Assembly (NCBI GenBank): GCA_964441695.1
Contig: CAYYKO010000002.1
Span: forward strand, 1-57,345
Direction of reading: 5' to 3'
Source: an uncultured Ruminococcus sp.
Lineage (GTDB): Bacteria > Bacillota > Clostridia > Oscillospirales > CAG-272
DNA length: 57,345 nucleotides
Each line of letters opens with the position of its first letter. Positions within the stretch are counted from its first letter, which is position 1. Positions 1 to 57,345 of this stretch are shown piece by piece. Position numbers and translations under genes: made by a program. Below the pieces are notes generated by a model, which was not told where the DNA came from, made no database searches, and worked only from the letters and a program-made list of their open reading frames with translations.

Positions 1-2
1 GC

Positions 3-218
3 ATTTTCACGACGCTTGTCACCTACGACAACAACTATATCTTCGGCGACAATGAGATAACAGCCGAGGCGTATCTCAAGTTCGGCAAGGGAACCGAAAC
101 CACAAAGTACTTCGACCTTGACGAGAATCCGCTGTTCGTTGACCCGACACACGGAGACTACAGACTGAAGGACGAAAGCCTCATTGACCTCCCTGTCGAG
201 AAGATGGGAAGATATTAA
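3..218 (+). CDS. 3' end of a CDS truncated by the window edge (71 codons; product unknown)
   Basis: Only frame 3 is open from the window edge to TAA 216-218. The tail ...ENPLFVDPTHGDYRLKDESL... resembles the C-terminal PxFVDxxxGDYRL motif of parallel beta-helix proteins (from memory). A strong terminator follows. Confidence 0.5.
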   Translation: MFTTLVTYDNNYIFGDNEITAEAYLKFGKGTETTKYFDLDENPLFVDPTHGDYRLKDESLIDLPVEKMGRY

Positions 219-226
219 GACCTCGA

Positions 227-262
227 AACCGGTGGCAAGCACTATGCTTGCCACCGGTTTTT
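227..262 (+). terminator. Rho-independent terminator
   Basis: 14-bp perfect stem AACCGGTGGCAAGC / GCTTGCCACCGGTT, 5-nt loop, then a T-run. Confidence 0.75.
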
Positions 263-429
263 CGCGATAAGTGACAGACTGTCGGCAAATATTTTACGCC
301 CGGCTGTCATTTAATGCCCTGTTTTGTATGCTTTTTTGCTCACGGAGCTTTCCGTGCAGCTCACAAATCGATCAGCCTCACCTCTATTGTAGCTCTATAA
401 AAAAACAAACGCACGAAATTCGATTTTAC

Positions 430-458
430 TTGATTTATTCTCCGCTGTGTGGTAAAAT
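430..458 (+). promoter_or_regulatory. sigma-A-type promoter for smpB-ssrA
   Basis: TTGATT (430-435), 17-nt spacer, TAAAAT (453-458), preceded by TGg (extended -10). Confidence 0.5.
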
Positions 459-493
459 ATATGTACATCGGTAAGTCAAAAGGAGGAAGGACT

Positions 494-970
494 TTGGCAG
501 ATAAGGCAAAATCGGCAAACAGACGCACCATCGCATACAACCGTAAGGCGCGCCACGACTATTTCGTCGAGGATACCTTCGAGGCGGGTCTCTCTCTTTT
601 CGGCACTGAGGTGAAAAGCGTAAGAAACGGCGCTGTGAATCTTAAGGATTCCTTCTGCTATGTGAAGGACGGCGAGATATTCGCCGTGGGACTTCGGATA
701 AGCCCCTATGAAAAGGGCAACATCTTCAACCGAGACCCCATGCGCGAAAAGAAGCTGCTTATGCACAAGAAGGAAATTCTCAAGCTGTCACAGTACATCA
801 CGCGCGACAGCTACACGCTCGTTCCCCTGTCACTTTATTTCTCCGGCTCAAAGGTAAAGCTTGAGCTCGGGCTGTGCAAGGGTAAGAAGCTGTACGACAA
901 GCGCGAAACGGACGCCAAGCGATCGGCAGCACGCGAGATCGAAAAGGCGACCAAGTATCAAAACCGTTGA
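494..970 (+). CDS. smpB: SsrA-binding protein SmpB
   Basis: Translation ...RTIAYNRKARHDYFVEDTFEAGLSLFGTEVKSVRNG... is typical SmpB. I place the start at in-frame TTG 494, 7 nt after AGGAGG (481-486). ATG 449 of the listed ORF lies inside the predicted promoter. tmRNA lies immediately downstream. Confidence 0.9.
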   Translation: MADKAKSANRRTIAYNRKARHDYFVEDTFEAGLSLFGTEVKSVRNGAVNLKDSFCYVKDGEIFAVGLRISPYEKGNIFNRDPMREKKLLMHKKEILKLSQYITRDSYTLVPLSLYFSGSKVKLELGLCKGKKLYDKRETDAKRSAAREIEKATKYQNR

Positions 971-985
971 AGGCGCCGCTCATGC

Positions 986-1360
986 GGGGGCGTAAAGGTT
1001 TCGACGGGGAGCTTGAAGCGAGATAAGCGGGTAGAGGTTCGGAAGCCTCTTAAATAATTCCGATTAAATATCAAACGCTAACAATAACAGAGTAGCAGTA
1101 GCTGCCTAAGTGCAGCTTGTCCGCCGGAGAATGCCGCGAGCTCCGGTGCCTACGGGTGTACTCACAAACGCAGTACAGGCATCATTTCAGCGGCCCACGT
1201 GAACAGCCCTTTAGCTTTTGAGGCTGTCATGCATAAAAAAGCTACCCTCGGCGAAGCCTGAGCGTCGGCGTCGGCGAGGGGAAATCAAATAGACTCTCTG
1301 CACCCGGAGAAGGTCTCGTGAACGGCTTTTCGGACGCGGGTTCGATTCCCGCCGCTTCCA
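986..1360 (+). ncRNA. ssrA: tmRNA (SsrA)
   Basis: The 5' end GGGGGCGTAAAGGTTTCGACGGGG is a canonical tmRNA start. The 3' end GGACGCGGGTTCGATTCCCGCCGCTTCCA is a tRNA-like T-arm plus acceptor. Internal tag reading frame 1077-1109: GCT AAC AAT AAC AGA GTA GCA GTA GCT GCC TAA, giving ANNNRVAVAA*. Confidence 0.9.
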
Positions 1361-1368
1361 TAAATCAC

Positions 1369-1403
1369 AAAATCCCCCGAAGCTCGGGGGATTTTGTGTT
1401 TTT
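1369..1403 (+). terminator. Rho-independent terminator after ssrA
   Basis: Stem ATCCCCCGA / TCGGGGGAT, 3-nt loop, then TTTTGTGTTTTT. Confidence 0.8.
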
Positions 1404-1580
1404 CCAATGATCACGGGGGATTTCAGCGAAAAAATATTTTCGCAAACGAAAGAATCTTTACGTAAAAATACGTTATTTTTGCGCATCATGCAACACGAAA
1501 TGCAACACGAGCGCCTATTGCGGGCGGCTTGCGAATGCTTATATTATGCCACCGACGAGCAGCCTCGGCGGCTTTTTTCT

Positions 1581-1656
1581 TTTACGCGGTGTAAAGTCGA
1601 CTTTACACCGATTTTACATCGGCGTGATTACGGATTTTACACCGCGACGGTAAAAT
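1581..1656 (+). promoter_or_regulatory. Candidate Pho-box-like hexamer array plus -10 upstream of the Na/Pi symporter
   Basis: TTTACG at 1581 and TTTACA at 1602, 1613 and 1636 (11-bp phasing or multiples). Perfect 22-bp palindrome GGTGTAAAGTC|GACTTTACACC at 1588-1609. TAAAAT at 1651-1656 with no proper -35. Confidence 0.35.
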
Positions 1657-1715
1657 ATGAGTAAAATGCGGGCATGCGGCCTGCGATAACGAATGCTATT
1701 ATATGAGGTACCAAG

Positions 1716-3464
1716 ATGGACATTTTTGACGTTCTTTCGCTCATAGGCGGACTTTGCCTGTTTCTTTTCGGAATGAACCTTATGGGCGATGCACTTGAAA
1801 GAAGTGCCGGAAGCAAGCTTGAGCTTATGATAGGCAAGCTTACAACGGGAAAGCTTGCGGGGCTTCTTACGGGTCTCGGCGTAACAGCCGTTATTCAGAG
1901 CTCTTCTGCTACCACAGTCATGGTCGTCGGCTTTGTTAACTCTAAGCTCATGACGCTGAAGCAGGCGATCCACGTTATCATGGGCGCGAATATCGGCACG
2001 ACCGTCACGGCGTGGATATTGAGTCTCAGCGGCATTTCCGGCAGCAGCATGTTCCTGAAGCTTCTGAAGCCCTCCTCCTTCACGCCGATCCTTGCCCTTA
2101 TCGGAATCATCCTTTTGATGTTTACAAAGAGCAACAAAAAGAAGGACATCGGCATAGTGCTGCTCGGCTTTGCGACATTGATGTTCGGAATGGAAGCCAT
2201 GACGGATGCGGTTTCTGGACTCAAGGATATCCCCGCCTTCCGCGAAATGTTCGTTATGTTCAAAAATCCCATCTTAGGCGTTATCGTCGGAGCCGTGCTC
2301 ACCGCTGTAATTCAGTCAAGCTCCGCCTCGGTCGGTATCCTTCAGGCGCTTGCCGCTACCGGTGCCGTTTCCTACGGCGCGGCTATCCCGATAATCATGG
2401 GACAGAACATCGGCACGTGCATTACCGCAATCCTCTCCTCCGTCGGAACGACAAAGAACGCGCGCCGCGCGGCTCTCGTGCATCTGTCCTTTAACGTTAT
2501 CGGCACGGCGGTGTGCCTTACCGCCTTCGTTGCGGCTAAGACGTTTTTTGCTCCCGCACTGCTGAATGAGGCTGCAAACCACGCGGGCATCGCAACGGCG
2601 CACTCCATATTCAACATTGTATGTACCGCGCTGCTCCTTCCGATGTCCGGTCTTCTCGAAAAGCTTGCTTACAAGCTGATACCCGACACGCAGCAGGTCG
2701 AAAAGACCTCCGAGCTTGACGACAGACTTCTCGCCACTCCCGCCATCGCGCTCGAGTGCGCGCACAGCCTCTCGTTTGAAATGGCAGCTGTCACGACGGA
2801 CGCGCTGAAGAAAAGTCTCGAATGCCTTGCCTCCTACGACAAAGCCCAGGCGGAAGCAATCCGTGCGGCAGAGGACAGGACCGACCACTTCGAGGATGTG
2901 ATCGGCAGCTATCTTGTGAAGCTCAGCACAAAGCAGCTCAACGAAAACGAGGGTACTATGGCGTCCATGCTGCTTAAGGCTATCGGCGACCTCGAGCGCA
3001 TTTCCGACCACGCCGTCAATATTCTGGAATCAGCCGAGGAAATGCAGGAAAAGGGGATCGCGTTTTCCGAGTGTGCGCGGGAGGAGCTTGACTCGCTCTG
3101 CGCGGCAACTGTAGAAATCGTCGAGCTTTCCCATAAGGCTTTCACGGAAAGCAGCGCCGAATGTGCAAAGCTCGTCGAGCCTCTTGAGCAGGTCATCGAC
3201 ACAATGAAGGAGCTGCTCCGCACGCGTCACATCGACCGCCTGTGCGTGGGCGATTGCAGCATCGAGGCAGGCTTCGTATGGAGCGACCTTATCACAGACA
3301 TGGAAAGAGTTTCGGACCACTGCTCCAACATCGCAGGCTGTGTCATGGACATGAAGGAGCAGAACATGAACCTCCACGAATCCTTAAAAATGCTCAGAAG
3401 CGACAACGAGACCTACAGAGAAAAATACCGCGAATACACACGGAAGTATCTTTCGTTTGTGTGA
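1716..3464 (+). CDS. Na/Pi cotransporter family protein with C-terminal PhoU-like domain
   Basis: 582 aa. The N-terminus MDIFDVLSLIGGLCLFLFGMNLMGDALE... and duplicated ...VIQSSSAT/VIQSSSAS... repeats are typical of NptA-type Na/Pi symporters. The soluble helical C-terminal half is PhoU-like. RBS GAGG lies 7 nt upstream. Confidence 0.88.
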   Translation: MDIFDVLSLIGGLCLFLFGMNLMGDALERSAGSKLELMIGKLTTGKLAGLLTGLGVTAVIQSSSATTVMVVGFVNSKLMTLKQAIHVIMGANIGTTVTAWILSLSGISGSSMFLKLLKPSSFTPILALIGIILLMFTKSNKKKDIGIVLLGFATLMFGMEAMTDAVSGLKDIPAFREMFVMFKNPILGVIVGAVLTAVIQSSSASVGILQALAATGAVSYGAAIPIIMGQNIGTCITAILSSVGTTKNARRAALVHLSFNVIGTAVCLTAFVAAKTFFAPALLNEAANHAGIATAHSIFNIVCTALLLPMSGLLEKLAYKLIPDTQQVEKTSELDDRLLATPAIALECAHSLSFEMAAVTTDALKKSLECLASYDKAQAEAIRAAEDRTDHFEDVIGSYLVKLSTKQLNENEGTMASMLLKAIGDLERISDHAVNILESAEEMQEKGIAFSECAREELDSLCAATVEIVELSHKAFTESSAECAKLVEPLEQVIDTMKELLRTRHIDRLCVGDCSIEAGFVWSDLITDMERVSDHCSNIAGCVMDMKEQNMNLHESLKMLRSDNETYREKYREYTRKYLSFV

Positions 3465-3513
3465 GGGACGAGTATTTAACATAACGACCGAAGGCTTCGC
3501 TTCAACGTAACGG

Positions 3514-3547
3514 AAAGGCTCCGAGGGCTCACGCCCCGGAGCCTTTT
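3514..3547 (+). terminator. Rho-independent terminator
   Basis: Stem AAAGGCTCCG / CGGAGCCTTT followed by T's. Confidence 0.7.
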
Positions 3548-3614
3548 GCACGCACGTCTTGTGTGCGGCACTGTGCATTTCGGTATGTTTTTCCTTCTTT
3601 TGAAAGACGCCCTA

Positions 3615-3643
3615 TTGTAAAATCAGGGCTGTTGTGATAAAAT
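3615..3643 (+). promoter_or_regulatory. sigma-A-type promoter
   Basis: TTGTAA, 17-nt spacer, TAAAAT, with TGa extended -10. Confidence 0.5.
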
Positions 3644-3679
3644 ATAGAGGAAGTAATATCACAAAAAGGACACCCCGAT

Positions 3680-4867
3680 ATGGAATACAAATTTTCAAAT
3701 AAGCTTGCTTCTATGAAGCCCTCCGCTATCCGCGAAATATTCAAGTCTCTTACCGACCCGACGATAATCAGCTTTGCGGCGGGAAATCCCTCTCCGCTCT
3801 CCTTCCCCTCCGAGGAAATGGCGCGAATTGCCGAGGATATTTTCGCAAACGACGCTACCACTGCTCTCCAGTACGGCACGACCGAGGGCTATGCGCCCTT
3901 AATTGATGCCGTCGATGCACGTATGGCATCGCGCTTCGGCATTTTCGGCGACGGCGACCAGACGATAATCACCTCCGGCGGTCAGCAGGGCATCGAGCTT
4001 GCCTGCAAGGCTCTTTGCAATGAGGGTGACGCTGTCATCTGCGAGAACCCGACCTTTATCGGTGCGCTCAACGCCTTCCGCTCGAACGGAGCCGAGACTG
4101 TCGGCGTTCCGCTCGGCGACGACGGTATCGACACCGTGCGCCTCGAGGAGATCGTAAAGGCGACGCCGAATGCGAAGCTTCTTTACCTCATCCCGACCTT
4201 CCACAATCCCGCGGGAATCACCTCGACTCTCGAGAACCGCAAAAAAGTTTACGACATCGCAAAGCGCTACGGTCTTATCATCCTCGAGGACAACCCCTAC
4301 GGCGAGCTTCGATTCGCGGGAGAGGATGTTCCGACGATCAAATCCTTCGACACGGACGGCATCGTGCTCTACTGCTCGTCCTTCTCGAAAATACTTTCCG
4401 CCGGAATGCGCGTCGGCTTTATCAGAGGACCGCGTGAGATAATTCAGAAGATGGTCATCGCAAAGCAGGTCGAGGACGTTCACACGAACATGTTCTTCCA
4501 GATGCTCTGCCACCGCTTCATGACCGAATGCGACCTTGACGCGCATATTGCGGGAATTCGCCGACTCTACGGCGCAAAGTGCGCTCTCATGCTCGACTGC
4601 CTCGAGCGCGAGCTCCCGAAAAGCATCAGCTTCACACGCCCCGAGGGCGGACTGTTCGTTTGGTGTACGGTTCAGGGCACCGACGACGCCTCCGCATTCG
4701 TGCAGAGTGCGCTCGCACGCAAGGTAGCGGTCGTTCCCGGCGCGACCTTCAATGCAGACCCCACAGCACCCTCGCCCTCCTTCCGCCTCAACTACTCCAT
4801 GCCCTCCGACGAGCAGATAGTGACCGGCGTTCACGCTCTCGGCGAGGCGGCTCACGAGCTGTTCTGA
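3680..4867 (+). CDS. PLP-dependent aminotransferase, class I/II (AspC/LysN-like)
   Basis: 395 aa. ...SFAAGNPSP..., ...YLIPTFHNPAG... and the Schiff-base motif ...SSFSKILSAGMRVGF... are fold-type I aminotransferase signatures. Confidence 0.85.
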   Translation: MEYKFSNKLASMKPSAIREIFKSLTDPTIISFAAGNPSPLSFPSEEMARIAEDIFANDATTALQYGTTEGYAPLIDAVDARMASRFGIFGDGDQTIITSGGQQGIELACKALCNEGDAVICENPTFIGALNAFRSNGAETVGVPLGDDGIDTVRLEEIVKATPNAKLLYLIPTFHNPAGITSTLENRKKVYDIAKRYGLIILEDNPYGELRFAGEDVPTIKSFDTDGIVLYCSSFSKILSAGMRVGFIRGPREIIQKMVIAKQVEDVHTNMFFQMLCHRFMTECDLDAHIAGIRRLYGAKCALMLDCLERELPKSISFTRPEGGLFVWCTVQGTDDASAFVQSALARKVAVVPGATFNADPTAPSPSFRLNYSMPSDEQIVTGVHALGEAAHELF

Positions 4868-4907
4868 TTCACAAAACACATCTCACCCTACGAAAGGAAG
4901 AAGCAGT

Positions 4908-5441
4908 ATGAACATCTGGCACGATATCAATCCAAAGAGAATAACTCCCGAAAGCTTTACGGCAGTCATTGAAATATCAAAGGGAAGCAAGCTCAAGTAC
5001 GAGCTCGACAAGGAAACGGGCATAATGAGGCTCGACCGCATTCTCTACACCTCTACGCACTACCCCGCAAATTACGGCTTCATCCCCCGCACCTACGCGG
5101 AGGACAATGACCCGCTCGACGTGCTTGTCATCTGCTCCGAGCCTATCGACAGCATGACACTCGTCGACGTGTACCCCATCGGCGTTATAACGATGGTCGA
5201 CTCGGGAAGCAACGACGAAAAGGTCATCGCCATCCCGCATTCCGACCCGAACTACAATATGTACAAGTCGGTCTTCGACCTGCCGAGCCACATCTTCATG
5301 GAGATGAGCCACTTCTTCAAGGTGTACAAGCAGCTTGAGGATCGCGAAACAAATGTCGACGACCTGCGCGGTCCCGACGAGGCACGTGAGATAATCAACG
5401 AATCGATCGAGCGGTACGACAGATACTTCACAAACCTTTGA
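4908..5441 (+). CDS. ppa: Inorganic pyrophosphatase (family I)
   Basis: 177 aa. ...VIEISKGSKLKYELDKETG...RILYTSTHYPANYGFIPRTYAEDNDPLDVLV... matches family I PPase. Confidence 0.93.
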   Translation: MNIWHDINPKRITPESFTAVIEISKGSKLKYELDKETGIMRLDRILYTSTHYPANYGFIPRTYAEDNDPLDVLVICSEPIDSMTLVDVYPIGVITMVDSGSNDEKVIAIPHSDPNYNMYKSVFDLPSHIFMEMSHFFKVYKQLEDRETNVDDLRGPDEAREIINESIERYDRYFTNL

Positions 5442-5465
5442 GAAATCACATTACGGAGAATATTA

Positions 5466-6698
5466 ATGTTTATTGACAAGATAAAGATAAACGTCAAGGC
5501 AGGCAGCGGCGGCGACGGCGCGGTCTCCTTCAGACGCGAAAAATATGTTGCCAAGGGCGGTCCCGACGGCGGTGACGGCGGGAACGGCGGTAATATCATA
5601 GTCCGCTGCGACGATTCCGTCAACACGCTGCTCGCGTTCCGATATAAAAGAAAATTCGCCGCCGAAAACGGCGGTGGCGGATCGGGAGCGAAATGCCACG
5701 GCAAAAACGGCGAGAGCGTCGTTATAAAGGTTCCGCGCGGCACACTGATCAAGGATCCGGTAAGCGGACGCATCATCAAGGACATGTGCGACGACGAGGA
5801 TTTCGTGCTCTGCCGCGGAGGTCGCGGAGGCTGGGGAAACCGCCACTTCGCAACCCCGACAAGACAAATTCCCCGCTTTGCGAAAAGCGGTCTGCCGGGC
5901 GAGGAAAAGGAAGTCACGCTTGAGCTTAAAATGATAGCCGATGTAGGACTGGTCGGTCTGCCGTCAGCGGGCAAGTCTTCCCTGCTCGGCGCGATATCCG
6001 CCGCACGCCCGAAGGTCGCGGAGTACCACTTTACGACTCTCGAGCCGAGCCTCGGTGTCGTCAGCGTGTCCGACGAAAACGCATTCGTTGCCGCGGATAT
6101 TCCCGGACTTATCGAGGGCGCGTCCGACGGACTCGGTCTCGGTCACGATTTTCTGCGTCACATCGAGCGATGCCGAATGCTCATTCAGGTCATAGACGTT
6201 GCGGGAACCGAGGGTCGCACACCCGTTGAGGATTTCCGCGTCATCGACGAGGAGCTGACGCGCTTTTCGCCCGAGCTTGCAGCACGCCCGAGGATCATAG
6301 CCGCAAACAAGGCGGATCTCATGGTCAACGGTGAGGAGGAATTCGCGGAAATTCCCGAAGTCTCCGAGGAGGCTGCGCAGCTTGAAGCTCTTTGCGCCGA
6401 GCGCGGCTACAGCGTGGTCTACATTTCCGCCGCAGCACGGCTCAATCTCCGTGCGCTTATCGCCGAGAGCGCGCGTCTTCTTTCGACACTGCCTCCCGTT
6501 GTGACCTACGACCCCGAGATAATCGAGGACGAGACACGAGACGACGAGCTCGCAGGAGCGGACGCCGTTACCATCCGTCGCGGCGACGACGCCTCCTATA
6601 TCGTTTCCGGCGAATGGGCTGAAAAGCTTGCCGGACGCGTCAATTTCGCAGACCGCGACTCGCTCATGTATTTCGATCGCTCGCTCATTCGCGCCTGA
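5466..6698 (+). CDS. obg: GTPase Obg/CgtA, ending at an in-frame TGA ahead of the conserved C-terminus
   Basis: MFIDKIKINVKAGSGGDGAVSFRREKYVAKGGPDGGDGGNGG... is the Obg fold. G-domain motifs GLPSAGKSS and DIPGLIEGA are present, and the OCT domain starts near ...AVTIRRGDDASYIVSG.... The ORF stops at TGA 6696-6698. Confidence 0.9.
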   Translation: MFIDKIKINVKAGSGGDGAVSFRREKYVAKGGPDGGDGGNGGNIIVRCDDSVNTLLAFRYKRKFAAENGGGGSGAKCHGKNGESVVIKVPRGTLIKDPVSGRIIKDMCDDEDFVLCRGGRGGWGNRHFATPTRQIPRFAKSGLPGEEKEVTLELKMIADVGLVGLPSAGKSSLLGAISAARPKVAEYHFTTLEPSLGVVSVSDENAFVAADIPGLIEGASDGLGLGHDFLRHIERCRMLIQVIDVAGTEGRTPVEDFRVIDEELTRFSPELAARPRIIAANKADLMVNGEEEFAEIPEVSEEAAQLEALCAERGYSVVYISAAARLNLRALIAESARLLSTLPPVVTYDPEIIEDETRDDELAGADAVTIRRGDDASYIVSGEWAEKLAGRVNFADRDSLMYFDRSLIRA

Positions 6699-6782
6699 AT
6701 TATCGACCGTCTCCGCGAGGCGGGCTGCGAGGAGGGCGACACGGTCAACTTCTGCGGCATGGAATTTGATTTCATAGACTGA
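6699..6782 (+). other. obg: In-frame continuation of obg after the TGA: 27 codons encoding the conserved Obg C-terminal tail
   Basis: The same frame reads IIDRLREAGCEEGDTVNFCGMEFDFID then TGA (6780-6782). That stop overlaps the ATG (6782) of the next gene. Confidence 0.7.
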
Positions 6783-7345
6783 TGGCGGACAGCGAATTTT
6801 CGCGCAACGCCGAGCAGTCGGTCAAGCGCCTTGAGGCGCTCGGACTGATAAAAGCGGGCACGTGCCTTGTAAGCTGCGATGGGACGATGCCAAGCGGCGA
6901 CGGAGAAAAGCTCCGCCTTCACCGACTGATGCACCAAGGCTTTGAAAACGCCCGCTATGTAATATCGTATTCGCCGACGGACAGTGCCTTGCCGGAGGTG
7001 ACGCCCTTTGAGGCGGAGTCTGACCTTATCTCCGCCGAGCGTGACCTTATACGGCAGCTGAATGCCTCGGTCTCGGCTTCGCCGAAGGGGCACGCGGTAT
7101 TCCTTCGCACAGTCGAAGGCACAACGGTGCTTATCGGTGCGGCAACACCCGCATGCGCTGAAAAGACCGCCGTTGCCGTGCATCGCTCGGCAATTAGCGC
7201 ACATCAGCTGAGGGCGGCATATCGCGATATTATTGACTACGTCGGAGAGCGCAGCGCAAAAATCACCGAAGAAATACGCCGAATGAGAAGCGGCTCGCTT
7301 TATATGAAAAGCCGCGACAGTCGGCAATCGGAGACAGACAAATGA
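6782..7345 (+). CDS. Hypothetical protein (187 aa)
   Basis: Open frame with genome-typical codon usage, overlapping neighbours at both ends (TGATG at 6780-6784; ATGA at 7342-7345). No family recognised. Confidence 0.6.
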   Translation: MADSEFSRNAEQSVKRLEALGLIKAGTCLVSCDGTMPSGDGEKLRLHRLMHQGFENARYVISYSPTDSALPEVTPFEAESDLISAERDLIRQLNASVSASPKGHAVFLRTVEGTTVLIGAATPACAEKTAVAVHRSAISAHQLRAAYRDIIDYVGERSAKITEEIRRMRSGSLYMKSRDSRQSETDK

Positions 7346-8841
7346 ACACACAGGATATACTGACAAAATTTTATGCGCTTCAGGAAAAGCTGAGTGCATA
7401 CAATCATGCCGTCGAGCTGATATATTACGACGGCGCGACCACAGCCCCGAAGGCTACCGCCGAAAACCGCGCCCACGCGCTCGGAATTCTCAGCGAGGAA
7501 TGCTATCGCCTGTCAACAGGGGACGAGATGCTGTCCTATATCGACGCGCTCGCCGCCGTGCGCGACAGTCTTTCGCCGAAGGATCGCAGGTGCCTTGAGC
7601 TTGCAGAGCGCGAGACGCGTGAGCTGAGAAGCATTCCCATCGAGGAATATGTGGAATATCAGCGCCTCATCGTCGAGGCGGAGGACGTGTGGCACGACGC
7701 AAAGGAAAACAACGATTTCGACGCGTTCTGCCCGTATCTTGAGAAAATATTCGACACAAAGCGCCGCTTTGCAGGGTACTGCGACAGCGAAGCCGACCCG
7801 TATGACTACTGCCTCGGTCAATTTGAGGACGGTCTGACGACGCAAAAATGCGACGAATTCTTCGCCGTGCTCAAAGCTCGTCTGCTGCCGCTCATCGCCG
7901 AGCTCTCGAGTGCCGAGCAGCTCGACACCTCACCTCTGCACGGTAATTTCTCCGACGCCGACCAGCTGAAGCTCTCGCTTCGACTCATGGACAAGATGGG
8001 CATCGACCGTCGGCGCTGCGGACTCGGCACGACGCTCCATCCGTTCACGACGTCGATAGGCTCGCACCGCGACGTTCGAATCACGACGAATTTCAAGAGC
8101 GACGACTTCTCCTCGTCGATGTTCAGTGTAATTCACGAGGGCGGTCACGCGCTTTACGACATGAGCTCGGACGAGGAGCTTGCATACACCTTCCTCGACG
8201 GCGGCGTTTCGATGGGAATACACGAAAGCCAAAGCCGCTTCTACGAAAACCTCATCGGACGCAGCCGCGCGTTTATCGATATGATAGCTCCCGACGTGCG
8301 CGAGTGCCTGAAGCTTCCGAGCCTTACCTCCGAGGAGCTTTACCGCGCCGTGAACTGCGTCACGCCGTCGCTCATCCGGACCGAGGCCGACGAGGTCACC
8401 TATTGCCTGCACGTTATGATACGCTATGAGCTTGAGCGTGCGGTAATGAACGGCTCGATCGCCGTGCGCGAGCTGCCACGCGAGTGGAATCGCCTTTATC
8501 GCGAATATCTCGGCGTCGAGGTTCCCGACGACACGCACGGCGTCCTTCAGGACAGCCACTGGTCGGGCGGAATGATCGGCTATTTCCCCTCGTATGCTTT
8601 AGGCAGCGCATACGGCGCGCAATTTCTTGACAAGATGCGCGAGGATATCGATGTCGACGCGTGCATATCGCGCGGAGATTTCGCACCGATCAACGAGTGG
8701 AACCGCGAGAAGATCTGGCATCACGGCTGCATGCTGAAGCCGGGTGAGCTTCTGGCGGAAGTTTTCGGCGAGCCCTTCGACCCGACACACTACACCGATT
8801 ATCTCGAAAAGAAATACAAGGAGCTTTACGGCATAGCGTAA
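7342..8841 (+). CDS. Carboxypeptidase, M32 family (Taq-like metallocarboxypeptidase)
   Basis: 499 aa. Carries the HEXXH zinc motif ...VIHEGGHALYD... plus ...GIHESQSRFYEN... and ...IRTEADEVTY..., typical of M32. Confidence 0.9.
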   Translation: MNTQDILTKFYALQEKLSAYNHAVELIYYDGATTAPKATAENRAHALGILSEECYRLSTGDEMLSYIDALAAVRDSLSPKDRRCLELAERETRELRSIPIEEYVEYQRLIVEAEDVWHDAKENNDFDAFCPYLEKIFDTKRRFAGYCDSEADPYDYCLGQFEDGLTTQKCDEFFAVLKARLLPLIAELSSAEQLDTSPLHGNFSDADQLKLSLRLMDKMGIDRRRCGLGTTLHPFTTSIGSHRDVRITTNFKSDDFSSSMFSVIHEGGHALYDMSSDEELAYTFLDGGVSMGIHESQSRFYENLIGRSRAFIDMIAPDVRECLKLPSLTSEELYRAVNCVTPSLIRTEADEVTYCLHVMIRYELERAVMNGSIAVRELPREWNRLYREYLGVEVPDDTHGVLQDSHWSGGMIGYFPSYALGSAYGAQFLDKMREDIDVDACISRGDFAPINEWNREKIWHHGCMLKPGELLAEVFGEPFDPTHYTDYLEKKYKELYGIA

Positions 8842-8847
8842 GCTCAC

Positions 8848-8882
8848 AAAGGCTCCCCGACAGGTCGTCGGGGAGCCTTTTG
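8848..8882. terminator. Bidirectional terminator between convergent genes
   Basis: AAAGGCTCCCCGAC-AGGT-CGTCGGGGAGCCTTTT with A-run and T-run flanks. It abuts the stop of the minus-strand GH13 gene. Confidence 0.75.
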
Positions 8883-10778
8883 CTATATTCTGAAGTAAGC
8901 GTAGCCGCGCGGGGGCAGCGTAATACTGTCTCCGACCGGTGTGCCGTCCATGCGTCGCAGCTCGAGCTCGGGTGTAAGGCTGCGCTCGGTATCCGTATTG
9001 TTGAACACGGCATAAAGCCCGCCCTCTCCGTGTATTCCGCGTCGGACAAAGGAAAGGCTCTCCGCATCAAGCGTCACAAGCTCAAAGCTCGCATCGCGCA
9101 GCAGCGCCTCGCTCTGTCTGAACCTGCCGAGGCGTCTGTATTCCTCGGTCAGGCGCGCGTCCGCAGCCTTCCATGGGAAGGTCTTGCGGCAGAACGGGTC
9201 GCGATAGCCCTCGACTCCCGCCTCGTCACCGTAGAACACGCACGGCACTCCGGGCAGCGCACATATGATTGCATATGCCTCGATAAGTCGCTGCACAGCG
9301 CGCTCGCGCTCCACGTCACTCATTCGCCGCACGGCAAGCTCCGCATTTGACAGCTCACCGTAGGCGCTGTCGCCGAAAACCGTCAGCGCGCGCTCGGTAT
9401 CGTGCGTTCCGAGGAAATTCATCAGCGAATCCGACACGTGCTTCGGATATCGCCTGTAAAGTCCCTCCGTCGCGCGGCGAAGCAGCTCGCACTCGCCGTT
9501 CAACACATATGAGATCACGGCATTTCTAAGCGGGTAATTCATAACCGAGGACAGCTGTCCCGACGACAGATAGCGTCGACGTCTGCCGTAGCTTACCTTG
9601 TCCGACGCGTCCTCCCACACCTCGCCCACAATGCATGCGTCAGGTGAGGCTTCATGCACCCTTTCCGAAAAGCGGTCAAGGAAGCGGTCGGAGAGCTCGT
9701 CGGCGACATCAAGCCGCCAATGGCGCACGCCGGCTGACATCCATTTTGGCACGACCTGCTCGCAGATGAAGTCAAGATACTCGTAGCTGTCGCTCTTCAC
9801 GCGCGGCAGTATTTTAATTCCCCACCAGCACTCATAGCTGTCTGGATAATCTGTAAACGTGTACCACGGATAATACGGCGAGCTCTTCGAACGGTACGCG
9901 CCGCCGTCGCCGTAATTTCCTTCTTTGTTAAAATAAACACTGTCGCTTCCCGTGTGGTTGAAGACACCGTCGAGCATTACGGCAATCCCGTAGCGCTCCG
10001 CCTCGCGGCACAAAAGCTCGAGCGCCGCATCTCCGCCGAACATTTCGTCGACTGTCATATAGTCCGCGGTGTCGTACTTGTGATTTGACGCGGCGTCAAA
10101 CACCGGCGACAGGTATACAGTTGTCGTGCCGAGCGAGGCAATGTACGGCAGCTTTTCGACAATACCGTACAGGTCGCCGCCGAAGAACATGTTGTTCTTC
10201 ACCTCGCCGCCCGGATACTCGGCAAATTGCGGAATGCCGTGCTCCCAGTCGTCGTTGAGTATCGCGCCGTCCTTTACGGGACACCTGCCGCTTTTTCTGA
10301 AACGGTCGACGAATATGTGATAGATGATCCCGTTGCCGAGGCTCGGCAGGCTGTCGGGCTGCTTATGTATCAAAAGCTGCCTTTCGCCGTTTTCGTGCGA
10401 GGACACAAGCTCGCGCGGCCGCTCACCTCCGAGATAAAGCACGCCGTCGCGCGTGTCAAGCTCGTATTCGTAGTAAAACAGCCCGTAGCTCTCGCCGATA
10501 AGTCTCTCTGACAGCTCGCACGTATCGAGCGTCAGCTCAAAGGCGTCATGCTCCATATCGCTCTGCGCCGACGAAAGCGGGAGCTTAAGATAGGTTATCT
10601 CTCCCTCGTAGCCGTCCGAGTGGATGCGAAGGAGCGCTCCGTGCGCATCAAGCTCACGCGGCACGCGAAGCGTGAAGCACACGTTTTTTCCGCTCGGCAG
10701 GGCTCCGAAGAGGGACATGTCAACGTCCCCCTCCGTTATGCGCTTTTCTTCGCTGATCATACTCTTTTGATATTCCAT
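8883..10778 (-). CDS. GH13 alpha-amylase-family glycosidase (neopullulanase/cyclomaltodextrinase-like)
   Basis: 631 aa with the four GH13 regions: ...VMLDGVFNHTG..., ...RHWRLDVADEL..., ...IVGEVWED..., ...FLGTHDTER.... Last gene of the glg operon; overlaps the glgP stop by 22 nt. Confidence 0.85.
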   Translation of the reverse strand: MEYQKSMISEEKRITEGDVDMSLFGALPSGKNVCFTLRVPRELDAHGALLRIHSDGYEGEITYLKLPLSSAQSDMEHDAFELTLDTCELSERLIGESYGLFYYEYELDTRDGVLYLGGERPRELVSSHENGERQLLIHKQPDSLPSLGNGIIYHIFVDRFRKSGRCPVKDGAILNDDWEHGIPQFAEYPGGEVKNNMFFGGDLYGIVEKLPYIASLGTTTVYLSPVFDAASNHKYDTADYMTVDEMFGGDAALELLCREAERYGIAVMLDGVFNHTGSDSVYFNKEGNYGDGGAYRSKSSPYYPWYTFTDYPDSYECWWGIKILPRVKSDSYEYLDFICEQVVPKWMSAGVRHWRLDVADELSDRFLDRFSERVHEASPDACIVGEVWEDASDKVSYGRRRRYLSSGQLSSVMNYPLRNAVISYVLNGECELLRRATEGLYRRYPKHVSDSLMNFLGTHDTERALTVFGDSAYGELSNAELAVRRMSDVERERAVQRLIEAYAIICALPGVPCVFYGDEAGVEGYRDPFCRKTFPWKAADARLTEEYRRLGRFRQSEALLRDASFELVTLDAESLSFVRRGIHGEGGLYAVFNNTDTERSLTPELELRRMDGTPVGDSITLPPRGYAYFRI

Positions 10779-13183
10779 ATATTCTCAGCGTATTCTCTGA
10801 TGCTTCTGTCTGCGGCAAAGAAGCCTGCCTTTGCAATGTTCACGAGCGACTTCTTCGTCCATGCCTCGCGGTCTGCGTAGTCTGTCATCATGGTGTCGAA
10901 GGTATTGATATACGAATCGAAGTCGGCAAGGCACATGTACGGGTCGGACACGCCGTGAGAGTACAAAAGGTAGCTGACTATCGACTTGAAATCATTGCCC
11001 GCAAGCGACTTCTGCGAAAGTATGTCTATCGCCGCGCGGAGTCTGTCGCTCTGCATGTAATACTTCACGGATTCGTAGCCGCGCTTCCAGAGGTCGTCGA
11101 CCTGGCTGTCGGTCAGACCGAAGATATAAATATTGTCGTCGCCTACAGCATCGCGTATCTCGACATTCGCTCCGTCGAGCGTACCGAGCGTGAGCGCTCC
11201 GTTTATCATGAACTTCATGCAGCCCGTGCCGCTCGCCTCCTTGCCGGCAAGCGAGATCTGCTCGCTGATATCGGTCGCGGGCATGAGCAGCTCGGACTCG
11301 GTGACGTTATATTCCTCGACAAACGCTATGCGGATCACGTCGCGTGCCACGGGGTCACGCGCTATCTCCTCACCGAGGCTCCAGATAAGGCGAATTATAT
11401 TCTTCGCCATGTAATAGCCGCTTGCAGCCTTGCCGCCGAAGATAAACGTTGTCGGCGTGATGTCGGCATTCGGGTTATTCTTCAGCTCTGCGTAAAGCGA
11501 AAGCACCTTGAGAACGTTGAGCAGCTGCCTCTTGTATTCGTGAATACGCTTTACCTGCGTGTCGAATACGGAGGACGCGTCGAGTGCGACGCCTGTCTTG
11601 TTGAAGTAATGCTTCGAGAAGGCAAGCTTGTTTTCCGCCTTTATATCGCGCAGGCGCTCGAGGACCGCCGCGTCGTCGCGGTACTTGAGAAAGTCTTCAA
11701 GTCTCTCGGGATCCTTGCGATAGGAGTCGCCTATCGTCTCGTCAAGCAGGCTCGAGAGCCCGCGGTTCGAGTAGCAAAGCCAGCGCCTGTGCGCGATGCC
11801 GTTGGTTACATTCGTGAATTTCTGCGGGTACGCCTTATAGAAGTCGTGGAACACGGTCTTCTTCAGGATATCCGAATGAAGCGCCGAAACTCCGTTTACG
11901 GTATGCGAAGCAATAACGCTGAGATTTGCCATGCGTATCTGCGAGTACGCGACGACGGACATTCTCGAGATGCGATCCCAGTCGCCGGGGTACATATTCC
12001 AAAGATTGGTGCAAAGACGGCGGTTTATCTCCTCGATTATCATGTAGATTCTCGGCAGCTTCAGGCGGAACAGGTCGACATTCCACGTTTCAAGCGCCTC
12101 GGGAAGCACCGTGTGATTCGTGTAGGACACGACGCGTGTCACGGTTCGCCATGCCTCGTCCCACGAATAGGAATACACGTCGATGAGTATTCGCATAAGC
12201 TCCGGAACGACGAGCGCGGGGTGCGTGTCGTTGATGTGGATAGCTATCTTGTCCGAAAGGTTCTCAAGCGTGCCGTAGGAGGCAAGGTGGTCGCTTATGA
12301 TGCTCTGAAGCGAGGCGGAAACGAGGAAATACTGCTGAGACAGTCTGAGCAGCTTGCCCTCGTCGTGCGCATCCGACGGGTAGAGCACCTTCGAAATTAT
12401 CTCGGCATTCGAGGTCTCCTGCATCGCACGGACATACTCGCCCTGCGAGATAAGGTTCATGTTAAAGGACGTGGTGTCCACCGCCTTCCAGAGGCGGAGA
12501 TTGTTGACAGCGTCGCTGTCGTAGCCCGAGATCATCAGATCGTAGGGCAGCGCGCGTACCTCGCTGTAATTTTCATAGGTAATGTCGCACTTGTCGCCGT
12601 TCCAGTTCTCATGCACCGTGCCGCCGAAGCGAACGGTAAATGCCTTGTCGGTTCTCGGATTGAGCCAAACGCTGCCTCTGTCCATCCAGGAATCGGGGAG
12701 CTCGATCTGCTCTCCATCGACAAGCTTCTGCTTGAAGAAGCCGTACTCGTAGCATATCGAAAAGCCCGTTGCGGGATAGCCGAGCGTTGTGAGCGAATCC
12801 ATGAAGCACGCCGCAAGACGTCCGAGTCCGCCGTTGCCGAGTCCGAGATCGACATCCATCTCATATGCGTCGTCAAGGCTGTAGCCCATGTCCGAGAGCA
12901 CCTCGCGGTACTCATTTTCAAGTCCGAGGTTCATCACGGCGTTCTTCATTGTTTTTCCGACAAGGAATTCCATGCACATATAATATATCTTCTTGCCGCG
13001 CGTCTTCTTCTGGCGGCGCTTGAATTCAACTCTCTTTGCCGCGAGCGTGTCCTTGATGCTGAGGGCGGTCGCCTTATATATCTGCTCCGCGTCAGCCTCG
13101 TCGGAATGCACACCGAAATATCTTATCAGCTTGTCCTCTACCGACTGTCTTATCTGTGTTTTTGTCTGTTCTTCTTTGTTCAT
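10757..13183 (-). CDS. glgP: Glycogen/alpha-glucan phosphorylase
   Basis: 808 aa. ...GLGNGGLGRLAACFMDS..., ...HEYKRQLLN... and the PLP site ...GKEASGTGCMKFMINGA... are GT35 phosphorylase hallmarks. Confidence 0.93.
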   Translation of the reverse strand: MNKEEQTKTQIRQSVEDKLIRYFGVHSDEADAEQIYKATALSIKDTLAAKRVEFKRRQKKTRGKKIYYMCMEFLVGKTMKNAVMNLGLENEYREVLSDMGYSLDDAYEMDVDLGLGNGGLGRLAACFMDSLTTLGYPATGFSICYEYGFFKQKLVDGEQIELPDSWMDRGSVWLNPRTDKAFTVRFGGTVHENWNGDKCDITYENYSEVRALPYDLMISGYDSDAVNNLRLWKAVDTTSFNMNLISQGEYVRAMQETSNAEIISKVLYPSDAHDEGKLLRLSQQYFLVSASLQSIISDHLASYGTLENLSDKIAIHINDTHPALVVPELMRILIDVYSYSWDEAWRTVTRVVSYTNHTVLPEALETWNVDLFRLKLPRIYMIIEEINRRLCTNLWNMYPGDWDRISRMSVVAYSQIRMANLSVIASHTVNGVSALHSDILKKTVFHDFYKAYPQKFTNVTNGIAHRRWLCYSNRGLSSLLDETIGDSYRKDPERLEDFLKYRDDAAVLERLRDIKAENKLAFSKHYFNKTGVALDASSVFDTQVKRIHEYKRQLLNVLKVLSLYAELKNNPNADITPTTFIFGGKAASGYYMAKNIIRLIWSLGEEIARDPVARDVIRIAFVEEYNVTESELLMPATDISEQISLAGKEASGTGCMKFMINGALTLGTLDGANVEIRDAVGDDNIYIFGLTDSQVDDLWKRGYESVKYYMQSDRLRAAIDILSQKSLAGNDFKSIVSYLLYSHGVSDPYMCLADFDSYINTFDTMMTDYADREAWTKKSLVNIAKAGFFAADRSIREYAENIWNIKRV

Positions 13184-13248
13184 TTGTCTCTCCGTGCCGC
13201 CCTTTCGGCGAGCCTTGCTTTAATTTTTCCGCTGCAATAAAACGACTC

Positions 13249-13287
13249 CTGCCGACCCCTCCGAAAAGCCTCCGTTAAGGTCGGCAG
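13249..13287 (-). terminator. Intra-operon hairpin (weak terminator/attenuator) between glgA and glgP
   Basis: 9-bp stem CTGCCGACC / GGTCGGCAG with a 21-nt loop. On the minus strand it is followed by GAGTCGTTTTATT. Confidence 0.3.
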
Positions 13288-13302
13288 AAATTATTTTGTC
13301 AC

Positions 13303-14736
13303 TCAGAGCATTGAGCTATACAGCTTAACGTATTTCTCGGCGGATGCATTCCACGAGAAGTCCACCTTCATGACGCGCCGTCTGAGCGCAGCCCACTTCT
13401 GCTTCTTTCTGTATATCTCGAGGGCGTACTCGATGACCGCCATCATGTCGTGCGCGTTATAATTTGCAAACGAGAAGCCGTTGCCCTCGCCGGTAAATTC
13501 GTTGTACGGCTTTATCGTGTCGTAGAGTCCTCCCGTTTCGCGAACGATCGGGACCGTGCCGTAGCGCGAGGCTATCATCTGCGACAGTCCGCACGGCTCG
13601 CTCTTTGAAGGCATGAGGAATATATCGCCGCCGGCGTAGAATTTCTTCGACAGCGCCTTATTGTACTCGAGGCGCACCGCAACGCGACCGGGGTGGTCAG
13701 CCGCCGCGCGGAGGAAAAAGTCCTCATATTCGCACTCACCCGTGCCGAGCACTGCAAAGGAGGCGTCCGTGTGCTCGAGAATATCGTAAAGCACACATCT
13801 CACAAGCTCAAAGCCCTTATGCCCCGCAAGTCGCGATACCATAACGATGAGCGGCTTTTTCGGGTCGGGGTCGAGTCCGCATATCTCGCACAGCTCCGCC
13901 TTGTCGCGTGCCTTGCCCGCAATTTTGTCTGCGCTGTAGCACTCGGCGATATCGCAGTCGTGCTCGGGATTGTAGTACTCGATATCGATACCGTTCGTAA
14001 TTCCGGTAAGCTTGTCGCGGCTGTCACGCAGGATGTGGTAAAGCCCGTGCGAATAATATTCCGTAAGGATCTCCGAGGCGTAGCGCTCGCTGACCGTGCT
14101 TACCATATCGGAGCAGGTAACAGCGCCCTTGAGAAGGTTGATGCATCCGTCATATTCTACCACAGAGCGATCCGTTTCGTCAAGGTCGAATACGTCGCCG
14201 AGAATGCCGAGGTCGTACTTTCCCTGATATTCGATATTATGTATCGTAAACAGCGTCCGTACATTGCAATACGGCTCGATGCCCGCAAGGCGGCGCTTCA
14301 GGTAAATTACGGCAAGCGCACTCTGCCAGTCGTTGGCATGCATAACGTCCGGGACGAAGCCGACTGTCGCCATCAGGTGCAGCACAGCCTTTCCGAAGTA
14401 AGCGAAGCGTTCTCCGTCGTCGTACTGTCCGTAGAGCATACGGCGGGCAAAATAGTACTCGTTGTCAATGAAGTACACGGTCACGCCGTCGCGCTCCGTC
14501 TTCCATATTCCGCAGTAGAGTCTGCGCCAGGAAAGTCTCAGCTCTCCCTCGGAAACACGCTCGAAGCTGTCGTCCATCTTTTCCTTTATCGCGGGATACA
14601 TGGGGATAACGACGCGGACATCCGCCTCTCCTCCGGTTGCACGGCGCACCGCGGCGGGAAGTGAGCCGATAACATCGGCAAGACCGCCCGTCGATACGAA
14701 CGGCAATGCCTCCGAGGCTACGTATAATATTTTCAT
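13303..14736 (-). CDS. glgA: Glycogen synthase (ADP-glucose type)
   Basis: 477 aa. MKILYVASEALPFVSTGGLADV... (KxGGL-type motif) and a GT5 C-terminal domain. Confidence 0.93.
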   Translation of the reverse strand: MKILYVASEALPFVSTGGLADVIGSLPAAVRRATGGEADVRVVIPMYPAIKEKMDDSFERVSEGELRLSWRRLYCGIWKTERDGVTVYFIDNEYYFARRMLYGQYDDGERFAYFGKAVLHLMATVGFVPDVMHANDWQSALAVIYLKRRLAGIEPYCNVRTLFTIHNIEYQGKYDLGILGDVFDLDETDRSVVEYDGCINLLKGAVTCSDMVSTVSERYASEILTEYYSHGLYHILRDSRDKLTGITNGIDIEYYNPEHDCDIAECYSADKIAGKARDKAELCEICGLDPDPKKPLIVMVSRLAGHKGFELVRCVLYDILEHTDASFAVLGTGECEYEDFFLRAAADHPGRVAVRLEYNKALSKKFYAGGDIFLMPSKSEPCGLSQMIASRYGTVPIVRETGGLYDTIKPYNEFTGEGNGFSFANYNAHDMMAVIEYALEIYRKKQKWAALRRRVMKVDFSWNASAEKYVKLYSSML

Positions 14737-14758
14737 TTCAATTTCCTTTCAAGCTGTC

Positions 14759-15892
14759 TCAAAGCACTCTGTCCTTGGATATGTAATACGGAAGCTCCTC
14801 GGTTCCCGAGAGCAGCCGTCCGTCTCTGATGAACGCATTCTTGTCGCTGACGACGCAATTTATATATGCTCCCTCTCCGATGTAGCTGTCCTGCATGATT
14901 ATCGAGTTGCGGACGGTCGCGTTGCGGCTGACCTTGACTCCGCGGAACAGTATCGAATTCTCGACCGTGCCCTCAATGCGGCAGCCGTCGGCGATGAGTG
15001 AATTGCGCGCTTCGGAGTCGTTGCTGAAATACGTCGGCACCGAGTTTCTGATCTTCGTGTAGATCGGGCGGTTCTTCACGCCGAATATGGCACGGCGGAA
15101 GCTGTCGTCGCCGATAAGCTGCATGCTGTACTTGAAGTAATCCGCGAAGGAACGAATGCAGGCAAAGTGTCCGTCGTATCTGTAGACGGCGAACTTGTGT
15201 GTGTTCAGATTTCTCAGCACAACGTCGCGCGTCATGCTCGTGTAGCCGTGCGCGATGGCATCAAGCACCGTCTGCTGTAAAAATCTCGTGTTCACGACGG
15301 TAATGTTGAGTCCGACGTCGGCGCGACCCGAGAACTTCTTCGGGAAGGCGAGCACATCTGTGACAAAGCCGTTGTCGTCGGAGTAGTATATCGTGCTCGA
15401 CTCCGCCTCCTTTTCCGTAAGGTCGACGCTCTTGACCGCCATTGTCATCTCCGCGCCGCTCTCCTTGTGGAACCTTATTATATCGTTAAAGTCGACATTG
15501 CACACGACATCGCAGTCGGACATTACGACATAGTCGGCGGTCAGTCTGCCGAGAATGTAGCTGACGCTCTTTAACGCCTCAAGGCGGGAGGTGTAGAGCG
15601 AGTTTGCCGCGTTCGCATATGCCGTGATATACGGCGGCAGAATTTTAACGCCTCCACTGCGCCGCGCGAGATCCCAGTCCTTACCGCTTCCGATGTGATC
15701 CATGAGCGACTGGTAATTATAATGCGCAATGACGCTGATATCGAAAATATTGGAGTTTACCATATTGGAAAGCGCGAAATCTATGAATCTGTATCTGCAA
15801 CCGAAGGGCACAGAGGCGACCGTTCGTCTGACGGTGAGCTCGGGCAGATTGGAATCGTGTATATTAGAAAAAATAATTCCTGTGGCTGACAT
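14759..15892 (-). CDS. glgD: Glucose-1-phosphate adenylyltransferase, GlgD (regulatory) subunit
   Basis: 377 aa paralogue of GlgC lacking the GGxGxRL motif (starts ...GIIFSNIHDSNLPELT...) with a left-handed beta-helix C-terminus. Position between glgC and glgA is typical of Firmicutes. Confidence 0.88.
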   Translation of the reverse strand: MSATGIIFSNIHDSNLPELTVRRTVASVPFGCRYRFIDFALSNMVNSNIFDISVIAHYNYQSLMDHIGSGKDWDLARRSGGVKILPPYITAYANAANSLYTSRLEALKSVSYILGRLTADYVVMSDCDVVCNVDFNDIIRFHKESGAEMTMAVKSVDLTEKEAESSTIYYSDDNGFVTDVLAFPKKFSGRADVGLNITVVNTRFLQQTVLDAIAHGYTSMTRDVVLRNLNTHKFAVYRYDGHFACIRSFADYFKYSMQLIGDDSFRRAIFGVKNRPIYTKIRNSVPTYFSNDSEARNSLIADGCRIEGTVENSILFRGVKVSRNATVRNSIIMQDSYIGEGAYINCVVSDKNAFIRDGRLLSGTEELPYYISKDRVL

Positions 15893-15946
15893 TTGATTCT
15901 CCGTTCTTCCGCTGTTGTGCGGTTTATTTTGATAGCTTTGCGGGGG

Positions 15947-17149
15947 TTACTTATTTTGCGCGAGCCACTCGCCGTTTACCATTGCCCCGCCGGGGATATT
16001 TGCATTGTCTTCGAGCTCAAGCGAGCAGCCGACTACCGTTATCGCGTCGCTCATGGTCTTCGTGCGTCCTACGACGCAATTCGCACCGATCTTCGTGTTC
16101 TCGTCGATTATACTGTAGTTTACCGTCGCGCCGGCTCCGATGTGAACGCCGCTCATGATGACGGAGTCCTTAATATACGCGCCGCGCTCGACCGTTACTC
16201 CGCTGAAGAGTATCGAGTTTTCGACGATTCCCTCAATGTCGCAGCCCTCTGTGATGAGCGAATTCGAGATCTTCGCCTTTTCGCCGACGTGCTGAGGCGG
16301 CATTGCGGTGTTGCGCGAGTAAATGCGCCAGCTCTTGTCCTTGAGATCGAACACGGGGCTCTCGCCGAGCAGATCCATATTCGCCTCCCAAAGCGACGAT
16401 ATCGTTCCGACGTCCTTCCAATAGCCGTGGAAGGGGTAGGCGAACATCTCGCGTCCGTCTGCGAGCATCTTCGGAATTATATTCTTGCCGAAGTCGTTCG
16501 AGGAGGCAGGGTCTGCCTCGTCCTCGGTCAGATATTTCTCAAGCAGCGCGCGGTTGAATATGTAGATTCCCATCGAAGCGTTTGTCGACTTCGGGCGCGC
16601 GGGCTTCTCCTCGAATTCGAGTATTCTCATGTCGTCATCGGTATTCATAATGCCGAAGCGGCTCGCCTCCTCGAGGCTCACGTTGAGCACCGCGATCGTG
16701 CAGTCGGCGCCCTTTGCGATATGCTCCTGAAGCATCGCATTGTAATCCATCTTATATATGTGGTCGCCGGAGAGGATGAGCACGTAATCCGGGTCATATC
16801 TGTTGATAAAGTCGAGGTTCTGGTAAATTGCGTTTGCCGTGCCCTTATACCAGTCCGCGCCGTTTTTTCCCTGATACGGCGGGAGAACCATAACTCCGCT
16901 CTGCATGCGGTCGAGGTCCCACGGCTGTCCGTTTCCGATATATTCGTTGAGCACGAGGGGCTGATACTGCGTCAGCACGCCCACCGTATATATGTGGGAA
17001 TTGACGCAGTTTGAAAGCGGAAAATCGATTATACGGTATTTGCCGCCGAAGGGTACTGCGGGCTTTGCTGTTTTTTCCGTAAGCGTATAAAGTCTGCTTC
17101 CCTGTCCGCCGGCAAGGAGCATTGCTACGCATTGCTGCTTTTTGTACAT
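15947..17149 (-). CDS. glgC: Glucose-1-phosphate adenylyltransferase
   Basis: Canonical N-terminus [24 protein letters not shown].... I trim the 450-aa ORF to the ATG at 17149 (400 aa). The 50 extra upstream codons overlap the glgB 3' end and look non-coding. Confidence 0.92.
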
Positions 17150-17171
17150 AGTCTGCACCGCTCTTTCTGTT

Positions 17172-19172
17172 TTATTTTTTGTTATTTGAATCCGTTTTGC
17201 GTCGGGTATTCGCTGTTTTTCTTGCGCTGCGCTTCCTTGGAGCCTTCTTTTTTCGAAGTATGATTCCCGAAAGCGCGGGTAAGCTGAAGGTGAGCACATC
17301 GCGTCCGTCAGCCTCTCGAACGGAGGAGGTCAGCACCTCGCCGATGTCCGTTCCGCTTCCGCCGTACATGTACATATCCGAGTTTATAAGAACCTCGTAT
17401 TCGCCGGCGTCGGAGAGCTCGAGCACAAAGCCGTCTCTGCATATCGGAGAGTAATTTATCACCGCGATAAGCTCGTCTCGCGCGGCGTCAAGGCGGCTAT
17501 AGGCGACCGTATTAATGTCCGCCGAGTCGGCATATATCCACTCGAAGCCGTCCCAGCCGTCGTCGATCTGCCACAGCTGCGGCGAGTCGAGATAAACGTG
17601 ATTAAGCTCGCGAACAAAGCGCTGCATCTCGGTGTGCCGCGGGTATTCGAGCATGAACCACTCAAGCTGCTCCTTCTCCGTCCACTCGCGGAACTGCGCG
17701 AATTCGCAGCCCATAAAGGTCAGCTTCTTTCCGGGGAGCGTCATCATGTTGACAAGGAAGGCTCGCATTCCCGAGAACTTCTCGTCGTAGGAGCCGTACA
17801 TCTTGTCGACAAGCGAGCGCTTACCGTGGACGACCTCATCGTGCGACACGGGAAGGATGTAATTCTCCGTGAAGGTGTACATCAGCGGGAAGGTGAGCTT
17901 TGTGTGGCTGTACTGCCTGTATATCGGGTCGGTCGCAACATATTCAAACATGTCGTTCGCCCAGCCCATGTTCCACTTGAAATTAAAGCCGAGTCCTCCG
18001 ACGTCGACGGGCTTCGTTATCATCGGCCACGAGGTCGACTCCTCTGCTATCATCAGCGCATCGGGAAATTCGGCGAACACCGCCGTATTCAGCTTTCTGA
18101 AGAAGGCTATAGCCTCGAGATTTTTGTTATCCCCGTCAGAGTTCGGCACCCACTCGCCGGGCTCTCTGTCGTAATCAAGGTAAAGCATAGACGCCACCGC
18201 GTCCACGCGAAGACCGTCAATGTGGTAGCGCCTCATCCAGAACAGCGCGTTTGAGATAAGGAACGACTGCACCTCGCAGCGTCCGACGTCAAAGCAGCGC
18301 GTGCCCCAGCCTCGATGCTCCATGCGGTCGCGCCCCTGATACTCGTACAGCGGCTCGCCGTCGAATTCGTAAAGACCGTACCTGTCCTTCGGAAAATGCG
18401 CCGGGACCCAGTCGAGTATTACGCCGATGCCCGCGCGGTGGAGCCTGTCGACGAAATACGCGAAATCCTCGGGAGTTCCGTATCTTGCGCTCGGCGCAAA
18501 ATAGCCTGTGACCTGGTAGCCCCACGAGCCGTCGAAGGGGTGCTCCGCTATCGGGAGCAGCTCGACATGCGTGTAGCCCATGTCCTTGACATACGCGGCA
18601 AGCTTCCTTGCCGCCTCGCGGTAGGAGAGGTAATTCTCGCCGTTCTCCGTGCTCTTTCCGTCCTTGGTGCGCCACGAGCCGAGGTGCAGCTCGTAGATGT
18701 TCATCGGCGAGGCGTAATAATGACCCGCGCGCACATCCTTCTTCGAGCGCTCGGCGCGACGTCGCAGCCACGCGTTATCGTGCCAGACAAAGGAATCGGT
18801 ATCATAAACCACTGATGCGCTCTCGCCGAGCGTCTGCGCGGAAAACGCATAGGGGTCAGCCTTAAGATATGTAGCTCCGTCGGCGCCCGTTACTGCGTAT
18901 TTGTAATACATTCCGTTAAAGGAGTGCGTGCCCTCGAGCGAGGTCTGCCAGACGCCCGCCTCACTCGCGCGTTCCATTGCCCGCGGCGCGTCCCAGGAGG
19001 TAATGTCGCTCGCGAGAGCCACGCCTCGCGCATTCGGCGCCCAGACGCGGAAGATGCAGGTATATTTCTCGCCGTCGAAGGTCTCGTGCGCGCCGAGATA
19101 TTCGTATGACGCAAAATTCGTTCCCTGGTGGAACAGGTATGCCTGAAGCTTTTCGGATTCTGTATTTTTCAT
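17172..19172 (-). CDS. glgB: 1,4-alpha-glucan branching enzyme
   Basis: GH13_9 motifs ...[11 protein letters not shown]..., ...[13 protein letters not shown]..., ...MIAEEST..., ...[11 protein letters not shown].... Start placed at ATG 19172 (MKNTESEK...), preceded by GGAG. The C-terminal about 28 aa are Lys/Arg-rich. Confidence 0.92.
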
Positions 19173-19254
19173 GCCATCTCCGTTGATACTTTTAATTATA
19201 TTCGCCTCCGCGCCGAAAAGCACGCGGAAGCTGTCGTCTCAAAAAACTTTCGCT

Positions 19255-19288
19255 GCAAAAAAACGGCAACACATTCACTGTGCCGCCG
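19255..19288 (-). terminator. Possible terminator after mpg
   Basis: Imperfect hairpin GGCACA...TGTGTTGCC overlapping the mpg stop, followed on the minus strand by a 7-T run. Confidence 0.4.
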
Positions 19289-19934
19289 CATAACGGCGGA
19301 GAGGGTCGTCCTGCGACAGCGCAAAGCGCCACGGTCGCAGAGCATCCTCCCCGGCATAATCGATATTGAGCCTCTTCGACACCGCAATTTCCCCTGTCGG
19401 GTAAAGCTCGGCATCGCAAATGTAAATTCTTTCGCCGTCAAGGCGCAAAGAGTCGCAGTCTCTGTCAATAGCCATGGCTCGGCACAGCTTACCGGGACCG
19501 TCTGCGATATGTCGCCGGGTATTCGCGGTCACTCCCGCTCGGGAGGCTCGGCGCTCGAGCATGGTCTCGCGTCCGAAATAGGGCAAGACGCCCCTTATCA
19601 GCACAGCCTCGGGGATATTCTCTGCGTTTGCCGTGACGTTCATGCAGTAATACATTCCGTATATCATATAGACATACGCACAGCCGCCGGGCAGGTACAT
19701 TGACTCGTTTCGGGCACTTCTGTGTCCGCCGAAGGCATGGCAGGCACGGTCTGTCGTACCCATATACGCCTCCGTGTCGGCAATGATTCCCGCCGTTACC
19801 GCGCCGTCCGACACGGTGACGAGAAGCTTTCCGAGCAGAGCCCGAGCAAGGCACAAAGCATCCGCAGTATAAAATTCGCTTGACATTTTCTTTCCGAAGG
19901 TCTTCATTTTACACTCGGTGCCGTCCTTTCTCAA
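19275..19934 (-). CDS. mpg: DNA-3-methyladenine glycosylase (MPG/AAG family)
   Basis: ...FYTADALCLARALLGKLLV...TEAYMGTTDRACHAFGG...RNESMYLPGGCAYVYMIYGMYYCMNV... is the MPG family signature. The codon at 19934 is TTG; alternative ATG starts lie at 19907 and 19886. Only 4 nt separate it from the lexA stop. Confidence 0.85.
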   Translation of the reverse strand: MRKDGTECKMKTFGKKMSSEFYTADALCLARALLGKLLVTVSDGAVTAGIIADTEAYMGTTDRACHAFGGHRSARNESMYLPGGCAYVYMIYGMYYCMNVTANAENIPEAVLIRGVLPYFGRETMLERRASRAGVTANTRRHIADGPGKLCRAMAIDRDCDSLRLDGERIYICDAELYPTGEIAVSKRLNIDYAGEDALRPWRFALSQDDPLRRYAAAQ

Positions 19935-19938
19935 ATAA

Positions 19939-20556
19939 TCATTCGTAGGTTCGCAGACTTCCTATAACTCGTCCGAGGATCGTAAGGTTCTCTACGATTA
20001 TCGGAGCCATTGTGCTGTTCTGCGGCTGAAGTCTGAAGTGTCCGCCTTCCTTGTAAAAGGTTTTGACCGTTGCCTCGTCGTCGATCAGAGCAACAACAAT
20101 GTCGCCGTTCTCTGCGACCCGCGTCTGCTCCACTATAACAATGTCGCCGTCAAGGATGCCCGCCTCTATCATGCTCGTGCCGGTGACACGAAGCGCGAAC
20201 ATCGAGCGTCCACCTGCGTTCTTCTTGTCAAAGGGGTATGCGATGTAGCCGTCGTGATTCTCAACGGCAAGTATCGGCATGCCTGCCGTCACCTTTCCGA
20301 TGATCGGTATCATCGGTCGCGGTGCGGTATCCGCTCCGGCTACCAGAGAATCCACACGGAGGGTGCGGCTCTTTCCGCCTTCCTTGAGAATATAGCCCTT
20401 CTTCTCAAGCTTTTCGAGATACGTATGTACTGTCGAGGTGCTCTTGATATCGAGGTCGCGCCTGATATCGCGTATGGAGGGAGAATATCCGTTCTTCAGT
20501 ATGTTTTCCTTTATGTAGTCAAGTATCTGCTGTTCTCTTTCGCTGAGTGCTGCCAT
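19939..20556 (-). CDS. lexA: LexA repressor
   Basis: 205 aa. Winged-helix N-terminus ...LSEREQQILDYIKENILKNGYSPSIRDI...STSTVHTYLEKLEKKGYI.... S24 peptidase C-terminus with the cleavage/catalytic region ...VAGMPILAVEN...VTGTSM... Confidence 0.93.
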   Translation of the reverse strand: MAALSEREQQILDYIKENILKNGYSPSIRDIRRDLDIKSTSTVHTYLEKLEKKGYILKEGGKSRTLRVDSLVAGADTAPRPMIPIIGKVTAGMPILAVENHDGYIAYPFDKKNAGGRSMFALRVTGTSMIEAGILDGDIVIVEQTRVAENGDIVVALIDDEATVKTFYKEGGHFRLQPQNSTMAPIIVENLTILGRVIGSLRTYE

Positions 20557-20623
20557 ATAAACTCCGTGTTTACGCGCTCTGGGCGCGGTCTTTCAAAAAA
20601 CGTAATGCGTCAGTCCGCCTTCG

Positions 20624-20654
20624 CGGTAAAATATCTCCCCGAGATATTTTACCG
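20624..20654 (-). repeat. Perfect 14-bp-stem hairpin/palindrome in the lexA 5' leader
   Basis: CGGTAAAATATCTC-CCC-GAGATATTTTACCG. No U-run follows on the minus strand. Confidence 0.6.
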
Positions 20655-20663
20655 TCCGCACTT

Positions 20664-20702
20664 ATTATACCACATTCTTCGTCAAAAATAAACACGCGTT
20701 CG
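20664..20702 (-). promoter_or_regulatory. lexA promoter with Cheo-type SOS box
   Basis: The minus strand reads CGAACGCGTGTTT (20702-20690), matching CGAAC-N4-GTTY. It is followed 20 nt downstream by TGgTATAAT (extended -10; hexamer 20669-20664). Confidence 0.5.
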
Positions 20703-20790
20703 CCGAGTTTACAATTTGTTAATAAATTCTTTGTCTAAATTTTCTCGTTTGTTTGTGGCTTTTCCACATAAAAGGAATTAATGCCTTGTT

Positions 20791-22026
20791 TTACTGCTTT
20801 TCTCCCTTTATCTTCTCCCAATATGCCTTCGCAGCCTGCTCGGTCTTGTTGTCGCCGTAATTGTAGTATTTCCGATCCTTCAGGTCGCTCGGCAGATATT
20901 GCTGCTTAACATACCTGTTCGGATATTCGTGCGGATATTTGTAGCCCTTGAAGGCAGGACTCTTCAGGTGGAACGGTATCTCCGTGCCGAACCCCGCGGC
21001 AATGTCGGCTGCCGCCGCGTTTATCGCCGCATATGCCGTGTTCGACTTCGGCGAGGTAGCAAGCATCACAGCCGCGTTTGCAAGCGGTATTCTCGCCTCG
21101 GGGAGTCCGAGCTCCTTTGCGCTCTCAACGCACGCGCGGGTTATGACCGCCGCCATCGGATACGCGGCTCCTATGTCCTCGGAGGCTATTACCATTAGCC
21201 TGCGGCAGGGAGAGATAAGGTCTCCGCCCTCGAGCAGCCGCGCAAGGTAGAACACCGCCGCATCCGGGTCGCTTCCGCGTATTGACTTTTGAAGTCCCGA
21301 TAAAAGGTCGTAATGCGTGTCACCGTCTCGGTCGAAGCTTCCCATCGAAACGGAAGGCAGCAGCTCACCAACGTCCTCCGTCGTGATCTCGCCCTCGCTC
21401 TTGACCGTCACGGCAAGCTCGAGCATATTGAGCGCGCGACGGACATCTCCCGCCGCCACCGACGATATCATCCGAAGCGCCTCCGGCGAAACTCTGTCAG
21501 AGGCGCCGAGCTCCGAGCTCACCGCTGCAAGTCGCTTTTCGATATCGCGCGGGGAGACCGGCTTAAATTCAAGCACCGCACAGCGCGAGAGCAGCGCGTC
21601 GTATATATAATAGTACGGGTTTTCCGTCGTCGAGGCGATAAGCGTTATGCTTCCGTCCTCGATATACTGAAGCAGCGACTGCTGCTGCTTTTTGTTAAAA
21701 TACTGTATCTCGTCAAGGTACAGCAGCACTCCGCAGCTTCCGCCGATGCCGTGCGTTGCAGAGGCGACCTCACGAACGTCGGACAGGCTTGCGGTAGTCG
21801 CATTGAGTCGGTAAAGCTCAAGATTCGAGCCCTCCGCGAGGATCGAGGCCGCCGTCGTCTTTCCGCAGCCGGGAGGACCGTAAAATATCACCGAGGAAAG
21901 GCGTCCCGCCTGCACCATTTTTCTGAGTATTCCGTTTTTTCCGACAAGTCTCTCCTGACCCGCCATCTCATCGAAGCTTTTCGGACGAAGTCTGTCCGCA
22001 GCAGGCTTTGTTTCGTAGCTGTTCAA
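20791..22026 (-). CDS. rarA: Replication-associated recombination protein A (AAA+ ATPase RarA/MgsA)
   Basis: ...DRLRPKSFDEMAGQERLVGKNGILRKMVQAGRLSSVIFYGPPGCGKTT... plus the MgsA C-terminal domain. I start it at TTG 22026 (GAGGT 7 nt upstream; 411 aa); ATG 22119 is an alternative. The rest of the 538-aa ORF looks like antisense read-through. Confidence 0.85.
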   Translation of the reverse strand: MNSYETKPAADRLRPKSFDEMAGQERLVGKNGILRKMVQAGRLSSVIFYGPPGCGKTTAASILAEGSNLELYRLNATTASLSDVREVASATHGIGGSCGVLLYLDEIQYFNKKQQQSLLQYIEDGSITLIASTTENPYYYIYDALLSRCAVLEFKPVSPRDIEKRLAAVSSELGASDRVSPEALRMISSVAAGDVRRALNMLELAVTVKSEGEITTEDVGELLPSVSMGSFDRDGDTHYDLLSGLQKSIRGSDPDAAVFYLARLLEGGDLISPCRRLMVIASEDIGAAYPMAAVITRACVESAKELGLPEARIPLANAAVMLATSPKSNTAYAAINAAAADIAAGFGTEIPFHLKSPAFKGYKYPHEYPNRYVKQQYLPSDLKDRKYYNYGDNKTEQAAKAYWEKIKGEKQ

Positions 22027-22098
22027 ACCTTGACACCTCACTGAAATAATCGCCCTCTCCGCGTCATACAATTCATTTACGGAAGGAGCGTAATATAC

Positions 22099-22428
22099 AT
22101 GGATAATATTATCGAGCATAAAGTAATACGTCACCGAAATGCGATGCTCGTCCTGCCGAGCGACGGCAATAACGACTCGCGCTTCTCTCGCTTTTACGCG
22201 CAGCTCGGCAAACGCGCCGCCGAATTTTGCGACAGCGAGCCGACAAGGCTGCGAAGCTACAGGATCGTCTGCCGCTCGAGCGTGAGCGACGGCGAGCTGT
22301 GCATCGAGCTCGGCATCAGCGCACGCCTTCGCGAAAAAAGCGGAGAGCTGACGTGCCGTCGACGCATTCTCCGTGACACGTGGCGTGACGGCGAGCTCAT
22401 CCTTCACGAAAGACTTGAACTCACGTAG
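22099..22428 (+). CDS. Hypothetical protein (109 aa), divergent from rarA
   Basis: Frame has genome-typical GC3 and codon choice and a balanced amino-acid composition. AAGGAG lies 10 nt upstream of the ATG. No clear promoter, no family recognised. Confidence 0.4.
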   Translation: MDNIIEHKVIRHRNAMLVLPSDGNNDSRFSRFYAQLGKRAAEFCDSEPTRLRSYRIVCRSSVSDGELCIELGISARLREKSGELTCRRRILRDTWRDGELILHERLELT

Positions 22429-22515
22429 ACACGCATTAGCTTATATTAATTGTACTTTGTTATCGCCGTTTTGTCAATACACCGAGGCAAAGTTCCCGTC
22501 GCCGCCGGCCAAGCA

Positions 22516-22544
22516 TTGACAAGTGTCTCATTTAGTGATACAAT
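22516..22544 (+). promoter_or_regulatory. sigma-A promoter for the MATE gene
   Basis: TTGACA (22516-22521), 17-nt spacer, TACAAT (22539-22544), with TGa extended -10. Confidence 0.6.
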
Positions 22545-22593
22545 ATCATGGACATTGACATTTAATATTAAAATAAAACGGAGCGATTGCTAA

Positions 22594-23952
22594 ATGAACA
22601 ACGAGGTCACCTCTCTCACAAGCGGTTCCCTTACGAAAAAAATATTTCTCTTCAGCGTTCCTCTGATGATATCGAACGTGCTTCAGGTTCTTTTCAACAT
22701 GGCGGACATTGCCGTGGTCGGACGCTTTTCCGGCTCGACGGCGCTCGGCTCGGTCGGCTCCACCGCAACGCTTGTGTCGCTGTTCACGGGCTTTCTTATC
22801 GGACTCGGAAGCGGAGTCTCGGCTCTCGTTGCAAGACGGTACGGCGCGGGTGACGGGCGCGGCGTTGTTCGCACGGTACACTCCGCGGCGATAATCTGCT
22901 TTATCGCGGGGCTTTCGATACTCGCCGTCGGCGAGATATTCACCGATGCCTTTCTCTCGCTTCTCGGCACAAAGCCCGAGCTCATCGACGGCGCGGCGCT
23001 GTATTTGAGAATATACTTCCTCGGAATGCCCGCAGTCGCGCTTTACAACTTCGGCTCGGCTGTGTTCAGCGCGGTCGGGCAGACGAAAAAGCCGCTTTAC
23101 TTCCTGTTCACGGCGGGCGTTACGAACGTAATACTGAATTTCGTCTTCGTCCTCGGCTGCAAGATGAGCGTCGCCGGCGTAGCGATCGCTACGATAATCT
23201 CGCAATACCTCTCGTGCTTCCTCATTCTCGCAGCCCTGCTTCGCTCGAAGGAGATATACGCGCTTCGCGCGTCAAGCCTCAGAGCCGATCGCATGTGCTC
23301 TGTCGAAATTCTCCGTCTCGGAATACCGTCGGCGCTCCAGTACGCGCTCTTTCAGGTTGCAAACCTCTTTATTCAGGCGGGCGTCAACACCTTCGATCAC
23401 GTCGCGGTCGAGGGAAATTCCGCAGCGGCAAATTCAGACGGGCTTGTGTTTGACATTATGGCAGCCTTTTACACCGCATGTACAAGCTTCATGGCACAGA
23501 ATTACGGCGCAGGCAAGCGTCGACGCGTGCTGAAAAGCTACCTTATCAGTCTTGCGTACTCTGCCGGAATCGGAATTCTCATGGGCGCCCTTGTCGTGCT
23601 TTGGGGACGCGGCTTTCTCGGACTCTTCACCTCCGACGCCGCCGTTGTCGAGGCGGGACTTTACCGACTTCGCATAATGGGCTGCACGTATTGGATATCG
23701 GCATTCATGGACTGCACGATAGCCGCCTCGCGAGGTCTCGGAAAAAGCGTCGTCCCGACCTTCATTGTCGTCATGGGCTCGGTCGTATTCCGCATCATCT
23801 GGATATACACCGTCTTCGCACATTTCAAGACGATCCCGTCGCTTTATCTGCTCTACCTCTTCTCCTGGAGCATTACGTCCGCAGCCGAGATAATTTATTT
23901 CGCCGTCATATATAAAAAGCAAATGTCGCATCTTGAGTCCGCGACACAATAA
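22594..23952 (+). CDS. MATE family efflux transporter
   Basis: 452 aa with 12 predicted TM helices. N-terminus ...LTKKIFLFSVPLMISNVLQVLFNMADIAVVGRF... is the MatE repeat signature. Confidence 0.9.
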   Translation: MNNEVTSLTSGSLTKKIFLFSVPLMISNVLQVLFNMADIAVVGRFSGSTALGSVGSTATLVSLFTGFLIGLGSGVSALVARRYGAGDGRGVVRTVHSAAIICFIAGLSILAVGEIFTDAFLSLLGTKPELIDGAALYLRIYFLGMPAVALYNFGSAVFSAVGQTKKPLYFLFTAGVTNVILNFVFVLGCKMSVAGVAIATIISQYLSCFLILAALLRSKEIYALRASSLRADRMCSVEILRLGIPSALQYALFQVANLFIQAGVNTFDHVAVEGNSAAANSDGLVFDIMAAFYTACTSFMAQNYGAGKRRRVLKSYLISLAYSAGIGILMGALVVLWGRGFLGLFTSDAAVVEAGLYRLRIMGCTYWISAFMDCTIAASRGLGKSVVPTFIVVMGSVVFRIIWIYTVFAHFKTIPSLYLLYLFSWSITSAAEIIYFAVIYKKQMSHLESATQ

Positions 23953-23959
23953 AGGAATA

Positions 23960-24015
23960 AAGCTCGAGCGAAGCTTCCCCGTTTAAGGTAAGGCTCCGCT
24001 CGAGCTTTCGTTTTA
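23960..24015. terminator. Terminator hairpin between convergent MATE and GRE genes
   Basis: AAGCTCGAGCGAAGC ... GGCTCCGCTCGAGCTT (about 15-bp stem, one mismatch) followed by TCGTTTTA. Confidence 0.65.
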
Positions 24016-24073
24016 TCGGTTATAGCAGTGCTCGCGCCGTCAGCGGCGTTTTACGCAGCACACGAAGCACGCA

Positions 24074-26203
24074 TCAGTGCTCGTTCTGCTCTATCACCAT
24101 TTGCTGCCACTCGCGGTCAAGCGTTACAAAGCGTGCATTCCATCCGGAGACGCGCACCGAAAGCGTTTCGTAGTTTTCGGGATGCGCCTGCGCCTCACGA
24201 AGCACTGCCGCGTCGACAACGTCGGGCTGCATGAAAAAGCCTCCGAGCGCGACAAAGCCGCGTATCAGTCCACACAGTGCCGAAAGTCCCGCCTCGCCCT
24301 CGACGTTCGACGGCAGGAGCTTTATGTCAAGCGCCGCGCCATTTGCGATCTTTTCAAGGTCGATCTTGCAGTACGAACGTATCTCGGCAGTCGCGCCGGT
24401 CTTATCCGTGTTCGGTGTCGGGGAGCAGTTTGCCGCCAGAATCTCTCCCGCGCGTCTGCCGTGCGGGCACGCGAGTCTCTGCGGAGACCACACAAGCTGA
24501 CGGCCGAACGTGCTGACTCCCGCGGGGAAACGGTAGCCGCTTCTGCCGTTATAGCTTTGGCAAATATCGGCGAAATCCGAGAGCATTCTCACAGCTATCG
24601 CATCAACCTCGTCGTTATCGTTTCCGTAATAATCGTAGTTTTTAAGCGCGTACTGTCTGAGAGCTTCCTCGCCCTCCCAGTTGTTGCGAAGTATCTTCAT
24701 AAGCTCGGGAAGAGTCAGCTTCTTCTCATCGTACACAAGCTTCTTTATCGCGTAAAGGCTGTTGACCGTGTCGGCAAGTCCGCCGATATGAGGTGAAATG
24801 AGATTATAAACAGGTCCGCCCTCGAGGTATGAGAGCCCCTTTTCGATGCATCCCTCCTCAAAGATCGAAACTACCGTGCACGGTGTACGCTCGATCCATT
24901 TCGAGTTTTCCGCGCAGTCGCCCATGACAGCAAAAAGCTCATCGTACACATGGTACTTTTCATCGACTCGCTCGCGCAGACCCTTTACGTATTCGCAGTA
25001 AAGCTCCTCAAAGGTATCAAAGCTTACATCGTCTTCATAGCCGCCGAGCGTTTTCTGCTGCAATACCTGAAGGGCGTCAAAGGGATGATAGGAGAAGAAG
25101 GTCTTTCCGGGGATCTGCACCTCCCAGCAGCCGTCGTTTGCGAATTTTCTCGCCTCGCGCTCGTCGTAGCCATCTCGCACAAGCGCGCGGATGATAGTTT
25201 CCTCATTATACACGGCAAGCGTGCCGCCGCCGTAGCGCATGACCTCTGCCACACGGCGGATGAGCTTTTCATCTGTCTTCGAATTCACGCGCACCGTCGT
25301 CGGGAAATCGCTGATGCCGAGCTCCTCGATTACGTCGAGGACAAGATATGTCACCTCGTTTGTGACCTCGTTGCCGTCTTCATCGATTCCCGCAAGCAGG
25401 AGATTTTGATAATGCTGTGCGTCACCGCTGCCTATATCCTCTCCGTTTATCCACTCACAGCCCTTGATAAAGAAATGCGCCAAAATTTCGCGTGCCTCGT
25501 CGAGCGTCAGCTTTCCGCTCTCAAGATCGCGCTTCAGATAATCTCCGAGCAGGTAGTCAATACGTCCGATGCCCGGCCAGTTTCCCGTGAGACGGATAAA
25601 CGCAAACGTAAACCAAATGCTCTGCACCGCCTCATAGAAGGATGTGGGCGTCTCAAACGGGACGCGCTTCAGGTTTTCGTAATTTGCGCGATATTCGGGA
25701 AGCTCGCGGAGTGCGTCGAGGTACCGTCCGTGCCAAACCTCAAAGGCATCGATACAGTTCAGACAGCTTTTTGCAAAAGCTTCCTTTTCGCTCCCGCGAT
25801 ATTTTTCGTATGCACGACGCGACTTTTCCCTTATATATCCGACACCGTGCTTTAATACCGTCTCGAAATCGGCAGTCAGGTGGCTCTGGCTCTCGCACAG
25901 GCGTGAGCCTTTATAATCTGCCGGCACGGAATGACTTATCGCCTTGCCGAGCGTCGCCGCTCCGCTCAGCTTCTCCCCCTCACAAATGCGAATCGGTGCT
26001 TCCTTTGCGATCTTCATTATCGCGATGTCGTACTTTTCTATCTTTGAGAGCGAGTCAAAATTCGGTATGTCGTCGAGGACAACGGCACTGCACTTCAAGG
26101 TGTCCTTGCCGTATTTTCTGCCGAGCGAGTCATGTGCAAAGCGTCGTGTCGCCTCTGACAGTCTCACCGGTCTTTTGCCTCCGTTTTGAGTGTAAAACTC
26201 CAT
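24074..26203 (-). CDS. Glycyl radical enzyme, PFL2/dehydratase-like family, unusually short (709 aa)
   Basis: C-terminal glycyl-radical motif ...TLSVRVSGWNARFVTL... (Gly codon 24143-24145). Thiyl loop ...FANDGCWEVQIPG... (GCxE pattern). Start placed at ATG 26203 (MEFYTQNGG...), 5 nt after GGAGGTG. Confidence 0.88.
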   Translation of the reverse strand: MEFYTQNGGKRPVRLSEATRRFAHDSLGRKYGKDTLKCSAVVLDDIPNFDSLSKIEKYDIAIMKIAKEAPIRICEGEKLSGAATLGKAISHSVPADYKGSRLCESQSHLTADFETVLKHGVGYIREKSRRAYEKYRGSEKEAFAKSCLNCIDAFEVWHGRYLDALRELPEYRANYENLKRVPFETPTSFYEAVQSIWFTFAFIRLTGNWPGIGRIDYLLGDYLKRDLESGKLTLDEAREILAHFFIKGCEWINGEDIGSGDAQHYQNLLLAGIDEDGNEVTNEVTYLVLDVIEELGISDFPTTVRVNSKTDEKLIRRVAEVMRYGGGTLAVYNEETIIRALVRDGYDEREARKFANDGCWEVQIPGKTFFSYHPFDALQVLQQKTLGGYEDDVSFDTFEELYCEYVKGLRERVDEKYHVYDELFAVMGDCAENSKWIERTPCTVVSIFEEGCIEKGLSYLEGGPVYNLISPHIGGLADTVNSLYAIKKLVYDEKKLTLPELMKILRNNWEGEEALRQYALKNYDYYGNDNDEVDAIAVRMLSDFADICQSYNGRSGYRFPAGVSTFGRQLVWSPQRLACPHGRRAGEILAANCSPTPNTDKTGATAEIRSYCKIDLEKIANGAALDIKLLPSNVEGEAGLSALCGLIRGFVALGGFFMQPDVVDAAVLREAQAHPENYETLSVRVSGWNARFVTLDREWQQMVIEQNEH

Positions 26204-26224
26204 GTTATCACCTCCGATGATATG

Positions 26225-26253
26225 ATTATACAGTACAAAGCTATTAAATTCAA
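26225..26253 (-). promoter_or_regulatory. sigma-A promoter for the glycyl radical enzyme gene
   Basis: Minus strand: TTGAAT (26253-26248), 17-nt spacer, TATAAT (26230-26225). Confidence 0.55.
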
Positions 26254-26282
26254 TTGACATTTCCGCACAATACATGTATAAT
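26254..26282 (+). promoter_or_regulatory. sigma-A promoter for the AraC regulator, back to back with the GRE promoter
   Basis: Consensus TTGACA (26254-26259), 17-nt spacer, TATAAT (26277-26282). Confidence 0.6.
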
Positions 26283-26300
26283 ACTATTGAGGTGAGTCAT

Positions 26301-27092
26301 TTGAAAATAAGCAGCGTAAATATACGCTATTTTAAGAAGGACGGCTTTTACTCCGTTCCGAACGAAGGCGTCACTCATGTGAAGGTACTGCCCTGCCTTT
26401 CCGTCGTTCAGTCGCTCGAGGGACATTACGACATCACGCTCGGCGGAGGGGATAAAATGCAAACGACGGACGGCGGATTTTTCATTGCTCCGGCAGGCGT
26501 GCAGCAAACAATAACGCACCACATCAACGAAAAAAGCGGCAGGATGAGCTGCCGCTGGATATTTATCGACGCGCGGATAAACCGCGAGCTTTCGCCCGAC
26601 TCGCTTTATACCTTTCCGACGGTGATAAACGGCGACGAGCGGCATGAGCTGAACTCGATTTTCGAGAGATTATTCGCGACCGACGACGCATTTGAAAATC
26701 ACGCGGACTGCTGTCGGCTTCTCGGATACCTGACAAAGCTCGGAAAAGAAGCGAAGGAGGGCTCTCACGGCGGGCTGAAAACGGCTCTCTCGTATATATC
26801 CGAGCACTACACCGAGCACATCACCGTAAAAATTCTCGCAGAGGCTTCGAATATGTCGGAATCAAATTTTTACGCGCTCTTCAGAAGGCACGTCGGCACG
26901 TCGCCGATAGCATATCTGAACAGCTACCGTCTTTCCGTTGCAGCCGATGCACTGACACAAAGCACGCAGAGCATCAAGGAGATAAGCTTCTCCGTCGGTA
27001 TCGACGACTCGATGTATTTCAGTCGGCTCTTTCGCAAAACCTACGGTGTGTCGCCGAGTGAGTACCGCGCACTGTACAAAAGCCGCACGTGA
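26301..27092 (+). CDS. AraC family transcriptional regulator
   Basis: Cupin-like N-terminus and a C-terminal double HTH: ...ILAEASNMSESNFYALFRRHVGTSPIAYLNSYRLSVAADAL...IKEISFSVGIDDSMYFSRLFRKTYGVSPSEYR.... Start moved to TTG 26301 (GAGGTG 6 nt upstream) because ATG 26274 lies within the promoter spacer. Confidence 0.85.
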   Translation: MKISSVNIRYFKKDGFYSVPNEGVTHVKVLPCLSVVQSLEGHYDITLGGGDKMQTTDGGFFIAPAGVQQTITHHINEKSGRMSCRWIFIDARINRELSPDSLYTFPTVINGDERHELNSIFERLFATDDAFENHADCCRLLGYLTKLGKEAKEGSHGGLKTALSYISEHYTEHITVKILAEASNMSESNFYALFRRHVGTSPIAYLNSYRLSVAADALTQSTQSIKEISFSVGIDDSMYFSRLFRKTYGVSPSEYRALYKSRT

Positions 27093-27118
27093 AAACTGAA
27101 TTTTGCATAGCCTCAAAA

Positions 27119-27146
27119 AACCGACCCGTGTAAACAGGTCGGTTTT
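27119..27146. terminator. Bidirectional terminator
   Basis: AACCGACC-(10 nt)-GGTCGGTT flanked by an A-run and a T-run, between convergent genes. Confidence 0.7.
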
Positions 27147-27186
27147 CGTGTGTATTCGCTTTTATGCCGGTCTCATTACCTCGCCG

Positions 27187-28536
27187 TCACTGAATGTCTG
27201 TAAATTCTCTGATATCAGCACCGACAGAATTGACAACAGCATCCTTCGGAGTCGTGCATACGGTATTTCCCTCGGAATCGATGATAGCAAACACATCATC
27301 CTCGATCTCCGAATACGCGTATCCGTCGGCATAGTAGTTCGAGATATCGTAAAGTCCCTTGTCTGAAAGCACGAAGACGATCTCGAGCTTCGAGTTTATG
27401 ACAACCTTCTCGAACTCCTTACGCTCACAGTCCGTTCTGCCAAGATCCGCCCACACGATATCCACGGTCTTGCCGTCCTCATCAAGGTATACGGGAGAAA
27501 CGCAGAACATTCTGTCGGCGATCATAACAGGCTCGGTGCATGCAAAGCCTCTGAGATCGGTGCTTGTCATCTGCAAGACCTGTTCGCCGGACTCGTTGTA
27601 ATAAGTGAAGCTTTTCTTACCGCTGCGCGCCCACACAGATTCGGTGAAGTCGATACGCATCTCGGTTTTCGCTTCAGAGACCTTGTTCCACGAGGTGTCG
27701 TAAAAGGCACCGTCGTAATATGCGAGTCCGTTGTCGCCGAAGCCGTATCTCGACCACTTATTCGGGTTGTATTCGGGAATGGTTATCACCCAGTTACCCT
27801 CGGCGTCGATGTAGCCGGCTTTCTTTTCGTTCTTATCCTCTATGGCGCAAAGTCCGTGAGTTATCGCATTCTGACCGAGGAAGATGCCCTCCTTCGGCTC
27901 AACGACCCATTCAAAATCACTGTTTAACAATCCGTAAGCCTTATTAAAGCGTCCGGCGACCGCATAGCCCTCGTCGCTGAATTCGTTAAGGTAATCGCAG
28001 CCCTCGATTATAACGTGCTCAAAGCCGTTTTCGCCTTTGTGGAAGTAGCCCTTCTCCTCTCCGTCGGCGCCGTCGAGCACTATCGTGGCAATGCCGCTTG
28101 AGGAAAACCTTCCGACGTCCTTGTAAACGGTGTCTGTCACATACTCGCCGTTCAGATCGATGCATCTCCAGCCCTCGCCCTTCTTAAAAACAAAGGCTAC
28201 TCCGTCGGGGCCGAAGCTTTTCACAGCATCGTAAACGGGTTCGATGTACCACTCGCCGTTCATATTCATGTAGCCGGCACCTCCTCCATCTTTAAGGTGT
28301 ACCGGAACGATTCCGAACTGGAACAGCGCGCCCTTCATGTATGTTCCGGACGCCGTGGGCTTTTCGTCCGTGCTCTCGCCCTCGCCCTCGCCGTTCTCCA
28401 CGCTTTCGGTCTGTCGGTTGTCGCCTGCATTTGCCGAGTCCTCCGCGTCGTCAGAGCCGTTCGAGCCGCAAGCGGCAAGCGACAGTGCCATCGCTCCGAC
28501 CAGAAGCCACGACACGATTGTCTTTCCGAGCTTCAT
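27187..28536 (-). CDS. Lipoprotein with WG-containing (KWG-like) beta-propeller repeats
   Basis: Signal peptide with lipobox ...GAMALSLAAC|GS.... An acidic low-complexity linker, then repeated ...G.W..I...G..V....Y..V... units (for example AGYIDAEGNWVITIPEY, GEGWRCIDLNGEYVTDTVYKDV). Confidence 0.8.
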   Translation of the reverse strand: MKLGKTIVSWLLVGAMALSLAACGSNGSDDAEDSANAGDNRQTESVENGEGEGESTDEKPTASGTYMKGALFQFGIVPVHLKDGGGAGYMNMNGEWYIEPVYDAVKSFGPDGVAFVFKKGEGWRCIDLNGEYVTDTVYKDVGRFSSSGIATIVLDGADGEEKGYFHKGENGFEHVIIEGCDYLNEFSDEGYAVAGRFNKAYGLLNSDFEWVVEPKEGIFLGQNAITHGLCAIEDKNEKKAGYIDAEGNWVITIPEYNPNKWSRYGFGDNGLAYYDGAFYDTSWNKVSEAKTEMRIDFTESVWARSGKKSFTYYNESGEQVLQMTSTDLRGFACTEPVMIADRMFCVSPVYLDEDGKTVDIVWADLGRTDCERKEFEKVVINSKLEIVFVLSDKGLYDISNYYADGYAYSEIEDDVFAIIDSEGNTVCTTPKDAVVNSVGADIREFTDIQ

Positions 28537-28567
28537 AATTATACCTACTCCTCATTTTATTTGCAGC

Positions 28568-28598
28568 CTTACAATAATGTGTACTTTTTTGTAAAGGC
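28568..28598. repeat. Left copy of a paired about 30-bp palindromic element
   Basis: CCTTACAA-N14-TTGTAAAGG. The inner part GTGTACTTTTTTGTAA (28579-28594) is the exact reverse complement of 28705-28720. Confidence 0.65.
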
Positions 28599-28648
28599 AT
28601 TTTGCCGCCCCAAACGATAATAAATTGCCGCATTATTCTTAAAACCAC

Positions 28649-28677
28649 TTGAAAAAAACCTGCAATAGATATATAAT
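28649..28677 (+). promoter_or_regulatory. Near-consensus sigma-A promoter pointing away from any CDS
   Basis: TTGAAA (28649-28654), 17-nt spacer, TATAAT (28672-28677). Confidence 0.45.
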
Positions 28678-28680
28678 AGG

Positions 28681-28710
28681 TATATATCAAGCAAAACTGC
28701 GACCTTACAA
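28681..28710 (-). promoter_or_regulatory. Candidate promoter for the lipoprotein gene
   Basis: Minus strand: TTGTAA (28710-28705), 18-nt spacer, TATATA (28686-28681). The -35 lies inside the right palindrome. Confidence 0.35.
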
Positions 28711-28733
28711 AAAAGTACACCTTTTCGTAAAGC
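28703..28733. repeat. Right copy of the paired palindromic element
   Basis: CCTTACAAAAAAGTACAC CTTTTCGTAAAGC, an imperfect palindrome centred on GTAC. 28703-28720 is the reverse complement of the left element (16/16 matches, then a 1-nt indel). Confidence 0.65.
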
Positions 28734-28761
28734 CGCCGTTTTTGCAGGCTACTTAAATATC

Positions 28762-28810
28762 AAAATAACGGGTATTCGGAATATCTCCGAATACCCGTTA
28801 TTTTCGTTTT
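28762..28810. terminator. Bidirectional rho-independent terminator
   Basis: Perfect 17-bp stem AATAACGGGTATTCGGA / TCCGAATACCCGTTATT, 5-nt loop, with A-run and T-run flanks. It lies just downstream of the minus-strand fusion gene. Confidence 0.8.
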
Positions 28811-28824
28811 CGGCACAGCCGCTC

Positions 28825-31323
28825 TTACTTGTTGAGTCCAAGCCTCTCTGCGGCATCCTCGCGCATTTTGTACTTGAGAATTTTGCCCGCCGCGTTCATC
28901 GGGAACGACTTTACGAATTCAACGTATCTCGGCACCTTATGACGCGCCATGTGAGAGCGAATGTACTCCTTCATCTCGTCGGCGGTCATCTCCTCGCCCT
29001 CCTTCAGGATAATGCACGCCATGATCTCCTCGCCGTACTGCTTGTCGGGCACGCCGATGACCTGAACGTCCTTGACCTTGGGGCAGGTGTAGATGAATTC
29101 CTCGATCTCCTTCGGATAGATATTCTCTCCTCCGCGGATGATCATATCCTTGAGTCGACCCGTGATGCGGTAATTGCCGTCGGCGTCGCGTGCGGCAAGG
29201 TCTCCCGTGTGGAGCCAGCCCTCGCTGTCGATGGCAGCCGCCGTGGCGGAGGGCATCTTGTAGTAGCCCTTCATTATATTATATCCGCGTGCAACGAACT
29301 CGCCGTTTACTCCGTCGGGACAATCCTCTCCCGTCTCGGGGTCGACGATCTTGCACTCGACATTCGCGAACGCGCTTCCGACAGTCTCCGTTCTCACGTC
29401 AAGCGACTCGTAATAGCTGCTCATCGTGCAGCCGGGGCTCGCCTCCGTCTGACCGTATACCGAGACGATCTGCTTCATGTTCATCGTCTCCGTAGCCTTT
29501 TTCATCAGCTCCGCGGGGCAGTTCGCGCCCGCCATGATACCCGTGCGAATGTGCGAGAAATCTGTCTTTTCAAAGTCGGGATGCTGCATCATCGCAATAA
29601 ACATGGTCGGCACGCCGTTGAAGCACGTGATCCTCTCCTGATTTATGCAGGCGAGAGCCGGCTTCGGTGAGAAATACGGCAGCGGGCACATCGTAGCACC
29701 GTGCGTCATTGATGCTGTCATCGAGAGCACCATTCCGAAGCAGTGGAACATAGGCACCTGTATCATCATACGGTCGGCGGTCGAGAGATCCATGCGGTCT
29801 CCGATGTACTTACCGTTGTTTACGACATTGTAGTGGGTGAGCATGACTCCCTTGGGGAAGCCCGTCGTGCCTGAGGTGTACTGCATATTGCAGACGTCGT
29901 TGCGGTCAACGGCGGCAGCCATGCGGCGAAGCTCGGATACGGGGACGTCCTCGTAGCGCTCCTCAGCCTGCTTCCAGGTGAGGCAGCCCTTCTGCTTGAA
30001 GCCGACCGTGATAATATTGCGTAAGAACGGCAGGCGGCGGCAGTGGAGCGGATGACCCGCGCGTGCGGTAAGCGTCTCGGGGCAAAGCTCGGCAACTATC
30101 GCGCCGTAGTCTGTCTCCTTCGTGCCCTGAGTCATGATAAGCGTGTGCGTATCGGACTGGCGGAGCAGATACTCGAGCTCGTGTATCTTGTATGCGGTAT
30201 TGACGGTAACGAGCACCGCGCCGATCTTTACCGTTGCCCAGAACGAGATGTACCACTGCGGCACGTTTGACGCCCATACTGCAACGTGGTCTCCCGCCTT
30301 GACGCCGAGAGAGATGAGGCTTCGTGCGAAGCGGTCGACGTCGTCGCGGAACTCGCTGTAGGTACGTGTGTAATCGAGAGTCGTATATTTGAAGGCGTAC
30401 TGATCGGGGAAGTCCTCGACCATGCGGTCAAGCACCTCTGAGAAGGTAAGGTCGATAAGGTCGTCCTTCTTCCAGACAAAGCGACCGGTGTGCGTCTCGT
30501 TGTAGTAGAAGCTCTTTTCGTTCTGAGAGGGGTCGCCGAACTGTCTCATGTAATTCTGGAACTGCGTGAGCACGGTCTCCATGTCGTCAAGCTCCTCGCA
30601 CCATGCGGGATCCCAGACGAGCGATACAAAGCCGTCGTAATTGACGCTTCTGAGCGCGGACACGATCTCGCGCACGGGCAGCTCGCCTTCGCCGGCGAGG
30701 CGATATTCGGCAACGCCGCCGGTCGCGTCGATATCGCTGAAGTGCACGAGCCTGACGTATGCGCCGAGGTTCTTTATTATGACCTCGGGATCCTTCTCGG
30801 CGAAATATGCCTCGGAAACATTCCAAAGTGCGCCGACGCTGTCGCTTGCGAAGCGGTCAAGCGTCTCGCAAAGGCGTGCGCTGTCGCGATAAACACCGGA
30901 GGTTTCGAGCAGGAGCGTAACACCAAGCTCCTCGGCGCGCGGGAGCACCCTCTCGATAAATGCCTCAACGCGCTCGACTCCGTCCTCGTCGTCACCGCAG
31001 CAGCTTCTGAAGCGGATGTACGGAATATGCAGAAAGCGTGCTATCTCGAAGCATCTTTCAGTCTCCTCCACAGCCGTATCGGTCGTGCCCTCGGCTGAAA
31101 TATCGCAGATCGTATCGATGCAGGGAACGGTAAGCTCGCGGTCGTAGAGCATACGCTGCGTCGACGCCGCGGAATAATCGTGAAAGGCTCCGTCACGGTC
31201 GGTAAAGAGAGCGCCGTTTACGTTATGCAGCTCGATTCCGTCGAACTTGAGGTCGTGAGCGATATTGCAAAAATCCTCAAAGCTGCAATCATGCCAGCCC
31301 TTTGTTGAAAAAGAAAGCTTCAT
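28825..31323 (-). CDS. Fusion protein: N-terminal xylose-isomerase-like TIM barrel (sugar-phosphate isomerase/epimerase family) plus C-terminal AMP-forming acyl-CoA synthetase/ligase
   Basis: 832 aa. Residues 1 to about 270 (MKLSFSTKGWHDCSFEDFCNIAHDLKFDGIELHNV...LLLETSG...VRLVHFSD...) form an AP-endonuclease-2/XylA-like TIM barrel. From about residue 285 come the ANL-superfamily motifs: ...QYTSGTTGFPKGVMLTHYN..., ...YGQTE..., ...GWLHTGDLA...RLKDMIIRGGENIYP..., ...AAGKILK.... Confidence 0.85.
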   Translation of the reverse strand: MKLSFSTKGWHDCSFEDFCNIAHDLKFDGIELHNVNGALFTDRDGAFHDYSAASTQRMLYDRELTVPCIDTICDISAEGTTDTAVEETERCFEIARFLHIPYIRFRSCCGDDEDGVERVEAFIERVLPRAEELGVTLLLETSGVYRDSARLCETLDRFASDSVGALWNVSEAYFAEKDPEVIIKNLGAYVRLVHFSDIDATGGVAEYRLAGEGELPVREIVSALRSVNYDGFVSLVWDPAWCEELDDMETVLTQFQNYMRQFGDPSQNEKSFYYNETHTGRFVWKKDDLIDLTFSEVLDRMVEDFPDQYAFKYTTLDYTRTYSEFRDDVDRFARSLISLGVKAGDHVAVWASNVPQWYISFWATVKIGAVLVTVNTAYKIHELEYLLRQSDTHTLIMTQGTKETDYGAIVAELCPETLTARAGHPLHCRRLPFLRNIITVGFKQKGCLTWKQAEERYEDVPVSELRRMAAAVDRNDVCNMQYTSGTTGFPKGVMLTHYNVVNNGKYIGDRMDLSTADRMMIQVPMFHCFGMVLSMTASMTHGATMCPLPYFSPKPALACINQERITCFNGVPTMFIAMMQHPDFEKTDFSHIRTGIMAGANCPAELMKKATETMNMKQIVSVYGQTEASPGCTMSSYYESLDVRTETVGSAFANVECKIVDPETGEDCPDGVNGEFVARGYNIMKGYYKMPSATAAAIDSEGWLHTGDLAARDADGNYRITGRLKDMIIRGGENIYPKEIEEFIYTCPKVKDVQVIGVPDKQYGEEIMACIILKEGEEMTADEMKEYIRSHMARHKVPRYVEFVKSFPMNAAGKILKYKMREDAAERLGLNK

Positions 31324-31341
31324 TTCGGTCTCCTCCCCGCA

Positions 31342-32727
31342 TTACGCGTTGTGCTCCTCGTAAACTATCTTGTTTACGGCGTTAATGTATGCTCTGATGC
31401 TTGCGCCGACGATGTCCGTGGACACGCCGTTTCCGGAATACAGTCTGCCCTCGAAGCGAAGCTTTACGACTGCGTTTCCGATAGCCTCCTGACCCTCCGT
31501 TACGGAGCGGATCATAAAGTCGTCAAGCTCGTAGCTGCTTCCTGTTACCTGACCTATCGCGCGGAAGGCGGCGTCGATCGGACCGTCACCGAGAGAGACG
31601 CCGACAAGCGTGCGTCCGTCGCGCTCGAGCGTGATCTGCGCGCTTGAATTGATAATATTGCCGTTGTTTACAACGTAGCTGACAAGCTTATAGGAATCGG
31701 GCACCTGGAGCGCTACCGAGGCGACTATCGCCTCAAGCTCCGCAGAGCCGACTCTCTTCTTCTCGCCGACGCGTCCGATCTCCTCATGAACGCGGGCGCA
31801 GTCCTCATCGGACAGATCGTAGCCGAGTCGTGCGACAGCAGCGGCAACACTTTCAACGGTGTCGGAGGCGTCAAGGCTGACTCCGTCGTTTTCGTCTGCC
31901 GACGGCGCGCCGACTGTCTTCTCGCTCTTTGCGCTTCCGGTAATGCGGCGAAGCTGCTCGGTTATTCTGTGAAGCTCTGTATAAGTAATGTCGGAGGAGA
32001 TGCCGAAGCTCTCTCCGCAGTTTTTGACAAGTGTCGCGAAGGTCTCGGTCTGCGCGCTCTCGCCGTCAACGGCGCACTTGACAAACGATACGCCGCGGCA
32101 AGCCGCCATCGTGAGGGAGGCTACGGCAAGACCGTTTTTGTCGGAGCAGGACGCACCGACGGGAACACCGGCACAGGAGGCAACGCTCTCTGTGAAGGCT
32201 GCAAATGCGTCGGGGAGCATTTCGGCGGCGCTGTCGCAAACGCTGACATAAGATGCTCCGGCGTCAACTGCCGTGCGGATAGCATCGTCAAGGAAGCTCC
32301 TTTCGGCTCTTGTCGCATCAACGGCGCAGAACTCAACCTCGGCGACGTGAGACACTGCAAGCTTTACCGACTTTTCGATCCACTCAAGCATCGCGGCGGG
32401 CTTCTTCATCATGAAGTACTCCATTCCGACAGACGAGGTGGGGAGTGCGATTTTAATTCTCGCGCGGGGCGCCGAGCTGAGTGCGGCAGCGGCATTTTCG
32501 ATGCTCTCGGCGGAGCTTCCCGCAGCGACGGAAAGTGTGCTGTTTTTTACAAAGGATGACGCTGTACGCACCATCAGTATATCACTTTTGGGGTTGGCGA
32601 TCTCGGGCAGCTCGATAATATCGCACCTCATGCGATCGAGCTGGCGGATGATCTCGAGCTTCTCCTTAAAGCTGAAGCTTCTGTCCTCACGGCAAAGCGT
32701 GGCATCGGCAATTTTGACCTTGTTCAT
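31342..32727 (-). CDS. 2-isopropylmalate-synthase-like protein with degenerate active site (HMGL-like barrel plus LeuA_dimer regulatory domain)
   Basis: 461 aa, collinear with LeuA. It has DATLCREDR where LeuA has DTTLRDGEQ, and ...GASCSDKNGLAVAS... where LeuA has ...HCHDDLGMAVAN... (both His replaced by Ser). The C-terminal ...GDGPIDAAFRAI...AIGNAVVKLRFEGRLYSGNGVSTDIVGASIRAYINAVNK... retains the LeuA allosteric domain. Confidence 0.8.
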   Translation of the reverse strand: MNKVKIADATLCREDRSFSFKEKLEIIRQLDRMRCDIIELPEIANPKSDILMVRTASSFVKNSTLSVAAGSSAESIENAAAALSSAPRARIKIALPTSSVGMEYFMMKKPAAMLEWIEKSVKLAVSHVAEVEFCAVDATRAERSFLDDAIRTAVDAGASYVSVCDSAAEMLPDAFAAFTESVASCAGVPVGASCSDKNGLAVASLTMAACRGVSFVKCAVDGESAQTETFATLVKNCGESFGISSDITYTELHRITEQLRRITGSAKSEKTVGAPSADENDGVSLDASDTVESVAAAVARLGYDLSDEDCARVHEEIGRVGEKKRVGSAELEAIVASVALQVPDSYKLVSYVVNNGNIINSSAQITLERDGRTLVGVSLGDGPIDAAFRAIGQVTGSSYELDDFMIRSVTEGQEAIGNAVVKLRFEGRLYSGNGVSTDIVGASIRAYINAVNKIVYEEHNA

Positions 32728-32774
32728 GTTGTTTTCCTTTCGAATTCAATCAAATATTCTGCCTGCGGCGTCTG

Positions 32775-33055
32775 CGAAAAAGAAAAGCCCTGAAATCGGA
32801 TAATCCGACTTCAGGGACGAAATGCTTCGCGGTACCACCCTGTTTACCGTCAAGAAAAAACGGTCAACTCGTCAGAGCTCAGGCAAGCTCCCGGTCATGA
32901 TAACGGGACCGTCCGTAGCCGTTTACTGTAATTCGACGACTCTGCTCCGAAATGAGACTTCACATCCACCGCCAATATCGGCTCGCACCTGCCGCCGACT
33001 CTCTGAAATGTGGCAAAGCGGAGGAATAATTCCATCAACGCATTTGAATAAGTTG
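32775..33055 (-). promoter_or_regulatory. T-box riboswitch leader, probable Leu (CUC) specifier
   Basis: Minus-strand elements in order: UGCGUUGAUGG (GA/K-turn), AGAGAG bulge, GGUGCGA distal loop, GAAGU-CUC-A specifier loop (CUC = plus-strand 32954-32956) closing on UUUCGGAGCA, T-box sequence AACAGGGUGGUACCGCG (core at 32828-32840), and a terminator stem at 32788-32816 plus U-run. Confidence 0.8.
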
Positions 33056-33060
33056 CCGTT

Positions 33061-33089
33061 ATTATACCACCGCTCGCCCGACTTGTCAA
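33061..33089 (-). promoter_or_regulatory. Consensus sigma-A promoter for the T-box operon
   Basis: Minus strand: TTGACA (33089-33084), 17-nt spacer, TATAAT (33066-33061), with TGg extended -10. Confidence 0.65.
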
Positions 33090-33122
33090 GCTTTTTCAAG
33101 AAAAAAACGCATTTTCTTCGTA

Positions 33123-33163
33123 TAAAAAATGCGGGAGCCTCGCGTCATTGCCGAGGCTCCCGC
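33123..33163 (-). terminator. Rho-independent terminator
   Basis: 12-bp stem GCGGGAGCCTCG / CGAGGCTCCCGC, followed on the minus strand by TTTTTT. It isolates the upstream gene from the T-box operon. Confidence 0.75.
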
Positions 33164-33170
33164 ACATTTT

Positions 33171-34373
33171 TTACTTTCTGTCTATTCTGAACAGACGCAT
33201 CTGTCCGGCATAGAGCGCAATGTTTTCCTTACCCGAGTCGGAGCTGTCGCCGATACCCGCTCCGTTGCAGATAACCTCGCGAACGGCACACCTTGCAGGG
33301 TCGAACTCGATGTTCACCGAGCCGTGGATCTTCGTCATCGCGTTAACGGCGCAGAGGTATTCCTGACCGTTGTCATCCTCGAAGAAGCTGACGAGAATGT
33401 CGTCCCAGACCGCGCTGACCTTGACAAGGTCGTGGTCTCCCTCCCGGAAGCGCGGAAAAACATCGGTGATGTTGTCGCCGAGCATATACGTGCTCTTTCT
33501 GTGAAGCGTCGGCATTATCTCTCCGTAATGATCAGCAAAACGGCGCTGTGCGCGGAGCATATCGTAGTATGTATCGGTCTTGTTACCGTACTCGTCGATA
33601 GGCGAGCCGAAATATTCGTTACCCATCATGCGGTCGTAGAAGCGGAACCAGATATTACCGCGGCAGCCGCAGGCTGCGGGAACGGTTATCTGCCAGAGAA
33701 GCTCGTGGTAATTCGGCTTTCTGTATGCGTAATGTGCGCTCGAGAGTGTGTTCGCCCAAATATCGAGACCCGCCTTCTCGGCTGCGCCGACGACTACCTT
33801 AAGCGAATAAATATCGTCTCTGAGAGTCTTCTCGTTTATCATGCTTCCGTAAAGGTCGAGGCTTGCAAAGCTTGCGCCCTTCTCGCGGATATACTTGAAC
33901 CACTCCTCAAGCGTGCGACCGCCGAGAGCATCCTTTGAAAGCACGGGGGTGTCTCCGCAAAGGTTAACGTATGCCTTCAGCTCGGGAGCTACACGGTGGT
34001 GTATCTCAAAGCACTTGGCTGTCGCCTCAAGCGACTCCTTATCGCTCGGCTCGTCGCCGATGAAGAAGCCGTAAAGCGCGGGATGACCCTTAAGAGGCTC
34101 GTATACCGTGCGAAGATTCTGCTCAAGCTGCTCCTCGCTGATATGTCTGAGATCTCCGTAGGAAAGACCGGCGCAATTGACGATCATCTTCACACCGAGC
34201 TCCGCTGCGCGGTCAAGGAAGGGCTTTACCGTGCGAACGCCCTCCTCGCTGCACGGGATCGAGGGGGTCATCGGAACTGTCATTCCGCATTCCTTCCACA
34301 CCTCGACCTCGTCGGGAGTGAAATCCGACGTGGGGTTATATACCCACATTGAAAAGGGATATTTTTCTGCCAT
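33171..34373 (-). CDS. Hypothetical protein, possibly a glycoside-hydrolase-like TIM barrel (400 aa)
   Basis: Start placed at ATG 34373 (MAEKYPFSMW...) after GGAGAA. Alternating beta/alpha pattern with ...YGFFIGDEPS... and ...LDIWANT... loosely recalls GH42/GH35-type barrels. No firm family assignment. Confidence 0.65.
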   Translation of the reverse strand: MAEKYPFSMWVYNPTSDFTPDEVEVWKECGMTVPMTPSIPCSEEGVRTVKPFLDRAAELGVKMIVNCAGLSYGDLRHISEEQLEQNLRTVYEPLKGHPALYGFFIGDEPSDKESLEATAKCFEIHHRVAPELKAYVNLCGDTPVLSKDALGGRTLEEWFKYIREKGASFASLDLYGSMINEKTLRDDIYSLKVVVGAAEKAGLDIWANTLSSAHYAYRKPNYHELLWQITVPAACGCRGNIWFRFYDRMMGNEYFGSPIDEYGNKTDTYYDMLRAQRRFADHYGEIMPTLHRKSTYMLGDNITDVFPRFREGDHDLVKVSAVWDDILVSFFEDDNGQEYLCAVNAMTKIHGSVNIEFDPARCAVREVICNGAGIGDSSDSGKENIALYAGQMRLFRIDRK

Positions 34374-34437
34374 AATATTTCTCCGTTCTCCGCCGTTCGG
34401 CGGCAATTGATTACTAAGCTCAAGTGTCTAAGGCAGC

Positions 34438-35247
34438 TTACGCCTTTGCAAGCTCATCGCTGCGTCTGAGGCATGCCTTCATGCAGTCCTCGACCGTCTT
34501 GTCGAAATCGGAGGCATTGAGGGAGTCGAGCGCCGCCTCCGTCGTTCCCTTCTTCGAGGTAACTCTCTCGCGAAGGGTCGCAGGGGAAATTCCGTTTTGA
34601 TCGATGACCTGCGCCGTTCCGACGAGCGTCTGCACCGCAAACGCCTCTGCCGCGTCCTCGGGAATTCCGAGCGTGACCGCCGCGCGAGCCATAGACTCGA
34701 CCATGCGGCAAATATACGCCGGTCCGCTTCCGGAAAGCGCCGTATATGCCGATATCATGTCCTCCTCGACGCGTCTGATTATTCCGAGCGGGGCAAAAAC
34801 AGCCTCGGCAAGAGCCGCCTCAGCGTCACCCGCGGCGCGTCCGAGCGCGTACACGGTAGCCGAGCGTCCGACGGACAGAGGCATATTCGGCATAAAGCGA
34901 ACGACACGTGCGCCGCCGAGCTCGTCCTCGAGACGTGCGGTCGATATTCCCGCCATTATCGAAAAATAAAGCTTGTCGGAGGTAAGATACTCTCCGTACA
35001 TGCTAAGTGCCTCGGGAAGCACCTGCGGCTTGATTCCGAAGACAACGGTGTCGCACTCCGCAAGGCTCTCCGCCGTGCGGCAGGCAATTCCGTGGCTCTC
35101 CGCCGCGCTTTTCGCGACCTCCGGGAAGGCGTCGTTTATGCAGTATATATTCTCCGGCGCAATAAGTCCCGCACCGAGAATTCCGTCTATCATTGCGCCC
35201 GCCATGAAGCCGACTCCGATAAAGGCAAGCTTTCCTTCAATCTTCAT
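34438..35247 (-). CDS. proC: Pyrroline-5-carboxylate reductase
   Basis: 269 aa. NAD(P)-binding ...LAFIGVGFMAGAMI... and the C-terminal ...VTSKKGTTEAAL... ProC signature. Confidence 0.92.
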   Translation of the reverse strand: MKIEGKLAFIGVGFMAGAMIDGILGAGLIAPENIYCINDAFPEVAKSAAESHGIACRTAESLAECDTVVFGIKPQVLPEALSMYGEYLTSDKLYFSIMAGISTARLEDELGGARVVRFMPNMPLSVGRSATVYALGRAAGDAEAALAEAVFAPLGIIRRVEEDMISAYTALSGSGPAYICRMVESMARAAVTLGIPEDAAEAFAVQTLVGTAQVIDQNGISPATLRERVTSKKGTTEAALDSLNASDFDKTVEDCMKACLRRSDELAKA

Positions 35248-35257
35248 TTCCCGTGCC

Positions 35258-36505
35258 TCACTTTCTTATCTGTCCCGTGCCCTCGACGATGAACTTGTAC
35301 GAGGTTATCTCACGAAGCCCGAGCGGACCGCGCGCGTGCATTTTCTGTGTTGAAATACCGATCTCCGCGCCGAAGCCGTATTCGAAGCCGTCGGTAAAGC
35401 GTGTCGAGGCATTGACATTCACAGCCGCCGCGTCGACCTCGCGAATAAACCTGTCAGCCGCCGCGCGGTCGTTTGTGATTATCGCCTCGGTATGTCCCGT
35501 GCCGTAGCGTCTGATATGCGCAATGGCATCGTCTATGCTGTCGACGAGCTTCACCGCCATATCGAGCGAAAGAAATTCACTCGCAAGCTCACTCTCTGTG
35601 ACCGGAACGGCATAGGGGACAAGGGCACAAAGCCTCGGGCAGCCGTGTACGGTAACGCCTGCGGCGCGAAGTGAGTCGCAAAGCCTTACCGCAAGCTCGG
35701 GGCGGGACGCGTGAACGAGCAGAGTCTCAGCGGCGTTGCAGACAGCGGGGCGCTGAGTCTTTGCGTTGATGAGAATATTCTCAGCCATCTCGGCATCCGC
35801 GTCGCGGTCAACGTAAATGTGGCAGTTTCCGACGCCCGTCTCGAGCACGGGCACGCGGCAATTCTCAACGACGCGTCTGATGAGTCCCGCGCCTCCGCGA
35901 GGTATCATAAGGTCAATGTAGCCGCGAAGCGACATCATTTCGTCGACCACGTCGTGCGAGCGTCCATCGACCAGCGACACCGCGTCGCACGGAAGGCTGC
36001 TCTCGGCTAGCGCGTCGCGCATTATTTCGGTAAGCTTTTTGTTCGATTCAAGGGCGCTCGAGCTTCCGCGAAGCATGACGGCACTTCCCGCCTTCAGCGA
36101 AAGCGAGGCGGCATCCACCGTAACGTTCGGGCGCGCCTCGTATATCATTCCGATAACGCCGAGCGGCACGCGAACACGCTTTATCACAAGTCCGTTCGGT
36201 CTTGTCGTCTCCTCGATGACCTCACCGACGGGGTCGGGGAGAGCGACGACCTGACGAACACCGAGCGCAATGTCGGCAATTCTCTTTTCGTTAAGCGTCA
36301 GTCTGTCAATGAGTGCCGCAGAGGTGCCGCTCGCGACAGCTGCGTCAACGTCTCTGCCGTTTGCCTCAAGTATCTCGTCAACACGCGACTCGAGCGCGTC
36401 GGCAATAAGCATGAGTGCGCGATTTTTCTCGTCTGTCGACGCACACGCAAGTGCGCCGGCTGCCGTCTTCGCGCTCTGCGCCTGCTTTACAAGTATCTCG
36501 TTCAT
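35258..36505 (-). CDS. proA: Glutamate-5-semialdehyde dehydrogenase
   Basis: 415 aa. ...YEARPNVTVDA..., catalytic ...VCNAAETLLVH..., and ...HTEAIIT...NASTRFTDG.... Confidence 0.93.
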   Translation of the reverse strand: MNEILVKQAQSAKTAAGALACASTDEKNRALMLIADALESRVDEILEANGRDVDAAVASGTSAALIDRLTLNEKRIADIALGVRQVVALPDPVGEVIEETTRPNGLVIKRVRVPLGVIGMIYEARPNVTVDAASLSLKAGSAVMLRGSSSALESNKKLTEIMRDALAESSLPCDAVSLVDGRSHDVVDEMMSLRGYIDLMIPRGGAGLIRRVVENCRVPVLETGVGNCHIYVDRDADAEMAENILINAKTQRPAVCNAAETLLVHASRPELAVRLCDSLRAAGVTVHGCPRLCALVPYAVPVTESELASEFLSLDMAVKLVDSIDDAIAHIRRYGTGHTEAIITNDRAAADRFIREVDAAAVNVNASTRFTDGFEYGFGAEIGISTQKMHARGPLGLREITSYKFIVEGTGQIRK

Positions 36506-36538
36506 ATTAAAAAGCTTCCTTTCGCTCGTATATCGTCC

Positions 36539-37624
36539 TTACAGCGTCGTAAGAACAAGGTCGTCCTTTCTTATAACGACACAGCTCTTACTGTCGCCCG
36601 TGTTTACCATGTCGCATATCTCGTTTTTCGAGAATGACGCAATTCCCCGTCCGAGGCACACGTGATCTCCTGCCGTCAGTATACGAACGACATCTCCGCC
36701 TGCGAAGTCGCCCTCCGCCGCGGTAACTCCCGCGCAAAGCAGGCTTTTTTCGTGATGTGCCACAGCCTCGGCAGCTCCTCGGTCAACGTAAATATTTCCC
36801 TTCGACGGCGCATAGAACGCCATCCACTGGAGGCGTGTTCTGAGGCTTCCGTCCGCCTTAAAGAGCGTGCCCTTGGCGCTTCCCGCGACCGCGTTGATTA
36901 TAACATTTTCATCCTTTGACGAGCAGATGAATACGGGAACTCCGGCGCGTGTCGCAAGGGACGCTCCGCGAAGCTTCGTTATCATGCCGCCGGTGCCGTT
37001 TTTCGTTCCCGCACCTCCCGCGTAGCGCTCGATCTCCGGGGTGATCCGCTCGACTGTCGGAATATGGCGAGCCGTGGGGTCGCTTGCGGGGTTCGCGGTA
37101 TAAAGCCCGTCGGTATCCGTGAGCAGTATGAGCATATCCGCATGAAGCATTGCCGCGACCTGCGAGGAGAGCGTGTCGTTGTCTCCGAGCCTCAGCTCCT
37201 CGACGGCTATGGTGTCGTTCTCGTTGATTATCGGCACAGCCCCGCGGCTGAGAAGTATCTCGAGCGCCGCAAAGGCGTTTTTGTATCTCCGCTTGTCCGT
37301 GAAGTCTCCTCGTGTGAGAAGTATCTGAGCGCAAACGTATCCGCGCTCCGAGAAGAATCTCTCATACTCCTCCATGAGCAGTCCCTGACCGACGGCTGCC
37401 GACGCCTGCTTTGCGGCAACGGAGGTCGGACGTGTCGTGTAGCCGAGTGCGCGGAAGCCCGCGGCAATCGAGCCCGAGGTAACTATAACGCAGTCGTGAC
37501 CTGCATCACGGACGTCTGCGACCTGGCGCACGATAGTCTGTATCTTTTCACGCGAAATATCGCCGTTTTTCCCGGTAAGCGAGCTGCTTCCGATCTTGAT
37601 TATGTAAAGCTTCTTATTATTCAT
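36539..37624 (-). CDS. proB: Glutamate 5-kinase (with PUA domain)
   Basis: 361 aa. ...IIKIGSSSLT..., ...VIVTSGSIAAG..., ...IINENDT...GDNDTLS..., and a PUA-like C-terminus. Confidence 0.93.
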   Translation of the reverse strand: MNNKKLYIIKIGSSSLTGKNGDISREKIQTIVRQVADVRDAGHDCVIVTSGSIAAGFRALGYTTRPTSVAAKQASAAVGQGLLMEEYERFFSERGYVCAQILLTRGDFTDKRRYKNAFAALEILLSRGAVPIINENDTIAVEELRLGDNDTLSSQVAAMLHADMLILLTDTDGLYTANPASDPTARHIPTVERITPEIERYAGGAGTKNGTGGMITKLRGASLATRAGVPVFICSSKDENVIINAVAGSAKGTLFKADGSLRTRLQWMAFYAPSKGNIYVDRGAAEAVAHHEKSLLCAGVTAAEGDFAGGDVVRILTAGDHVCLGRGIASFSKNEICDMVNTGDSKSCVVIRKDDLVLTTL

Positions 37625-37667
37625 GCGCTATCGAGCACCTTTCGACGGTCATCCTCTGTTTTGATAT

Positions 37668-37696
37668 ATTGTACCACACCCCCGACGAAATGTCAA
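37668..37696 (-). promoter_or_regulatory. sigma-A promoter for proBAC
   Basis: Minus strand: TTGACA (37696-37691), 17-nt spacer, TACAAT (37673-37668), with TGg extended -10. Confidence 0.6.
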
Positions 37697-37819
37697 CGAG
37701 ACACGCGAATACCGCGGGGCTTTTCTGCGTGTGTATTTACGCTCTTGTGCTTGATTTTTTCTTTATAGTATAATATAATAATAGAGTATACTGCTTACAA
37801 AGCGAGGTTCCGAAAAAAA

Positions 37820-38545
37820 ATGAAGTGGCTTGAGCACTACAGACTCGGCGCTGCCGAGACAGATATAAACAACATCGCCTCCGCGTCCGCGGTCATGCGT
37901 TATCTTCAGGACTGCGCGAACTGTCATCTTGCGGCGGTGCGTCCCTCCTACGACGAGCTTTTCGAGAGAGGGCTCGCCTTCGTTTTGAGCCGCATGTCGG
38001 TGGTTTTCCACGGTGAGTTTCACACGCACGACAGCTTCGACTGCGAAACGTGGGCGTCGGGCTCCAGGGGCGTGACCTTCAACCGCTGCTACCGCATAAC
38101 GAAGGATGGAGCTACAGTCGTTGAGGCGTCCTCAGCATGGGCTCTGCTTGACATTGCCCGCGGTCGCCCCTGCCGTGTCTCGGATTCGGGCGCCGATTAC
38201 CGCGATGAGGAGCCGCTTGAGCTCAACATGCCGACGCGCTTCAGAATTCCGAGCACGCCCGAGCCCGTAAAGCTCGGCGAGAGGCTTGTCGAATACGCGG
38301 ACTGCGACATCAACGGTCACATGAATAATGCCAAATACCCCGACATTCTCTGCGGCTGCACGGGAGACATGAAGGGGCGCAGGCTTTGGCGAATGAATAT
38401 TAATTTCCTGAACGAAGCACCGCTCGGCGAAAGGCTCACCGTGTACCGCACGGAGCTTGACGGCGTGCATTACCTCCGCACGCTGCGCGGGGACGGGCTC
38501 ACGAACGTCGAGGCGGCTCTGTGCTTTAAGGACACAGAAAAATGA
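37820..38545 (+). CDS. Acyl-ACP thioesterase (double hot-dog fold)
   Basis: 241 aa. ...[27 protein letters not shown]...[16 protein letters not shown]... and a second half ...[13 protein letters not shown]... fit the FatA/B-like bacterial thioesterase family. Confidence 0.8.
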
Positions 38546-39621
38546 GCATGATAAATTCAACTCTTTGCTACATAGAAAAAGACAGCTCGTACCTGATGCT
38601 GCACCGCGTCAAGAAGGAGCACGACTTGAATCGTGACAAGTGGATAGGCATCGGCGGGCATTTCGAGTTCGGCGAGTCACCCGAGGACTGCATTCGCCGT
38701 GAGATACGCGAGGAAACCGCCCTTTCGGCAATTACGCTTGCGTTTCGCGGCATCGTGACCTTCGTTTACGGCGACGAGTGCGAATACATGCACCTTTTCA
38801 CCTGCGACGATTTTCAAGGAGAGCTCTGCGACTGCGACGAGGGCGAGCTTGAATGGGTCGAAAGAAGCAGGCTACGCACTCTTGAGCTGTGGGAGGGAGA
38901 CCATATATTTCTCGACCTTATCGAGGACAGGGCGCAGCCGTTTTTCTCGCTGAAGCTCGTGTACGCCGACGGAGGCACGCTCACCGAGGCTGTGCTTGAC
39001 GGCGTGTCACTGCCTCTGCCCTACGCCGCAAAGGCACGCGCTCACAGCACAAGTGAAAGGACAGGCAAAAAATGCGCCTCCGGCAGCACCGCGAAGGACA
39101 GTGTCGGCGTGAGCGCACAGAAAAGCGGCACACCGAAAAGCAGCGCCGACGAGAACACTTCGAAAATCAGTGCCGCAACCTCGCCTAAAAGCGTCAGCAT
39201 CTACACCGACGGCTCGTGCCGGAAGAATCCGGGTCCCGGCGGCTGGGGCGCGATACTTGTTGCAGACGGGCGGGAGCTTGAGCTGTGCGGCGGCTGTGCC
39301 GACACGACAAACAACCGCATGGAGCTGACCGCCGTCATCACCGCGCTGTCGAAATTAAAAAAGCCGTGCCGCGTTGAGCTCACGACGGACTCGCGCTACG
39401 TCTGTGACGGCATTACGAAGGGCTGGGCGCGTTCTTGGAAGAAGAAGGGCTGGAAAAAGGGCGATGGCTCGCCCGCGCTGAATCCCGATCTTTGGGAGCA
39501 GCTGCTCGAGCTGTGCGAGCTGCACAGCGTAAGCTTCAATTGGGTCAAGGGACACGCGGGGCATCCGTACAACGAGCGCTGCGATGCTCTCGCGCAGACC
39601 GAGTCGGGTAAATATCTGTGA
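38542..39621 (+). CDS. rnhA: Fusion protein: N-terminal Nudix hydrolase (MutT/8-oxo-dGTPase-like) plus C-terminal ribonuclease HI
   Basis: Nudix box [27 protein letters not shown] Ser/Thr/Ala/Lys-rich linker of about 55 aa follows. The RNase HI core is ...[20 protein letters not shown]...[11 protein letters not shown]...TDSRYV...[18 protein letters not shown].... ATGA overlap with the upstream gene. Confidence 0.85.
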
Positions 39622-39893
39622 CGGCACACGCGGGACTCATATATTTTATCGCCGTGTCCGTAATATCGGTGATAATTACAATTCACGATAAGCGCGCAGC
39701 CGTTCGCCGCGCACGGCGAGTGCCCGAGCGGCGTCTGTTGATTCTCAGCGCACTCGGCGGCTCTGTCGCCATGTACATTACAATGCAGCTGATCCGACAT
39801 AAAACACTTCACGCGAAATTCATGCTCGGCATACCGGCGATCATTGTAGCACAGCTTGCGTTGCTGCTCGCCGCAGCGAGGCTGTTGAGCTGA
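39618..39893 (+). CDS. DUF1294 family small membrane protein
   Basis: 91 aa. ...[45 protein letters not shown]... matches my memory of DUF1294. GTG start overlaps the previous stop (GTGA). Confidence 0.75.
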
Positions 39894-40063
39894 ACGCAAC
39901 CGTATATTAAAGGGCTCTGGCAGCAAGCTCGGCTTACAGAGACTTGTTGCGGAGCCCTTTTCACATGTCTGTCGGCGTCTCAACGTGCTTTCGGATTTTC
40001 ACCGCTTGCTCTGTCTTCCACGCATGCTCGCGTAAAGCAGTTACCGATATCCGCCTGACGCAT

Positions 40064-40106
40064 AGAAAAAAAACGACCGACGCCCACAAAGGAGCATCGG
40101 TCGTTT
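40064..40106 (-). terminator. Terminator after ftsZ
   Basis: Stem AACGACCGA / TCGGTCGTT with a 16-nt loop, followed on the minus strand by an 8-T run. Confidence 0.6.
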
Positions 40107-40143
40107 GCTTTTTATAACATGAAAAATAGCACGCGAAGCTTGA

Positions 40144-41262
40144 TTATCTTCCGGCTTCCTTGCTCTTACGGAGCATATTGATTATCTCGGAGATATCGTC
40201 GTCGGAAACATTGGATTCAGCAAGCTCGGGAAGCTCTTCCTTCTTTGCGGGCTCGGCAGCCTTTGCGGGAGCCTCAGCGTTTCCCTTCTTCATCTCAAAC
40301 ATCTCGCTGCTGTTGTCAAAGCCAGTAGCGATGATGGTGATTTTCATCTTGTCCTCAAGCTCGGGATCGAATGCAACACCCCAAATTACGGTTGCGTCCT
40401 CGTGAGCCTGGCTCGCGATGAGAGAGGATGCGGTGTCGATATCGTTGAGCTCAATGTCGGGAGATGCGGTGATGCTGACGAGGATACCCATCGAGCCTGC
40501 GATAGTGGTCTCGAGAAGGGGGCTGGAGATAGCGTTCATTGCCGCGGTCTCTGCCTTGTCCTTGCCGCTTCCCTCACCGATACCCATGTGAGCGTAGCCT
40601 GCGTTCTTCATAACGGTCGTAACGTCCGCGAAGTCGAGGTTGAGGTACTGAGGAACATTGATAAGCTCGGAAATACTCTGTACACCGTGGCTGAGGACAT
40701 CGTCCGCAACGGCAAAGGCATTCATAAGTGTGATCTTCTCGCCGATCTCCTTGAGCTTCTCATTCGGGATTATGATAAGAGAGTCAACGTACTTGCTGAG
40801 GTTGGCGATACCGCGCTCTGCCTGCTCCATTCTCTTCTTACCCTCGAATGCAAAGGGCTTTGTGACGATAGCTACGGTGAGGATGCCCATCTCCTGTGCT
40901 ACGCGAGCAACGACAGGTGCGGCACCTGTTCCCGTACCGCCGCCCATTCCGGCAGTAACGAAGACCATTTCAGCTCCGCTGAGTGCGTTCTTGATCTCCT
41001 CGATGTTCTCCTCTGCGGCGTGCTCACCGATCTCGGGGTTAGCACCCGCGCCGTGTCCCTTTGTGATCTTCTCACCGATCGGAACCTTAATGGTCGCGCT
41101 CGAGTGAAGAAGTGTCTGGTTATCGGTATTAACGGAAATGAAGTCAACACCGCGGACGTTGGTCACGATCATGTGATTGATGGCGTTGTTTCCGCCGCCG
41201 CCGACGCCGACGACCTTTATGTTGACCTTGCTCTGATAGTTATCGTCAAATTCAAATGGCAT
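40144..41262 (-). CDS. ftsZ: Cell division protein FtsZ
   Basis: 372 aa. ...IKVVGVGGGGNNAINHM..., the tubulin signature ...GMGGGTGTGAAPVVA..., and the C-terminal peptide ...DDDISEIINMLRK.... Confidence 0.95.
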   Translation of the reverse strand: MPFEFDDNYQSKVNIKVVGVGGGGNNAINHMIVTNVRGVDFISVNTDNQTLLHSSATIKVPIGEKITKGHGAGANPEIGEHAAEENIEEIKNALSGAEMVFVTAGMGGGTGTGAAPVVARVAQEMGILTVAIVTKPFAFEGKKRMEQAERGIANLSKYVDSLIIIPNEKLKEIGEKITLMNAFAVADDVLSHGVQSISELINVPQYLNLDFADVTTVMKNAGYAHMGIGEGSGKDKAETAAMNAISSPLLETTIAGSMGILVSITASPDIELNDIDTASSLIASQAHEDATVIWGVAFDPELEDKMKITIIATGFDNSSEMFEMKKGNAEAPAKAAEPAKKEELPELAESNVSDDDISEIINMLRKSKEAGR

Positions 41263-41328
41263 TGCAGTTGCCTCCTTAAGATTTTTACTTCTTGGTATGC
41301 TTACGGTTCGAATTATTACTTACTATAT

Positions 41329-41357
41329 ATAATATACTAAATTCAGGATTTTTTCAA
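41329..41357 (-). promoter_or_regulatory. Candidate ftsZ-proximal promoter
   Basis: Minus strand: TTGAAA (41357-41352), 17-nt spacer, TATTAT (41334-41329). Confidence 0.4.
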
Positions 41358-41502
41358 GAGCTTTTGAAAAATATTTTAGGCAAAAACTCAAAAAGACGCG
41401 AATTTTTTTGATTTGCACGCGTTTTTCGGTGTCAGCGAGTGAAAATCGCATGTTTTAGGCGCATGCATAACTCGGTTTTACCTGTTATGCATTTGTATAA
41501 CA

Positions 41503-42501
41503 TCACTCGAGCCCAAGCTCGTCTATTTCGAGCACTCCTGTTTTTCCCCTTACGGTCAGGTCTACGCGGTACTTTTTTTCGTTCTCGGCAAACATCTCGT
41601 CCTCAAGCACACGCGCGGCTACGCGGAGCTTGTACGACGTGTCCTCGTTTTCGCCGATAAGCAGCAGTCTCAGCCCGTCGCACAGCGCACGGACGTCATA
41701 CTTGTCGCGCACGTCGACAATGTCGAGCCTGTCGGCAAGCTCAGACTGTGATATGTCCGAAAGCAGCTGCTTTATATCGCTCATGCGCCGCTCCGAGGCA
41801 AACGCTATCTGCCGACCTGTCACAGCGTAGCTCACGCTCGGAAGCTTAAGCTTTATAAGCCCCTCAGGCAGTGCGTCCTGCGTTACCGTGCCGAGCACGC
41901 GAAGGCTGTCGGATAAGAGCTTGTACTCTCCGTAAATCACGGCGTAATAGCGCGGCGTCTCCTCGGTCGCACTGATATTAACCGTGTCGGGGAGCTGGCG
42001 GTCGAGCGTCAGATGCGAAATATACGGGCACCTGAAGGTCACGCTCGACTCAAGCGTGCTTGAGCGGAAGGAGTACAGATTCACGCCCTCGGAAAGACCG
42101 CCCGCCGACATTATCTCGTCGGAGGAATAAACGCTGCTGCCGCTGATGTTTATGTATTTTACAACGAATAAAAAACGGTAGATCACTCCCGCGATCAGCG
42201 CAAGCAAAAGCACGCACACCGCAAACAGAACAAGCGCGCGGCGGCGGTGTACCGTCCGTTTGCGCTCTCCCGCGCTGCGCCTTGCCTCGTCCACCTTGCG
42301 TCCGCCTCGCCGTGCTCTCGCCCTTTCGTTTTCGGCGGTGTGCCCTCGTGACGTGCCGCTACCGCGTGCTCCGCGGCTCTCCGAGCTGTTCTTAAAAGCC
42401 GAAGAGCGTCGGTTATTGCCGATGCTGCCGAAAACCGCAGTGGGGCGTGCATGCGCCGAGACGTAAAAGTCCCGTTCGAAGCTTTGCTGTTTCTCGGTCA
42501 T
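41503..42501 (-). CDS. ftsQ: Cell division protein FtsQ/DivIB with long basic N-terminal extension
   Basis: 332 aa. About 100 Arg/Ser/Gly-rich residues, one TM helix (...ALVLFAVCVLLLALIAGVIY...), then a POTRA domain (...VKYINISGSSVYSSDEIMSAGGLSEGVNLYSF...). Sits at the expected dcw position. Confidence 0.8.
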   Translation of the reverse strand: MTEKQQSFERDFYVSAHARPTAVFGSIGNNRRSSAFKNSSESRGARGSGTSRGHTAENERARARRGGRKVDEARRSAGERKRTVHRRRALVLFAVCVLLLALIAGVIYRFLFVVKYINISGSSVYSSDEIMSAGGLSEGVNLYSFRSSTLESSVTFRCPYISHLTLDRQLPDTVNISATEETPRYYAVIYGEYKLLSDSLRVLGTVTQDALPEGLIKLKLPSVSYAVTGRQIAFASERRMSDIKQLLSDISQSELADRLDIVDVRDKYDVRALCDGLRLLLIGENEDTSYKLRVAARVLEDEMFAENEKKYRVDLTVRGKTGVLEIDELGLE

Positions 42502-42524
42502 CTTAAATCTTCCTTTGGTTCGGA

Positions 42525-43661
42525 TTATTTGCGTCGTGCGCTGTCGACAAGACGTCTGATGTCGTTGTATATCAGGCGGTTTGCGTCATCGAGCGCGAAA
42601 GCGCGTATTTTCTCGCTCATCTGAGCGCGCTCCGCCTCGCCCTCCGGTGACATAAGTCCCGCCACTGTCTGCGTGAGGATCGAGCTGTTCTCGGCAAGCT
42701 GTCGCTCCTCGAACACGAATGCCGCACCGGCGTCGGCGAGCACTCGCGCGTTCTTGTACTGATGATTCTCCGTAACATTCGGAGACGGTATGAATATCGG
42801 ACACTTTCCGCACTTTGCAAGCTCTGATACGGTCAGAGCTCCCGCGCGGCAGATTATGAGATCAGCCGCCGCCATCTTCACGGGCATGTCGTAAATATAC
42901 TCCACAAGCTCAAGGTTCGGGTATTTGTCGAGACCCGCCTTTGCAAACTGTCCGCGACATATCTGCCACTCTATCGAGCCCGTTGCGTGAATGTGCAGGG
43001 TCTCGGGATGCTTTGCGGAATAATTCTTCATTACCTCGAGGACTGCGTCGTTGACCTTCTCGGCGCCCATGCTTCCGCCGTAGGATAGAATAACGTTTTT
43101 GTATTTTCCCTCAATGCCGAGCGCCGCTCTTGCCTCCTCGCGGCTCATGCGCGAGAAATCGCCCGCGAGCGGATTTCCGACGCGGAGAAGCTTATCGGGG
43201 CAATGAAGCGAGCGACCCGTCGCCTCGAAATTCAGATATACGCGGTCGACCTTGCTTTGAAGCATACGTACCGCAACACCGGGAGCCACATTCGACTCAT
43301 GGAGCGCGCAAGGCACGCCCATCATTGACGCCGCCTTAACTACCGGCCACGAAACATAGCCTCCCGTGCCGATGACAACGTCGGGCTTGAACTCGCGTAT
43401 CAGGCGCTTTGCCTTATACGGCGAGGTGAGCGCGAGCCAAAACGCGCGGATATTCGCCGGCGAGAAGCTTCTTCTGATACCGCGAACATCAACGTGGCGA
43501 AGCTCGTAGCCTGCCGCGGGGACAAGCTTATTCTCGATACCGCGCTCCGTTCCGACGAAGAGTATCTCGGAATCGGGCTCGTTTCTTTTTATTGTTTCGG
43601 CGATGGCAAGCGCGGGGTTAACATGACCTCCCGTGCCGCCGCCCGTCATTATAACTCTCAT
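42525..43661 (-). CDS. murG: UDP-N-acetylglucosamine--N-acetylmuramyl-(pentapeptide) pyrophosphoryl-undecaprenol N-acetylglucosamine transferase
   Basis: 378 aa. MRVIMTGGGTGGHVNPALAIAE... and the GT28 C-terminal domain ...ICRAGALTVSEL.... Confidence 0.93.
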   Translation of the reverse strand: MRVIMTGGGTGGHVNPALAIAETIKRNEPDSEILFVGTERGIENKLVPAAGYELRHVDVRGIRRSFSPANIRAFWLALTSPYKAKRLIREFKPDVVIGTGGYVSWPVVKAASMMGVPCALHESNVAPGVAVRMLQSKVDRVYLNFEATGRSLHCPDKLLRVGNPLAGDFSRMSREEARAALGIEGKYKNVILSYGGSMGAEKVNDAVLEVMKNYSAKHPETLHIHATGSIEWQICRGQFAKAGLDKYPNLELVEYIYDMPVKMAAADLIICRAGALTVSELAKCGKCPIFIPSPNVTENHQYKNARVLADAGAAFVFEERQLAENSSILTQTVAGLMSPEGEAERAQMSEKIRAFALDDANRLIYNDIRRLVDSARRK

Positions 43662-43697
43662 TGTGTATTGACGTATCCTTTCCTTTGAGCGGCAATG

Positions 43698-45365
43698 TCA
43701 CGCCGTTTTTCTGTATGACCTTCGCGATATCGAAAGAAGGACTCCCATTTCCGCCATCAGCACGGCGAGCGCCGTTCCTCCGTAGGAAATAAACGGGAGC
43801 GAAACTCCCGTCGTCGGAAGCACTCCGCACACGACCATCATATTGAGCACAGCCTGCACTCCGACCTGTGTTGTAATTCCGAAGGCGAGAAGCATCGAAT
43901 ATTTGTCGGGCGCACGCATTGCGATAACGCAGCCGCGCCAGATAAACGCAACGAACAGCCCTATAAGGAGCGCCGCTCCGATAAAGCCGAACTCCTCGCA
44001 CCATATGCTGAATATAAAATCATTGTACGGCTCGGAAACGTAGCCGAATTTCTGTCGGCTCTCGGCAAAGCCCACGCCGAAGAGTCCGCCCGAGCCAATC
44101 GCGAGCGCGCCCTGTGTCGCCTGCCACTTCTCGGCAAGAGTGTCCGCATTGTCCGAGGTGAAGGTAAGCACCCTTTGCAGGGCGTATGCGTTTGACATAA
44201 GATATACGGCGACGACCGGGACTCCCACAGCGAGCGTTGTCAGCACGGTGTAGGCGACATGGCAGCCCGCGACAAGCATTACCGCAAGTCCGATAACGCC
44301 GACGATCACGGTTCCCGACAGGTGCTTTCCTATGAGCACGAGAAGGCACGAGCCGCCGACTATGCACAGCGGAAAAAATGTGTTGTAGAGGTATGTTCCG
44401 AGTTTATCTGTGCCGCCGTTTCTCGGAAACGCCTTTGACACGCGGCTTGAGAAAGCGCCGCGTCTTTTGTCCCGAAGAAGCTCGATCTTCTCGCCGACCG
44501 TTCTGTGACTTTTAAGCCTGTCGGCATATTTGTCGAGATACCACGCAAGCAGCATGACAAGAGCGATCTTCATTATTTCCGACGGCTGAAAGCGCACGGG
44601 ACCTATCGATATCCAACGCGACACCGCGGTGCCGTCACTGCCCCCGGCAAATGCCGCTACAACGAGCAGCACCGCCGCGAGAGCGTAAAGCGCGAAGCCG
44701 AACCATTTTTTATACCAGGTATACGGAACATATGAGGCTACAAACATCGCCGCGCCGCCGAGAAGCATGAAGAGCAGATGGCGCTTCAGGTAGTACATTC
44801 CGTCATCGTAGGACGAAATTCCGATAGGATAGCTGGCGCTGTATATGATAAGCGTGCCGAGCGCGAGAAGTATGAGGATTATGACAAGCATCACCTTGTC
44901 GACGCCACCGCGAACTCGCTCGACCTCGGACTGCCACTCAAGCTCTGCGGCAACAAGCCGCTGCTCCTTTTTCTCGAGGCGGCGAAGCTGTCTGTCGGTT
45001 CTCTCGACAAGCCTTGCTTCTCTCCCGTATAATACAGGAGCGCTCGAGCGCGCTGCGGTATTGCGCGTGCTGCGGCTGCGCTCCGCGCCTGCGGTATGCG
45101 TCGCAGCCCTTCGCGGCGAATTTCTGTACACGGCGCTCTCGCCTCGCGTCGCACGTACTCTGCGAGCACTGTCTGGGCGATAAGAGCTTCGCGTGACGCC
45201 GGGACGGCTGCCCGCGTTTGCACGCGGCTGCCTCGGTGTACTCGGCGAGCTGATCTTTCTCGCCGGGGAATATGTACGCGAGCGCGTACTGTCAGCAGTT
45301 GTGCGCGACGGCGAGGTATCGGACGGACGGCGCACCGCACGACCGTAGCCCTTGTTATTATTCAT
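43698..45365 (-). CDS. ftsW: FtsW/RodA/SpoVE family peptidoglycan glycosyltransferase with about 165-aa Arg/Ser-rich N-terminal extension
   Basis: The SEDS core starts near ...VDKVMLVIILILLALGTLIIYSASY... and ends ...LPFISYGGTALAVLMAEMGVLLSI.... The upstream in-frame 165 codons fill the whole gap to mraY. Confidence 0.85.
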   Translation of the reverse strand: MNNNKGYGRAVRRPSDTSPSRTTADSTRSRTYSPARKISSPSTPRQPRANAGSRPGVTRSSYRPDSARRVRATRGESAVYRNSPRRAATHTAGAERSRSTRNTAARSSAPVLYGREARLVERTDRQLRRLEKKEQRLVAAELEWQSEVERVRGGVDKVMLVIILILLALGTLIIYSASYPIGISSYDDGMYYLKRHLLFMLLGGAAMFVASYVPYTWYKKWFGFALYALAAVLLVVAAFAGGSDGTAVSRWISIGPVRFQPSEIMKIALVMLLAWYLDKYADRLKSHRTVGEKIELLRDKRRGAFSSRVSKAFPRNGGTDKLGTYLYNTFFPLCIVGGSCLLVLIGKHLSGTVIVGVIGLAVMLVAGCHVAYTVLTTLAVGVPVVAVYLMSNAYALQRVLTFTSDNADTLAEKWQATQGALAIGSGGLFGVGFAESRQKFGYVSEPYNDFIFSIWCEEFGFIGAALLIGLFVAFIWRGCVIAMRAPDKYSMLLAFGITTQVGVQAVLNMMVVCGVLPTTGVSLPFISYGGTALAVLMAEMGVLLSISRRSYRKTA

Positions 45366-45399
45366 GCATGCTGCACCGTCCCTTCAGATTGAGTTTTTC

Positions 45400-46401
45400 T
45401 TATTTAATGACCACGAGCAGTGCTACAGCGGAGAAGACCACGGTCGCGCAGGTAAATACGATAACGACCTTGTTCTCCGACCAGCCGCACTTTTCGAAGT
45501 GGTGGTGTATAGGCGACATTTTGAACAGTCTCTTTCCGTGCGTCAGCTTAAAGTATGTCACCTGAAGCATCACCGACGCCGTTTCGATAATGTAAACGAG
45601 TCCGCAAACGATAACGATAAGCGGCTCGCCCATCATATACGCTCCGCCGACGACAAGTCCGCCGAGGAACAGCGAGCCCGTGTCGCCCATGAATACCCTT
45701 GCGGGATTAATATTGTACACAAGAAAGCCCGCGCACGCGCCTATGAGTATCGCGCCGAGCGAAACAAGCGAGACATCCGTCGTGCCGCCGAAAAAGCCGC
45801 AGACGGCAAAGAAAACACCGACGGCGAGCGTCACCGAGGAGGCAAGACCGTCAATTCCGTCCGTCAGGTTCACGCTGTTCATCACGCCGCAGATGAGGAT
45901 GAGCGACAGCACGTAATAGCCGACTCCGAGCTCGAGCGTGACGTCAAAATATGGGATGTGCAGTGCCGTTCCCGTCTTGCAGACGAGCGACATACCGAAA
46001 AGGTACAGCGCTGCCGCGACGAGCTGGAGCAGAAACTTCTGCGAGGCGGTCAAGCCGTCGTTTCTCTGATTGCGAAGCTTAGCCGCGTCGTCGATACAGC
46101 CTATAAGTCCGCCCGCAAGTCCGAGCGCGAGCGTGAACACGAACGGCCACGCCGTCTCGGCGCCCTCCTTCAGCGCAATAATTACCGAAAGCACCGCTCC
46201 GACCGCAAGCGACGAAATAATGAAAGCAAGACCGCCCATTGTCGGAGTTCCTTCCTTGCTTTTGTGCCATCTCGGACCGATATCAAGGATCTTCTGACCC
46301 ATTTTTCTGCTCTTCAGCGCGGGGATAAGGCGCCTCGAGATGAGCACAGTCAGCGCAAAGGTCAGCAAAAGCGCGGCGACAAATATAAGCTTATAATTCA
46401 T
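45400..46401 (-). CDS. mraY: Phospho-N-acetylmuramoyl-pentapeptide-transferase
   Basis: 333 aa. ...GTPTMGG..., ...DDAAKL..., ...NSVNLTDGIDGLA..., ...MGDTGSLFLGG..., ...PIHHHFE.... Confidence 0.95.
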   Translation of the reverse strand: MNYKLIFVAALLLTFALTVLISRRLIPALKSRKMGQKILDIGPRWHKSKEGTPTMGGLAFIISSLAVGAVLSVIIALKEGAETAWPFVFTLALGLAGGLIGCIDDAAKLRNQRNDGLTASQKFLLQLVAAALYLFGMSLVCKTGTALHIPYFDVTLELGVGYYVLSLILICGVMNSVNLTDGIDGLASSVTLAVGVFFAVCGFFGGTTDVSLVSLGAILIGACAGFLVYNINPARVFMGDTGSLFLGGLVVGGAYMMGEPLIVIVCGLVYIIETASVMLQVTYFKLTHGKRLFKMSPIHHHFEKCGWSENKVVIVFTCATVVFSAVALLVVIK

Positions 46402-47894
46402 TTTACATTCCTTCCGTCATCCGTCGCATCATTAGCGGCGCGGCGGTTCCTGTTCTTTACGAGTTTTTTTCTGATGCACTGGATGACACGCTCCGCGTGT
46501 ACGGCGCGGCTTGCCTTTACAAGGAGCACGTCTCCGTCCTCGTAAAGGCTGAGGATCATATCAGCCATTGTCTGCGGGTCACGCGTGTCGAGGCAGACGC
46601 AGACATTCTCCGCGCGAAGTCCCTTCTTTATTGCAGCCTCTGCGATAACGTCGCTCATCAGACCGTAGCAGAAAAGCTTCTTTACTCCGACCTGCGCGAT
46701 ATACTGTCCGAGCTGGTCGTGCATAAGGCGTGAATATTCGCCGAGCTCAAGCATGTCGCCGATGAGAGCGAGCGGTCGCGCATTGCGTCCCTTCGCAATA
46801 GACGAAAGCACGTCAAGTGCGGCACGCATCGATTCGGGGCTTGCGGTATAGCAGTCGTCGATAACGGTAAGTCCGCCGAGCTCATATATGCTCTGGCGCA
46901 TTTCCGCTCCCACGAAATCAAGCAGTCCGCGTCTTATATGCGTGTCGTCGATGCCGAGCAGCGTTCCGACGGCATAAGCGCCGAGTGCGTTGTAAACATT
47001 GTGGCGTCCGTGTACGGGGACCTCGATATTTGTCAGCGCACGGTTGTCGTAGATCATGTCAAACAGTATGCCGTTAGCGTTGGTTCGCATATTGAGCGCC
47101 CTGTATTCGGCATTTCTGTTGTACACGCTCATATAGCTGACTCGTGTCTGAACCTCCAAGCCCCCGCGACGCAGCAGCGGCTCGTCGCCGTTGAGTATCA
47201 CGCGTCCCTTTCTCGTCATTCCGGCGCAGACCTCAAGCTTTGCGCGGCAGATATTCTCACGAGTGCCGAGCGTGGCAAGGTGCGAGGTACCGATATTCGT
47301 AACGATTGCGATATCCGGGCGCGCTATCAGAGACATATGCTCGATCTCTCCGATATTGCTCATGCCCATCTCAAGCACCGACACCTCGTCGTCGGGCGCC
47401 AGCTCGAATATCGTGAGCGGGAGCCCGAGCTCGTTGTTGTAGTTTCCGCGCGTCTTATGAGTCTTAAAGCGCGAGGCGGCGACAGAGGCTATCATTTCCT
47501 TGGTGGTGGTCTTTCCGACGCTTCCCGTAACGGCAACGAATTTTGCCTTCGAATGGTTGCGGTACCACGCCGCGAAGCGACCGATGGCGTCTATCACGTC
47601 ATCGACGATAATTGCACAAAACGCCTCGCCGCACGTGCGTGCGTTATCGGGAAGGTGGGTCGTTATGACGCACACGGCTCCGTGGAGCACGGCGTCGGCA
47701 ATAAAGTCCGCGCCGTCGACCCGCTCTCCCTTTATGGCACAAAATACGCAGTTAAGGTCAGCCTCTTTCGATGAGGTGGTAAGTCCTCTTACCTTTACGG
47801 CAGTGTCTATCTCTCCAATACACTCACACGTTCCGCCGATAACGCCGCACAGCGTTTCAACGGACGGAGCAACAAGTTTCAGTTCAATGCTCAT
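46398..47894 (-). CDS. murF: UDP-N-acetylmuramoyl-tripeptide--D-alanyl-D-alanine ligase
   Basis: 498 aa. P-loop ...VAVTGSVGKTTTKEM..., ...NNELGLP..., a Mur ligase C-domain, and a basic tail of about 25 aa. 4-nt overlap with mraY. Confidence 0.92.
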   Translation of the reverse strand: MSIELKLVAPSVETLCGVIGGTCECIGEIDTAVKVRGLTTSSKEADLNCVFCAIKGERVDGADFIADAVLHGAVCVITTHLPDNARTCGEAFCAIIVDDVIDAIGRFAAWYRNHSKAKFVAVTGSVGKTTTKEMIASVAASRFKTHKTRGNYNNELGLPLTIFELAPDDEVSVLEMGMSNIGEIEHMSLIARPDIAIVTNIGTSHLATLGTRENICRAKLEVCAGMTRKGRVILNGDEPLLRRGGLEVQTRVSYMSVYNRNAEYRALNMRTNANGILFDMIYDNRALTNIEVPVHGRHNVYNALGAYAVGTLLGIDDTHIRRGLLDFVGAEMRQSIYELGGLTVIDDCYTASPESMRAALDVLSSIAKGRNARPLALIGDMLELGEYSRLMHDQLGQYIAQVGVKKLFCYGLMSDVIAEAAIKKGLRAENVCVCLDTRDPQTMADMILSLYEDGDVLLVKASRAVHAERVIQCIRKKLVKNRNRRAANDATDDGRNVK

Positions 47895-47914
47895 TTTTTC
47901 GGCCTTTCTGCATT

Positions 47915-49444
47915 TTATTCTTGGTTTTTTCTTTTTCTGACAGCGTCACGAAGTATTTCTCTTTCATCGAACGGATGCTTACCCATGGCGTCAATTTCGT
48001 ATTTTTCGTGTCCTTTTCCCGCAAGAAGGACAATATCGTCCGCTCTCGCGCAGTCGACGGCGTAGCATATCGCCTCGCGTCGGCTCCTTATGACCGCATG
48101 CGGTCTTTCGAGGTCGAGCCCCGATAATATTTCGGCAATTATCTCATCTGCGTCCTCGCCTCTCGGATTGTCCGAGGTCACAATTACAAAATCGGCAAGA
48201 CGCGACGCTATGTCTCCCATACGTCTGCGCTTTGAGCGGTCGCGCTCTCCCCCGCAGCCGAAAAGAAGTATTATCCTCTGCTCGCGGCGCCTCAGCTGTC
48301 GCACCGACACAAGCAACGCCTCAAGAGCCGCCGGTGTGTGCGCGTAATCGACAAATGCCTCGAACGGAGCTCCGAGCTCTCCGAGCTCCACGCGCTCGAG
48401 CCTTCCGTTAATTGAGGAAAGCTGCCCAAGTGCATCGCGAACGCACACAGCGTCAATTCCGAGTGCAAGCGCCGCCGTCGCCGCAAGGAGTGAATTCTGA
48501 ATTGTAAACACGCCCGGCACGCGGCACTTCAGGCGAAACACCGCCTCGCGCGAGAAATACACATATTCCGCGCCGTCAAGCGTTATGGGCTTTTGTCTTA
48601 ATGCCGAGACCTCAGCGGTCAGCTGGCGCCCCGACGAGGCGTCCGACGAGCAGGTGATAACACGCTTTTCCTGCGCGAACATGCCCTCAAGTCGGCTCAT
48701 GTATTCATCGTCGCAATTAATGACAAGAAGCTCGGTCGCCAACGCAAGGCGAGCCTTTGCGGCGAAATAGCGCTCCATTGTGCCGTGGTAATCAAGATGC
48801 TCCTCGGAGAGGTTCGTGAACACGGCGCAGTCGATGTGCAGCGGAGCTGTTTTGTGCTGAGACAGCGCGTGCGAGGACGCCTCGAAAACGAGATATTCAA
48901 CTCCGCGCTCGCGCATCATTGCGATGCTTCCGTAAAGATATTCGGGATCCGGCGTCGTCATGGCACCTGCCGCGTCGCTCACGGACGAGCCGCCGAACGT
49001 GCCGAGCACCTCGTCCTCAGCCATTGAGCCCGCCGTCGTTATAATGCCGACGCGCCGTCCCGCGCAGCGAAGTATCTCGCGCAGCATAAAGACGCACGAG
49101 GTCTTGCCGTTTGTGCCCGTCACCGCAATAAGGTGCATGTCGGCGGCGGGATGTCTGTAGAAATTATTCCATATATATGCCTCAGCGACCCTTGTATCGT
49201 CGACTGCAATGTACGGCACGCCGTCCGGCAGCTCAGCCTCGCTTTCGACCACAACAGCCACAGCTCCGCGCGACAGTGCCTCGCCGATATAGCTGTGACC
49301 GTCGCGGTGCGTACCCTTCACGCAGATGAATATTCCTCCGCTGAGCACGCAGCGTGAGTCTGAGCAGATATGCCCGATCTCCGTGTCGCGCGCGACACCG
49401 TATTTTTTCACCCGAACGCCCGACAAAAGCTCGCAAAGCTTCAT
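47915..49444 (-). CDS. murE: UDP-N-acetylmuramoyl-L-alanyl-D-glutamate--2,6-diaminopimelate ligase
   Basis: 509 aa. ...IAVTGTNGKTS..., ...EASSHAL..., and the DNPR motif (...VTSDNPRGED...), which indicates meso-DAP specificity. Confidence 0.92.
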   Translation of the reverse strand: MKLCELLSGVRVKKYGVARDTEIGHICSDSRCVLSGGIFICVKGTHRDGHSYIGEALSRGAVAVVVESEAELPDGVPYIAVDDTRVAEAYIWNNFYRHPAADMHLIAVTGTNGKTSCVFMLREILRCAGRRVGIITTAGSMAEDEVLGTFGGSSVSDAAGAMTTPDPEYLYGSIAMMRERGVEYLVFEASSHALSQHKTAPLHIDCAVFTNLSEEHLDYHGTMERYFAAKARLALATELLVINCDDEYMSRLEGMFAQEKRVITCSSDASSGRQLTAEVSALRQKPITLDGAEYVYFSREAVFRLKCRVPGVFTIQNSLLAATAALALGIDAVCVRDALGQLSSINGRLERVELGELGAPFEAFVDYAHTPAALEALLVSVRQLRRREQRIILLFGCGGERDRSKRRRMGDIASRLADFVIVTSDNPRGEDADEIIAEILSGLDLERPHAVIRSRREAICYAVDCARADDIVLLAGKGHEKYEIDAMGKHPFDEREILRDAVRKRKNQE

Positions 49445-49504
49445 ATATTACCTCCGAAAGCTTAAATTAACCGAAAAAGAAACTTAAACTTCCGTAAGGC
49501 GGCA

Positions 49505-51886
49505 TCAGTCTGTGCCGTCCATATGGCGAAGCTCTATCTCCACCACGGTTCCGACCTCGACGGTGCTTCCCGCCGCGGGTGTCTGTTCAATTACCGTTGC
49601 CGACGAGCCGTTCGCGGCACCCGTAATACGTACATTGAGCTCTGAGCCGAGAAGCAGCATATTTGCCGCCTCGGCGGTCTTTGACATGAGATCCGGTACG
49701 ACCGTGGTTCTCTTTTGGCTCTCCGCACCGCAGTAAAGGAGCACGCGTCCGTTCTCGGCACGCATGTAGCTTCCCGCCTCGGGTATCTGGCTCGTAACGA
49801 CGCCGCCGTCGCCGATGATCTCGCAGGTCAGTCCCGCCTCCTCGATCATGGTCTTCGCCTGCTCCGGTGTGCCTCCGACGTAGTTTGCGACATCTGTGCT
49901 GAGTGTTGCAAGGTCCTCGTCGGTGTACGTTCTCTCAAAGCCGAGATACGGCAGTATATCGGAAAGAAGATTCGAAACGTAGGGAGCGGCAACAACGCTT
50001 CCGTAAACCGAGCCGTTCATCGGCTCGTCGACGACGATTATCACGGCGACCGCCGGGTCATCCGCAGGTGCAAAGGCAATGCACGAGCCGACGCGCTTTG
50101 TGTCCGCGTCCTCGCCCGTCGCGTCTCGCTTCTCCGAGGTTCCGGTCTTCGCCGCGACCTTATAGCCCTTAACATAGGCATTCTTAGCGCCGCCGTTTCC
50201 CGAAACGCCGTCCTCAAGGACAGCGGCTATCTGCTCGCACACCTCGGTGCTCACGACCTGACGCTTTATATCTGTTTCGTAGGACTTGATAACGCTTCCG
50301 TCCTCGTCGACTATCTCCTTGAGCACGTGGGGCGTCTTGTAATATCCGCCCGACGCCACCGTTGCTATCGCGGACAGCTGCTGTATCGCGGTCGTTCGGA
50401 AGGTCTGACCGAAGGAATACACGGCAAGGCTGACATTCGTGAAGCTGTCGGCGGTGTTGTACACGCTGTACGACTCACCCGAAAGGTCGATGCCGGTGAC
50501 CGAGGTGTAGCCGAACGCCTCAAAATAATTGTAGAATCTCTCCCTGCCGACGAGAGCGGCGACCTGCATGAGCGCAGGGTTACACGACTGCTGAAGTCCG
50601 TATCTGTAGGGGAGCGTGCCGTGACCGGAGTGGTCGTGACAATATATCGGGTACGGCCAGCCCTCCACTATCCAGTATCCGGGGCAATTGAACGGCGTGT
50701 CGAAGGTTATCACCTGCTCCTCGAGCGCCATCGCCGTGGTGATTATCTTAAACGTAGAGCCGGGCTCGTAGGTCTCAGATATCGCCTTGTTGTTCCATAT
50801 TCTGTAAAGCTTCTCGCTGTCCGAGGGCTCGTAGCTCTGCTTATTGCCGTCGGTGAAATCGCCGATGCGCTGACTGTTCAGCAGCTCCTTCGCTCCCTCC
50901 GCCTTAAACAGCGGGTCATTCAGGTCAAAGCTCGGGTATGTCGCCATCGCGAGCACTCCACCCGTGTCGATATCGAGCACGATGCCCATAACGCGGTTAT
51001 TCGCAAGAGAATCCTCATAGGTCATCTCAAGCTGGTTCTCGAGCGCGCTTTGAATATAATTGTCTATCGTCGAGACGACGGTGTAGCCGTTCTGCTCGGG
51101 AATGTAGGTTTCGTATTCAAAGGGAAGCTCGTTTTTGCCCGCGCCCTGTGCGAGGACGTATTTTCCGCTCGTTCCCTCAAGGTAATCGTTATAGTAGCCC
51201 TCGATGCCGCCGCTTCCGTAGCCGGACGACGACATGAAGCCGACGACATGGGACGCCAGCGAGCCGTAGGGATAATATCTTTTTCCCGACATGCGGTCGT
51301 ATATCTGCTCGCCAAGCTCAAATTCCGCGATAAAGTCGCGAACGCGCTGGTCAAGCGCCTCCTCAACCTCGCTTTCGACCACCTGGTACTGTCTTTTCTT
51401 CACCTTATCGTCGGACAGGTCGAGCTTCGCGCGAAGGCTTGCCTTCTTTTCGGCGTCGTAATCGAAAAGATTCGCGAAAAATTCCGTGATCAGCTCCTCG
51501 ACGCGCGTGCCGGAATACGACGCCTTGCCGTCCTCCGACACCCAATTGTAACGAAAATCGTTGTCCGGGTCGTCGTCGCTGTTCAGCTTTTCTATCTTCT
51601 CGTTGCGGTCTATCATGTGCTTCGGAGAGACAATAATATTGTAGACCGTCTTCGTCGTGGCAAGGACGACTCCGTTGCGGTCGGTTATATCGCCGCGCTT
51701 CGGCGACACGAGCGTTTCGGTAGTCAGCTGACCGAGCACCTCGGACTGATAATAATCGTAATCTATCAGCTGATACTTGACGAGCACACCGAGGATCACC
51801 GCCAAAAGGAACACGAAGATAAACAGTGCGAAGTATATTCTTTTGCAGGTTCTTTTATCCGTTCTGTTTCTTAGCTTCTCTTTCAC
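49505..51886 (-). CDS. Class B penicillin-binding protein (FtsI/PBP2B/SpoVD-like) with two C-terminal PASTA domains
   Basis: 793 aa. N-terminal TM helix and PBP dimerisation domain. Transpeptidase motifs STFK (...EPGSTFKIIT...), SCN (...QQSCNPAL...) and KTGT (...AAKTGTSE...), followed by two PASTA-like repeats. Confidence 0.9.
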   Translation of the reverse strand: MKEKLRNRTDKRTCKRIYFALFIFVFLLAVILGVLVKYQLIDYDYYQSEVLGQLTTETLVSPKRGDITDRNGVVLATTKTVYNIIVSPKHMIDRNEKIEKLNSDDDPDNDFRYNWVSEDGKASYSGTRVEELITEFFANLFDYDAEKKASLRAKLDLSDDKVKKRQYQVVESEVEEALDQRVRDFIAEFELGEQIYDRMSGKRYYPYGSLASHVVGFMSSSGYGSGGIEGYYNDYLEGTSGKYVLAQGAGKNELPFEYETYIPEQNGYTVVSTIDNYIQSALENQLEMTYEDSLANNRVMGIVLDIDTGGVLAMATYPSFDLNDPLFKAEGAKELLNSQRIGDFTDGNKQSYEPSDSEKLYRIWNNKAISETYEPGSTFKIITTAMALEEQVITFDTPFNCPGYWIVEGWPYPIYCHDHSGHGTLPYRYGLQQSCNPALMQVAALVGRERFYNYFEAFGYTSVTGIDLSGESYSVYNTADSFTNVSLAVYSFGQTFRTTAIQQLSAIATVASGGYYKTPHVLKEIVDEDGSVIKSYETDIKRQVVSTEVCEQIAAVLEDGVSGNGGAKNAYVKGYKVAAKTGTSEKRDATGEDADTKRVGSCIAFAPADDPAVAVIIVVDEPMNGSVYGSVVAAPYVSNLLSDILPYLGFERTYTDEDLATLSTDVANYVGGTPEQAKTMIEEAGLTCEIIGDGGVVTSQIPEAGSYMRAENGRVLLYCGAESQKRTTVVPDLMSKTAEAANMLLLGSELNVRITGAANGSSATVIEQTPAAGSTVEVGTVVEIELRHMDGTD

Positions 51887-51976
51887 GCTGCTCTCCTATA
51901 ATTCCCGCAGCACGTCCGCGGGTGCTCCCGCTATCAATTTTATTTGCCGTGTGCGCGGGATATTCGAGAAAATCAA

Positions 51977-51997
51977 AGCGCACCGGAAAAGTGCGCC
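51977..51997 (-). terminator. Small hairpin between ftsL and the PBP gene (possible attenuator)
   Basis: GCGCAC-CGGAAAA-GTGCGC, followed on the minus strand by TTTGATTTTC. Confidence 0.3.
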
Positions 51998-52035
51998 GAT
52001 CCATAATATGCTGTTTTGTCGCAAATACGCTTATT

Positions 52036-52836
52036 TCAGCGGATGTAGTCGAGAATATCGTCGAACGCCGCGGAAAGTCCCGACAGGATGCCGCCGTAGC
52101 CTTCGGGAGAATCGCTTTCGTTATTTTCGAGAACGATCCTGTCCCCCTCGGACACGGTCACGTATTTCTTCTCGACCGAGCCCTCCTTGACCATATTGAG
52201 CTCGCCCGCGGCAAGCTGCTCTATCTCGCCGAGGTCGTTTTTGTCCTCGAGCTTCAGTCTGTATCTCTCAATCTGTCCGTCAAGCTCCTCAAGAGTGCTC
52301 TTCAGCTCAGACAGCTGCGCCGAGCTTGTCGCAACGCGATTGGCGCTGTAAGCAACTCCGGAAAGCAGCGCTGCTGCGGTAAGTATTCCGAGTATCACGT
52401 TCATCGGAAGCTTCGTGCGCTTGATCTTGATCTCACGGTGGCTCAGTGCAAGCTCCTCGCGGCGTCTCTCAAGTCGCTCGGCGCGGCGTGCCGCACGGCG
52501 TGCTGCCTTGTGCTCCTCTCTGACCCGGCGCGCATATGCTTCAGCCTGCGCGCGGCGGCGAGCCTCGTTTCTCTCGCGCATGATATACTCACGCTCGAGC
52601 CTTTCGAGTCTGTGCGCGTTTTCGTGCTCCGCACGCTCGCGACGTGCTGCCGCCTCACGTGCCGCTACTGCCCTCGCACGGCGTGCGGCGTCATTTTCGT
52701 ATTGTGTACGGGAAGCGGAAGAACGCTCGGGAGCTCGACCCATTGCGGGGCTGTTATGTATTGCACCGAGTGCAATATCCGTCCGACCGACATGGATGCG
52801 GGGCTGTGCGGTGCCTCTTATCGCCTGATATGTCAT
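52036..52836 (-). CDS. ftsL: FtsL-like cell division protein with about 140-aa Arg/Ala/Glu-rich N-terminal extension
   Basis: 266 aa. A single TM helix (...MNVILGILTAAALLSGVAY...) is followed by a coiled coil and ...EIEQLAAGELNMVKEG..., as in FtsL. Canonical position between rsmH and the PBP gene. RBS GAAAGGAAG lies upstream of ATG 52836. Confidence 0.65.
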   Translation of the reverse strand: MTYQAIRGTAQPRIHVGRTDIALGAIHNSPAMGRAPERSSASRTQYENDAARRARAVAAREAAARRERAEHENAHRLERLEREYIMRERNEARRRAQAEAYARRVREEHKAARRAARRAERLERRREELALSHREIKIKRTKLPMNVILGILTAAALLSGVAYSANRVATSSAQLSELKSTLEELDGQIERYRLKLEDKNDLGEIEQLAAGELNMVKEGSVEKKYVTVSEGDRIVLENNESDSPEGYGGILSGLSAAFDDILDYIR

Positions 52837-52878
52837 GTGAGTTCTTCCTTTCCGTAAAATTCCGACTTATTCGGTGTC

Positions 52879-53817
52879 TTACACCCTTTGCAGTGCGCGA
52901 AGCTTCGCGCTTCTTGAGCGCGGGTTGTCCGCAAGCTCGTCCCCACCCGGTGTAATGGGCTTCTTTGTAAGTATTTTTGCCTTCGGCGTATTGCCGCACA
53001 CGCAAACGGGAAACTCCGGCGGGCATGTGCAGCCGCGTGCGAAGGACGCCATTGTCTGCTTTGTTATCCTGTCCTCAAGCGAGTGGAAGGTAATGACCGC
53101 GGCTACCCCTCCGACGTTCAGTCGCTCGACTGCCGTCTCAAGCGCGGGTCTTATAACATCGAGCTCACGGTTGACCTCGATGCGTATCGCCTGAAAGGTA
53201 CGCTTTGCGGGGTGCTGTGCCTCACGGCGTCGTGCGGCTGCGGGTATCGCACCCTTTATTATTTCCGCAAGCTCAAGTGTCGTTTCGATCGGTGCGGTGC
53301 GCCGTGCGCGGGCTATCGCGCCGGCGATTGCGGGGGCGAATTTCTCCTCGCCGTATGCGTATATTATCCGCTTCAGCTCCGCCTCGTCGTAGGTATTGAC
53401 CACCGTTGCCGCGTCAAGCGAGGCTGTTCTGTCCATTCTCATATCGAGCGGCGCGTCCGCCATGTACGAAAAGCCGCGCTCCGCATTATCGAGCTGATAT
53501 GAGGAAACTCCGAGATCCCACATGATCCCGTCTATTTTATCAATTCCGAGTGAGTCAAGGACCGAGCCGAGCTCGGAAAACTCGCTTTTTACAAGTGTTA
53601 CTCTGTCGCTGTAGTCGCGAAGTCTCTCGCGGCAGGCGGCAAGCGCATCGTCGTCGCGGTCAAGGCATATCAGGCGTGACCCTTCGGGCAGTCTCTGCGC
53701 TATTCCGAGCGAATGACCTCCGCCTCCCGCCGTGCAGTCGACGTAAATTCCGCCGCGACGAGGGTCAAGCAGCTCCATGCACTCGTCAAAAAGTATCGAT
53801 TTATGCTTAAATTCCAT
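52879..53817 (-). CDS. rsmH: 16S rRNA (cytosine1402-N4)-methyltransferase
   Basis: 312 aa. ...HKSILFDECMELL...GIYVDCTAGGGGHS... and ...FHSLEDR.... Confidence 0.95.
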   Translation of the reverse strand: MEFKHKSILFDECMELLDPRRGGIYVDCTAGGGGHSLGIAQRLPEGSRLICLDRDDDALAACRERLRDYSDRVTLVKSEFSELGSVLDSLGIDKIDGIMWDLGVSSYQLDNAERGFSYMADAPLDMRMDRTASLDAATVVNTYDEAELKRIIYAYGEEKFAPAIAGAIARARRTAPIETTLELAEIIKGAIPAAARRREAQHPAKRTFQAIRIEVNRELDVIRPALETAVERLNVGGVAAVITFHSLEDRITKQTMASFARGCTCPPEFPVCVCGNTPKAKILTKKPITPGGDELADNPRSRSAKLRALQRV

Positions 53818-53832
53818 TTGCCTCAGCCTCCG

Positions 53833-54252
53833 TTACAGTCCGAGGCTTGCGAGCATTTCGGCAAGGTCATCGGGGTTGCTCTCCTCTTCGACCTTCTGCC
53901 ATCTCTCCTCAGACCAGATCTCGGCATATCTGCCGCAGCCGACGATCACGACATTCTTCGTGATTCCGGCATATTCTATCATCGCCTGAGGGATGACCGC
54001 TCTGCCCTGCGAGTCGAGCTGTATCTGAGCGCCCTGTCCGAAAATTATACGTGCGGAGCTTTTTATCGAGCTTTTGGCGTGCTCGTCGAACTTTGCCGCG
54101 TAGCGCTCCCACTCCTCAGCCGAATACACGGCAAGGCATCTGTCGGAGTCGCGGGAAAGCACGATATTCTCGCCGAGCTCTGCCTTCAGCTTGGAAGGAA
54201 TTATAAGTCTGTTCTTCGCGTCTATCGAATGTGGGTAGGTTCCCATCAACAT
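53833..54252 (-). CDS. mraZ: Transcriptional regulator MraZ
   Basis: 139 aa with two SpoVT/AbrB-like repeats: MLMGTYPHSIDAKNRLIIPSKLKAELG... and ...LDSQGRAVIPQAMIEYAGI.... Confidence 0.95.
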   Translation of the reverse strand: MLMGTYPHSIDAKNRLIIPSKLKAELGENIVLSRDSDRCLAVYSAEEWERYAAKFDEHAKSSIKSSARIIFGQGAQIQLDSQGRAVIPQAMIEYAGITKNVVIVGCGRYAEIWSEERWQKVEEESNPDDLAEMLASLGL

Positions 54253-54270
54253 GGCTTATTTCCTCCTTTT

Positions 54271-54300
54271 CGCTCCACTTTGTGGCACTTTGCTCCACCT
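54271..54300 (-). promoter_or_regulatory. Candidate MraZ operator: three direct repeats with 10-bp period
   Basis: The minus strand reads GTGGAGCAAA GTGCCACAAA GTGGAGCGAA, between the predicted -10 and the mraZ RBS. Confidence 0.45.
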
Positions 54301-54307
54301 CGATATT

Positions 54308-54336
54308 ATTATATATCAATCAAGGCTAAATAGCAA
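54308..54336 (-). promoter_or_regulatory. sigma-A promoter of the dcw cluster (Pmra)
   Basis: Minus strand: TTGCTA (54336-54331), 17-nt spacer, TATAAT (54313-54308). Confidence 0.55.
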
Positions 54337-54692
54337 GGGGTTAGCATAAAAATATTTATGTTATTTTCGCGTTTTTTGCGCCTTTTTCCGAATATTCGAG
54401 CCAAAGTCACGTAAAGCGACGGCAGATATACAATTATTTCCCATTTTTGCGATATTCTTCCGCAATTCAGCCTTTCCGAATATTAACCGCCCTTGTGCGA
54501 CGATTTATGAATTAGCACGGGTGCCGAGCATCTTTTCGGATGCAAAATTGGTAACGATTACGACGAACGCGGCGGCGAATGGCGAGCAGCTGTTCGCATT
54601 TGTAACTTTTTAAGGCTGCAAAGTGGAAAGAAAAACGCCTCCCGACGCATGTTATACACATGTCGAAAAGGCGCTTTGCGGTGCTTTATCAA

Positions 54693-55256
54693 TTACAGTA
54701 TCGGCTCGACCGTAGCGAGAAAGTACTCCGCGAGCTGCTCCGGCGACTCCTTCATGCCGCGCGACAGCCACCAGACGACCGTGTCGACGAACGACGAGGA
54801 TATATGGTTTACAAGGTAGTCCTCGGGCAGCAGCGAATGCTTCAGCAGCCCGCGGTGCGCGTATTGCGCGACTATCAGCTTCCTGAGCCCGCTCTTGAAG
54901 TAGCTGAGAAATATCTCGTTGTTCTGTGAGTTCAGCAGCTCGAGAATATTGCGATCGTTCTCCTGAAGGTGCCGCAGAAGATGCAGAAACACCGAATCCG
55001 TGCTGCTGCCGCAGGTGCAGTGGTACTGACCCTGCGGCAGTCCCATCGCCGTACCTATTATATGTCCGAAAAGCTCCTCGCAAAGATCGCGGAGCAGGTA
55101 TTCCTTGGTTTCGAAATGCGCGTAAAAGGTAGTTCTGCCGATATTTGCGGCGTCGATTATCTCCTGCACGGATATGTGCTCATAGCTTTTCTCCGACAAA
55201 AGCTCCGTGAATGCCGAAAATATCGCCTCGCGCGTCCTTTTTTGGCGTCTGTCCAT
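54693..55256 (-). CDS. TetR/AcrR family transcriptional regulator
   Basis: 187 aa. N-terminal HTH ...RTREAIFSAFTELLSEKSYEHISVQEIIDAANIGRTTFYAHFETKEYLL.... Confidence 0.88.
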   Translation of the reverse strand: MDRRQKRTREAIFSAFTELLSEKSYEHISVQEIIDAANIGRTTFYAHFETKEYLLRDLCEELFGHIIGTAMGLPQGQYHCTCGSSTDSVFLHLLRHLQENDRNILELLNSQNNEIFLSYFKSGLRKLIVAQYAHRGLLKHSLLPEDYLVNHISSSFVDTVVWWLSRGMKESPEQLAEYFLATVEPIL

Positions 55257-55317
55257 ATTCCCTCCCGAACAAATTCAAAAAAACGTTCATTAAGCTACAG
55301 GTGCGTTTTTTTGCTCC

Positions 55318-55346
55318 TTGAATTTTGCACACCGAGCACGTATAAT
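55318..55346 (+). promoter_or_regulatory. sigma-A promoter for the P-type ATPase
   Basis: TTGAAT (55318-55323), 17-nt spacer, TATAAT (55341-55346). Confidence 0.5.
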
Positions 55347-55354
55347 TAAGACAG

Positions 55355-55376
55355 TAACAGAACGGTGTGTTTGTTA
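55355..55376. promoter_or_regulatory. Imperfect palindrome, candidate TetR operator
   Basis: TAACAGAAC-GGTGT-GTTTGTTA lies between the two opposed -10 boxes. Confidence 0.35.
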
Positions 55377-55384
55377 TCATACAC

Positions 55385-55413
55385 ATTATACCGCACTGAA
55401 GGTGCGATGTCAA
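55385..55413 (-). promoter_or_regulatory. Consensus sigma-A promoter for the TetR gene
   Basis: Minus strand: TTGACA (55413-55408), 17-nt spacer, TATAAT (55390-55385). Confidence 0.55.
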
Positions 55414-55428
55414 GAAGGAGACACAGTC

Positions 55429-57294
55429 ATGATCCGAAAAATCCGCGAAGTTCTAACGGGCATCCCCGCAACGCTTGTGGGCGGTGCATTTCTCGTACTC
55501 AGCTTTGTCCTGTCAAAGCTCGGTCACTCCCTGCCGGTCGACCCCGCTTGGGTCGCGGTAATAATCAGCGGTCTGCCGCTCGTTTATTCCGCGCTTCGCC
55601 GCCTTGTCTGCGCGAAGGGACTATCAAAAATTTCTTCGCCTCTTCTCATTACCGCAGCGATGATAGCCGCCATCGCTATCGGAGACCTCTTCGCGGCGGG
55701 CGAGGTCGCGTTCATAATGGCTCTCGGCGAGATACTTGAGGACGTGACAACAGACCGCGCGAGGAAGGGACTCCGCAAGCTCATTGAGCTCGCTCCGACA
55801 CAGGGCAGACGGATCCGCGACGGTCGCGAGGAAACGGTGTCCGCAGAGGATATTCGCCTCGGCGATATATTGAGAATCCTCCCCGGAGAGGCAATACCGG
55901 TCGACGGAGTTATCGTCGACGGCGAAAGCTCGATAGACCAGTCGGTCATCACGGGAGAGTCGCTGCCGGTGGAGCGAACCGTCGGAGACGAGGTATTCTG
56001 CGGAACGATAAACCGCTTCGGCGCCATTGACATTCGCGCGTCGAAGGTCGGCGAGGACAGCTCGCTTGCAAAGCTTATCCGTATGGTTCGCGAGGCGGAG
56101 GAGAAAAAGGCTCCGACCGCACGCGTAGCCGACCGCGCGGCAAGCTTCCTTGTACCGGCGGCTCTGCTTATTGCCGTTATAACCTACCTCGTAACACGTG
56201 ATATCGTCCGTGCGGTAACGGTGCTTGTCGTATTCTGCCCGTGCGCGCTCGTGCTTGCCACGCCGACGGCGATAATGGCAGCAATAGGTCAGGCGGCGCG
56301 GCACGGAGTTATAATCAAGTCTGGAGAGGCGCTTGAGCGCATGGGACACGTTGACACGGTCGCCTTCGATAAGACCGGCACGCTAACGCGCGGCACGCTG
56401 TGCGTATGCGACATTATCCCCTTCACCGACTGCATGAATAAGGATGAGCTTCTTGCACTTTCGGCAGCTGCCGAAGCAAAGAGCGAGCACCCGCTCGCCC
56501 GCGCGATAGTCTCGCATGCGAAGCATGTCGGCGCTCCGATTGCGGAAAGCTCCGATTTCTCAATGAAGGCAGGTCGCGGTGTTGCAGCTGATGTAGGCGG
56601 TCACCGCGTGCTGTGCGGAAACGCGGATTATCTCCGTGAAAACGGCGCTTCGCTTTCCGAGCCTGCAATAAACACGCTTGACTCACTTCAGAGCGAGGGC
56701 AAGGCATCCGTGCTTGTTGCCGCGGACGGCAGCTGCGTAGGTGTCGTTGCCCTTTCGGATGTGCTCCGCGACGAGAGCTGCGAGGTCGTCTTGAGCCTGT
56801 CGCAGATGAAGGTCGGCTGCGTGCTTCTCTCGGGAGACAACAGGAAAGCCGCCGAGCACATGGCGGCAAGGGTGGGAATATCCGACGTTCGCGGAGAGCT
56901 GCTTCCCGAGGGCAAGGTCGACAGCATCAAGAAGCTTCGCCACGGCGGAAGCTGCGTCTGCATGGTAGGCGACGGCATTAACGACGCTCCCGCGCTGAAA
57001 AGTGCAGATGTCGGTGTCGCCATGGGCTGCATGGGCAGCGATATCGCGCTCGATGCGGCTGACATTGCCCTGATGCGCGACGACATTGCTTCCCTGCCGT
57101 ACCTGATGAGGCTGTCGCGCGCGACGGTGAAAACGATCAAGGCGGGCATTACGCTCTCGATGGCAATCAATGTGCTTGCCGTGCTGCTGTCGGTGCTCGG
57201 CTTGCTCACCCCGACCACGGGCGCCCTCGTTCACAATATCGGCTCCTGCTTTGTAATTCTGATAGCAGCGCTTTTATACGACAGACGCTTCTGA
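55429..57294 (+). CDS. Heavy-metal-translocating P1B-type ATPase without N-terminal metal-binding domain
   Basis: Start placed at ATG 55429 (MIRKIREV...; AAGGAG 8 nt upstream; 621 aa). Motifs present: TGES, the CPC transmembrane motif (...VVFCPCALVLATP...), DKTGTLT, ...SEHPLA... and ...GDGINDAPAL.... No CxxC HMA domain. Confidence 0.9.
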   Translation: MIRKIREVLTGIPATLVGGAFLVLSFVLSKLGHSLPVDPAWVAVIISGLPLVYSALRRLVCAKGLSKISSPLLITAAMIAAIAIGDLFAAGEVAFIMALGEILEDVTTDRARKGLRKLIELAPTQGRRIRDGREETVSAEDIRLGDILRILPGEAIPVDGVIVDGESSIDQSVITGESLPVERTVGDEVFCGTINRFGAIDIRASKVGEDSSLAKLIRMVREAEEKKAPTARVADRAASFLVPAALLIAVITYLVTRDIVRAVTVLVVFCPCALVLATPTAIMAAIGQAARHGVIIKSGEALERMGHVDTVAFDKTGTLTRGTLCVCDIIPFTDCMNKDELLALSAAAEAKSEHPLARAIVSHAKHVGAPIAESSDFSMKAGRGVAADVGGHRVLCGNADYLRENGASLSEPAINTLDSLQSEGKASVLVAADGSCVGVVALSDVLRDESCEVVLSLSQMKVGCVLLSGDNRKAAEHMAARVGISDVRGELLPEGKVDSIKKLRHGGSCVCMVGDGINDAPALKSADVGVAMGCMGSDIALDAADIALMRDDIASLPYLMRLSRATVKTIKAGITLSMAINVLAVLLSVLGLLTPTTGALVHNIGSCFVILIAALLYDRRF

Positions 57295-57302
57295 GCAATT
57301 AA

Positions 57303-57334
57303 AAACGGGCATCACGCGGGATGCCCGTTTTTTT
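57303..57334 (+). terminator. Rho-independent terminator
   Basis: ACGGGCAT-(8 nt)-ATGCCCGT followed by TTTTTTT. Confidence 0.8.
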
Positions 57335-57345
57335 CATGTTTATCA

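Follow-up and report, generated by a model that had tools for sequence, protein, structure and literature searches.

An operon controlled by a leucine T-box in Clostridia of the gut and rumen probably encodes an isovalerate-CoA ligase that is induced by leucine starvation and that feeds a reductive carboxylation, followed by transamination to leucine. The conversion of branched short-chain acids to leucine, isoleucine, and valine has been followed by labelling since the 1960s, these acids are needed by, or of benefit to, many Clostridia of the rumen and gut, and ruminant nutrition makes use of branched-acid supplements. In full-text literature searches, we did not find any assignment of genes to the isovalerate carboxylation route, including its activation step. 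(PMC7356843 cites the carboxylation of isovalerate to leucine in rumen bacteria.) The operon offers candidate genes for this route, along with a Leu T-box regulator and two likely partners, the oxidoreductase VOR and the transaminase IlvE.

The operon lies on the minus strand of the window, by which we mean the entire stretch of 57,345 nucleotides that we analyzed. Its parts, in the order of transcription, are:

33061..33089, minus strand: sigma-70-type promoter just upstream of the T-box, TTGACA-17-TATAAT, 12 of 12 matches, TG-extended (sequence inspection)
32810..33047, minus strand: T-box leader, RF00230, full length (model positions 1-219; cmscan 106.4 bits versus a gathering score of 93)
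32954..32956, minus strand: specifier codon CUC (Leu) in the specifier loop GAAGuCUCA (cmscan alignment)
32788..32816, minus strand: intrinsic terminator of the T-box, a 13-bp stem and then CTTTTCTTTT (sequence inspection)
31342..32727, minus strand: gene 1, a LeuA-fold pseudoenzyme of 461 amino acids (Pfam, alignment, structure comparison)
31933-32727, minus strand: degenerate barrel of gene 1, about residues 1-265 (alignment)
31345-31752, minus strand: LeuA_dimer regulatory domain of gene 1, residues 326-461 (Pfam)
28825..31323, minus strand: gene 2, the TIM-barrel/ANL fusion of 832 amino acids, stop codon included (ORF and Pfam)
30538..31323, minus strand: xylose-isomerase-like TIM barrel of the fusion, residues 1-262, with E140, N168, H194, and V236 at the ligand positions (Pfam, alignment, AF2 model)
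30454..30537, minus strand: conserved interdomain linker, residues 263-290, with N275, G280, and K286 conserved (alignment)
28828..30453, minus strand: ANL adenylating/acyl-CoA synthetase part, residues 291-832, with motifs A3, A5, A7, and A8 and the A10 Lys intact (Pfam and motifs)
28755..28801, minus strand: terminator at the end of the operon, a 17-bp hairpin (-25.8 kcal/mol) with a U-rich tail (sequence and fold)

The sequence of the specifier loop makes the specifier CUC, which is a leucine codon. The CUC is followed by A, the leader includes the conserved T-box sequence AGGGUGGUACCGCG, and its 13-bp terminator ends in a U tract, all as in the Leu class. The RF00230 match, the CUC specifier, and the order of the genes bear out the preliminary description of this locus, which placed the fusion second behind a leucine T-box. 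In 58 of 63 related loci, the LeuA-like gene has a T-box-like leader directly 5' of it, and CUC or CUG is found at the same position in all 53 leaders that we read. One locus (L059) has no T-box, even at E 0.001, and three others (L037, L052, and L063) have none directly upstream.

Gene 1 resembles 2-isopropylmalate synthase (LeuA; for example 3RMJ, 1SR9, and 3FIG) in its barrel and in its LeuA_dimer regulatory domain. Pfam assigns 88 bits to HMGL-like and 103.7 bits to LeuA_dimer, and Foldseek matches the barrel to those of 3rmj, 3ewb, and 3eeg with TM of 0.8-0.9 and rmsd of about 2 A. Unlike in LeuA, the positions for binding the substrate (Arg) and the metal (Asp and His-x-His) and for catalysis (Glu, and the His of subdomain I) all carry other residues, which vary among orthologues. 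Where LeuA has DTTLRDGEQ, gene 1 reads DATLCREDRS, and where LeuA has HCH, it reads SCS; the RDGEQ and HxH positions are variable across all 70 orthologues. Its best score against the NCBIfam equivalog models for LeuA is 244.4 bits, versus a cutoff of 532. The catalytic residues and the model cutoffs rule out a genuine LeuA, so the LeuA-like gene should not be read as a synthase. Judging by its residues, gene 1 is a LeuA-fold pseudoenzyme that has lost every catalytic residue. Its best-conserved part is the LeuA_dimer domain (67% versus 46% identity; 70 orthologues).

The fusion starts with an ATG, 18 nt after the end of gene 1, behind the ribosome-binding site GGAGGAG, and it is open over 832 codons. 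Pfam finds AP_endonuc_2 (PF01261) at residues 21-237 (68.6 bits; cutoff 31.1), AMP-binding (PF00501) at residues 299-688 (323.6 bits; gathering score 29.9), and AMP-binding_C (PF13193) at residues 739-814 (69.6 bits; gathering score 24.5). A TIM barrel and a complete ANL enzyme are thus encoded in one ORF, as had been proposed from the sequence, and the ANL motifs that were quoted for it (SGTTGFPKG, YGQTE, GDLA...RxKD, and a terminal Lys) are all there. Like other AMP-forming acyl-CoA synthetases of the ANL superfamily, the fusion keeps the two-domain fold, with both Pfam domains above their gathering scores, and the core motifs: A3 is YTSGTTGFPKG (residues 482-492), A5 is YGQTE (623-627), A7 is HTGDLA (705-710), the A8 hinge is GRLKDMIIRGGENIYP (722-737), and A10 is PMNAAGKILK with the terminal catalytic Lys (808-817). 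Among orthologues, the ANL part averages 80% identity and the core motifs are intact.

Homology is uninformative about the substrate of the ANL part, because the matches in the PDB and in NCBIfam span many types of acid: there are fatty-acyl, feruloyl, malonyl, oxalyl, and coumaroyl ligases among them, and we gave up on assigning a substrate in this way. The nearest solved structures are 8WEU and 8WEV. The fusion is below every NCBIfam cutoff; the best and nearest curated model is NF009233 (PRK12583, fatty acid CoA ligase family), which aligns over profile positions 14-556 of 558 and scores 672.7 bits against a cutoff of 832. Unlike the PRK12583 ligases, the fusion has an N-terminal TIM barrel, a Leu T-box, and a pseudo-LeuA partner. 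We did not find any characterized member of its ANL subfamily that would set its substrate.

Clues to the pathway come from the neighboring genes in 80 related loci, most of which are from metagenome-assembled genomes from ruminants and other gut sources. We scored genes for 2-oxoacid:ferredoxin oxidoreductases (OFORs) and ilvE within 6 kb of the operon. A VorB-type OFOR and/or an IlvE gene is present on the same strand in 36 of the 80 loci, and the genes for VOR alpha, the PFOR-like enzyme, and IlvE are always on the operon's strand. (If we consider the 34 loci with full flanks, then 19 have an OFOR.) The OFOR alpha subunit passes the NCBIfam cutoff for VorB (545 bits versus 399), as IlvE does that of the BCAT equivalog (498 versus 307). 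In L059 and L037, the operon and the VOR/ilvE genes are contiguous. Three loci include an oxidoreductase in the Leu T-box operon itself. In L041, a CUC T-box is followed by c6 (which encodes a P-loop protein), VOR, ilvE, the LeuA-like gene, and the fusion. The operons of L045 and L047 have, after the fusion and still behind the Leu T-box, a non-orthologous PFOR-like enzyme that consists of a single chain.

A similar arrangement exists for isoleucine. In several relatives, the operon adjoins a gene for an MbcS-like ligase (ANL794), and in eight loci a leader whose specifier is AUC (Ile) precedes this gene; Rfam called the T-box in four of these, and we read the other four from the sequence. In L056, L071, and L073, the ANL794 operon runs on into VOR. 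The induction of VOR during starvation would be sensible only if VOR runs in the anabolic direction. The methylbutyryl-CoA synthetase MbcS of Staphylococcus aureus has a preference for 2-methylbutyrate and isobutyrate, and the purified enzyme uses isovalerate poorly (PMC10026030), so a separate ligase for isovalerate would be needed. The fusion is predicted to do the same kind of work as MbcS, which scavenges short branched-chain acids from outside the cell and ligates them to CoA. MbcS differs from the fusion in its ANL subfamily, in its role in making lipids, and in its lack of T-box control.

The preliminary description had suggested that the operon salvages isovalerate to make leucine. The related loci favor this idea, given the same-strand VOR and IlvE genes, the three loci with an OFOR inside the Leu T-box operon, and the three loci that join an Ile T-box, an MbcS-like ligase, and VOR. 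The window does not add to it: there is no VOR, ilvE, or amidohydrolase in its 57 kb, so the link to the pathway rests on orthologous loci.

We propose that uncharged tRNA-Leu would switch on the operon, from the promoter and the Leu T-box through the pseudo-LeuA gene and the fusion. The ANL part would be the working enzyme and would convert exogenous isovalerate, with ATP and CoA, to isovaleryl-CoA. Next, a 2-oxoacid:ferredoxin oxidoreductase of the VOR type, whose genes would lie elsewhere in the window's genome, would run in the reductive direction and carboxylate isovaleryl-CoA to 4-methyl-2-oxopentanoate, which IlvE would transaminate to leucine. The proposed chemistry (activation of the acid, reductive carboxylation, and transamination) is like that of the isovalerate carboxylation route of the rumen, and the gut or rumen habitat matches as well. 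Unlike the rumen route, which was defined by labelling, the operon's proposed link to leucine comes from the comparison of genomes. The three-step scheme leaves the TIM domain without a role, and likewise the Amidohydro_2 gene, which occurs in 50 of the 80 loci. In most loci, an Amidohydro_2 gene with an intact HxH motif follows the fusion.

The TIM domain does belong to PF01261, by its fold as well as its profile score: the AF2 model (pLDDT 86.9) has eight strands, and Foldseek matches it to family members with TM of about 0.75 and E of about 1e-13. The fold is that of xylose-isomerase-like barrels such as Art22 isomerase, AsbF, D-tagatose 3-epimerase, UlaE, and IolI. Unlike those proteins, to which it is just 14-20% identical, the window's protein lacks two of the four metal ligands. 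At the positions that we take, by analogy with D-tagatose 3-epimerase, to be the Glu-Asp-His-Glu ligands, it has E-N-H-V instead of E-D-H-E. Also, the motifs WD[IV]HHP and SLEWVKRW of intact relatives are replaced in the window, and WD[IV]HHP is gone from the Leu-operon fusions that we examined. Since two metal ligands are lost, a classical second chemistry by the barrel seems unlikely in the window's clade, contrary to what had been supposed for this domain. We also considered a petrobactin-type pairing of an AsbF-like dehydratase with an aryl-acid ligase. We rejected it because many other proteins match the fold just as distantly as AsbF, because the ligands have been lost, and because no aromatic or siderophore-related gene recurs nearby.

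On the other hand, E-D-H-E is retained in 34 of 79 orthologues, and the conserved residues of the TIM domain (W10, H33, E140, W167, H194, D197, and W237) lie on the catalytic face of the barrel, at the C-terminal ends of its strands. So the operon might encode a longer salvage route, in which the amidohydrolase and, for the E-D-H-E clade at least, the TIM barrel are active and convert another leucine-related compound to the ANL's acid, or the acid might not be isovalerate at all. The position of the intact Amidohydro_2 gene would fit such a route. So would the fact that ANL and TIM are found together in unrelated contexts, sometimes fused and sometimes as neighboring genes; this pattern suggests that the two parts truly work together. 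In L087-L092, which are from other lineages, the ANL and TIM genes are separate and adjacent and are not accompanied by a T-box, a LeuA-like gene, or VOR, so the ancestral enzyme may have used an acid other than isovalerate. Nevertheless, we think that this reading, with either a longer route or another acid, is unlikely. The ligands have been lost in the window's clade and in several others (E-N-H-V, E-Q-H-V, E-H-H-I, or K-D-H-E) while the operon and the T-box stayed the same; the loss of WD[IV]HHP also argues against it, as does the lack of an amidohydrolase in the window. Nor did the gene contexts of four stand-alone TIM relatives (P0368, P0278, P0314, and P0353) give any hint of a pathway. 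By inspection, two of these lie after guaB. In Caldicellulosiruptor, the gap beyond a stand-alone TIM gene contains a putative transposase remnant, in the form of minus-strand ORFs, and no ANL gene.

Another explanation grants the fusion the same isovalerate-CoA ligase activity and gives the product a different fate: when leucine, its usual source, is scarce, isovaleryl-CoA would be used as a primer for iso-branched fatty acids. There is a precedent, as MbcS in S. aureus scavenges external branched short acids for use as fatty-acid primers (PMC10026030). Because VOR and IlvE are reversible, and the oxidative direction also yields acyl-CoA primers, their co-location with the operon would by itself fit this explanation too. 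The window also contains an acyl-ACP thioesterase gene, at 37820-38545, which is outside of the operon. However, what T-boxes sense is whether tRNA is charged, and this reflects the supply of amino acids. In six loci (L041, L045, L047, L056, L071, and L073), VOR is behind a Leu or Ile T-box, and it would be counterproductive to break down an amino acid that is scarce. Finally, we did not find any recurring fab genes in the neighborhood of the operon. A role in priming fatty acids therefore strikes us as quite improbable.

There is practically no chance that the fusion is two genes that were wrongly joined by assembly or annotation: we found nothing to support this, and it is ruled out by the continuous ORF with a conserved linker in 79 full-length orthologues and by more than 120 clusters of full-length, three-domain proteins from independent assemblies (75-98% identity; from NCBI, ENA, JGI, and Logan). 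The stretch near 30480-30520, where a stop or frameshift had been thought worth checking for, is within the linker, which is in frame in all 79 of these orthologues and in which G280 and K286 are invariant. We found the full-length fusion in 80 species genomes, and the fused gene has been kept in several hundred species of gut and rumen Clostridia. At the divergence of the fusion orthologues, synonymous sites are saturated.

The two degenerate TIM-type modules of the operon may have regulatory roles. In other pathways of amino acid synthesis, inactive or regulatory partners act as allosteric subunits: HisZ works with HisG, and IlvN or IlvH works with acetolactate synthase. By analogy, the pseudo-LeuA, with its leucine-binding regulatory domain, could be a leucine sensor that shuts the ligase off: a dead partner would bind the amino acid that is the end product and would gate the first committed enzyme. 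The remodelled TIM domain, rather than being an isomerase, might be a module for docking or for binding an effector. Taken as a whole, the following idea is possible but doubtful: that this operon provides the genes missing from the isovalerate route, and that a new kind of allosteric device gates the ligase, in which a leucine-binding, dead LeuA docks on the dead TIM barrel fused to the ligase.

If these proposals are correct, then metabolic reconstructions and predictions of auxotrophy should improve for the Oscillospirales, which are largely uncultured. Together with the operon that combines an Ile T-box, an MbcS-like ligase, and VOR, there would be a family of tRNA-sensed, end-product-gated systems in gut and rumen Clostridia for making amino acids from short branched acids. 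The pseudo-LeuA and the decaying TIM barrel would also be a clean case of enzymes that were recycled into non-catalytic parts. As the preliminary description anticipated, the architecture of the fusion does not have a described function: in full-text literature searches we did not find any gene-level description of it, and the sources give it generic names (AMP-binding protein, AMP-dependent synthetase, or fatty-acyl-CoA synthase). Current annotations are misleading for both genes, as the fusion goes by "fatty-acyl-CoA synthase" and gene 1 goes by either 2-isopropylmalate synthase or "hypothetical protein," the latter at NCBI.

The TIM barrel and the acyl-CoA synthetase are parts of a single protein, encoded by the second gene of an operon with a leucine T-box, as the preliminary description had it. 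The relevant features of the window are:

28825..31323, minus strand: the fusion gene, 832 open codons beginning with ATG, behind a GGAGGAG ribosome-binding site
Fusion residues 21-237: AP_endonuc_2 (xylose-isomerase-like TIM barrel), Pfam, above the gathering score
Fusion residues 299-688: AMP-binding, Pfam, above the gathering score
Fusion residues 739-814: AMP-binding_C, Pfam, above the gathering score
31342..32727, minus strand: gene 1, which ends 18 nt before the start codon of the fusion
32810..33047, minus strand: full-length T-box leader (Rfam, 106.4 bits; gathering score 93)

The domain search that had been proposed (PF01261 and PF00501/PF13193) gave these three matches, and all of the core motifs of the AMP-forming (ANL) enzyme are intact, including the terminal lysine. 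The specifier loop of the T-box is GAAGuCUCA, and its specifier, CUC, is a leucine codon. The leader is preceded by a perfect promoter (TTGACA-17-TATAAT) and ends in a 13-bp terminator with a U tract, and a 17-bp hairpin (-25.8 kcal/mol) lies 3' of the fusion. From the promoter, the leader, the spacing of the genes, and the hairpin, the unit in the window is promoter, Leu T-box, gene 1, fusion, and terminator.

An assembly artefact is ruled out. In a search of 5.8 billion proteins, we found more than 120 clusters of 828-841 residues, each with the three domains and with 75-98% identity to the query. The assemblies behind them (NCBI, ENA, JGI, and Logan) are of Oscillospiraceae, Ruminococcaceae, and other Clostridia. 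When one genome per species was scanned, at least 600 candidate stretches were obtained, with at least 596 confirmed relatives among them. We studied the best 80 of these loci (near-full-length matches, 63-79% identity), which are mostly from metagenome-assembled genomes of the ruminant and human gut. A stop or frameshift at about 30480-30520, in the linker, had been named as something that would refute the fusion, but none of the 79 full-length orthologues that we extracted leaves the reading frame in this stretch, and linker residues G280 and K286 are invariant among them. The mean identity among orthologues is 80% for the ANL part and 50% for the TIM part. A full-text search of the literature found no gene-level description of the fusion or the operon, which does not disprove that one exists. 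We regard the protein as an ANL acyl-CoA ligase whose architecture, partner, and regulatory setting are new.

The partner is the product of gene 1, which by its sequence is a LeuA-fold pseudoenzyme. Pfam finds an HMGL-like and a LeuA_dimer domain in it, but it is far below every NCBIfam cutoff for LeuA (at best 244 bits versus 532). In an alignment to Neisseria LeuA (3RMJ), DTTLRDGEQ has become DATLCREDRS, the metal-binding HCH has become SCS, and subdomain I lacks its histidine. Across 70 orthologues of gene 1, these positions are variable, not merely changed. The best conserved part is the C-terminal regulatory domain (67% mean identity versus 46% for the barrel). The AlphaFold model (pLDDT 84) can be overlaid on the barrels of LeuA structures at about 2 Å, with TM scores of 0.8-0.9 normalised to the target, and the model as a whole matches leucine-bound LeuA from M. 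tuberculosis. These proteins are named "hypothetical protein" by NCBI and 2-isopropylmalate synthase by JGI. The pseudo-LeuA gene is directly upstream of the fusion in every related locus with enough upstream DNA, and a T-box-like leader is directly upstream of it in 58 of 63 loci; all of the specifiers that we read in these leaders are CUC or CUG. This reinterprets the LeuA-like gene of the preliminary description as coding for a pseudoenzyme.

To see what else accompanies the operon, we clustered the ORFs of all 80 loci and scanned them with Pfam and NCBIfam. The recurrent layout is, in order:

c6, a conserved protein (about 200 residues; P-loop match weak)
Delta subunit of a 2-oxoacid:ferredoxin oxidoreductase (OFOR), ferredoxin-type, 68 aa, with 4Fe-4S motifs
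OFOR alpha subunit, above the NCBIfam cutoff for VorB (545 versus 399 bits)
OFOR beta and gamma subunits
IlvE, the branched-chain aminotransferase, above the equivalog cutoff (498 versus 307 bits)
Leu T-box, pseudo-LeuA, and fusion
Amidohydro_2 protein of about 268 residues

This OFOR is a VorB-type enzyme (VOR). An OFOR, ilvE, or both are within 6 kb of the operon in 36 of the 80 loci; among the 34 loci with full flanks, 19 have an OFOR. The genes for VOR alpha, PFOR-like enzymes, and IlvE are always on the operon's strand. In locus L059, pseudo-LeuA and the fusion come first, followed by ilvE, c6, delta, alpha, beta, and gamma, with gaps of under 45 nt. In L037 and L041, VOR, ilvE, pseudo-LeuA, fusion, and amidohydrolase are contiguous, and in L041 the whole run, c6 included, lies behind a T-box whose specifier is CUC. 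The gene order varies among loci, and this points to a functional linkage, not an accidental one. Two loci (L045 6869-10450 and L047 8539-12078) have a single-chain PFOR-like oxidoreductase of 1193 residues directly 3' of the fusion and behind the Leu T-box, which looks like a non-orthologous displacement of the four-subunit VOR.

Two of the recurrent neighbours are less easily placed. The amidohydrolase (PF04909, with an HxH motif) is found in 50 of the 80 loci (L009 5402-6208 and 49 others). Its gene is 3' of the fusion, and the stop codon of the one often overlaps the start codon of the other; the protein has no NCBIfam match, and the gene is absent from the window. c6 is always 5' of the VOR delta subunit (L059 5720-6394 and 21 other loci). 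Its only matches are weak ones to P-loop proteins (CbiA and NUBPL/ParA-type, E about 2e-3), and it could serve the oxidoreductase as an ATPase for Fe-S maturation or as a carrier ATPase.

These neighbours suggest a pathway. Uncharged tRNA-Leu would let the T-box permit read-through of transcription, the ANL part of the fusion would convert isovalerate to isovaleryl-CoA, VOR would convert this to 4-methyl-2-oxopentanoate by reductive carboxylation, and IlvE would form leucine. Induction of VOR on amino acid shortage would make sense only if the enzyme ran in the carboxylating direction. The salvage of isovalerate to leucine had been proposed from the sequence, and comparative genomics (the linkage to VOR and IlvE and the Leu T-box) strengthens it substantially, although the 57-kb window itself lacks VOR, ilvE, and other leu or ilv genes. 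Judging from the gene context, we lean towards isovalerate as the substrate of the ANL part. The anatomy, the class of regulation, the conservation, the linkage, and the lost catalytic residues are observed, whereas the substrate, the flux direction, and what the two non-catalytic modules do are inferred. According to PMC7356843, which cites Allison and co-workers, the isovalerate carboxylation route occurs in ruminococci and in rumen contents.

A parallel module for isoleucine is also found near the operon. ANL794, a cluster of proteins of 770-790 aa with HTH_XRE, cupin, and ANL domains, is near the operon in 8 loci by ORF clustering and in 11 loci by tblastn with its N-terminal part. In NCBIfam, the ANL domain scores best against MbcS (431 bits, short of the 850-bit cutoff). 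In all 8 loci, ANL794 has 5' of it a T-box-like leader whose specifier is AUC (Ile): in L056, L071, L075, and L079 it is an Rfam T-box above the gathering score, and in L060, L062, L070, and L073 the leader and specifier were read only from the sequence. The ANL794 operon extends into c6 and VOR in three loci:

L056 9644-14321: ANL794 leader and operon
L071 6971-12804: ANL794 leader and operon
L073 about 9400-13991: ANL794 leader and operon

This operon is probably the 2-methylbutyrate-to-isoleucine counterpart of the leucine module. For Methanobrevibacter ruminantium, isoleucine is assumed to be made from 2-methylbutyrate by reductive carboxylation (PMC2812497). Purified MbcS from S. aureus activates 2-methylbutyrate and isobutyrate and acts poorly on isovalerate (PMC10026030), which would leave a place for a ligase dedicated to isovalerate.

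What does the TIM domain do? It was suggested to add a second chemistry, and for the window's protein this idea is weakened. The predicted structure is a confident eight-stranded barrel (pLDDT 86.9) whose closest structures are Art22 isomerase, AsbF, D-tagatose 3-epimerase, UlaE, and IolI (TM about 0.75, 14-20% identity). At the four positions that we take to be ligands, by analogy with D-tagatose 3-epimerase, the window's protein has E140, N168, H194, and V236, or E-N-H-V instead of E-D-H-E. Among the 79 orthologues, 34 have E-D-H-E and 22 have E-N-H-V, and the rest have other degenerate sets (e.g., E-Q-H-V, E-H-H-I, or K-D-H-E). An intact signature (LIETNG, LWD[IV]HHP, HVHxKDS, and SLEWVKRW) is found in more distant relatives, among them P0197, in which TIM and ANL are fused, as well as split gene pairs and stand-alone TIM proteins (about 268 residues). 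The Leu-operon fusions that we examined no longer have the HH pair, and the window's clade is missing the Asp and the last Glu as well. With these residues, classical isomerase or epimerase activity is unlikely for the window's protein. The residues that remain conserved (W10, H33, E140, W167, H194, D197, W237, and W241) are at the C-terminal strand ends, so this face of the barrel remains under constraint, for a ligand or a partner. In two of four contexts examined, a stand-alone TIM homologue (P0278 in L083 and P0314 in L085) directly follows guaB (IMP dehydrogenase).

Catalytic subunits with a non-catalytic relative or regulator as partner are familiar from HisZ with HisG and IlvN with IlvB. 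By analogy, the pseudo-LeuA might retain leucine binding and gate the ligase, with the remodelled TIM domain as its docking site or as an effector site. In the Leu-operon loci, the remodelled TIM domain occurs with pseudo-LeuA and the T-box, while split pairs with an intact TIM motif have neither. This is consistent with the proposal but does not prove it.

The split pairs are six metagenome loci (L087-L092) in which the ANL and TIM proteins, 54-57% and 25-30% identical to the window's parts, are encoded by two adjacent genes, ANL first (e.g., L090 5989-7659 and 7690-8493). The split genes and the fusion are a fission/fusion pair. These six loci lack a T-box, a LeuA-like gene, and VOR, and their neighbours are unrelated, so the pairing is older than the leucine control, and its first substrate need not have been isovalerate. 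This is the main reason that we do not place more confidence in isovalerate.

The rest of the window includes a dcw cluster, glycogen genes, proBAC (proC, proA, and proB; 34438-37624, minus strand), and tmRNA (986-1363, plus strand; RF00023, 169 bits). Directly downstream of the operon's terminator is a predicted 449-aa lipoprotein (27187-28536, minus strand) whose beta repeats contain WG and whose linker is acidic and of low complexity. Between proBAC and the T-box promoter is a 411-aa protein (33171-34406, minus strand) with a sub-threshold match to DUF4434, and a terminator-like hairpin (33108-33133) separates its gene from the operon. A 733-aa PFL-like glycyl-radical enzyme, encoded on the minus strand, adjoins a divergent AraC-family regulator of 272 aa (together 24074-27092); we identified no gene for an activating enzyme nearby. 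Finally, a single ORF of 359 aa (38542-39621, plus strand) has a NUDIX domain at its N terminus and an RNase H domain at its C terminus.

Follow-up and report, generated by a model that had tools for sequence, protein, structure and literature searches.

A non-catalytic descendant of 2-isopropylmalate synthase, paired with an acyl-CoA ligase under leucine T-box control in uncultured Oscillospirales, is a candidate leucine-sensing subunit

The window (the whole 57,345-nucleotide stretch of DNA that was analyzed) encodes a homologue of 2-isopropylmalate synthase (LeuA) that alignment to enzymes of known structure identifies as non-catalytic: neither the substrate Arg and the catalytic Glu nor the metal ligands (Asp/His/His) remain, and subdomain I has been lost together with its His. 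We use pL as the working name for this protein and for the family of non-catalytic LeuA descendants to which it belongs, a family that is spread through hundreds of uncultured Oscillospirales, gut and rumen bacteria. The role that we propose for pL, which we regard as an even call on the basis of comparative analysis, would be to sense leucine as a regulatory subunit, in the manner of HisZ, of the ligase by which isovalerate is committed to leucine synthesis. Neither leucine binding nor formation of the complex has been tested.

The pL coding sequence (461 residues) occupies positions 31342 to 32727 of the minus strand, as deduced from its open reading frame, domain searches, and alignment. 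The original prediction had delimited this open reading frame, which is real; the strand is to be corrected to minus. Pfam searches identified an HMGL-like domain (PF00682; residues 15 to 223, 88 bits) and a LeuA_dimer domain (PF08502; residues 327 to 454, 104 bits), the latter covering profile positions 3 to 130 (128 of 131). Scores with the NCBIfam LeuA models were far under every cutoff, the best being obtained with NF002086 (244 bits versus a cutoff of 532), with TIGR00973 at 216 bits versus 599, and members of the family are named "hypothetical protein" in NCBI records. Superposition and alignment assigned residues 1 to 265 (positions 31933 to 32727, minus strand) to an HMGL-like (β/α)8 barrel without the catalytic and metal-binding residues. 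In the AlphaFold2 model of pL (mean pLDDT of 82), this barrel superposed on the IPMS catalytic domains 3RMJ, 3EWB, and 3EEG with rmsd values of 1.8 to 1.9 Å over 271 to 278 columns (target TM-scores of 0.82 to 0.91), and the best Foldseek match of the model was 6E1J (BjuMAM1). Residues 285 to 344 (positions 31696 to 31875, minus strand), which align to subdomain II of LeuA and form helices 291 to 300, 307 to 321, and 328 to 338 in the model, constitute a helical accessory subdomain. The LeuA_dimer region follows (positions 31363 to 31695, minus strand), in which GDGPIDAAF and G.G.STDI form the N-termini of two helices. A PDB sequence search with the C-terminal 183 residues returned just a weak match, the regulatory domain of the Leptospira citramalate synthase (3F6G; E = 0.34).

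Residue-by-residue alignment of pL to the IPMSs of Neisseria meningitidis (3RMJ) and Listeria (3EWB) bore out all of the substitutions on which the original prediction of a LeuA homologue with lost catalytic residues had been based. The DTTLRDGEQS motif is replaced by DATLCREDRS, which converts the substrate Arg to Cys12 and the metal Asp to Arg13; HCHNDLG is replaced by SCSDKNG, which converts both metal-binding His residues to Ser; DTVG is replaced by DSAA; and GxGERAGNA is replaced by DG..ESAQTE, with a deletion. The profile and structure alignment that had been suggested as a check on the absence of Arg, Asp, and His-x-His verified their loss and added two residues to the list. The catalytic Glu of the (E)DAxR motif (E218 in Mycobacterium tuberculosis) is Val136 in pL, and the HESGIHQ motif of subdomain I, whose His corresponds to M. 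tuberculosis H379, is missing, having been deleted or replaced by a low-confidence linker (residues 265 to 280; pLDDT of <50) that stands where most of subdomain I would be. Subdomain I shuts the active site of LeuA. For M. tuberculosis LeuA, substitutions of R80 and E218 have been found to abolish activity (PMC10464499).

The same losses were observed across the family, which we sampled as 106 representatives of 106 clusters defined at 50% identity. None of the representatives has His at either position of the HxH motif, the metal Asp is retained in 8 and the catalytic Glu in 25 of the 106, and the HESGIH motif is deleted across the family, indicating by their recurrence that the losses are not a chance feature. 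The positions that are invariant in short-form LeuA and lost in pL number 49, of which 47 are located in the barrel or in subdomain I. It remains conceivable that pL is still an enzyme, with a new active site and a different chemistry acting on an intermediate of the leucine pathway, as the barrel fold is intact and under purifying selection and close relatives share four Cys residues at the ends of barrel strands (Cys12, Cys134, Cys164, and Cys194). We give this only a slim chance. The residues at the former active-site positions vary among the 106 representatives (R, K, C, A, or Q in place of the Arg; E, Q, S, C, or R in place of the first His; and S, A, N, or R in place of the second), so that no new active site is evident. 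The barrel contains only four pL-specific conserved positions, with no obvious catalytic set among them, and the subdomain that closes the active site is mostly deleted. A new Cys-based metal or Fe-S site, suggested by the four Cys residues, was considered and rejected, since Cys12 is present in just 18 of the 106 representatives and Cys194 aligns with the central residue of HCH in real LeuA, which faces outward.

The regulatory domain is the most conserved portion of pL, in keeping with the original prediction, which had inferred a conserved LeuA_dimer domain from a C-terminal sequence that corresponds to residues 419 to 453. In this domain, pL sequences share on average 58% pairwise identity with one another and 42% with real short-form LeuA, and real LeuAs share 46% among themselves. 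For the barrel, the corresponding values are 33% within pL versus 55% among real LeuAs. Conservation is thus inverted in comparison to LeuA. Positions conserved at 85% or more within pL number 36 in the regulatory domain, and 27 of these are common to real LeuA. The two most conserved motifs, G380-x-G382-P383-x-D385-A386 and G432-x-G434-x-S436-T437-D438, are the N-termini of model helices 383 to 395 and 439 to 459, respectively. In M. tuberculosis LeuA, two helices grip the carboxylate of leucine with their N-termini, between which it lies (PMC11057210). Judged from sequence conservation only, and in the absence of binding data, the leucine-binding site is kept in pL. The ligand could nevertheless be another branched-chain amino or keto acid.

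pL is not a decaying copy of leuA. The dN/dS ratio was 0.046 overall, 0.033 for the barrel, and 0.022 for the regulatory domain, as estimated from a single pair (with genome G011), the only informative one because dS exceeds 1.6 and is saturated in remoter pairs. Purifying selection thus extends to the dead barrel, which may do more than pass on a signal. A TAG codon does break the frame in a close relative (genome G007), as would be expected of a functionless remnant, but that explanation is contradicted by a dN/dS ratio of about 0.05, by the intact open reading frames of 455 to 475 residues found in at least 562 species loci, and by the conservation of gene order and regulation, and we dismiss it with near certainty.

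Phylogenetic analysis grouped the pL sequences in one clade (SH-aLRT of 100) that branches within or next to short-form LeuA. pL and short-form LeuA did not occur together in any of 102 genomes, versus about 31 expected without phylogenetic correction. Any LeuA and any LeuC orthologue are missing from 22 of 25 pL carrier genomes, and completeness is at least 93% for 12 of these 22. The source genome is an exception: it harbors the bona fide leuA for which the original prediction had recommended a search, a long-form gene located on contig C11 in a leuA-C-D-B/ilvBNC operon. Short-form LeuA is absent from this genome. The designation of pL as a LeuA paralogue therefore holds for homology to LeuA but is misleading as to paralogy, since the line descends from short-form LeuA, which is missing in the source genome, and since LeuA is missing in most carriers.

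Transcription of the pL gene starts at a consensus promoter and runs through a T-box with a Leu (CUC) specifier. The promoter (positions 33061 to 33089, minus strand) consists of TTGACA and TATAAT hexamers separated by 17 nucleotides, with a TG extension (12 of 12 consensus matches), and lies 14 nucleotides 5' of the T-box leader (positions 32810 to 33047, minus strand). The leader matches RF00230 over the full length of the model with 106.4 bits (cutoff of 93) and carries the leucine specifier CUC in the context GAAG-U-CUC-A. The intrinsic terminator of the T-box (positions 32788 to 32816, minus strand) has a 13-bp stem with CTTTTCTTTT behind it and extends into the 3' end of the region matched by the T-box model, which is the arrangement that a terminator/antiterminator switch would show. 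A T-box was detected at most 420 nucleotides 5' of pL in 63 of 69 loci, with CUC as the specifier in 61 and CUG in 2, and the CUC specifier occupies the same column in the T-boxes of the relatives. The leucine T-box of the original prediction is therefore present and conserved in relatives.

The partner gene (positions 28825 to 31323, minus strand) encodes an 832-residue AP_endonuc_2 and AMP-binding fusion composed of a xylose-isomerase-like TIM barrel (residues 1 to 275) and an AMP-forming acyl-CoA ligase (residues 288 to 832, approximately), as indicated by matches to PF01261, PF00501, PF13193, and NF009233 (673 bits). Its ATG is located 18 nucleotides past the pL stop codon, as had been predicted, and a terminator-like hairpin (positions 28699 to 28736, minus strand; 17-bp stem followed by a T-rich tail) is present past the two-gene operon. 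The fusion gene lies directly 3' of pL in all of the 63 complete and 16 partial loci, and the spacing between the two genes ranges from -4 to +25 nucleotides (median of 2; 79 loci), which suggests translational coupling.

Other genes are found in the neighborhood. A VOR-type 2-oxoacid:ferredoxin oxidoreductase and an aminotransferase are encoded 5' of pL in 31 and 32 of 47 loci, respectively, and an Amidohydro_2 gene is found 3' of the pL/ligase pair in 51 of 61 loci. A cluster of VOR, ferredoxin, branched-chain aminotransferase, and further acyl-CoA ligase genes that ends with the pair is present in many relatives; in the source genome, the VOR/aminotransferase cluster is located on contigs C73, C103, and C102. 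The sensor domain retained in pL might accordingly act, in response to leucine or to another branched-chain amino or keto acid, on one of these frequent neighbors (the oxidoreductase, the aminotransferase, or the Amidohydro_2 protein) or on an off-locus target, the ligase being co-transcribed only as a member of the leucine regulon. We consider this unlikely because the fusion ligase is the only partner encoded in 79 of 79 loci, whereas VOR and the aminotransferase are each missing from the neighborhood in approximately one-third of the loci and the Amidohydro_2 gene in approximately one-sixth, and none of the three is adjacent in the window.

That pL always adjoins the fusion gene, with almost no gap between the two, is also compatible with pL being an indispensable subunit that gives the ligase structure or specificity, i.e., a scaffold, a stabilizer, a substrate-selectivity factor, or an adaptor handing isovaleryl-CoA to the oxidoreductase. 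pL would not sense leucine, and the regulatory domain would have been kept only to dimerize, PF08502 doubling as the dimerization domain of LeuA; purifying selection on the dead barrel fits this proposal. Dimerization leaves unexplained, however, why the most invariant motifs are those at the helix N-termini, which are common to real LeuA and located where LeuA grips the leucine carboxylate, and why the regulatory domain is conserved far above the barrel. Ligases without pL also exist: a T-box/ligase unit lacking pL was found in 11 genomes, and the T-box drives the ligase alone in genomes that have real LeuA but no pL, indicating that pL is not needed for ligase activity. For these reasons, a purely structural function appears doubtful to us.

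In a first sampling, the metal site (E-D-H-E) of the TIM domain of the ligase was lost in 69 of 69 fusions associated with pL versus 0 of 11 fusions without pL. Deeper sampling revealed an intact E-D-H-E set in 4 of 12 pL-associated fusions. Strict coupling of pL to loss of the site was therefore rejected, and the conclusion was downgraded to at least three losses, which occurred only in pL lineages. The TIM domain also displayed an excess of group-specific positions, which was weaker on deeper sampling.

In the reading of pL as a leucine-sensing subunit, the partner ligase would convert isovalerate to isovaleryl-CoA, a substrate that is inferred from context only. Isovaleryl-CoA would then be converted to 2-ketoisocaproate by reductive carboxylation and to leucine by transamination, and the ligase would be the sole leucine-specific, committed step of the route, again by inference from context. 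pL would associate with the ligase, most likely in dimeric form, with the regulatory domains holding the dimer together as in LeuA, and its retained pocket would accommodate free leucine and relay the signal to the ligase, thereby exerting feedback control. The model for such a function is HisZ, a dead HisRS paralogue that makes HisG sensitive to histidine. The T-box would provide slow control via uncharged tRNA-Leu, and pL would provide fast control via free leucine. We base this reading on the family-wide catalytic losses, the retained regulatory domain, purifying selection, the linkage to the ligase, the leucine T-box, the pathway context, and a need for feedback in the carriers that lack LeuA and LeuC; the T-box/ligase units without pL and the selection acting on the dead barrel count against it. 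There is no direct evidence for leucine binding by pL or for its contact with the ligase, both of which are inferences.

A broader scenario can be offered only tentatively. Lineages devoid of the isopropylmalate pathway may have recycled LeuA as a whole to serve as the leucine-feedback module of a non-homologous, isovalerate-committing ligase. pL would be the orthologous successor of short-form LeuA, which would explain why the two do not co-occur, and a second, independent invention of the HisZ type. With pL in place, the ligase would no longer have needed the catalytic site of its fused TIM domain, which would have decayed on at least three occasions.

Rumen and gut anaerobes can reportedly make leucine from isovalerate via reductive carboxylation, according to labeling work of the 1960s. 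To our knowledge, the leucine-specific genes of this route and their regulation have so far been undefined. A literature search did not retrieve any published account of a LeuA that is dead or has become a pseudoenzyme, or of an isovalerate ligase under a Leu T-box. The pL family would mark the isovalerate-to-leucine step in hundreds of uncultured Oscillospirales, and since most carriers lack the classical leucine pathway, the isovalerate route may be their only source of leucine. Annotation pipelines that label pL as 2-isopropylmalate synthase would falsely predict leucine prototrophy via the isopropylmalate route. If pL is a leucine-feedback subunit, it would show clearly that an allosteric enzyme can be redeployed in its entirety as the sensor of another enzyme, it would join HisZ and the few other pseudoenzymes that sense amino acids as a LeuA-derived member, and it would provide a natural stand-alone leucine-binding module for biosensor work.

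Among known systems, short-form LeuA (EC 2.3.3.13; TIGR00973/NF002086; 3RMJ and 3EWB; M. tuberculosis enzyme 1SR9, leucine-bound form 3FIG) has the same domain order as pL, namely, an HMGL-like barrel, subdomain II, and LeuA_dimer. The barrels superpose at 1.8 to 1.9 Å, the regulatory domains are 42% identical and have motifs in common, and pL is controlled by a Leu T-box, as is leuA in many Firmicutes. pL differs from LeuA in being about 50 residues shorter and under all curated LeuA cutoffs, in lacking the Arg, the Asp/His/His ligands, the catalytic Glu, and the HESGIH subdomain I, and in being unlinked to leuBCD and always linked to an acyl-CoA ligase. Citramalate synthase (CimA) has the architecture of pL, with an isoleucine-binding LeuA_dimer domain (Leptospira regulatory domain, 3F6G and 3F6H), and illustrates that the specificity of PF08502 can shift to another branched-chain amino acid and that the domain can act as a sensor module on its own (PMC13381585). 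CimA is, however, catalytically active; the regulatory domain of pL is only 22% identical to those of the CimA-like proteins of related genomes, versus 42% for LeuA, and these proteins form a clade separate from pL. Methylthioalkylmalate synthase and other IPMS-derived enzymes (BjuMAM1, 6E1J) are, like pL, descendants of LeuA in a new role, but they have kept catalysis and lost the regulatory domain, which is the opposite of pL. HisZ (PMC9734150) is a dead histidyl-tRNA-synthetase paralogue that acts as the regulatory subunit of the short-form ATP phosphoribosyltransferase HisG. Like HisZ, pL would be a pseudoenzyme whose parent enzyme binds the amino acid made by the pathway, with the binding site kept and catalysis lost, and each is encoded beside the committed enzyme of its pathway, an attribute that for the ligase is inferred from context. 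The two proteins are unrelated in fold and ancestry, and the partner of pL is a ligase of the ANL superfamily in a salvage-type route; the HisZ-HisG complex and its inhibition by histidine have been proven experimentally, whereas nothing has been proven for pL. The ACT-domain small subunits of acetohydroxyacid synthase (IlvN and IlvH) differ from pL in being small ACT-fold proteins rather than dead copies of an enzyme and in having a canonical partner and pathway, but they provide a precedent for what we propose for pL, i.e., feedback on a catalytic partner by a distinct polypeptide, encoded by a neighboring gene, to which a branched-chain amino acid binds.

The product of the gene at 31342-32727 (minus strand), a protein of 461 residues (P0001), matched the Pfam models of the HMGL-like barrel (PF00682; 88 bits) and, almost over its full length, of the C-terminal LeuA_dimer regulatory domain (PF08502; 104 bits). 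It also matched all LeuA equivalog models, each far under the cut-off. Alignment to the solved catalytic domains of 2-isopropylmalate synthase (IPMS, LeuA) bore out the loss of catalytic residues proposed in the original prediction: DTTLRDGEQS is replaced by DATLCREDRS, HCHNDLG by SCSDKNG, and DTVG by DSAA, and GxGERAGNA is broken up by a deletion. In addition, Val136 takes the place of the catalytic Glu in the EDAxR strand, and the HESGIHQ motif of subdomain I, which provides the catalytic His of M. tuberculosis LeuA, is missing. Substitutions of R80 and E218 destroy the activity of the latter enzyme (PMC10464499). In the AlphaFold2 model of P0001 (mean pLDDT of 82), the barrel superposes on 3RMJ, 3EWB, and 3EEG at 1.8 to 1.9 Å, the whole chain aligns with leucine-bound M. 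tuberculosis LeuA (3FIG), and the sole disordered stretch (residues 265 to 280) lies at the expected place of subdomain I. P0001 and its homologues, designated pL, cannot be IPMSs.

With a word-indexed search, hundreds of proteins of ~460 residues and 58 to 87% identity to P0001 were retrieved, all of them from MAGs of Clostridia, Oscillospiraceae, or Ruminococcus and named "hypothetical protein" by NCBI. An exhaustive search of 50%-identity representatives extended the family to >100 full-length clusters with identities down to ~36%, below which real LeuAs start (~510 residues, matching in two stretches). At least 562 pL loci were detected by scanning one genome per species, in ruminant, human, rabbit, and other gut samples; literature searches found no experimental work on the family. 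In a maximum-likelihood tree of pL, short-form LeuA, long-form LeuA, and CimA-like proteins, rooted with Re-citrate-synthase-like proteins, pL formed one clade (SH-aLRT of 100) within or next to short-form LeuA. The closest non-pL sister, P0270, is a LeuA-like protein of 497 residues, possibly an intermediate form, in which the DTTLRDG, HCHN, and NGIGERSGN motifs are intact and the HESGIH motif of the subdomain is absent. The early pL branches P0202 and P0203 partly keep ancestral motifs, e.g., LRE.. and NGWG..GGNA, and therefore indicate a stepwise decay. None of 106 pL representatives has a His at either HxH position; 8 keep the metal Asp, and 25 keep the catalytic Glu. A cryptic enzyme would be a further reading of pL, but one to which we give very little credit: the residues replacing the catalytic positions vary among the representatives, which is alignment evidence against a conserved new active site. 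Forty-seven of the 49 positions invariant in short-form LeuA and lost in pL are in the barrel or subdomain I. pL is shown to be an ancient derivative of short-form LeuA that arose once and is under selection. In the closest relative, G007, an in-frame TAG codon splits the pL frame; the gene is a pseudogene, or the assembly is in error.

Constraint on the two domains is inverted in comparison to that in LeuA. Mean pairwise identity within pL is 33% for the barrel and 58% for the regulatory domain, versus 55% and 46%, respectively, among real short-form LeuAs. Between pL and real LeuA, the values are 28% and 42%; thus, the regulatory domain of pL resembles that of real LeuA almost as much as LeuAs resemble one another, and its good conservation, as initially proposed, is upheld. 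dN/dS ratios relative to the closest relative (pair with G011) were 0.033 (barrel) and 0.022 (regulatory domain), with dS of 0.3 to 0.9; the barrel is under constraint and does not drift. M. tuberculosis LeuA binds the carboxylate of leucine between the N termini of two helices, at the regulatory-domain dimer interface (PMC11057210). The most invariant pL motifs, GDGPIDAAF and G.G.STDI, start model helices 383-395 and 439-459. The feedback-resistant Corynebacterium LeuA alleles G532D and L535V presumably fall in the equivalent loop, GNGPL. The putative leucine-binding domain is shown by these comparisons, in the absence of binding data, to be essentially unchanged in pL. A sensor acting on a target other than the neighboring ligase is conceivable, though improbable in our estimation.

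The gene is preceded by a perfect promoter (TTGACA-17-TATAAT; 33089-33061), a full-length T-box leader (33047-32810; RF00230, 106 bits for a cut-off of 93), and a terminator with a 13-bp stem followed by a T-tract (32816-32788), all on the minus strand. With GAAG-U-CUC-A in the specifier loop, the codon is CUC (Leu), and the predicted Leu T-box holds. The stop codon was indeed found 18 nt upstream of the ATG of an adenylating enzyme, with a GGAGGAG ribosome-binding site in the spacer. This enzyme (832 residues, minus strand) is a fusion of a xylose-isomerase-like TIM barrel (PF01261; 30499-31323) and an AMP-forming acyl-CoA ligase (PF00501/PF13193; best NCBIfam match NF009233, 673 bits), and a hairpin lies 3' of its gene on the same strand. 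From this layout, the two genes therefore form a leucine-starvation-induced operon, showing that pL is produced under leucine limitation together with the ligase. The terminator preceding the promoter ends a proB-proA-proC cluster followed by a gene for a 411-residue protein with a weak DUF4434 match (33171-37624, minus strand). Elsewhere, the window contains a tmRNA gene (986-1363, plus strand; RF00023, 169 bits) and a glycyl-radical enzyme gene (PFL-like plus Gly_radical, 733-residue ORF) divergent from an AraC-type regulator gene (24074-27092), with no activase among the annotated neighbors.

In 80 loci from different species, the fusion gene was directly 3' of pL in all 63 with enough sequence, and its 5' part was present in all 16 truncated loci. 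The two reading frames overlap by 4 nt at one extreme and lie 25 nt apart at the other (median spacing, 2 nt), as is usual for translationally coupled subunits. That pL is a structural or specificity subunit without any sensing role is possible in this setting, if unlikely. One genome, G008, has two pL-ligase pairs on separate contigs (74% and 68% identity). An Amidohydro_2 gene comes next in 51 of 61 loci. In about two-thirds of loci, pL directly follows a cluster encoding an HTH-cupin-ligase, a CbiA-like protein, a ferredoxin, a 2-oxoacid:ferredoxin oxidoreductase (alpha, beta, and gamma), and a branched-chain aminotransferase; in the window's own genome, this cluster is on contigs C73, C103, and C102. 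Of 69 loci, 63 have a T-box ≤420 nt upstream of pL, with specifiers for leucine (CUC in 61, CUG in 2). Copies of pL without their own T-box are at the end of the oxidoreductase operon, which was headed by a GUA (Val) T-box, according to the specifier position, in the two loci examined (L025, 18711-18952, minus strand; L026, 1692-1938, plus strand), and separate Val and Leu T-boxes therefore occur in one cluster.

Among 61 relatives, 25 carry pL, and short-form LeuA, long-form LeuA, and a LeuC orthologue are all missing in 22 of these (completeness of ≥93% for 12). Other HMGL-like matches in the 22 genomes fall into two classes, inferred to be Re-citrate-synthase-like (next to an aconitase-like gene) and carboxyltransferase-like. 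In many relatives, HMGL-like genes (~470 residues, ~110 bits) adjoin a 650-residue aconitase-like gene (e.g., G040:C2:228710-229531 with C2:309267-310493; G049:C10:82592-85695), a pair that is probably, by analogy with the Clostridium kluyveri enzyme, Re-citrate synthase/aconitase rather than LeuA/LeuC. Of 401 evenly sampled genomes of the order, 102 have pL and 123 have short-form LeuA; no genome clearly has both, versus ~31 expected for independence (without phylogeny correction), but both states recur in nine or more families. The window's genome is one of the three exceptions: it does hold a bona fide leuA elsewhere, of the long form, with DMRDGNQ, HPHND, and GNGERTGN intact, in a complete ilvA-like/leuA-leuC-leuD-leuB-ilvB-ilvN-ilvC operon (C11, 4326-13694, minus strand). 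This LeuA is 90% identical to that of G058, from another family of the order, and is missing from most genomes of the same genus, a hint that it was acquired horizontally.

The TIM-ligase fusion occurs without pL in 11 relatives, most of which have a real LeuA. A CUC T-box directly precedes the ligase gene in nine, without other cluster genes nearby in these nine loci. The core is therefore the unit of Leu T-box and ligase; pL is accessory to it and accompanies loss of the classical pathway. The pL-less fusions form one clade on the ligase tree, so the pL state changed once. Metal ligands of the TIM domain were mapped by alignment to 8Z1I, 3WQO, and 2ZDS (loci L023, L024, and L121 to L141). 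The canonical xylose-isomerase-like ligands (E140, D168, H170/171, H194, D197, and E236 in the window's protein numbering) are intact in all 11 fusions from pL-less genomes. In the window's clade, E236 is replaced by Val or Ile in 69 of 69 fusions, D168 is mostly Asn, H170 is replaced by Ser, and H33 and D238 have become invariant. The deeper pL-associated fusions vary, with an intact site in 4 of 12. The site was lost at least three times on the tree, each time in pL lineages.

Conversion of isovalerate to isovaleryl-CoA, 2-ketoisocaproate, and leucine is a classical rumen route. We infer that the ligase would activate isovalerate, that the oxidoreductase would carboxylate isovaleryl-CoA to 2-ketoisocaproate, and that the aminotransferase would then yield leucine. 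The oxidoreductase and aminotransferase would be shared with valine and isoleucine, leaving the ligase as the only leucine-specific step and so as the logical feedback point. On this scheme, pL may be the leucine-binding subunit that confers feedback on the isovalerate-activating ligase, a proposal to which we assign roughly even chances and which rests on analogy with HisZ/HisG, pL being likened to an amino-acid-binding feedback subunit of its partner enzyme.

Follow-up and report, generated by a model that had tools for sequence, protein, structure and literature searches.

The locus described here raises the question of what a leucine-responsive riboswitch controls when the genes behind it are not the usual leucine genes. 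It lies on the minus strand of a stretch of 57,345 nucleotides from an uncultured Ruminococcus sp. (hereafter the window, meaning this whole stretch). A preliminary description had proposed that a T-box with a leucine specifier precedes a catalytically degenerate LeuA paralogue and a fusion of a TIM barrel to an acyl-CoA synthetase (TIM::ACS), and that leucine starvation would thereby induce an uncharacterized function. The leader of the B. subtilis ilv-leu operon is a Leu-specifier T-box of canonical leucine genes. In Geobacter, leuA has a predicted T-box that is read by tRNA-Leu(GAG) (PMC2700814). The window leader shares with such canonical Leu T-boxes the RNA family and its architecture (Stem I with K-turn, specifier loop, AG bulge and distal loop, Stem II and IIA/B element, Stem III, and a UGGN antiterminator facing a terminator), as well as the CUC specifier and the logic of induction by uncharged tRNA-Leu, which is predicted here. 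It differs from them in its cargo, a degenerate LeuA derivative and a TIM::ACS fusion in place of leuA/leuBCD, leuS or a transporter gene, and in that the Leu switch of related genomes lies 3' of Ile- and Val-specifier T-boxes, in a three-switch cluster.

The T-box leader and its specifier

The full-length leader (32810–33047, minus strand) comprises Stem I, Stem II, the IIA/B element, Stem III and the antiterminator. It matches the Rfam T-box model RF00230 over model positions 1–219 with a score of 106.4 bits (gathering threshold 93; E = 1.5e-22), and the scan of the 57 kb window with this model returned no second T-box. Upstream of it lies a sigma-70-type promoter (33061–33089, minus strand), with TTGACA at 33089–33084, a 17-nt spacer and TG-n-TATAAT at 33066–33061, which amounts to 12 consensus matches out of 12 with, in addition, the TG of an extended -10 element. 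The gene upstream of this promoter ends in a terminator of its own at 33133–33108, so that the T-box operon is an isolated transcription unit; the two-gene operon is closed by a terminator made of a 17-bp stem and a T-run (28699–28736, minus strand). The window contains no tRNA gene, only a tmRNA. All the T-box landmarks that the preliminary description had placed on this strand were recovered at their positions on reading the sequence, and the match to the Rfam model is significant.

Stem I (32942–33042, minus strand) contains a K-turn in which GCGUUGAUGGAA pairs with UUUCGGAGC, an AG bulge of sequence AGAGAG (33004–32999), a distal loop of sequence GGUGCGA (32989–32983) and the specifier loop. 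The codon columns of the covariance model fall on nucleotides 32954–32956 (minus strand) and read CUC, a leucine codon; the next nucleotide, A at 32953, is the conserved purine. The position of CUC within the specifier loop, first proposed from the letters, is thus the one given by the register of the model. Of the 69 distinct Stem I sequences from homologues, 64 have CUC and five CUG as specifier, both of them leucine codons, and a purine follows the codon in 68. Five registers were tried, and that of the covariance model is the only one that yields a single amino acid throughout these sequences; the alternative readings GUC (Val), UCU (Ser) and UCA (Ser) were rejected because the encoded amino acid varies among homologues. 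Distant family members, at 48% and 39% protein identity, have likewise kept T-boxes with CUC and CUG. The leucine assignment of the initial reading is therefore supported both by the model and by the homologues. Since the folding energy of Stem I as a single sequence is no better than that of shuffled sequences (z = 0.22), its thermodynamics are uninformative, and support for this stem was taken from the covariance model and from covariation: RNAalifold predicts 24 pairs on the 69 distinct homologous leaders, and compensatory changes are found in 18 of them.

At the other end of the leader, the conserved T-box sequence AAACAGGGUGGUACCGCG (32845–32828) belongs to an antiterminator (32812–32845, minus strand) with a 7-nt bulge, UGGUACC, in which UGGU occupies positions 32837–32834. 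The competing intrinsic terminator (32778–32816, minus strand) consists of a 13-bp stem (32816–32788) and a U-run, and its folding energy (-27.5 kcal/mol, z = -3.84) was equalled by none of 200 shuffles. The same nucleotides (CCCUG...) serve as 5' arm of the terminator and as 3' strand of the antiterminator, and the two folds are therefore mutually exclusive. According to the established T-box rule, a UGGU bulge predicts A73 as the discriminator base of the tRNA. The bulge is present in the window and conserved as GGUGGUACC(G/A)CG in 74 of 80 related loci, and its compatibility with tRNA-Leu, put forward in the preliminary description, holds; A73, however, suits tRNA-Val and tRNA-Ile as well, so that UGGU cannot tell the three apart.

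The leader is a classical transcription-attenuating T-box riboswitch, predicted from its CUC specifier to be specific for tRNA-Leu with the anticodon GAG. When tRNA-Leu is charged, the 13-bp terminator would form and transcription from the strong promoter would end ahead of the genes. If tRNA-Leu is uncharged instead, its anticodon would be docked on CUC by Stem I, its free 3' NCCA end would pair with the UGGU bulge and stabilize the antiterminator, and polymerase would continue into the two-gene operon. That the T-box match arose by chance or marks a decayed element devoid of a regulatory role, a notion that could draw on the folding energy of Stem I and on the lack of a T-box core in six of the 80 related loci (one of which, L046, offers just 23 nt of upstream sequence), is effectively refuted by the E-value and a score over the curated Rfam threshold, by the perfect promoter and strong terminator in the window, and by conservation with compensatory changes and a specifier that is always Leu, in 69 distinct leaders as well as in relatives with 39–48% protein identity.

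The two genes of the operon

The first gene (31342–32727, minus strand) encodes a protein of 461 amino acids (AA), called here pseudo-LeuA. It is composed of an HMGL-like TIM barrel (AA 1–265; 88 bits with the Pfam model) and of the C-terminal allosteric domain that it has in common with LeuA (Pfam LeuA_dimer, about AA 341–461, nucleotides 31342–31707; 103.7 bits over profile positions 3–130 of 131). Its AlphaFold model has a pLDDT of 83.7 and the Foldseek matches are IPMS/LeuA structures, with which the barrel shares its fold (rmsd of about 2 Å over about 275 residues, 24–28% identity, for 3rmj of N. meningitidis and 1sr9 and 3fig of M. tuberculosis). Nevertheless, pseudo-LeuA is about 50 amino acids shorter than LeuA and, in the loci examined, its partner is always the TIM::ACS fusion and never leuBCD. 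Alignment with the N. meningitidis IPMS (3rmj) shows that FDTTLRDGEQ is replaced by IADATLCREDR and HCHND by SCSDK; the Arg-Asp pair of the first motif has become CR and HCH has become SCS, with the loss of both His of HxH, so that the metal ligands are gone. The GERAGN motif and the HESGIHQDG subdomain are also missing. HxH is likewise absent from more than 100 family representatives with 36–57% identity, whereas canonical LeuA representatives (P0383, P0386 and P0389) retain the metal-ligand residues that this family lost. The catalytic degeneracy suspected from the window sequence is thus a property of the family. None of the NCBIfam models for this enzyme class reaches its cut-off with pseudo-LeuA: the best IPMS model, NF002086, gives 244 bits against a cut-off of 532, every IPMS equivalog model stays under half its cut-off, and the citramalate and homocitrate models are likewise far below theirs.

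The LeuA_dimer allosteric domain is the best-conserved part of the protein: 26% of its positions are conserved at 90% or more in the family, compared with 5.7% in the barrel. This observation, and the match of the structural model to the leucine-bound M. tuberculosis LeuA (3fig), suggest that pseudo-LeuA probably senses leucine. The protein would have no catalysis left, and the leucine-binding allosteric domain of LeuA would make it a feedback-sensing partner of the synthetase encoded by the next gene.

The second gene encodes the TIM::ACS fusion that had been described initially, as the Pfam domains AP_endonuc_2, AMP-binding and AMP-binding_C are all found in it. The N-terminal domain (AA 1–272; 30508–31323, minus strand) is a xylose-isomerase-like TIM barrel (AP_endonuc_2, 68.6 bits against a cut-off of 31.1; AlphaFold pLDDT 87.8), which Foldseek matches to Art22, AsbF and ketose 3-epimerases with a TM of about 0.78. 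The domain has in common with xylose-isomerase-like metalloenzymes (ketose 3-epimerases, the AsbF dehydratase and the Art22 isomerase) the fold, the first Glu and the His-x-x-Asp region, but it is at most 19% identical to them and is joined to an ACS. Since its matches by profile search and Foldseek are generic sugar isomerase, epimerase and dehydratase folds at such a low identity, no function is transferable from them. Profile alignments to Art22, MJ1311, AsbF and SCO6571 map the E-D-H-E metal tetrad to E140, N168, H194 and V236 in the window protein, in whose clade two of the four canonical ligands, the Asp and the last Glu, are together replaced by Asn and Val. Positions 168 and 236 co-vary, with N168/V236 in 85 of 121 fusions and D168/E236 in the other 36, which means that about 30% of fusions retain a full metal site. 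In the clade of the window, where two ligands are lost, the barrel may be mainly a structural or docking module. A stand-alone AP_endonuc_2 gene next to an ACS gene in locus L081 was considered as a close relative of the fused barrel and rejected, the similarity being one 62-residue local match.

The C-terminal domain (AA 286–832; 28825–30468, minus strand) is an acyl-CoA synthetase of the ANL adenylate-forming type (AMP-binding, 323.6 bits; AMP-binding_C, 69.6 bits). Its core motifs are intact in the translation (YTSGTTGFPKG, YGQTE, HTGD, GRLKDMIIRGGENIYP and AGKILK), in keeping with the ANL set TSGTTGxPKG, YGxTE, TGD, hinge GRxxD and the catalytic Lys of motif A10. No substrate-defined subfamily was found for the domain among the NCBIfam models, as it is below the cut-off of every one of them and no equivalog was passed; PRK12583 ('fatty acid CoA ligase family protein') ranks first, with 672.7 bits for a cut-off of 832. 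A sequence search of the PDB with the fusion retrieved generic ANL ligases alone and no match for the TIM part, and the solved structures nearest to the ACS domain are feruloyl-, malonyl- and fatty-acyl-CoA ligases, which are uninformative on isovalerate. The ACS domain is 72–91% identical across the 80 loci (75–91% when the fragmentary match of L053 is left aside), an unusually high conservation across families. In databases the products are named 'hypothetical protein' and 'AMP-binding protein', and a literature search for the operon, for amino-acid-specific T-box control, for HTH-cupin-ACS and TIM::ACS fusions and for pseudo-LeuA found no description. To this extent the function is indeed uncharacterized, as had been stated.

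Gene neighbourhood in related genomes

The gene for pseudo-LeuA was found in 517 or more species representatives, most of which are Oscillospirales of ruminants or of the gut, and ruminant gut MAGs dominate the loci. The gene is followed by that of the TIM::ACS fusion in all 80 fetched loci, and the T-box core is found upstream of the gene pair in 74 of them. Even in members of 36–48% identity, the fusion, or the first domain of the fusion, is still the next gene. Among the 55 loci with at least 2.5 kb of upstream sequence, 34 have VOR and/or IlvE genes directly upstream of the pair. The order observed in related genomes is an Ile T-box followed by ACS1, a Val T-box followed by ACS2, a gene for a P-loop protein, VorDABC and IlvE, then the Leu module with its own promoter and Leu T-box, pseudo-LeuA and TIM::ACS and, in 47 of 61 loci, an Amidohydro_2 gene 3' of the fusion. 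Even as part of this large cluster, the Leu module has retained a near-consensus promoter of its own, and the three T-boxes follow one another in the order Ile, Val, Leu at several loci, including L105 and L162.

The alpha subunit of VOR passes the NCBIfam VorB cut-off (538.8 against 399), a ferredoxin delta subunit is present in the related clusters, and IlvE passes PRK13357 (476.6 against 307). The Amidohydro_2 protein is of the intact, metal-dependent type, with an HxH...D signature. The upstream ACS genes resemble MbcS most (408.8 bits). Specifiers were parsed by regular expression, which gave GUA in 36, GUC in 22 (both Val) and AUC in 22 (Ile) of the T-boxes before the upstream ACS genes, and CUC in 64 and CUG in seven of those before pseudo-LeuA; as 15 Leu-side and 28 Val/Ile-side T-boxes remained unparsed and there were two evident mis-calls (AGC and GGC), these counts are lower bounds and not a census. 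The Val and Ile registers of the upstream-ACS T-boxes were confirmed by the covariance model.

In the 57 kb window, a tblastn search found no VOR subunit, IlvE, P-loop protein or Amidohydro_2, the sole match being the ACS domain itself, so that for this operon the link to a pathway rests on homology to other genomes. The 20 other annotated genes of the window include no leu or ilv gene and are housekeeping genes (glycogen genes, lexA, proBAC, ftsZ). A search for a canonical LeuA in 88 sequences (the window and 87 loci, about 1 Mb) returned pseudo-LeuA as the sole match, at about 30% identity.

A proposed route from isovalerate to leucine, and its alternatives

It has long been known that the fibre-degrading Clostridia of rumen and gut require branched short-chain fatty acids, which they convert to valine, isoleucine and leucine. 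The classical labelling work on this conversion in rumen bacteria was reportedly that of Allison, Bryant and colleagues; to our knowledge, the enzymes that activate the acids and the regulation of the pathway have not been pinned to genes so far. Leucine synthesis by carboxylation of isovalerate is established rumen physiology (PMC7356843), and that work defined the physiology rather than the genes or their regulation. The chemistry described there, in which isovalerate is activated to isovaleryl-CoA, a ferredoxin-dependent oxidoreductase then yields 2-oxoisocaproate and a transaminase yields leucine, is the one that we propose for the present genes, and the habitat is that of most of our loci.

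The reading that we favour, and which we place just on the probable side, is that the tRNA-Leu T-box and its operon form the Leu arm of a three-armed, T-box-partitioned system that converts branched fatty acids to branched-chain amino acids. The fused ACS would convert isovalerate to isovaleryl-CoA, the committed and leucine-specific step. VorDABC, a branched-chain 2-oxoacid:ferredoxin oxidoreductase, would operate as a reductive carboxylase that turns isovaleryl-CoA into 2-oxoisocaproate, and the IlvE transaminase would aminate this keto acid to leucine, both enzymes being common to all arms. As control by a T-box means induction on starvation, the pathway is expected to run towards the amino acid. 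Judging from its genomic context, the fused ACS probably activates isovalerate. MbcS of S. aureus is an AMP-forming acyl-CoA synthetase for short branched chains, through which branched fatty acids from outside enter metabolism. The purified enzyme activates 2-methylbutyrate and isobutyrate, while isovalerate is a poor substrate (PMC10026030), which would explain why leucine calls for a different ACS. In the related clusters the MbcS-like enzymes are those behind the Val and Ile T-boxes, whereas the window ACS is of a different subfamily (25% identity with the MbcS-like neighbour; best model PRK12583), bears an N-terminal TIM barrel and has pseudo-LeuA as a partner. From this comparative context, the operon is very likely a leucine-supply operon that makes leucine from isovalerate. 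The preliminary description was therefore right in that the operon is not a canonical leucine operon, but its function is very likely not unrelated to leucine. One feature of the large cluster fits less simply: VOR and IlvE sit behind the Val T-box and are thus not obviously induced by starvation for leucine only.

The T-box specifier acts here as a built-in label, by which an unnamed gene pair of wide occurrence is assigned to leucine and its two sister ACS genes to valine and isoleucine, and these labels give directly testable enzyme assignments next to VOR and IlvE. Our observations point to the pair as a candidate for the missing leucine-specific step of the old rumen pathway, which is of relevance for branched fatty-acid supplementation in ruminant nutrition and for amino-acid cross-feeding in gut communities. 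A more detailed proposal, possible but doubtful in our opinion, is that pseudo-LeuA and TIM::ACS form a complex of a hitherto unknown type, in which the ACS would be placed under leucine feedback through the allosteric domain of a dead IPMS and the degenerate TIM barrels would serve for docking; together with the Ile, Val and Leu T-boxes, this would provide the genes and a two-layer regulation, by tRNA charging and by allostery, for a pathway of rumen and gut Clostridia known for about 60 years.

The Amidohydro_2 gene and the metal site that is intact in some fusions hint at extra chemistry outside the simple isovalerate model. They are central to an alternative that we consider unlikely, in which the ACS salvages another leucine-related acid, such as 2-hydroxyisocaproate, isocaproate or a conjugated or lactonised precursor, and in which the TIM barrel and the amidohydrolase process the compound before leucine is released or rebuilt. 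The conserved association of the pair with an intact metal-dependent Amidohydro_2, the TIM barrel, intact in some 30% of members, and the Leu T-box control would all agree with such a salvage. The amidohydrolase is however absent from the window and from many loci, the dehydrogenase or dehydratase that would be required is not conserved nearby, and the parallel Val and Ile T-box ACS genes beside VOR and IlvE point instead to three simple branched fatty acids.

Less likely still, the module could open a new chemical route by which the keto acid of leucine is reached from the valine branch. In it, LeuA/LeuCD/LeuB would be replaced by the combined action of pseudo-LeuA, TIM barrel, ACS and Amidohydro_2, 2-oxoisovalerate or isobutyryl-CoA would be turned into the leucine skeleton, and the seemingly degenerate barrels would be re-tooled rather than dead. 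The module does lie directly 3' of the Val-controlled ACS-VOR-IlvE genes, as leuABCD follows the ilv genes, and canonical LeuA is absent from the 88 sequences searched; the pseudo-LeuA barrel retains D8, T10, the EDAxR-like D137/A138/R140 and D165 in at least 90% of the family, 36 of the 121 fusions have the full E-D-H-E metal site, and Amidohydro_2 enzymes (Pfam PF04909), encoded in most of the loci, include decarboxylases. Against this route, all three LeuA metal ligands and the acetyl-CoA/enolisation subdomain are lost family-wide, the module contains no redox enzyme, and the clade of the window has neither the two TIM ligands nor Amidohydro_2 and yet keeps the T-box and both genes. Moreover, the strongest constraint is on the ACS and allosteric domains and not on the barrels.

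We give the same low weight to the possibility that isovaleryl-CoA mainly primes iso-odd branched-chain fatty acids, sparing scarce leucine, in the manner of S. aureus MbcS. The neighbouring ACS genes are MbcS-like, MbcS serves the synthesis of membrane fatty acids (PMC10026030), and in the window the operon stands alone, with neither VOR nor IlvE. Nevertheless, a T-box senses tRNA charging, that is, the demand of protein synthesis; VOR and IlvE, which adjoin the module in 34 of 55 loci, are needed for an amino acid and not for a lipid route; and the Val and Ile T-boxes of the sister ACS genes argue for amino-acid supply. The context of the present ACS is thus one of amino-acid synthesis, in contrast with MbcS, which feeds lipid synthesis.

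Besides the proposed isovalerate route, this work reveals a large family of LeuA-derived pseudoenzymes in which the allosteric domain alone is well conserved, and which could represent a regulatory domain moved from the entry enzyme of one pathway to a non-homologous one.

The leucine T-box and its transcription unit

The promoter and T-box leader claimed in the preliminary description are both present, as direct reading of 32650-33200 located each landmark on the minus strand. The -35 hexamer TTGACA (33089-33084) is followed, after a 17-nt spacer, by TG-n-TATAAT (33066-33061), an extended -10 that scores 12/12 in the promoter scan. The leader then carries a K-turn (GCGUUGAUGGAA, closing partner UUUCGGAGC), AGAGAG (33004-32999), the distal loop GGUGCGA (32989-32983), GAAGU-CUC-A with the CUC codon at 32956-32954, the T-box sequence AAACAGGGUGGUACCGCG (32845-32828) and a 13-bp terminator with its U-run (32816-32788), all on the minus strand. 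The full-length Rfam T-box model matches 33047-32810 (minus strand) with 106.4 bits (gathering threshold 93; E=1.5e-22), and this is the only T-box that the Rfam scan finds in the whole window. The proposed overlap of terminator and antiterminator also holds: CCCUG is common to both, the terminator fold (-27.5 kcal/mol, z=-3.84) is much stabler than shuffled sequence, and the antiterminator fold shows the expected 7-nt bulge UGGUACC.

Taken by itself, Stem I has an unexceptional folding energy (z=0.22), and its structure was therefore tested against homologues. RNAalifold recovered the Stem I helices from 69 distinct sequences, and 18 of the 24 pairs carry compensatory changes; the helix immediately 3' of the codon covaries (GGAA/UUCC versus GAAA/UUUU). 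The codon columns read CUC in 64 sequences and CUG in five, as expected for the leucine specifier first proposed, with a purine after the codon in 68 of the 69. Alternative specifier registers gave mixed amino acids among the same homologues and were rejected. We consider it virtually certain that the leader is a leucine-responsive T-box, one that is ordinary for its family.

Terminators lie ahead of the promoter, at the end of the upstream gene (33133-33108), and after the second gene (28736-28699), so that the unit consists of promoter, T-box, gene 1 (31342-32727, 461 AA) and, 18 nt further on, gene 2 (28825-31323, 832 AA). Protein databases name the operon products only 'hypothetical' or 'AMP-binding'. 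Directly past the operon terminator, 27187-28536 (minus strand) encodes a 449-AA lipoprotein-like protein with WG beta repeats, at a position that an Amidohydro_2 gene occupies in most relatives.

A degenerate LeuA and a TIM barrel fused to an acyl-CoA synthetase

Gene 1 encodes an HMGL-like barrel and a LeuA_dimer domain, and its description as a catalytically degenerate LeuA (pseudo-LeuA) is borne out. It scores less than half the cut-off of every isopropylmalate synthase (IPMS), citramalate synthase or homocitrate synthase model and, in an alignment to Neisseria meningitidis IPMS, its metal and catalytic motifs are altered: DTTLRDGEQ becomes DATLCREDR, HCHND becomes SCSDK, and GERAGN and HESGIHQDG are missing. 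In the AlphaFold model (pLDDT 83.7) the barrel resembles that of IPMS (rmsd about 2 A), the place of the catalytic subdomain is taken by a disordered stretch, and the regulatory domain is of LeuA type; Foldseek matches of the model include leucine-bound Mycobacterium tuberculosis LeuA. A search without word index yielded a wide family of more than 100 representatives, each standing for one 50%-identity cluster, of about 460 AA and 36–57% identity. HxH is absent from all of them and is kept by canonical LeuA representatives. The most conserved region in this family is the allosteric domain, where 26% of positions reach at least 90% conservation, versus 5.7% in the barrel. The catalytic apparatus of the barrel is lost.

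The second product is, as proposed, a TIM::ACS fusion (AP_endonuc_2, AMP-binding and AMP-binding_C domains). Every ANL core motif is present in the translation of its acyl-CoA synthetase (ACS) part, for which the closest model is PRK12583, with a score below that model's cut-off. The TIM domain is a generic xylose-isomerase-like barrel (AlphaFold pLDDT 87.8; Foldseek TM about 0.78, identity at most 19%), whose metal tetrad, mapped via profile alignments to Art22, MJ1311, AsbF and SCO6571, falls on E140, N168, H194 and V236. In the window domain (30508-31323, minus strand) and 120 homologous fusions, co-variation at two of these positions is perfect: D168 always accompanies E236 (36 of 121) and N/Q/E168 always accompanies V/T236 (85 of 121). 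The site is thus intact in 30% of fusions, and the pattern indicates a coordinated loss in one sub-clade that includes the window, in which half of the metal site is gone and the operon and T-box are retained.

Conservation and genomic context

Scanning one genome per species gave gene 1 relatives in at least 517 species, from which 80 loci were fetched, almost all from metagenome-assembled genomes of ruminant or other gut Acutalibacteraceae, Oscillospiraceae and 'Ruminococcus'. The fusion immediately follows gene 1 in all 80. Identity to the window is 54–73% for gene 1, 50–77% for the TIM part and 72–91% for the ACS part (75–91% except for a fragmentary match in L053), an unusually high conservation of the ACS domain. 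Upstream of the pair, 74 of the 80 loci carry the T-box core GGUGGUACC(G/A)CG, and the 13 core-bearing leaders scanned score 114–130 bits with Rfam. Among distant members of the wide family, the fusion is still next to gene 1 at 48% and 39% identity, and at 36% the next gene is interrupted by the contig end; the T-boxes of the two with sufficient upstream DNA read CUC and CUG. The association of leucine T-box, pseudo-LeuA and TIM::ACS is thus old and under selection. A minority of loci (L081, L011, L016, L023, L035 and L053) have no leucine T-box; there pseudo-LeuA starts about 124 nt past ilvE (in L081, ilvE ends at 9876 and pseudo-LeuA starts at 10001), and the module appears to be co-transcribed with the upstream valine-controlled genes.

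Clustering the ORFs of the 80 loci revealed conserved neighbours. Directly downstream of the fusion, 47 of 61 loci carry, as part of the leucine operon, an Amidohydro_2 gene (269 AA, HxH...D metal signature, for example L031:9889-10698), which is missing from the window. Just past this gene in one Clostridia MAG (L088:13373-13486, identical to L055:10746-10859) lies a match to STnc490 (68 bits, gathering threshold 56), a family of Hfq-binding sRNAs of enterobacteria for which Clostridia is an odd taxon. Upstream, 34 of the 55 loci with at least 2.5 kb of sequence have a block of genes in the same direction that encodes an ACS, a P-loop protein of 221 AA, a small ferredoxin, the alpha, beta and gamma subunits of an OFOR and, usually after these, an aminotransferase. 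The alpha subunit passes the NCBI VorB model (538.8 bits, cut-off 399) and the aminotransferase that for branched-chain aminotransferases (476.6, cut-off 307), pointing to the branched-chain 2-oxoacid:ferredoxin oxidoreductase (VOR) and IlvE. The P-loop protein (L045:1128-1793 and homologues), with a weak CbiA/ParA/NUBPL-like match, is always found between the valine-controlled ACS and the ferredoxin subunit of VOR, and may serve VOR as an Fe-S cluster or maturation factor. The upstream ACS resembles MbcS most closely and, at full length, is an HTH-cupin-ACS fusion. These proteins of about 760 AA (XRE-type HTH, Cupin_2 and MbcS-like AMP-binding enzyme; L081:3211-5505, L088:1638-3926, L089:1611-3896 and 1-1217) often occur as tandem paralogues, and it is unusual for an ACS to be fused to a DNA-binding or sensor domain.

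A second T-box, with GUA in its codon columns, precedes the HTH-cupin-ACS gene of L089. We added 80 metagenomic loci around HTH-cupin-ACS and read all T-boxes of the resulting 169 loci with a parser that demands a K-turn, a 4-bp helix and an AGAGA box; the counts, which are lower bounds and not a census, are CUC 64 and CUG 7 ahead of pseudo-LeuA, and GUA 36, GUC 22 and AUC 22 ahead of HTH-cupin-ACS. Several parsed T-boxes reach the Rfam gathering threshold, and for L097 the covariance model bears out the registers AUC and GUA. The usual arrangement is [Ile T-box]-ACS1-[Val T-box]-ACS2-P-loop protein-VorDABC-IlvE-[Leu T-box]-pseudo-LeuA-TIM::ACS-(Amidohydro_2), VOR and IlvE sitting behind the valine T-box, and the leucine module having, as in the window, its own near-consensus promoter. 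All three T-boxes are present in L105 (cores at 966, 3641 and 10643) and L162 (6272, 8915 and 11584). Up to three successive same-strand T-boxes, Ile (AUC), Val (GUA/GUC) and Leu (CUC), occur in L105, L162, L104, L089 and L097, with one different ACS gene per T-box around a shared VorDABC-IlvE block. Ordinary riboswitches were also seen: an FMN riboswitch ahead of an ECF-transporter component gene (L089:17395-17525) and a cobalamin riboswitch in a neighbouring locus (L091:3212-3435).

A possible role in leucine supply

T-boxes turn genes on in response to uncharged cognate tRNA, and the Val/Ile-controlled ACS, VOR and IlvE must therefore run towards the amino acid: a branched acid would be converted to its acyl-CoA by the ACS, to the 2-oxo acid by reductive carboxylation (VOR) and to the amino acid by transamination (IlvE). 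Older primary labelling work on rumen bacteria stands behind this route. The route is known from such studies (PMC7356843). Purified Staphylococcus aureus MbcS activates 2-methylbutyrate and isobutyrate, isovalerate being a poor substrate (PMC10026030), which offers a simple explanation for the different ACS of the leucine arm. We infer that the substrate of the window's T-box-controlled ACS is isovalerate, or a leucine-skeleton acid very close to it, activated for the synthesis of leucine. VOR and IlvE were not found near the operon in a search of the 57 kb. On balance we favour, with some reserve, a function of the operon in leucine supply via branched fatty-acid assimilation.

The most economical model, which is speculative, is that the ACS would be the working enzyme, pseudo-LeuA a leucine-sensing partner and the fused TIM domain a docking module. 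The sensor role of pseudo-LeuA is itself a tentative and rather doubtful assignment, and the Amidohydro_2 gene and the intact TIM site of 30% of members suggest extra chemistry. T-box regulons, ANL ligases and LeuA allosteric domains are all known kinds of component; neither this cargo of a leucine T-box nor the three-switch cluster was found in the literature searched.

Elsewhere in the window, a PFL-like glycyl-radical enzyme (24074-26275, minus strand, 733 AA) was seen, with no activase gene noticed adjacent; the start of an AraC-family regulator gene on the opposite strand (26274-27092, plus strand) overlaps its start by two bases. A glycogen gene cluster (8883-19223, minus strand) encodes a branching enzyme, two ADP-glucose pyrophosphorylase-like proteins, glycogen synthase, glycogen phosphorylase and an alpha-amylase-family protein, and a tmRNA gene (986-1363, plus strand; Rfam 169 bits) carries the ARAGORN tag peptide ANNNRVAVAA.
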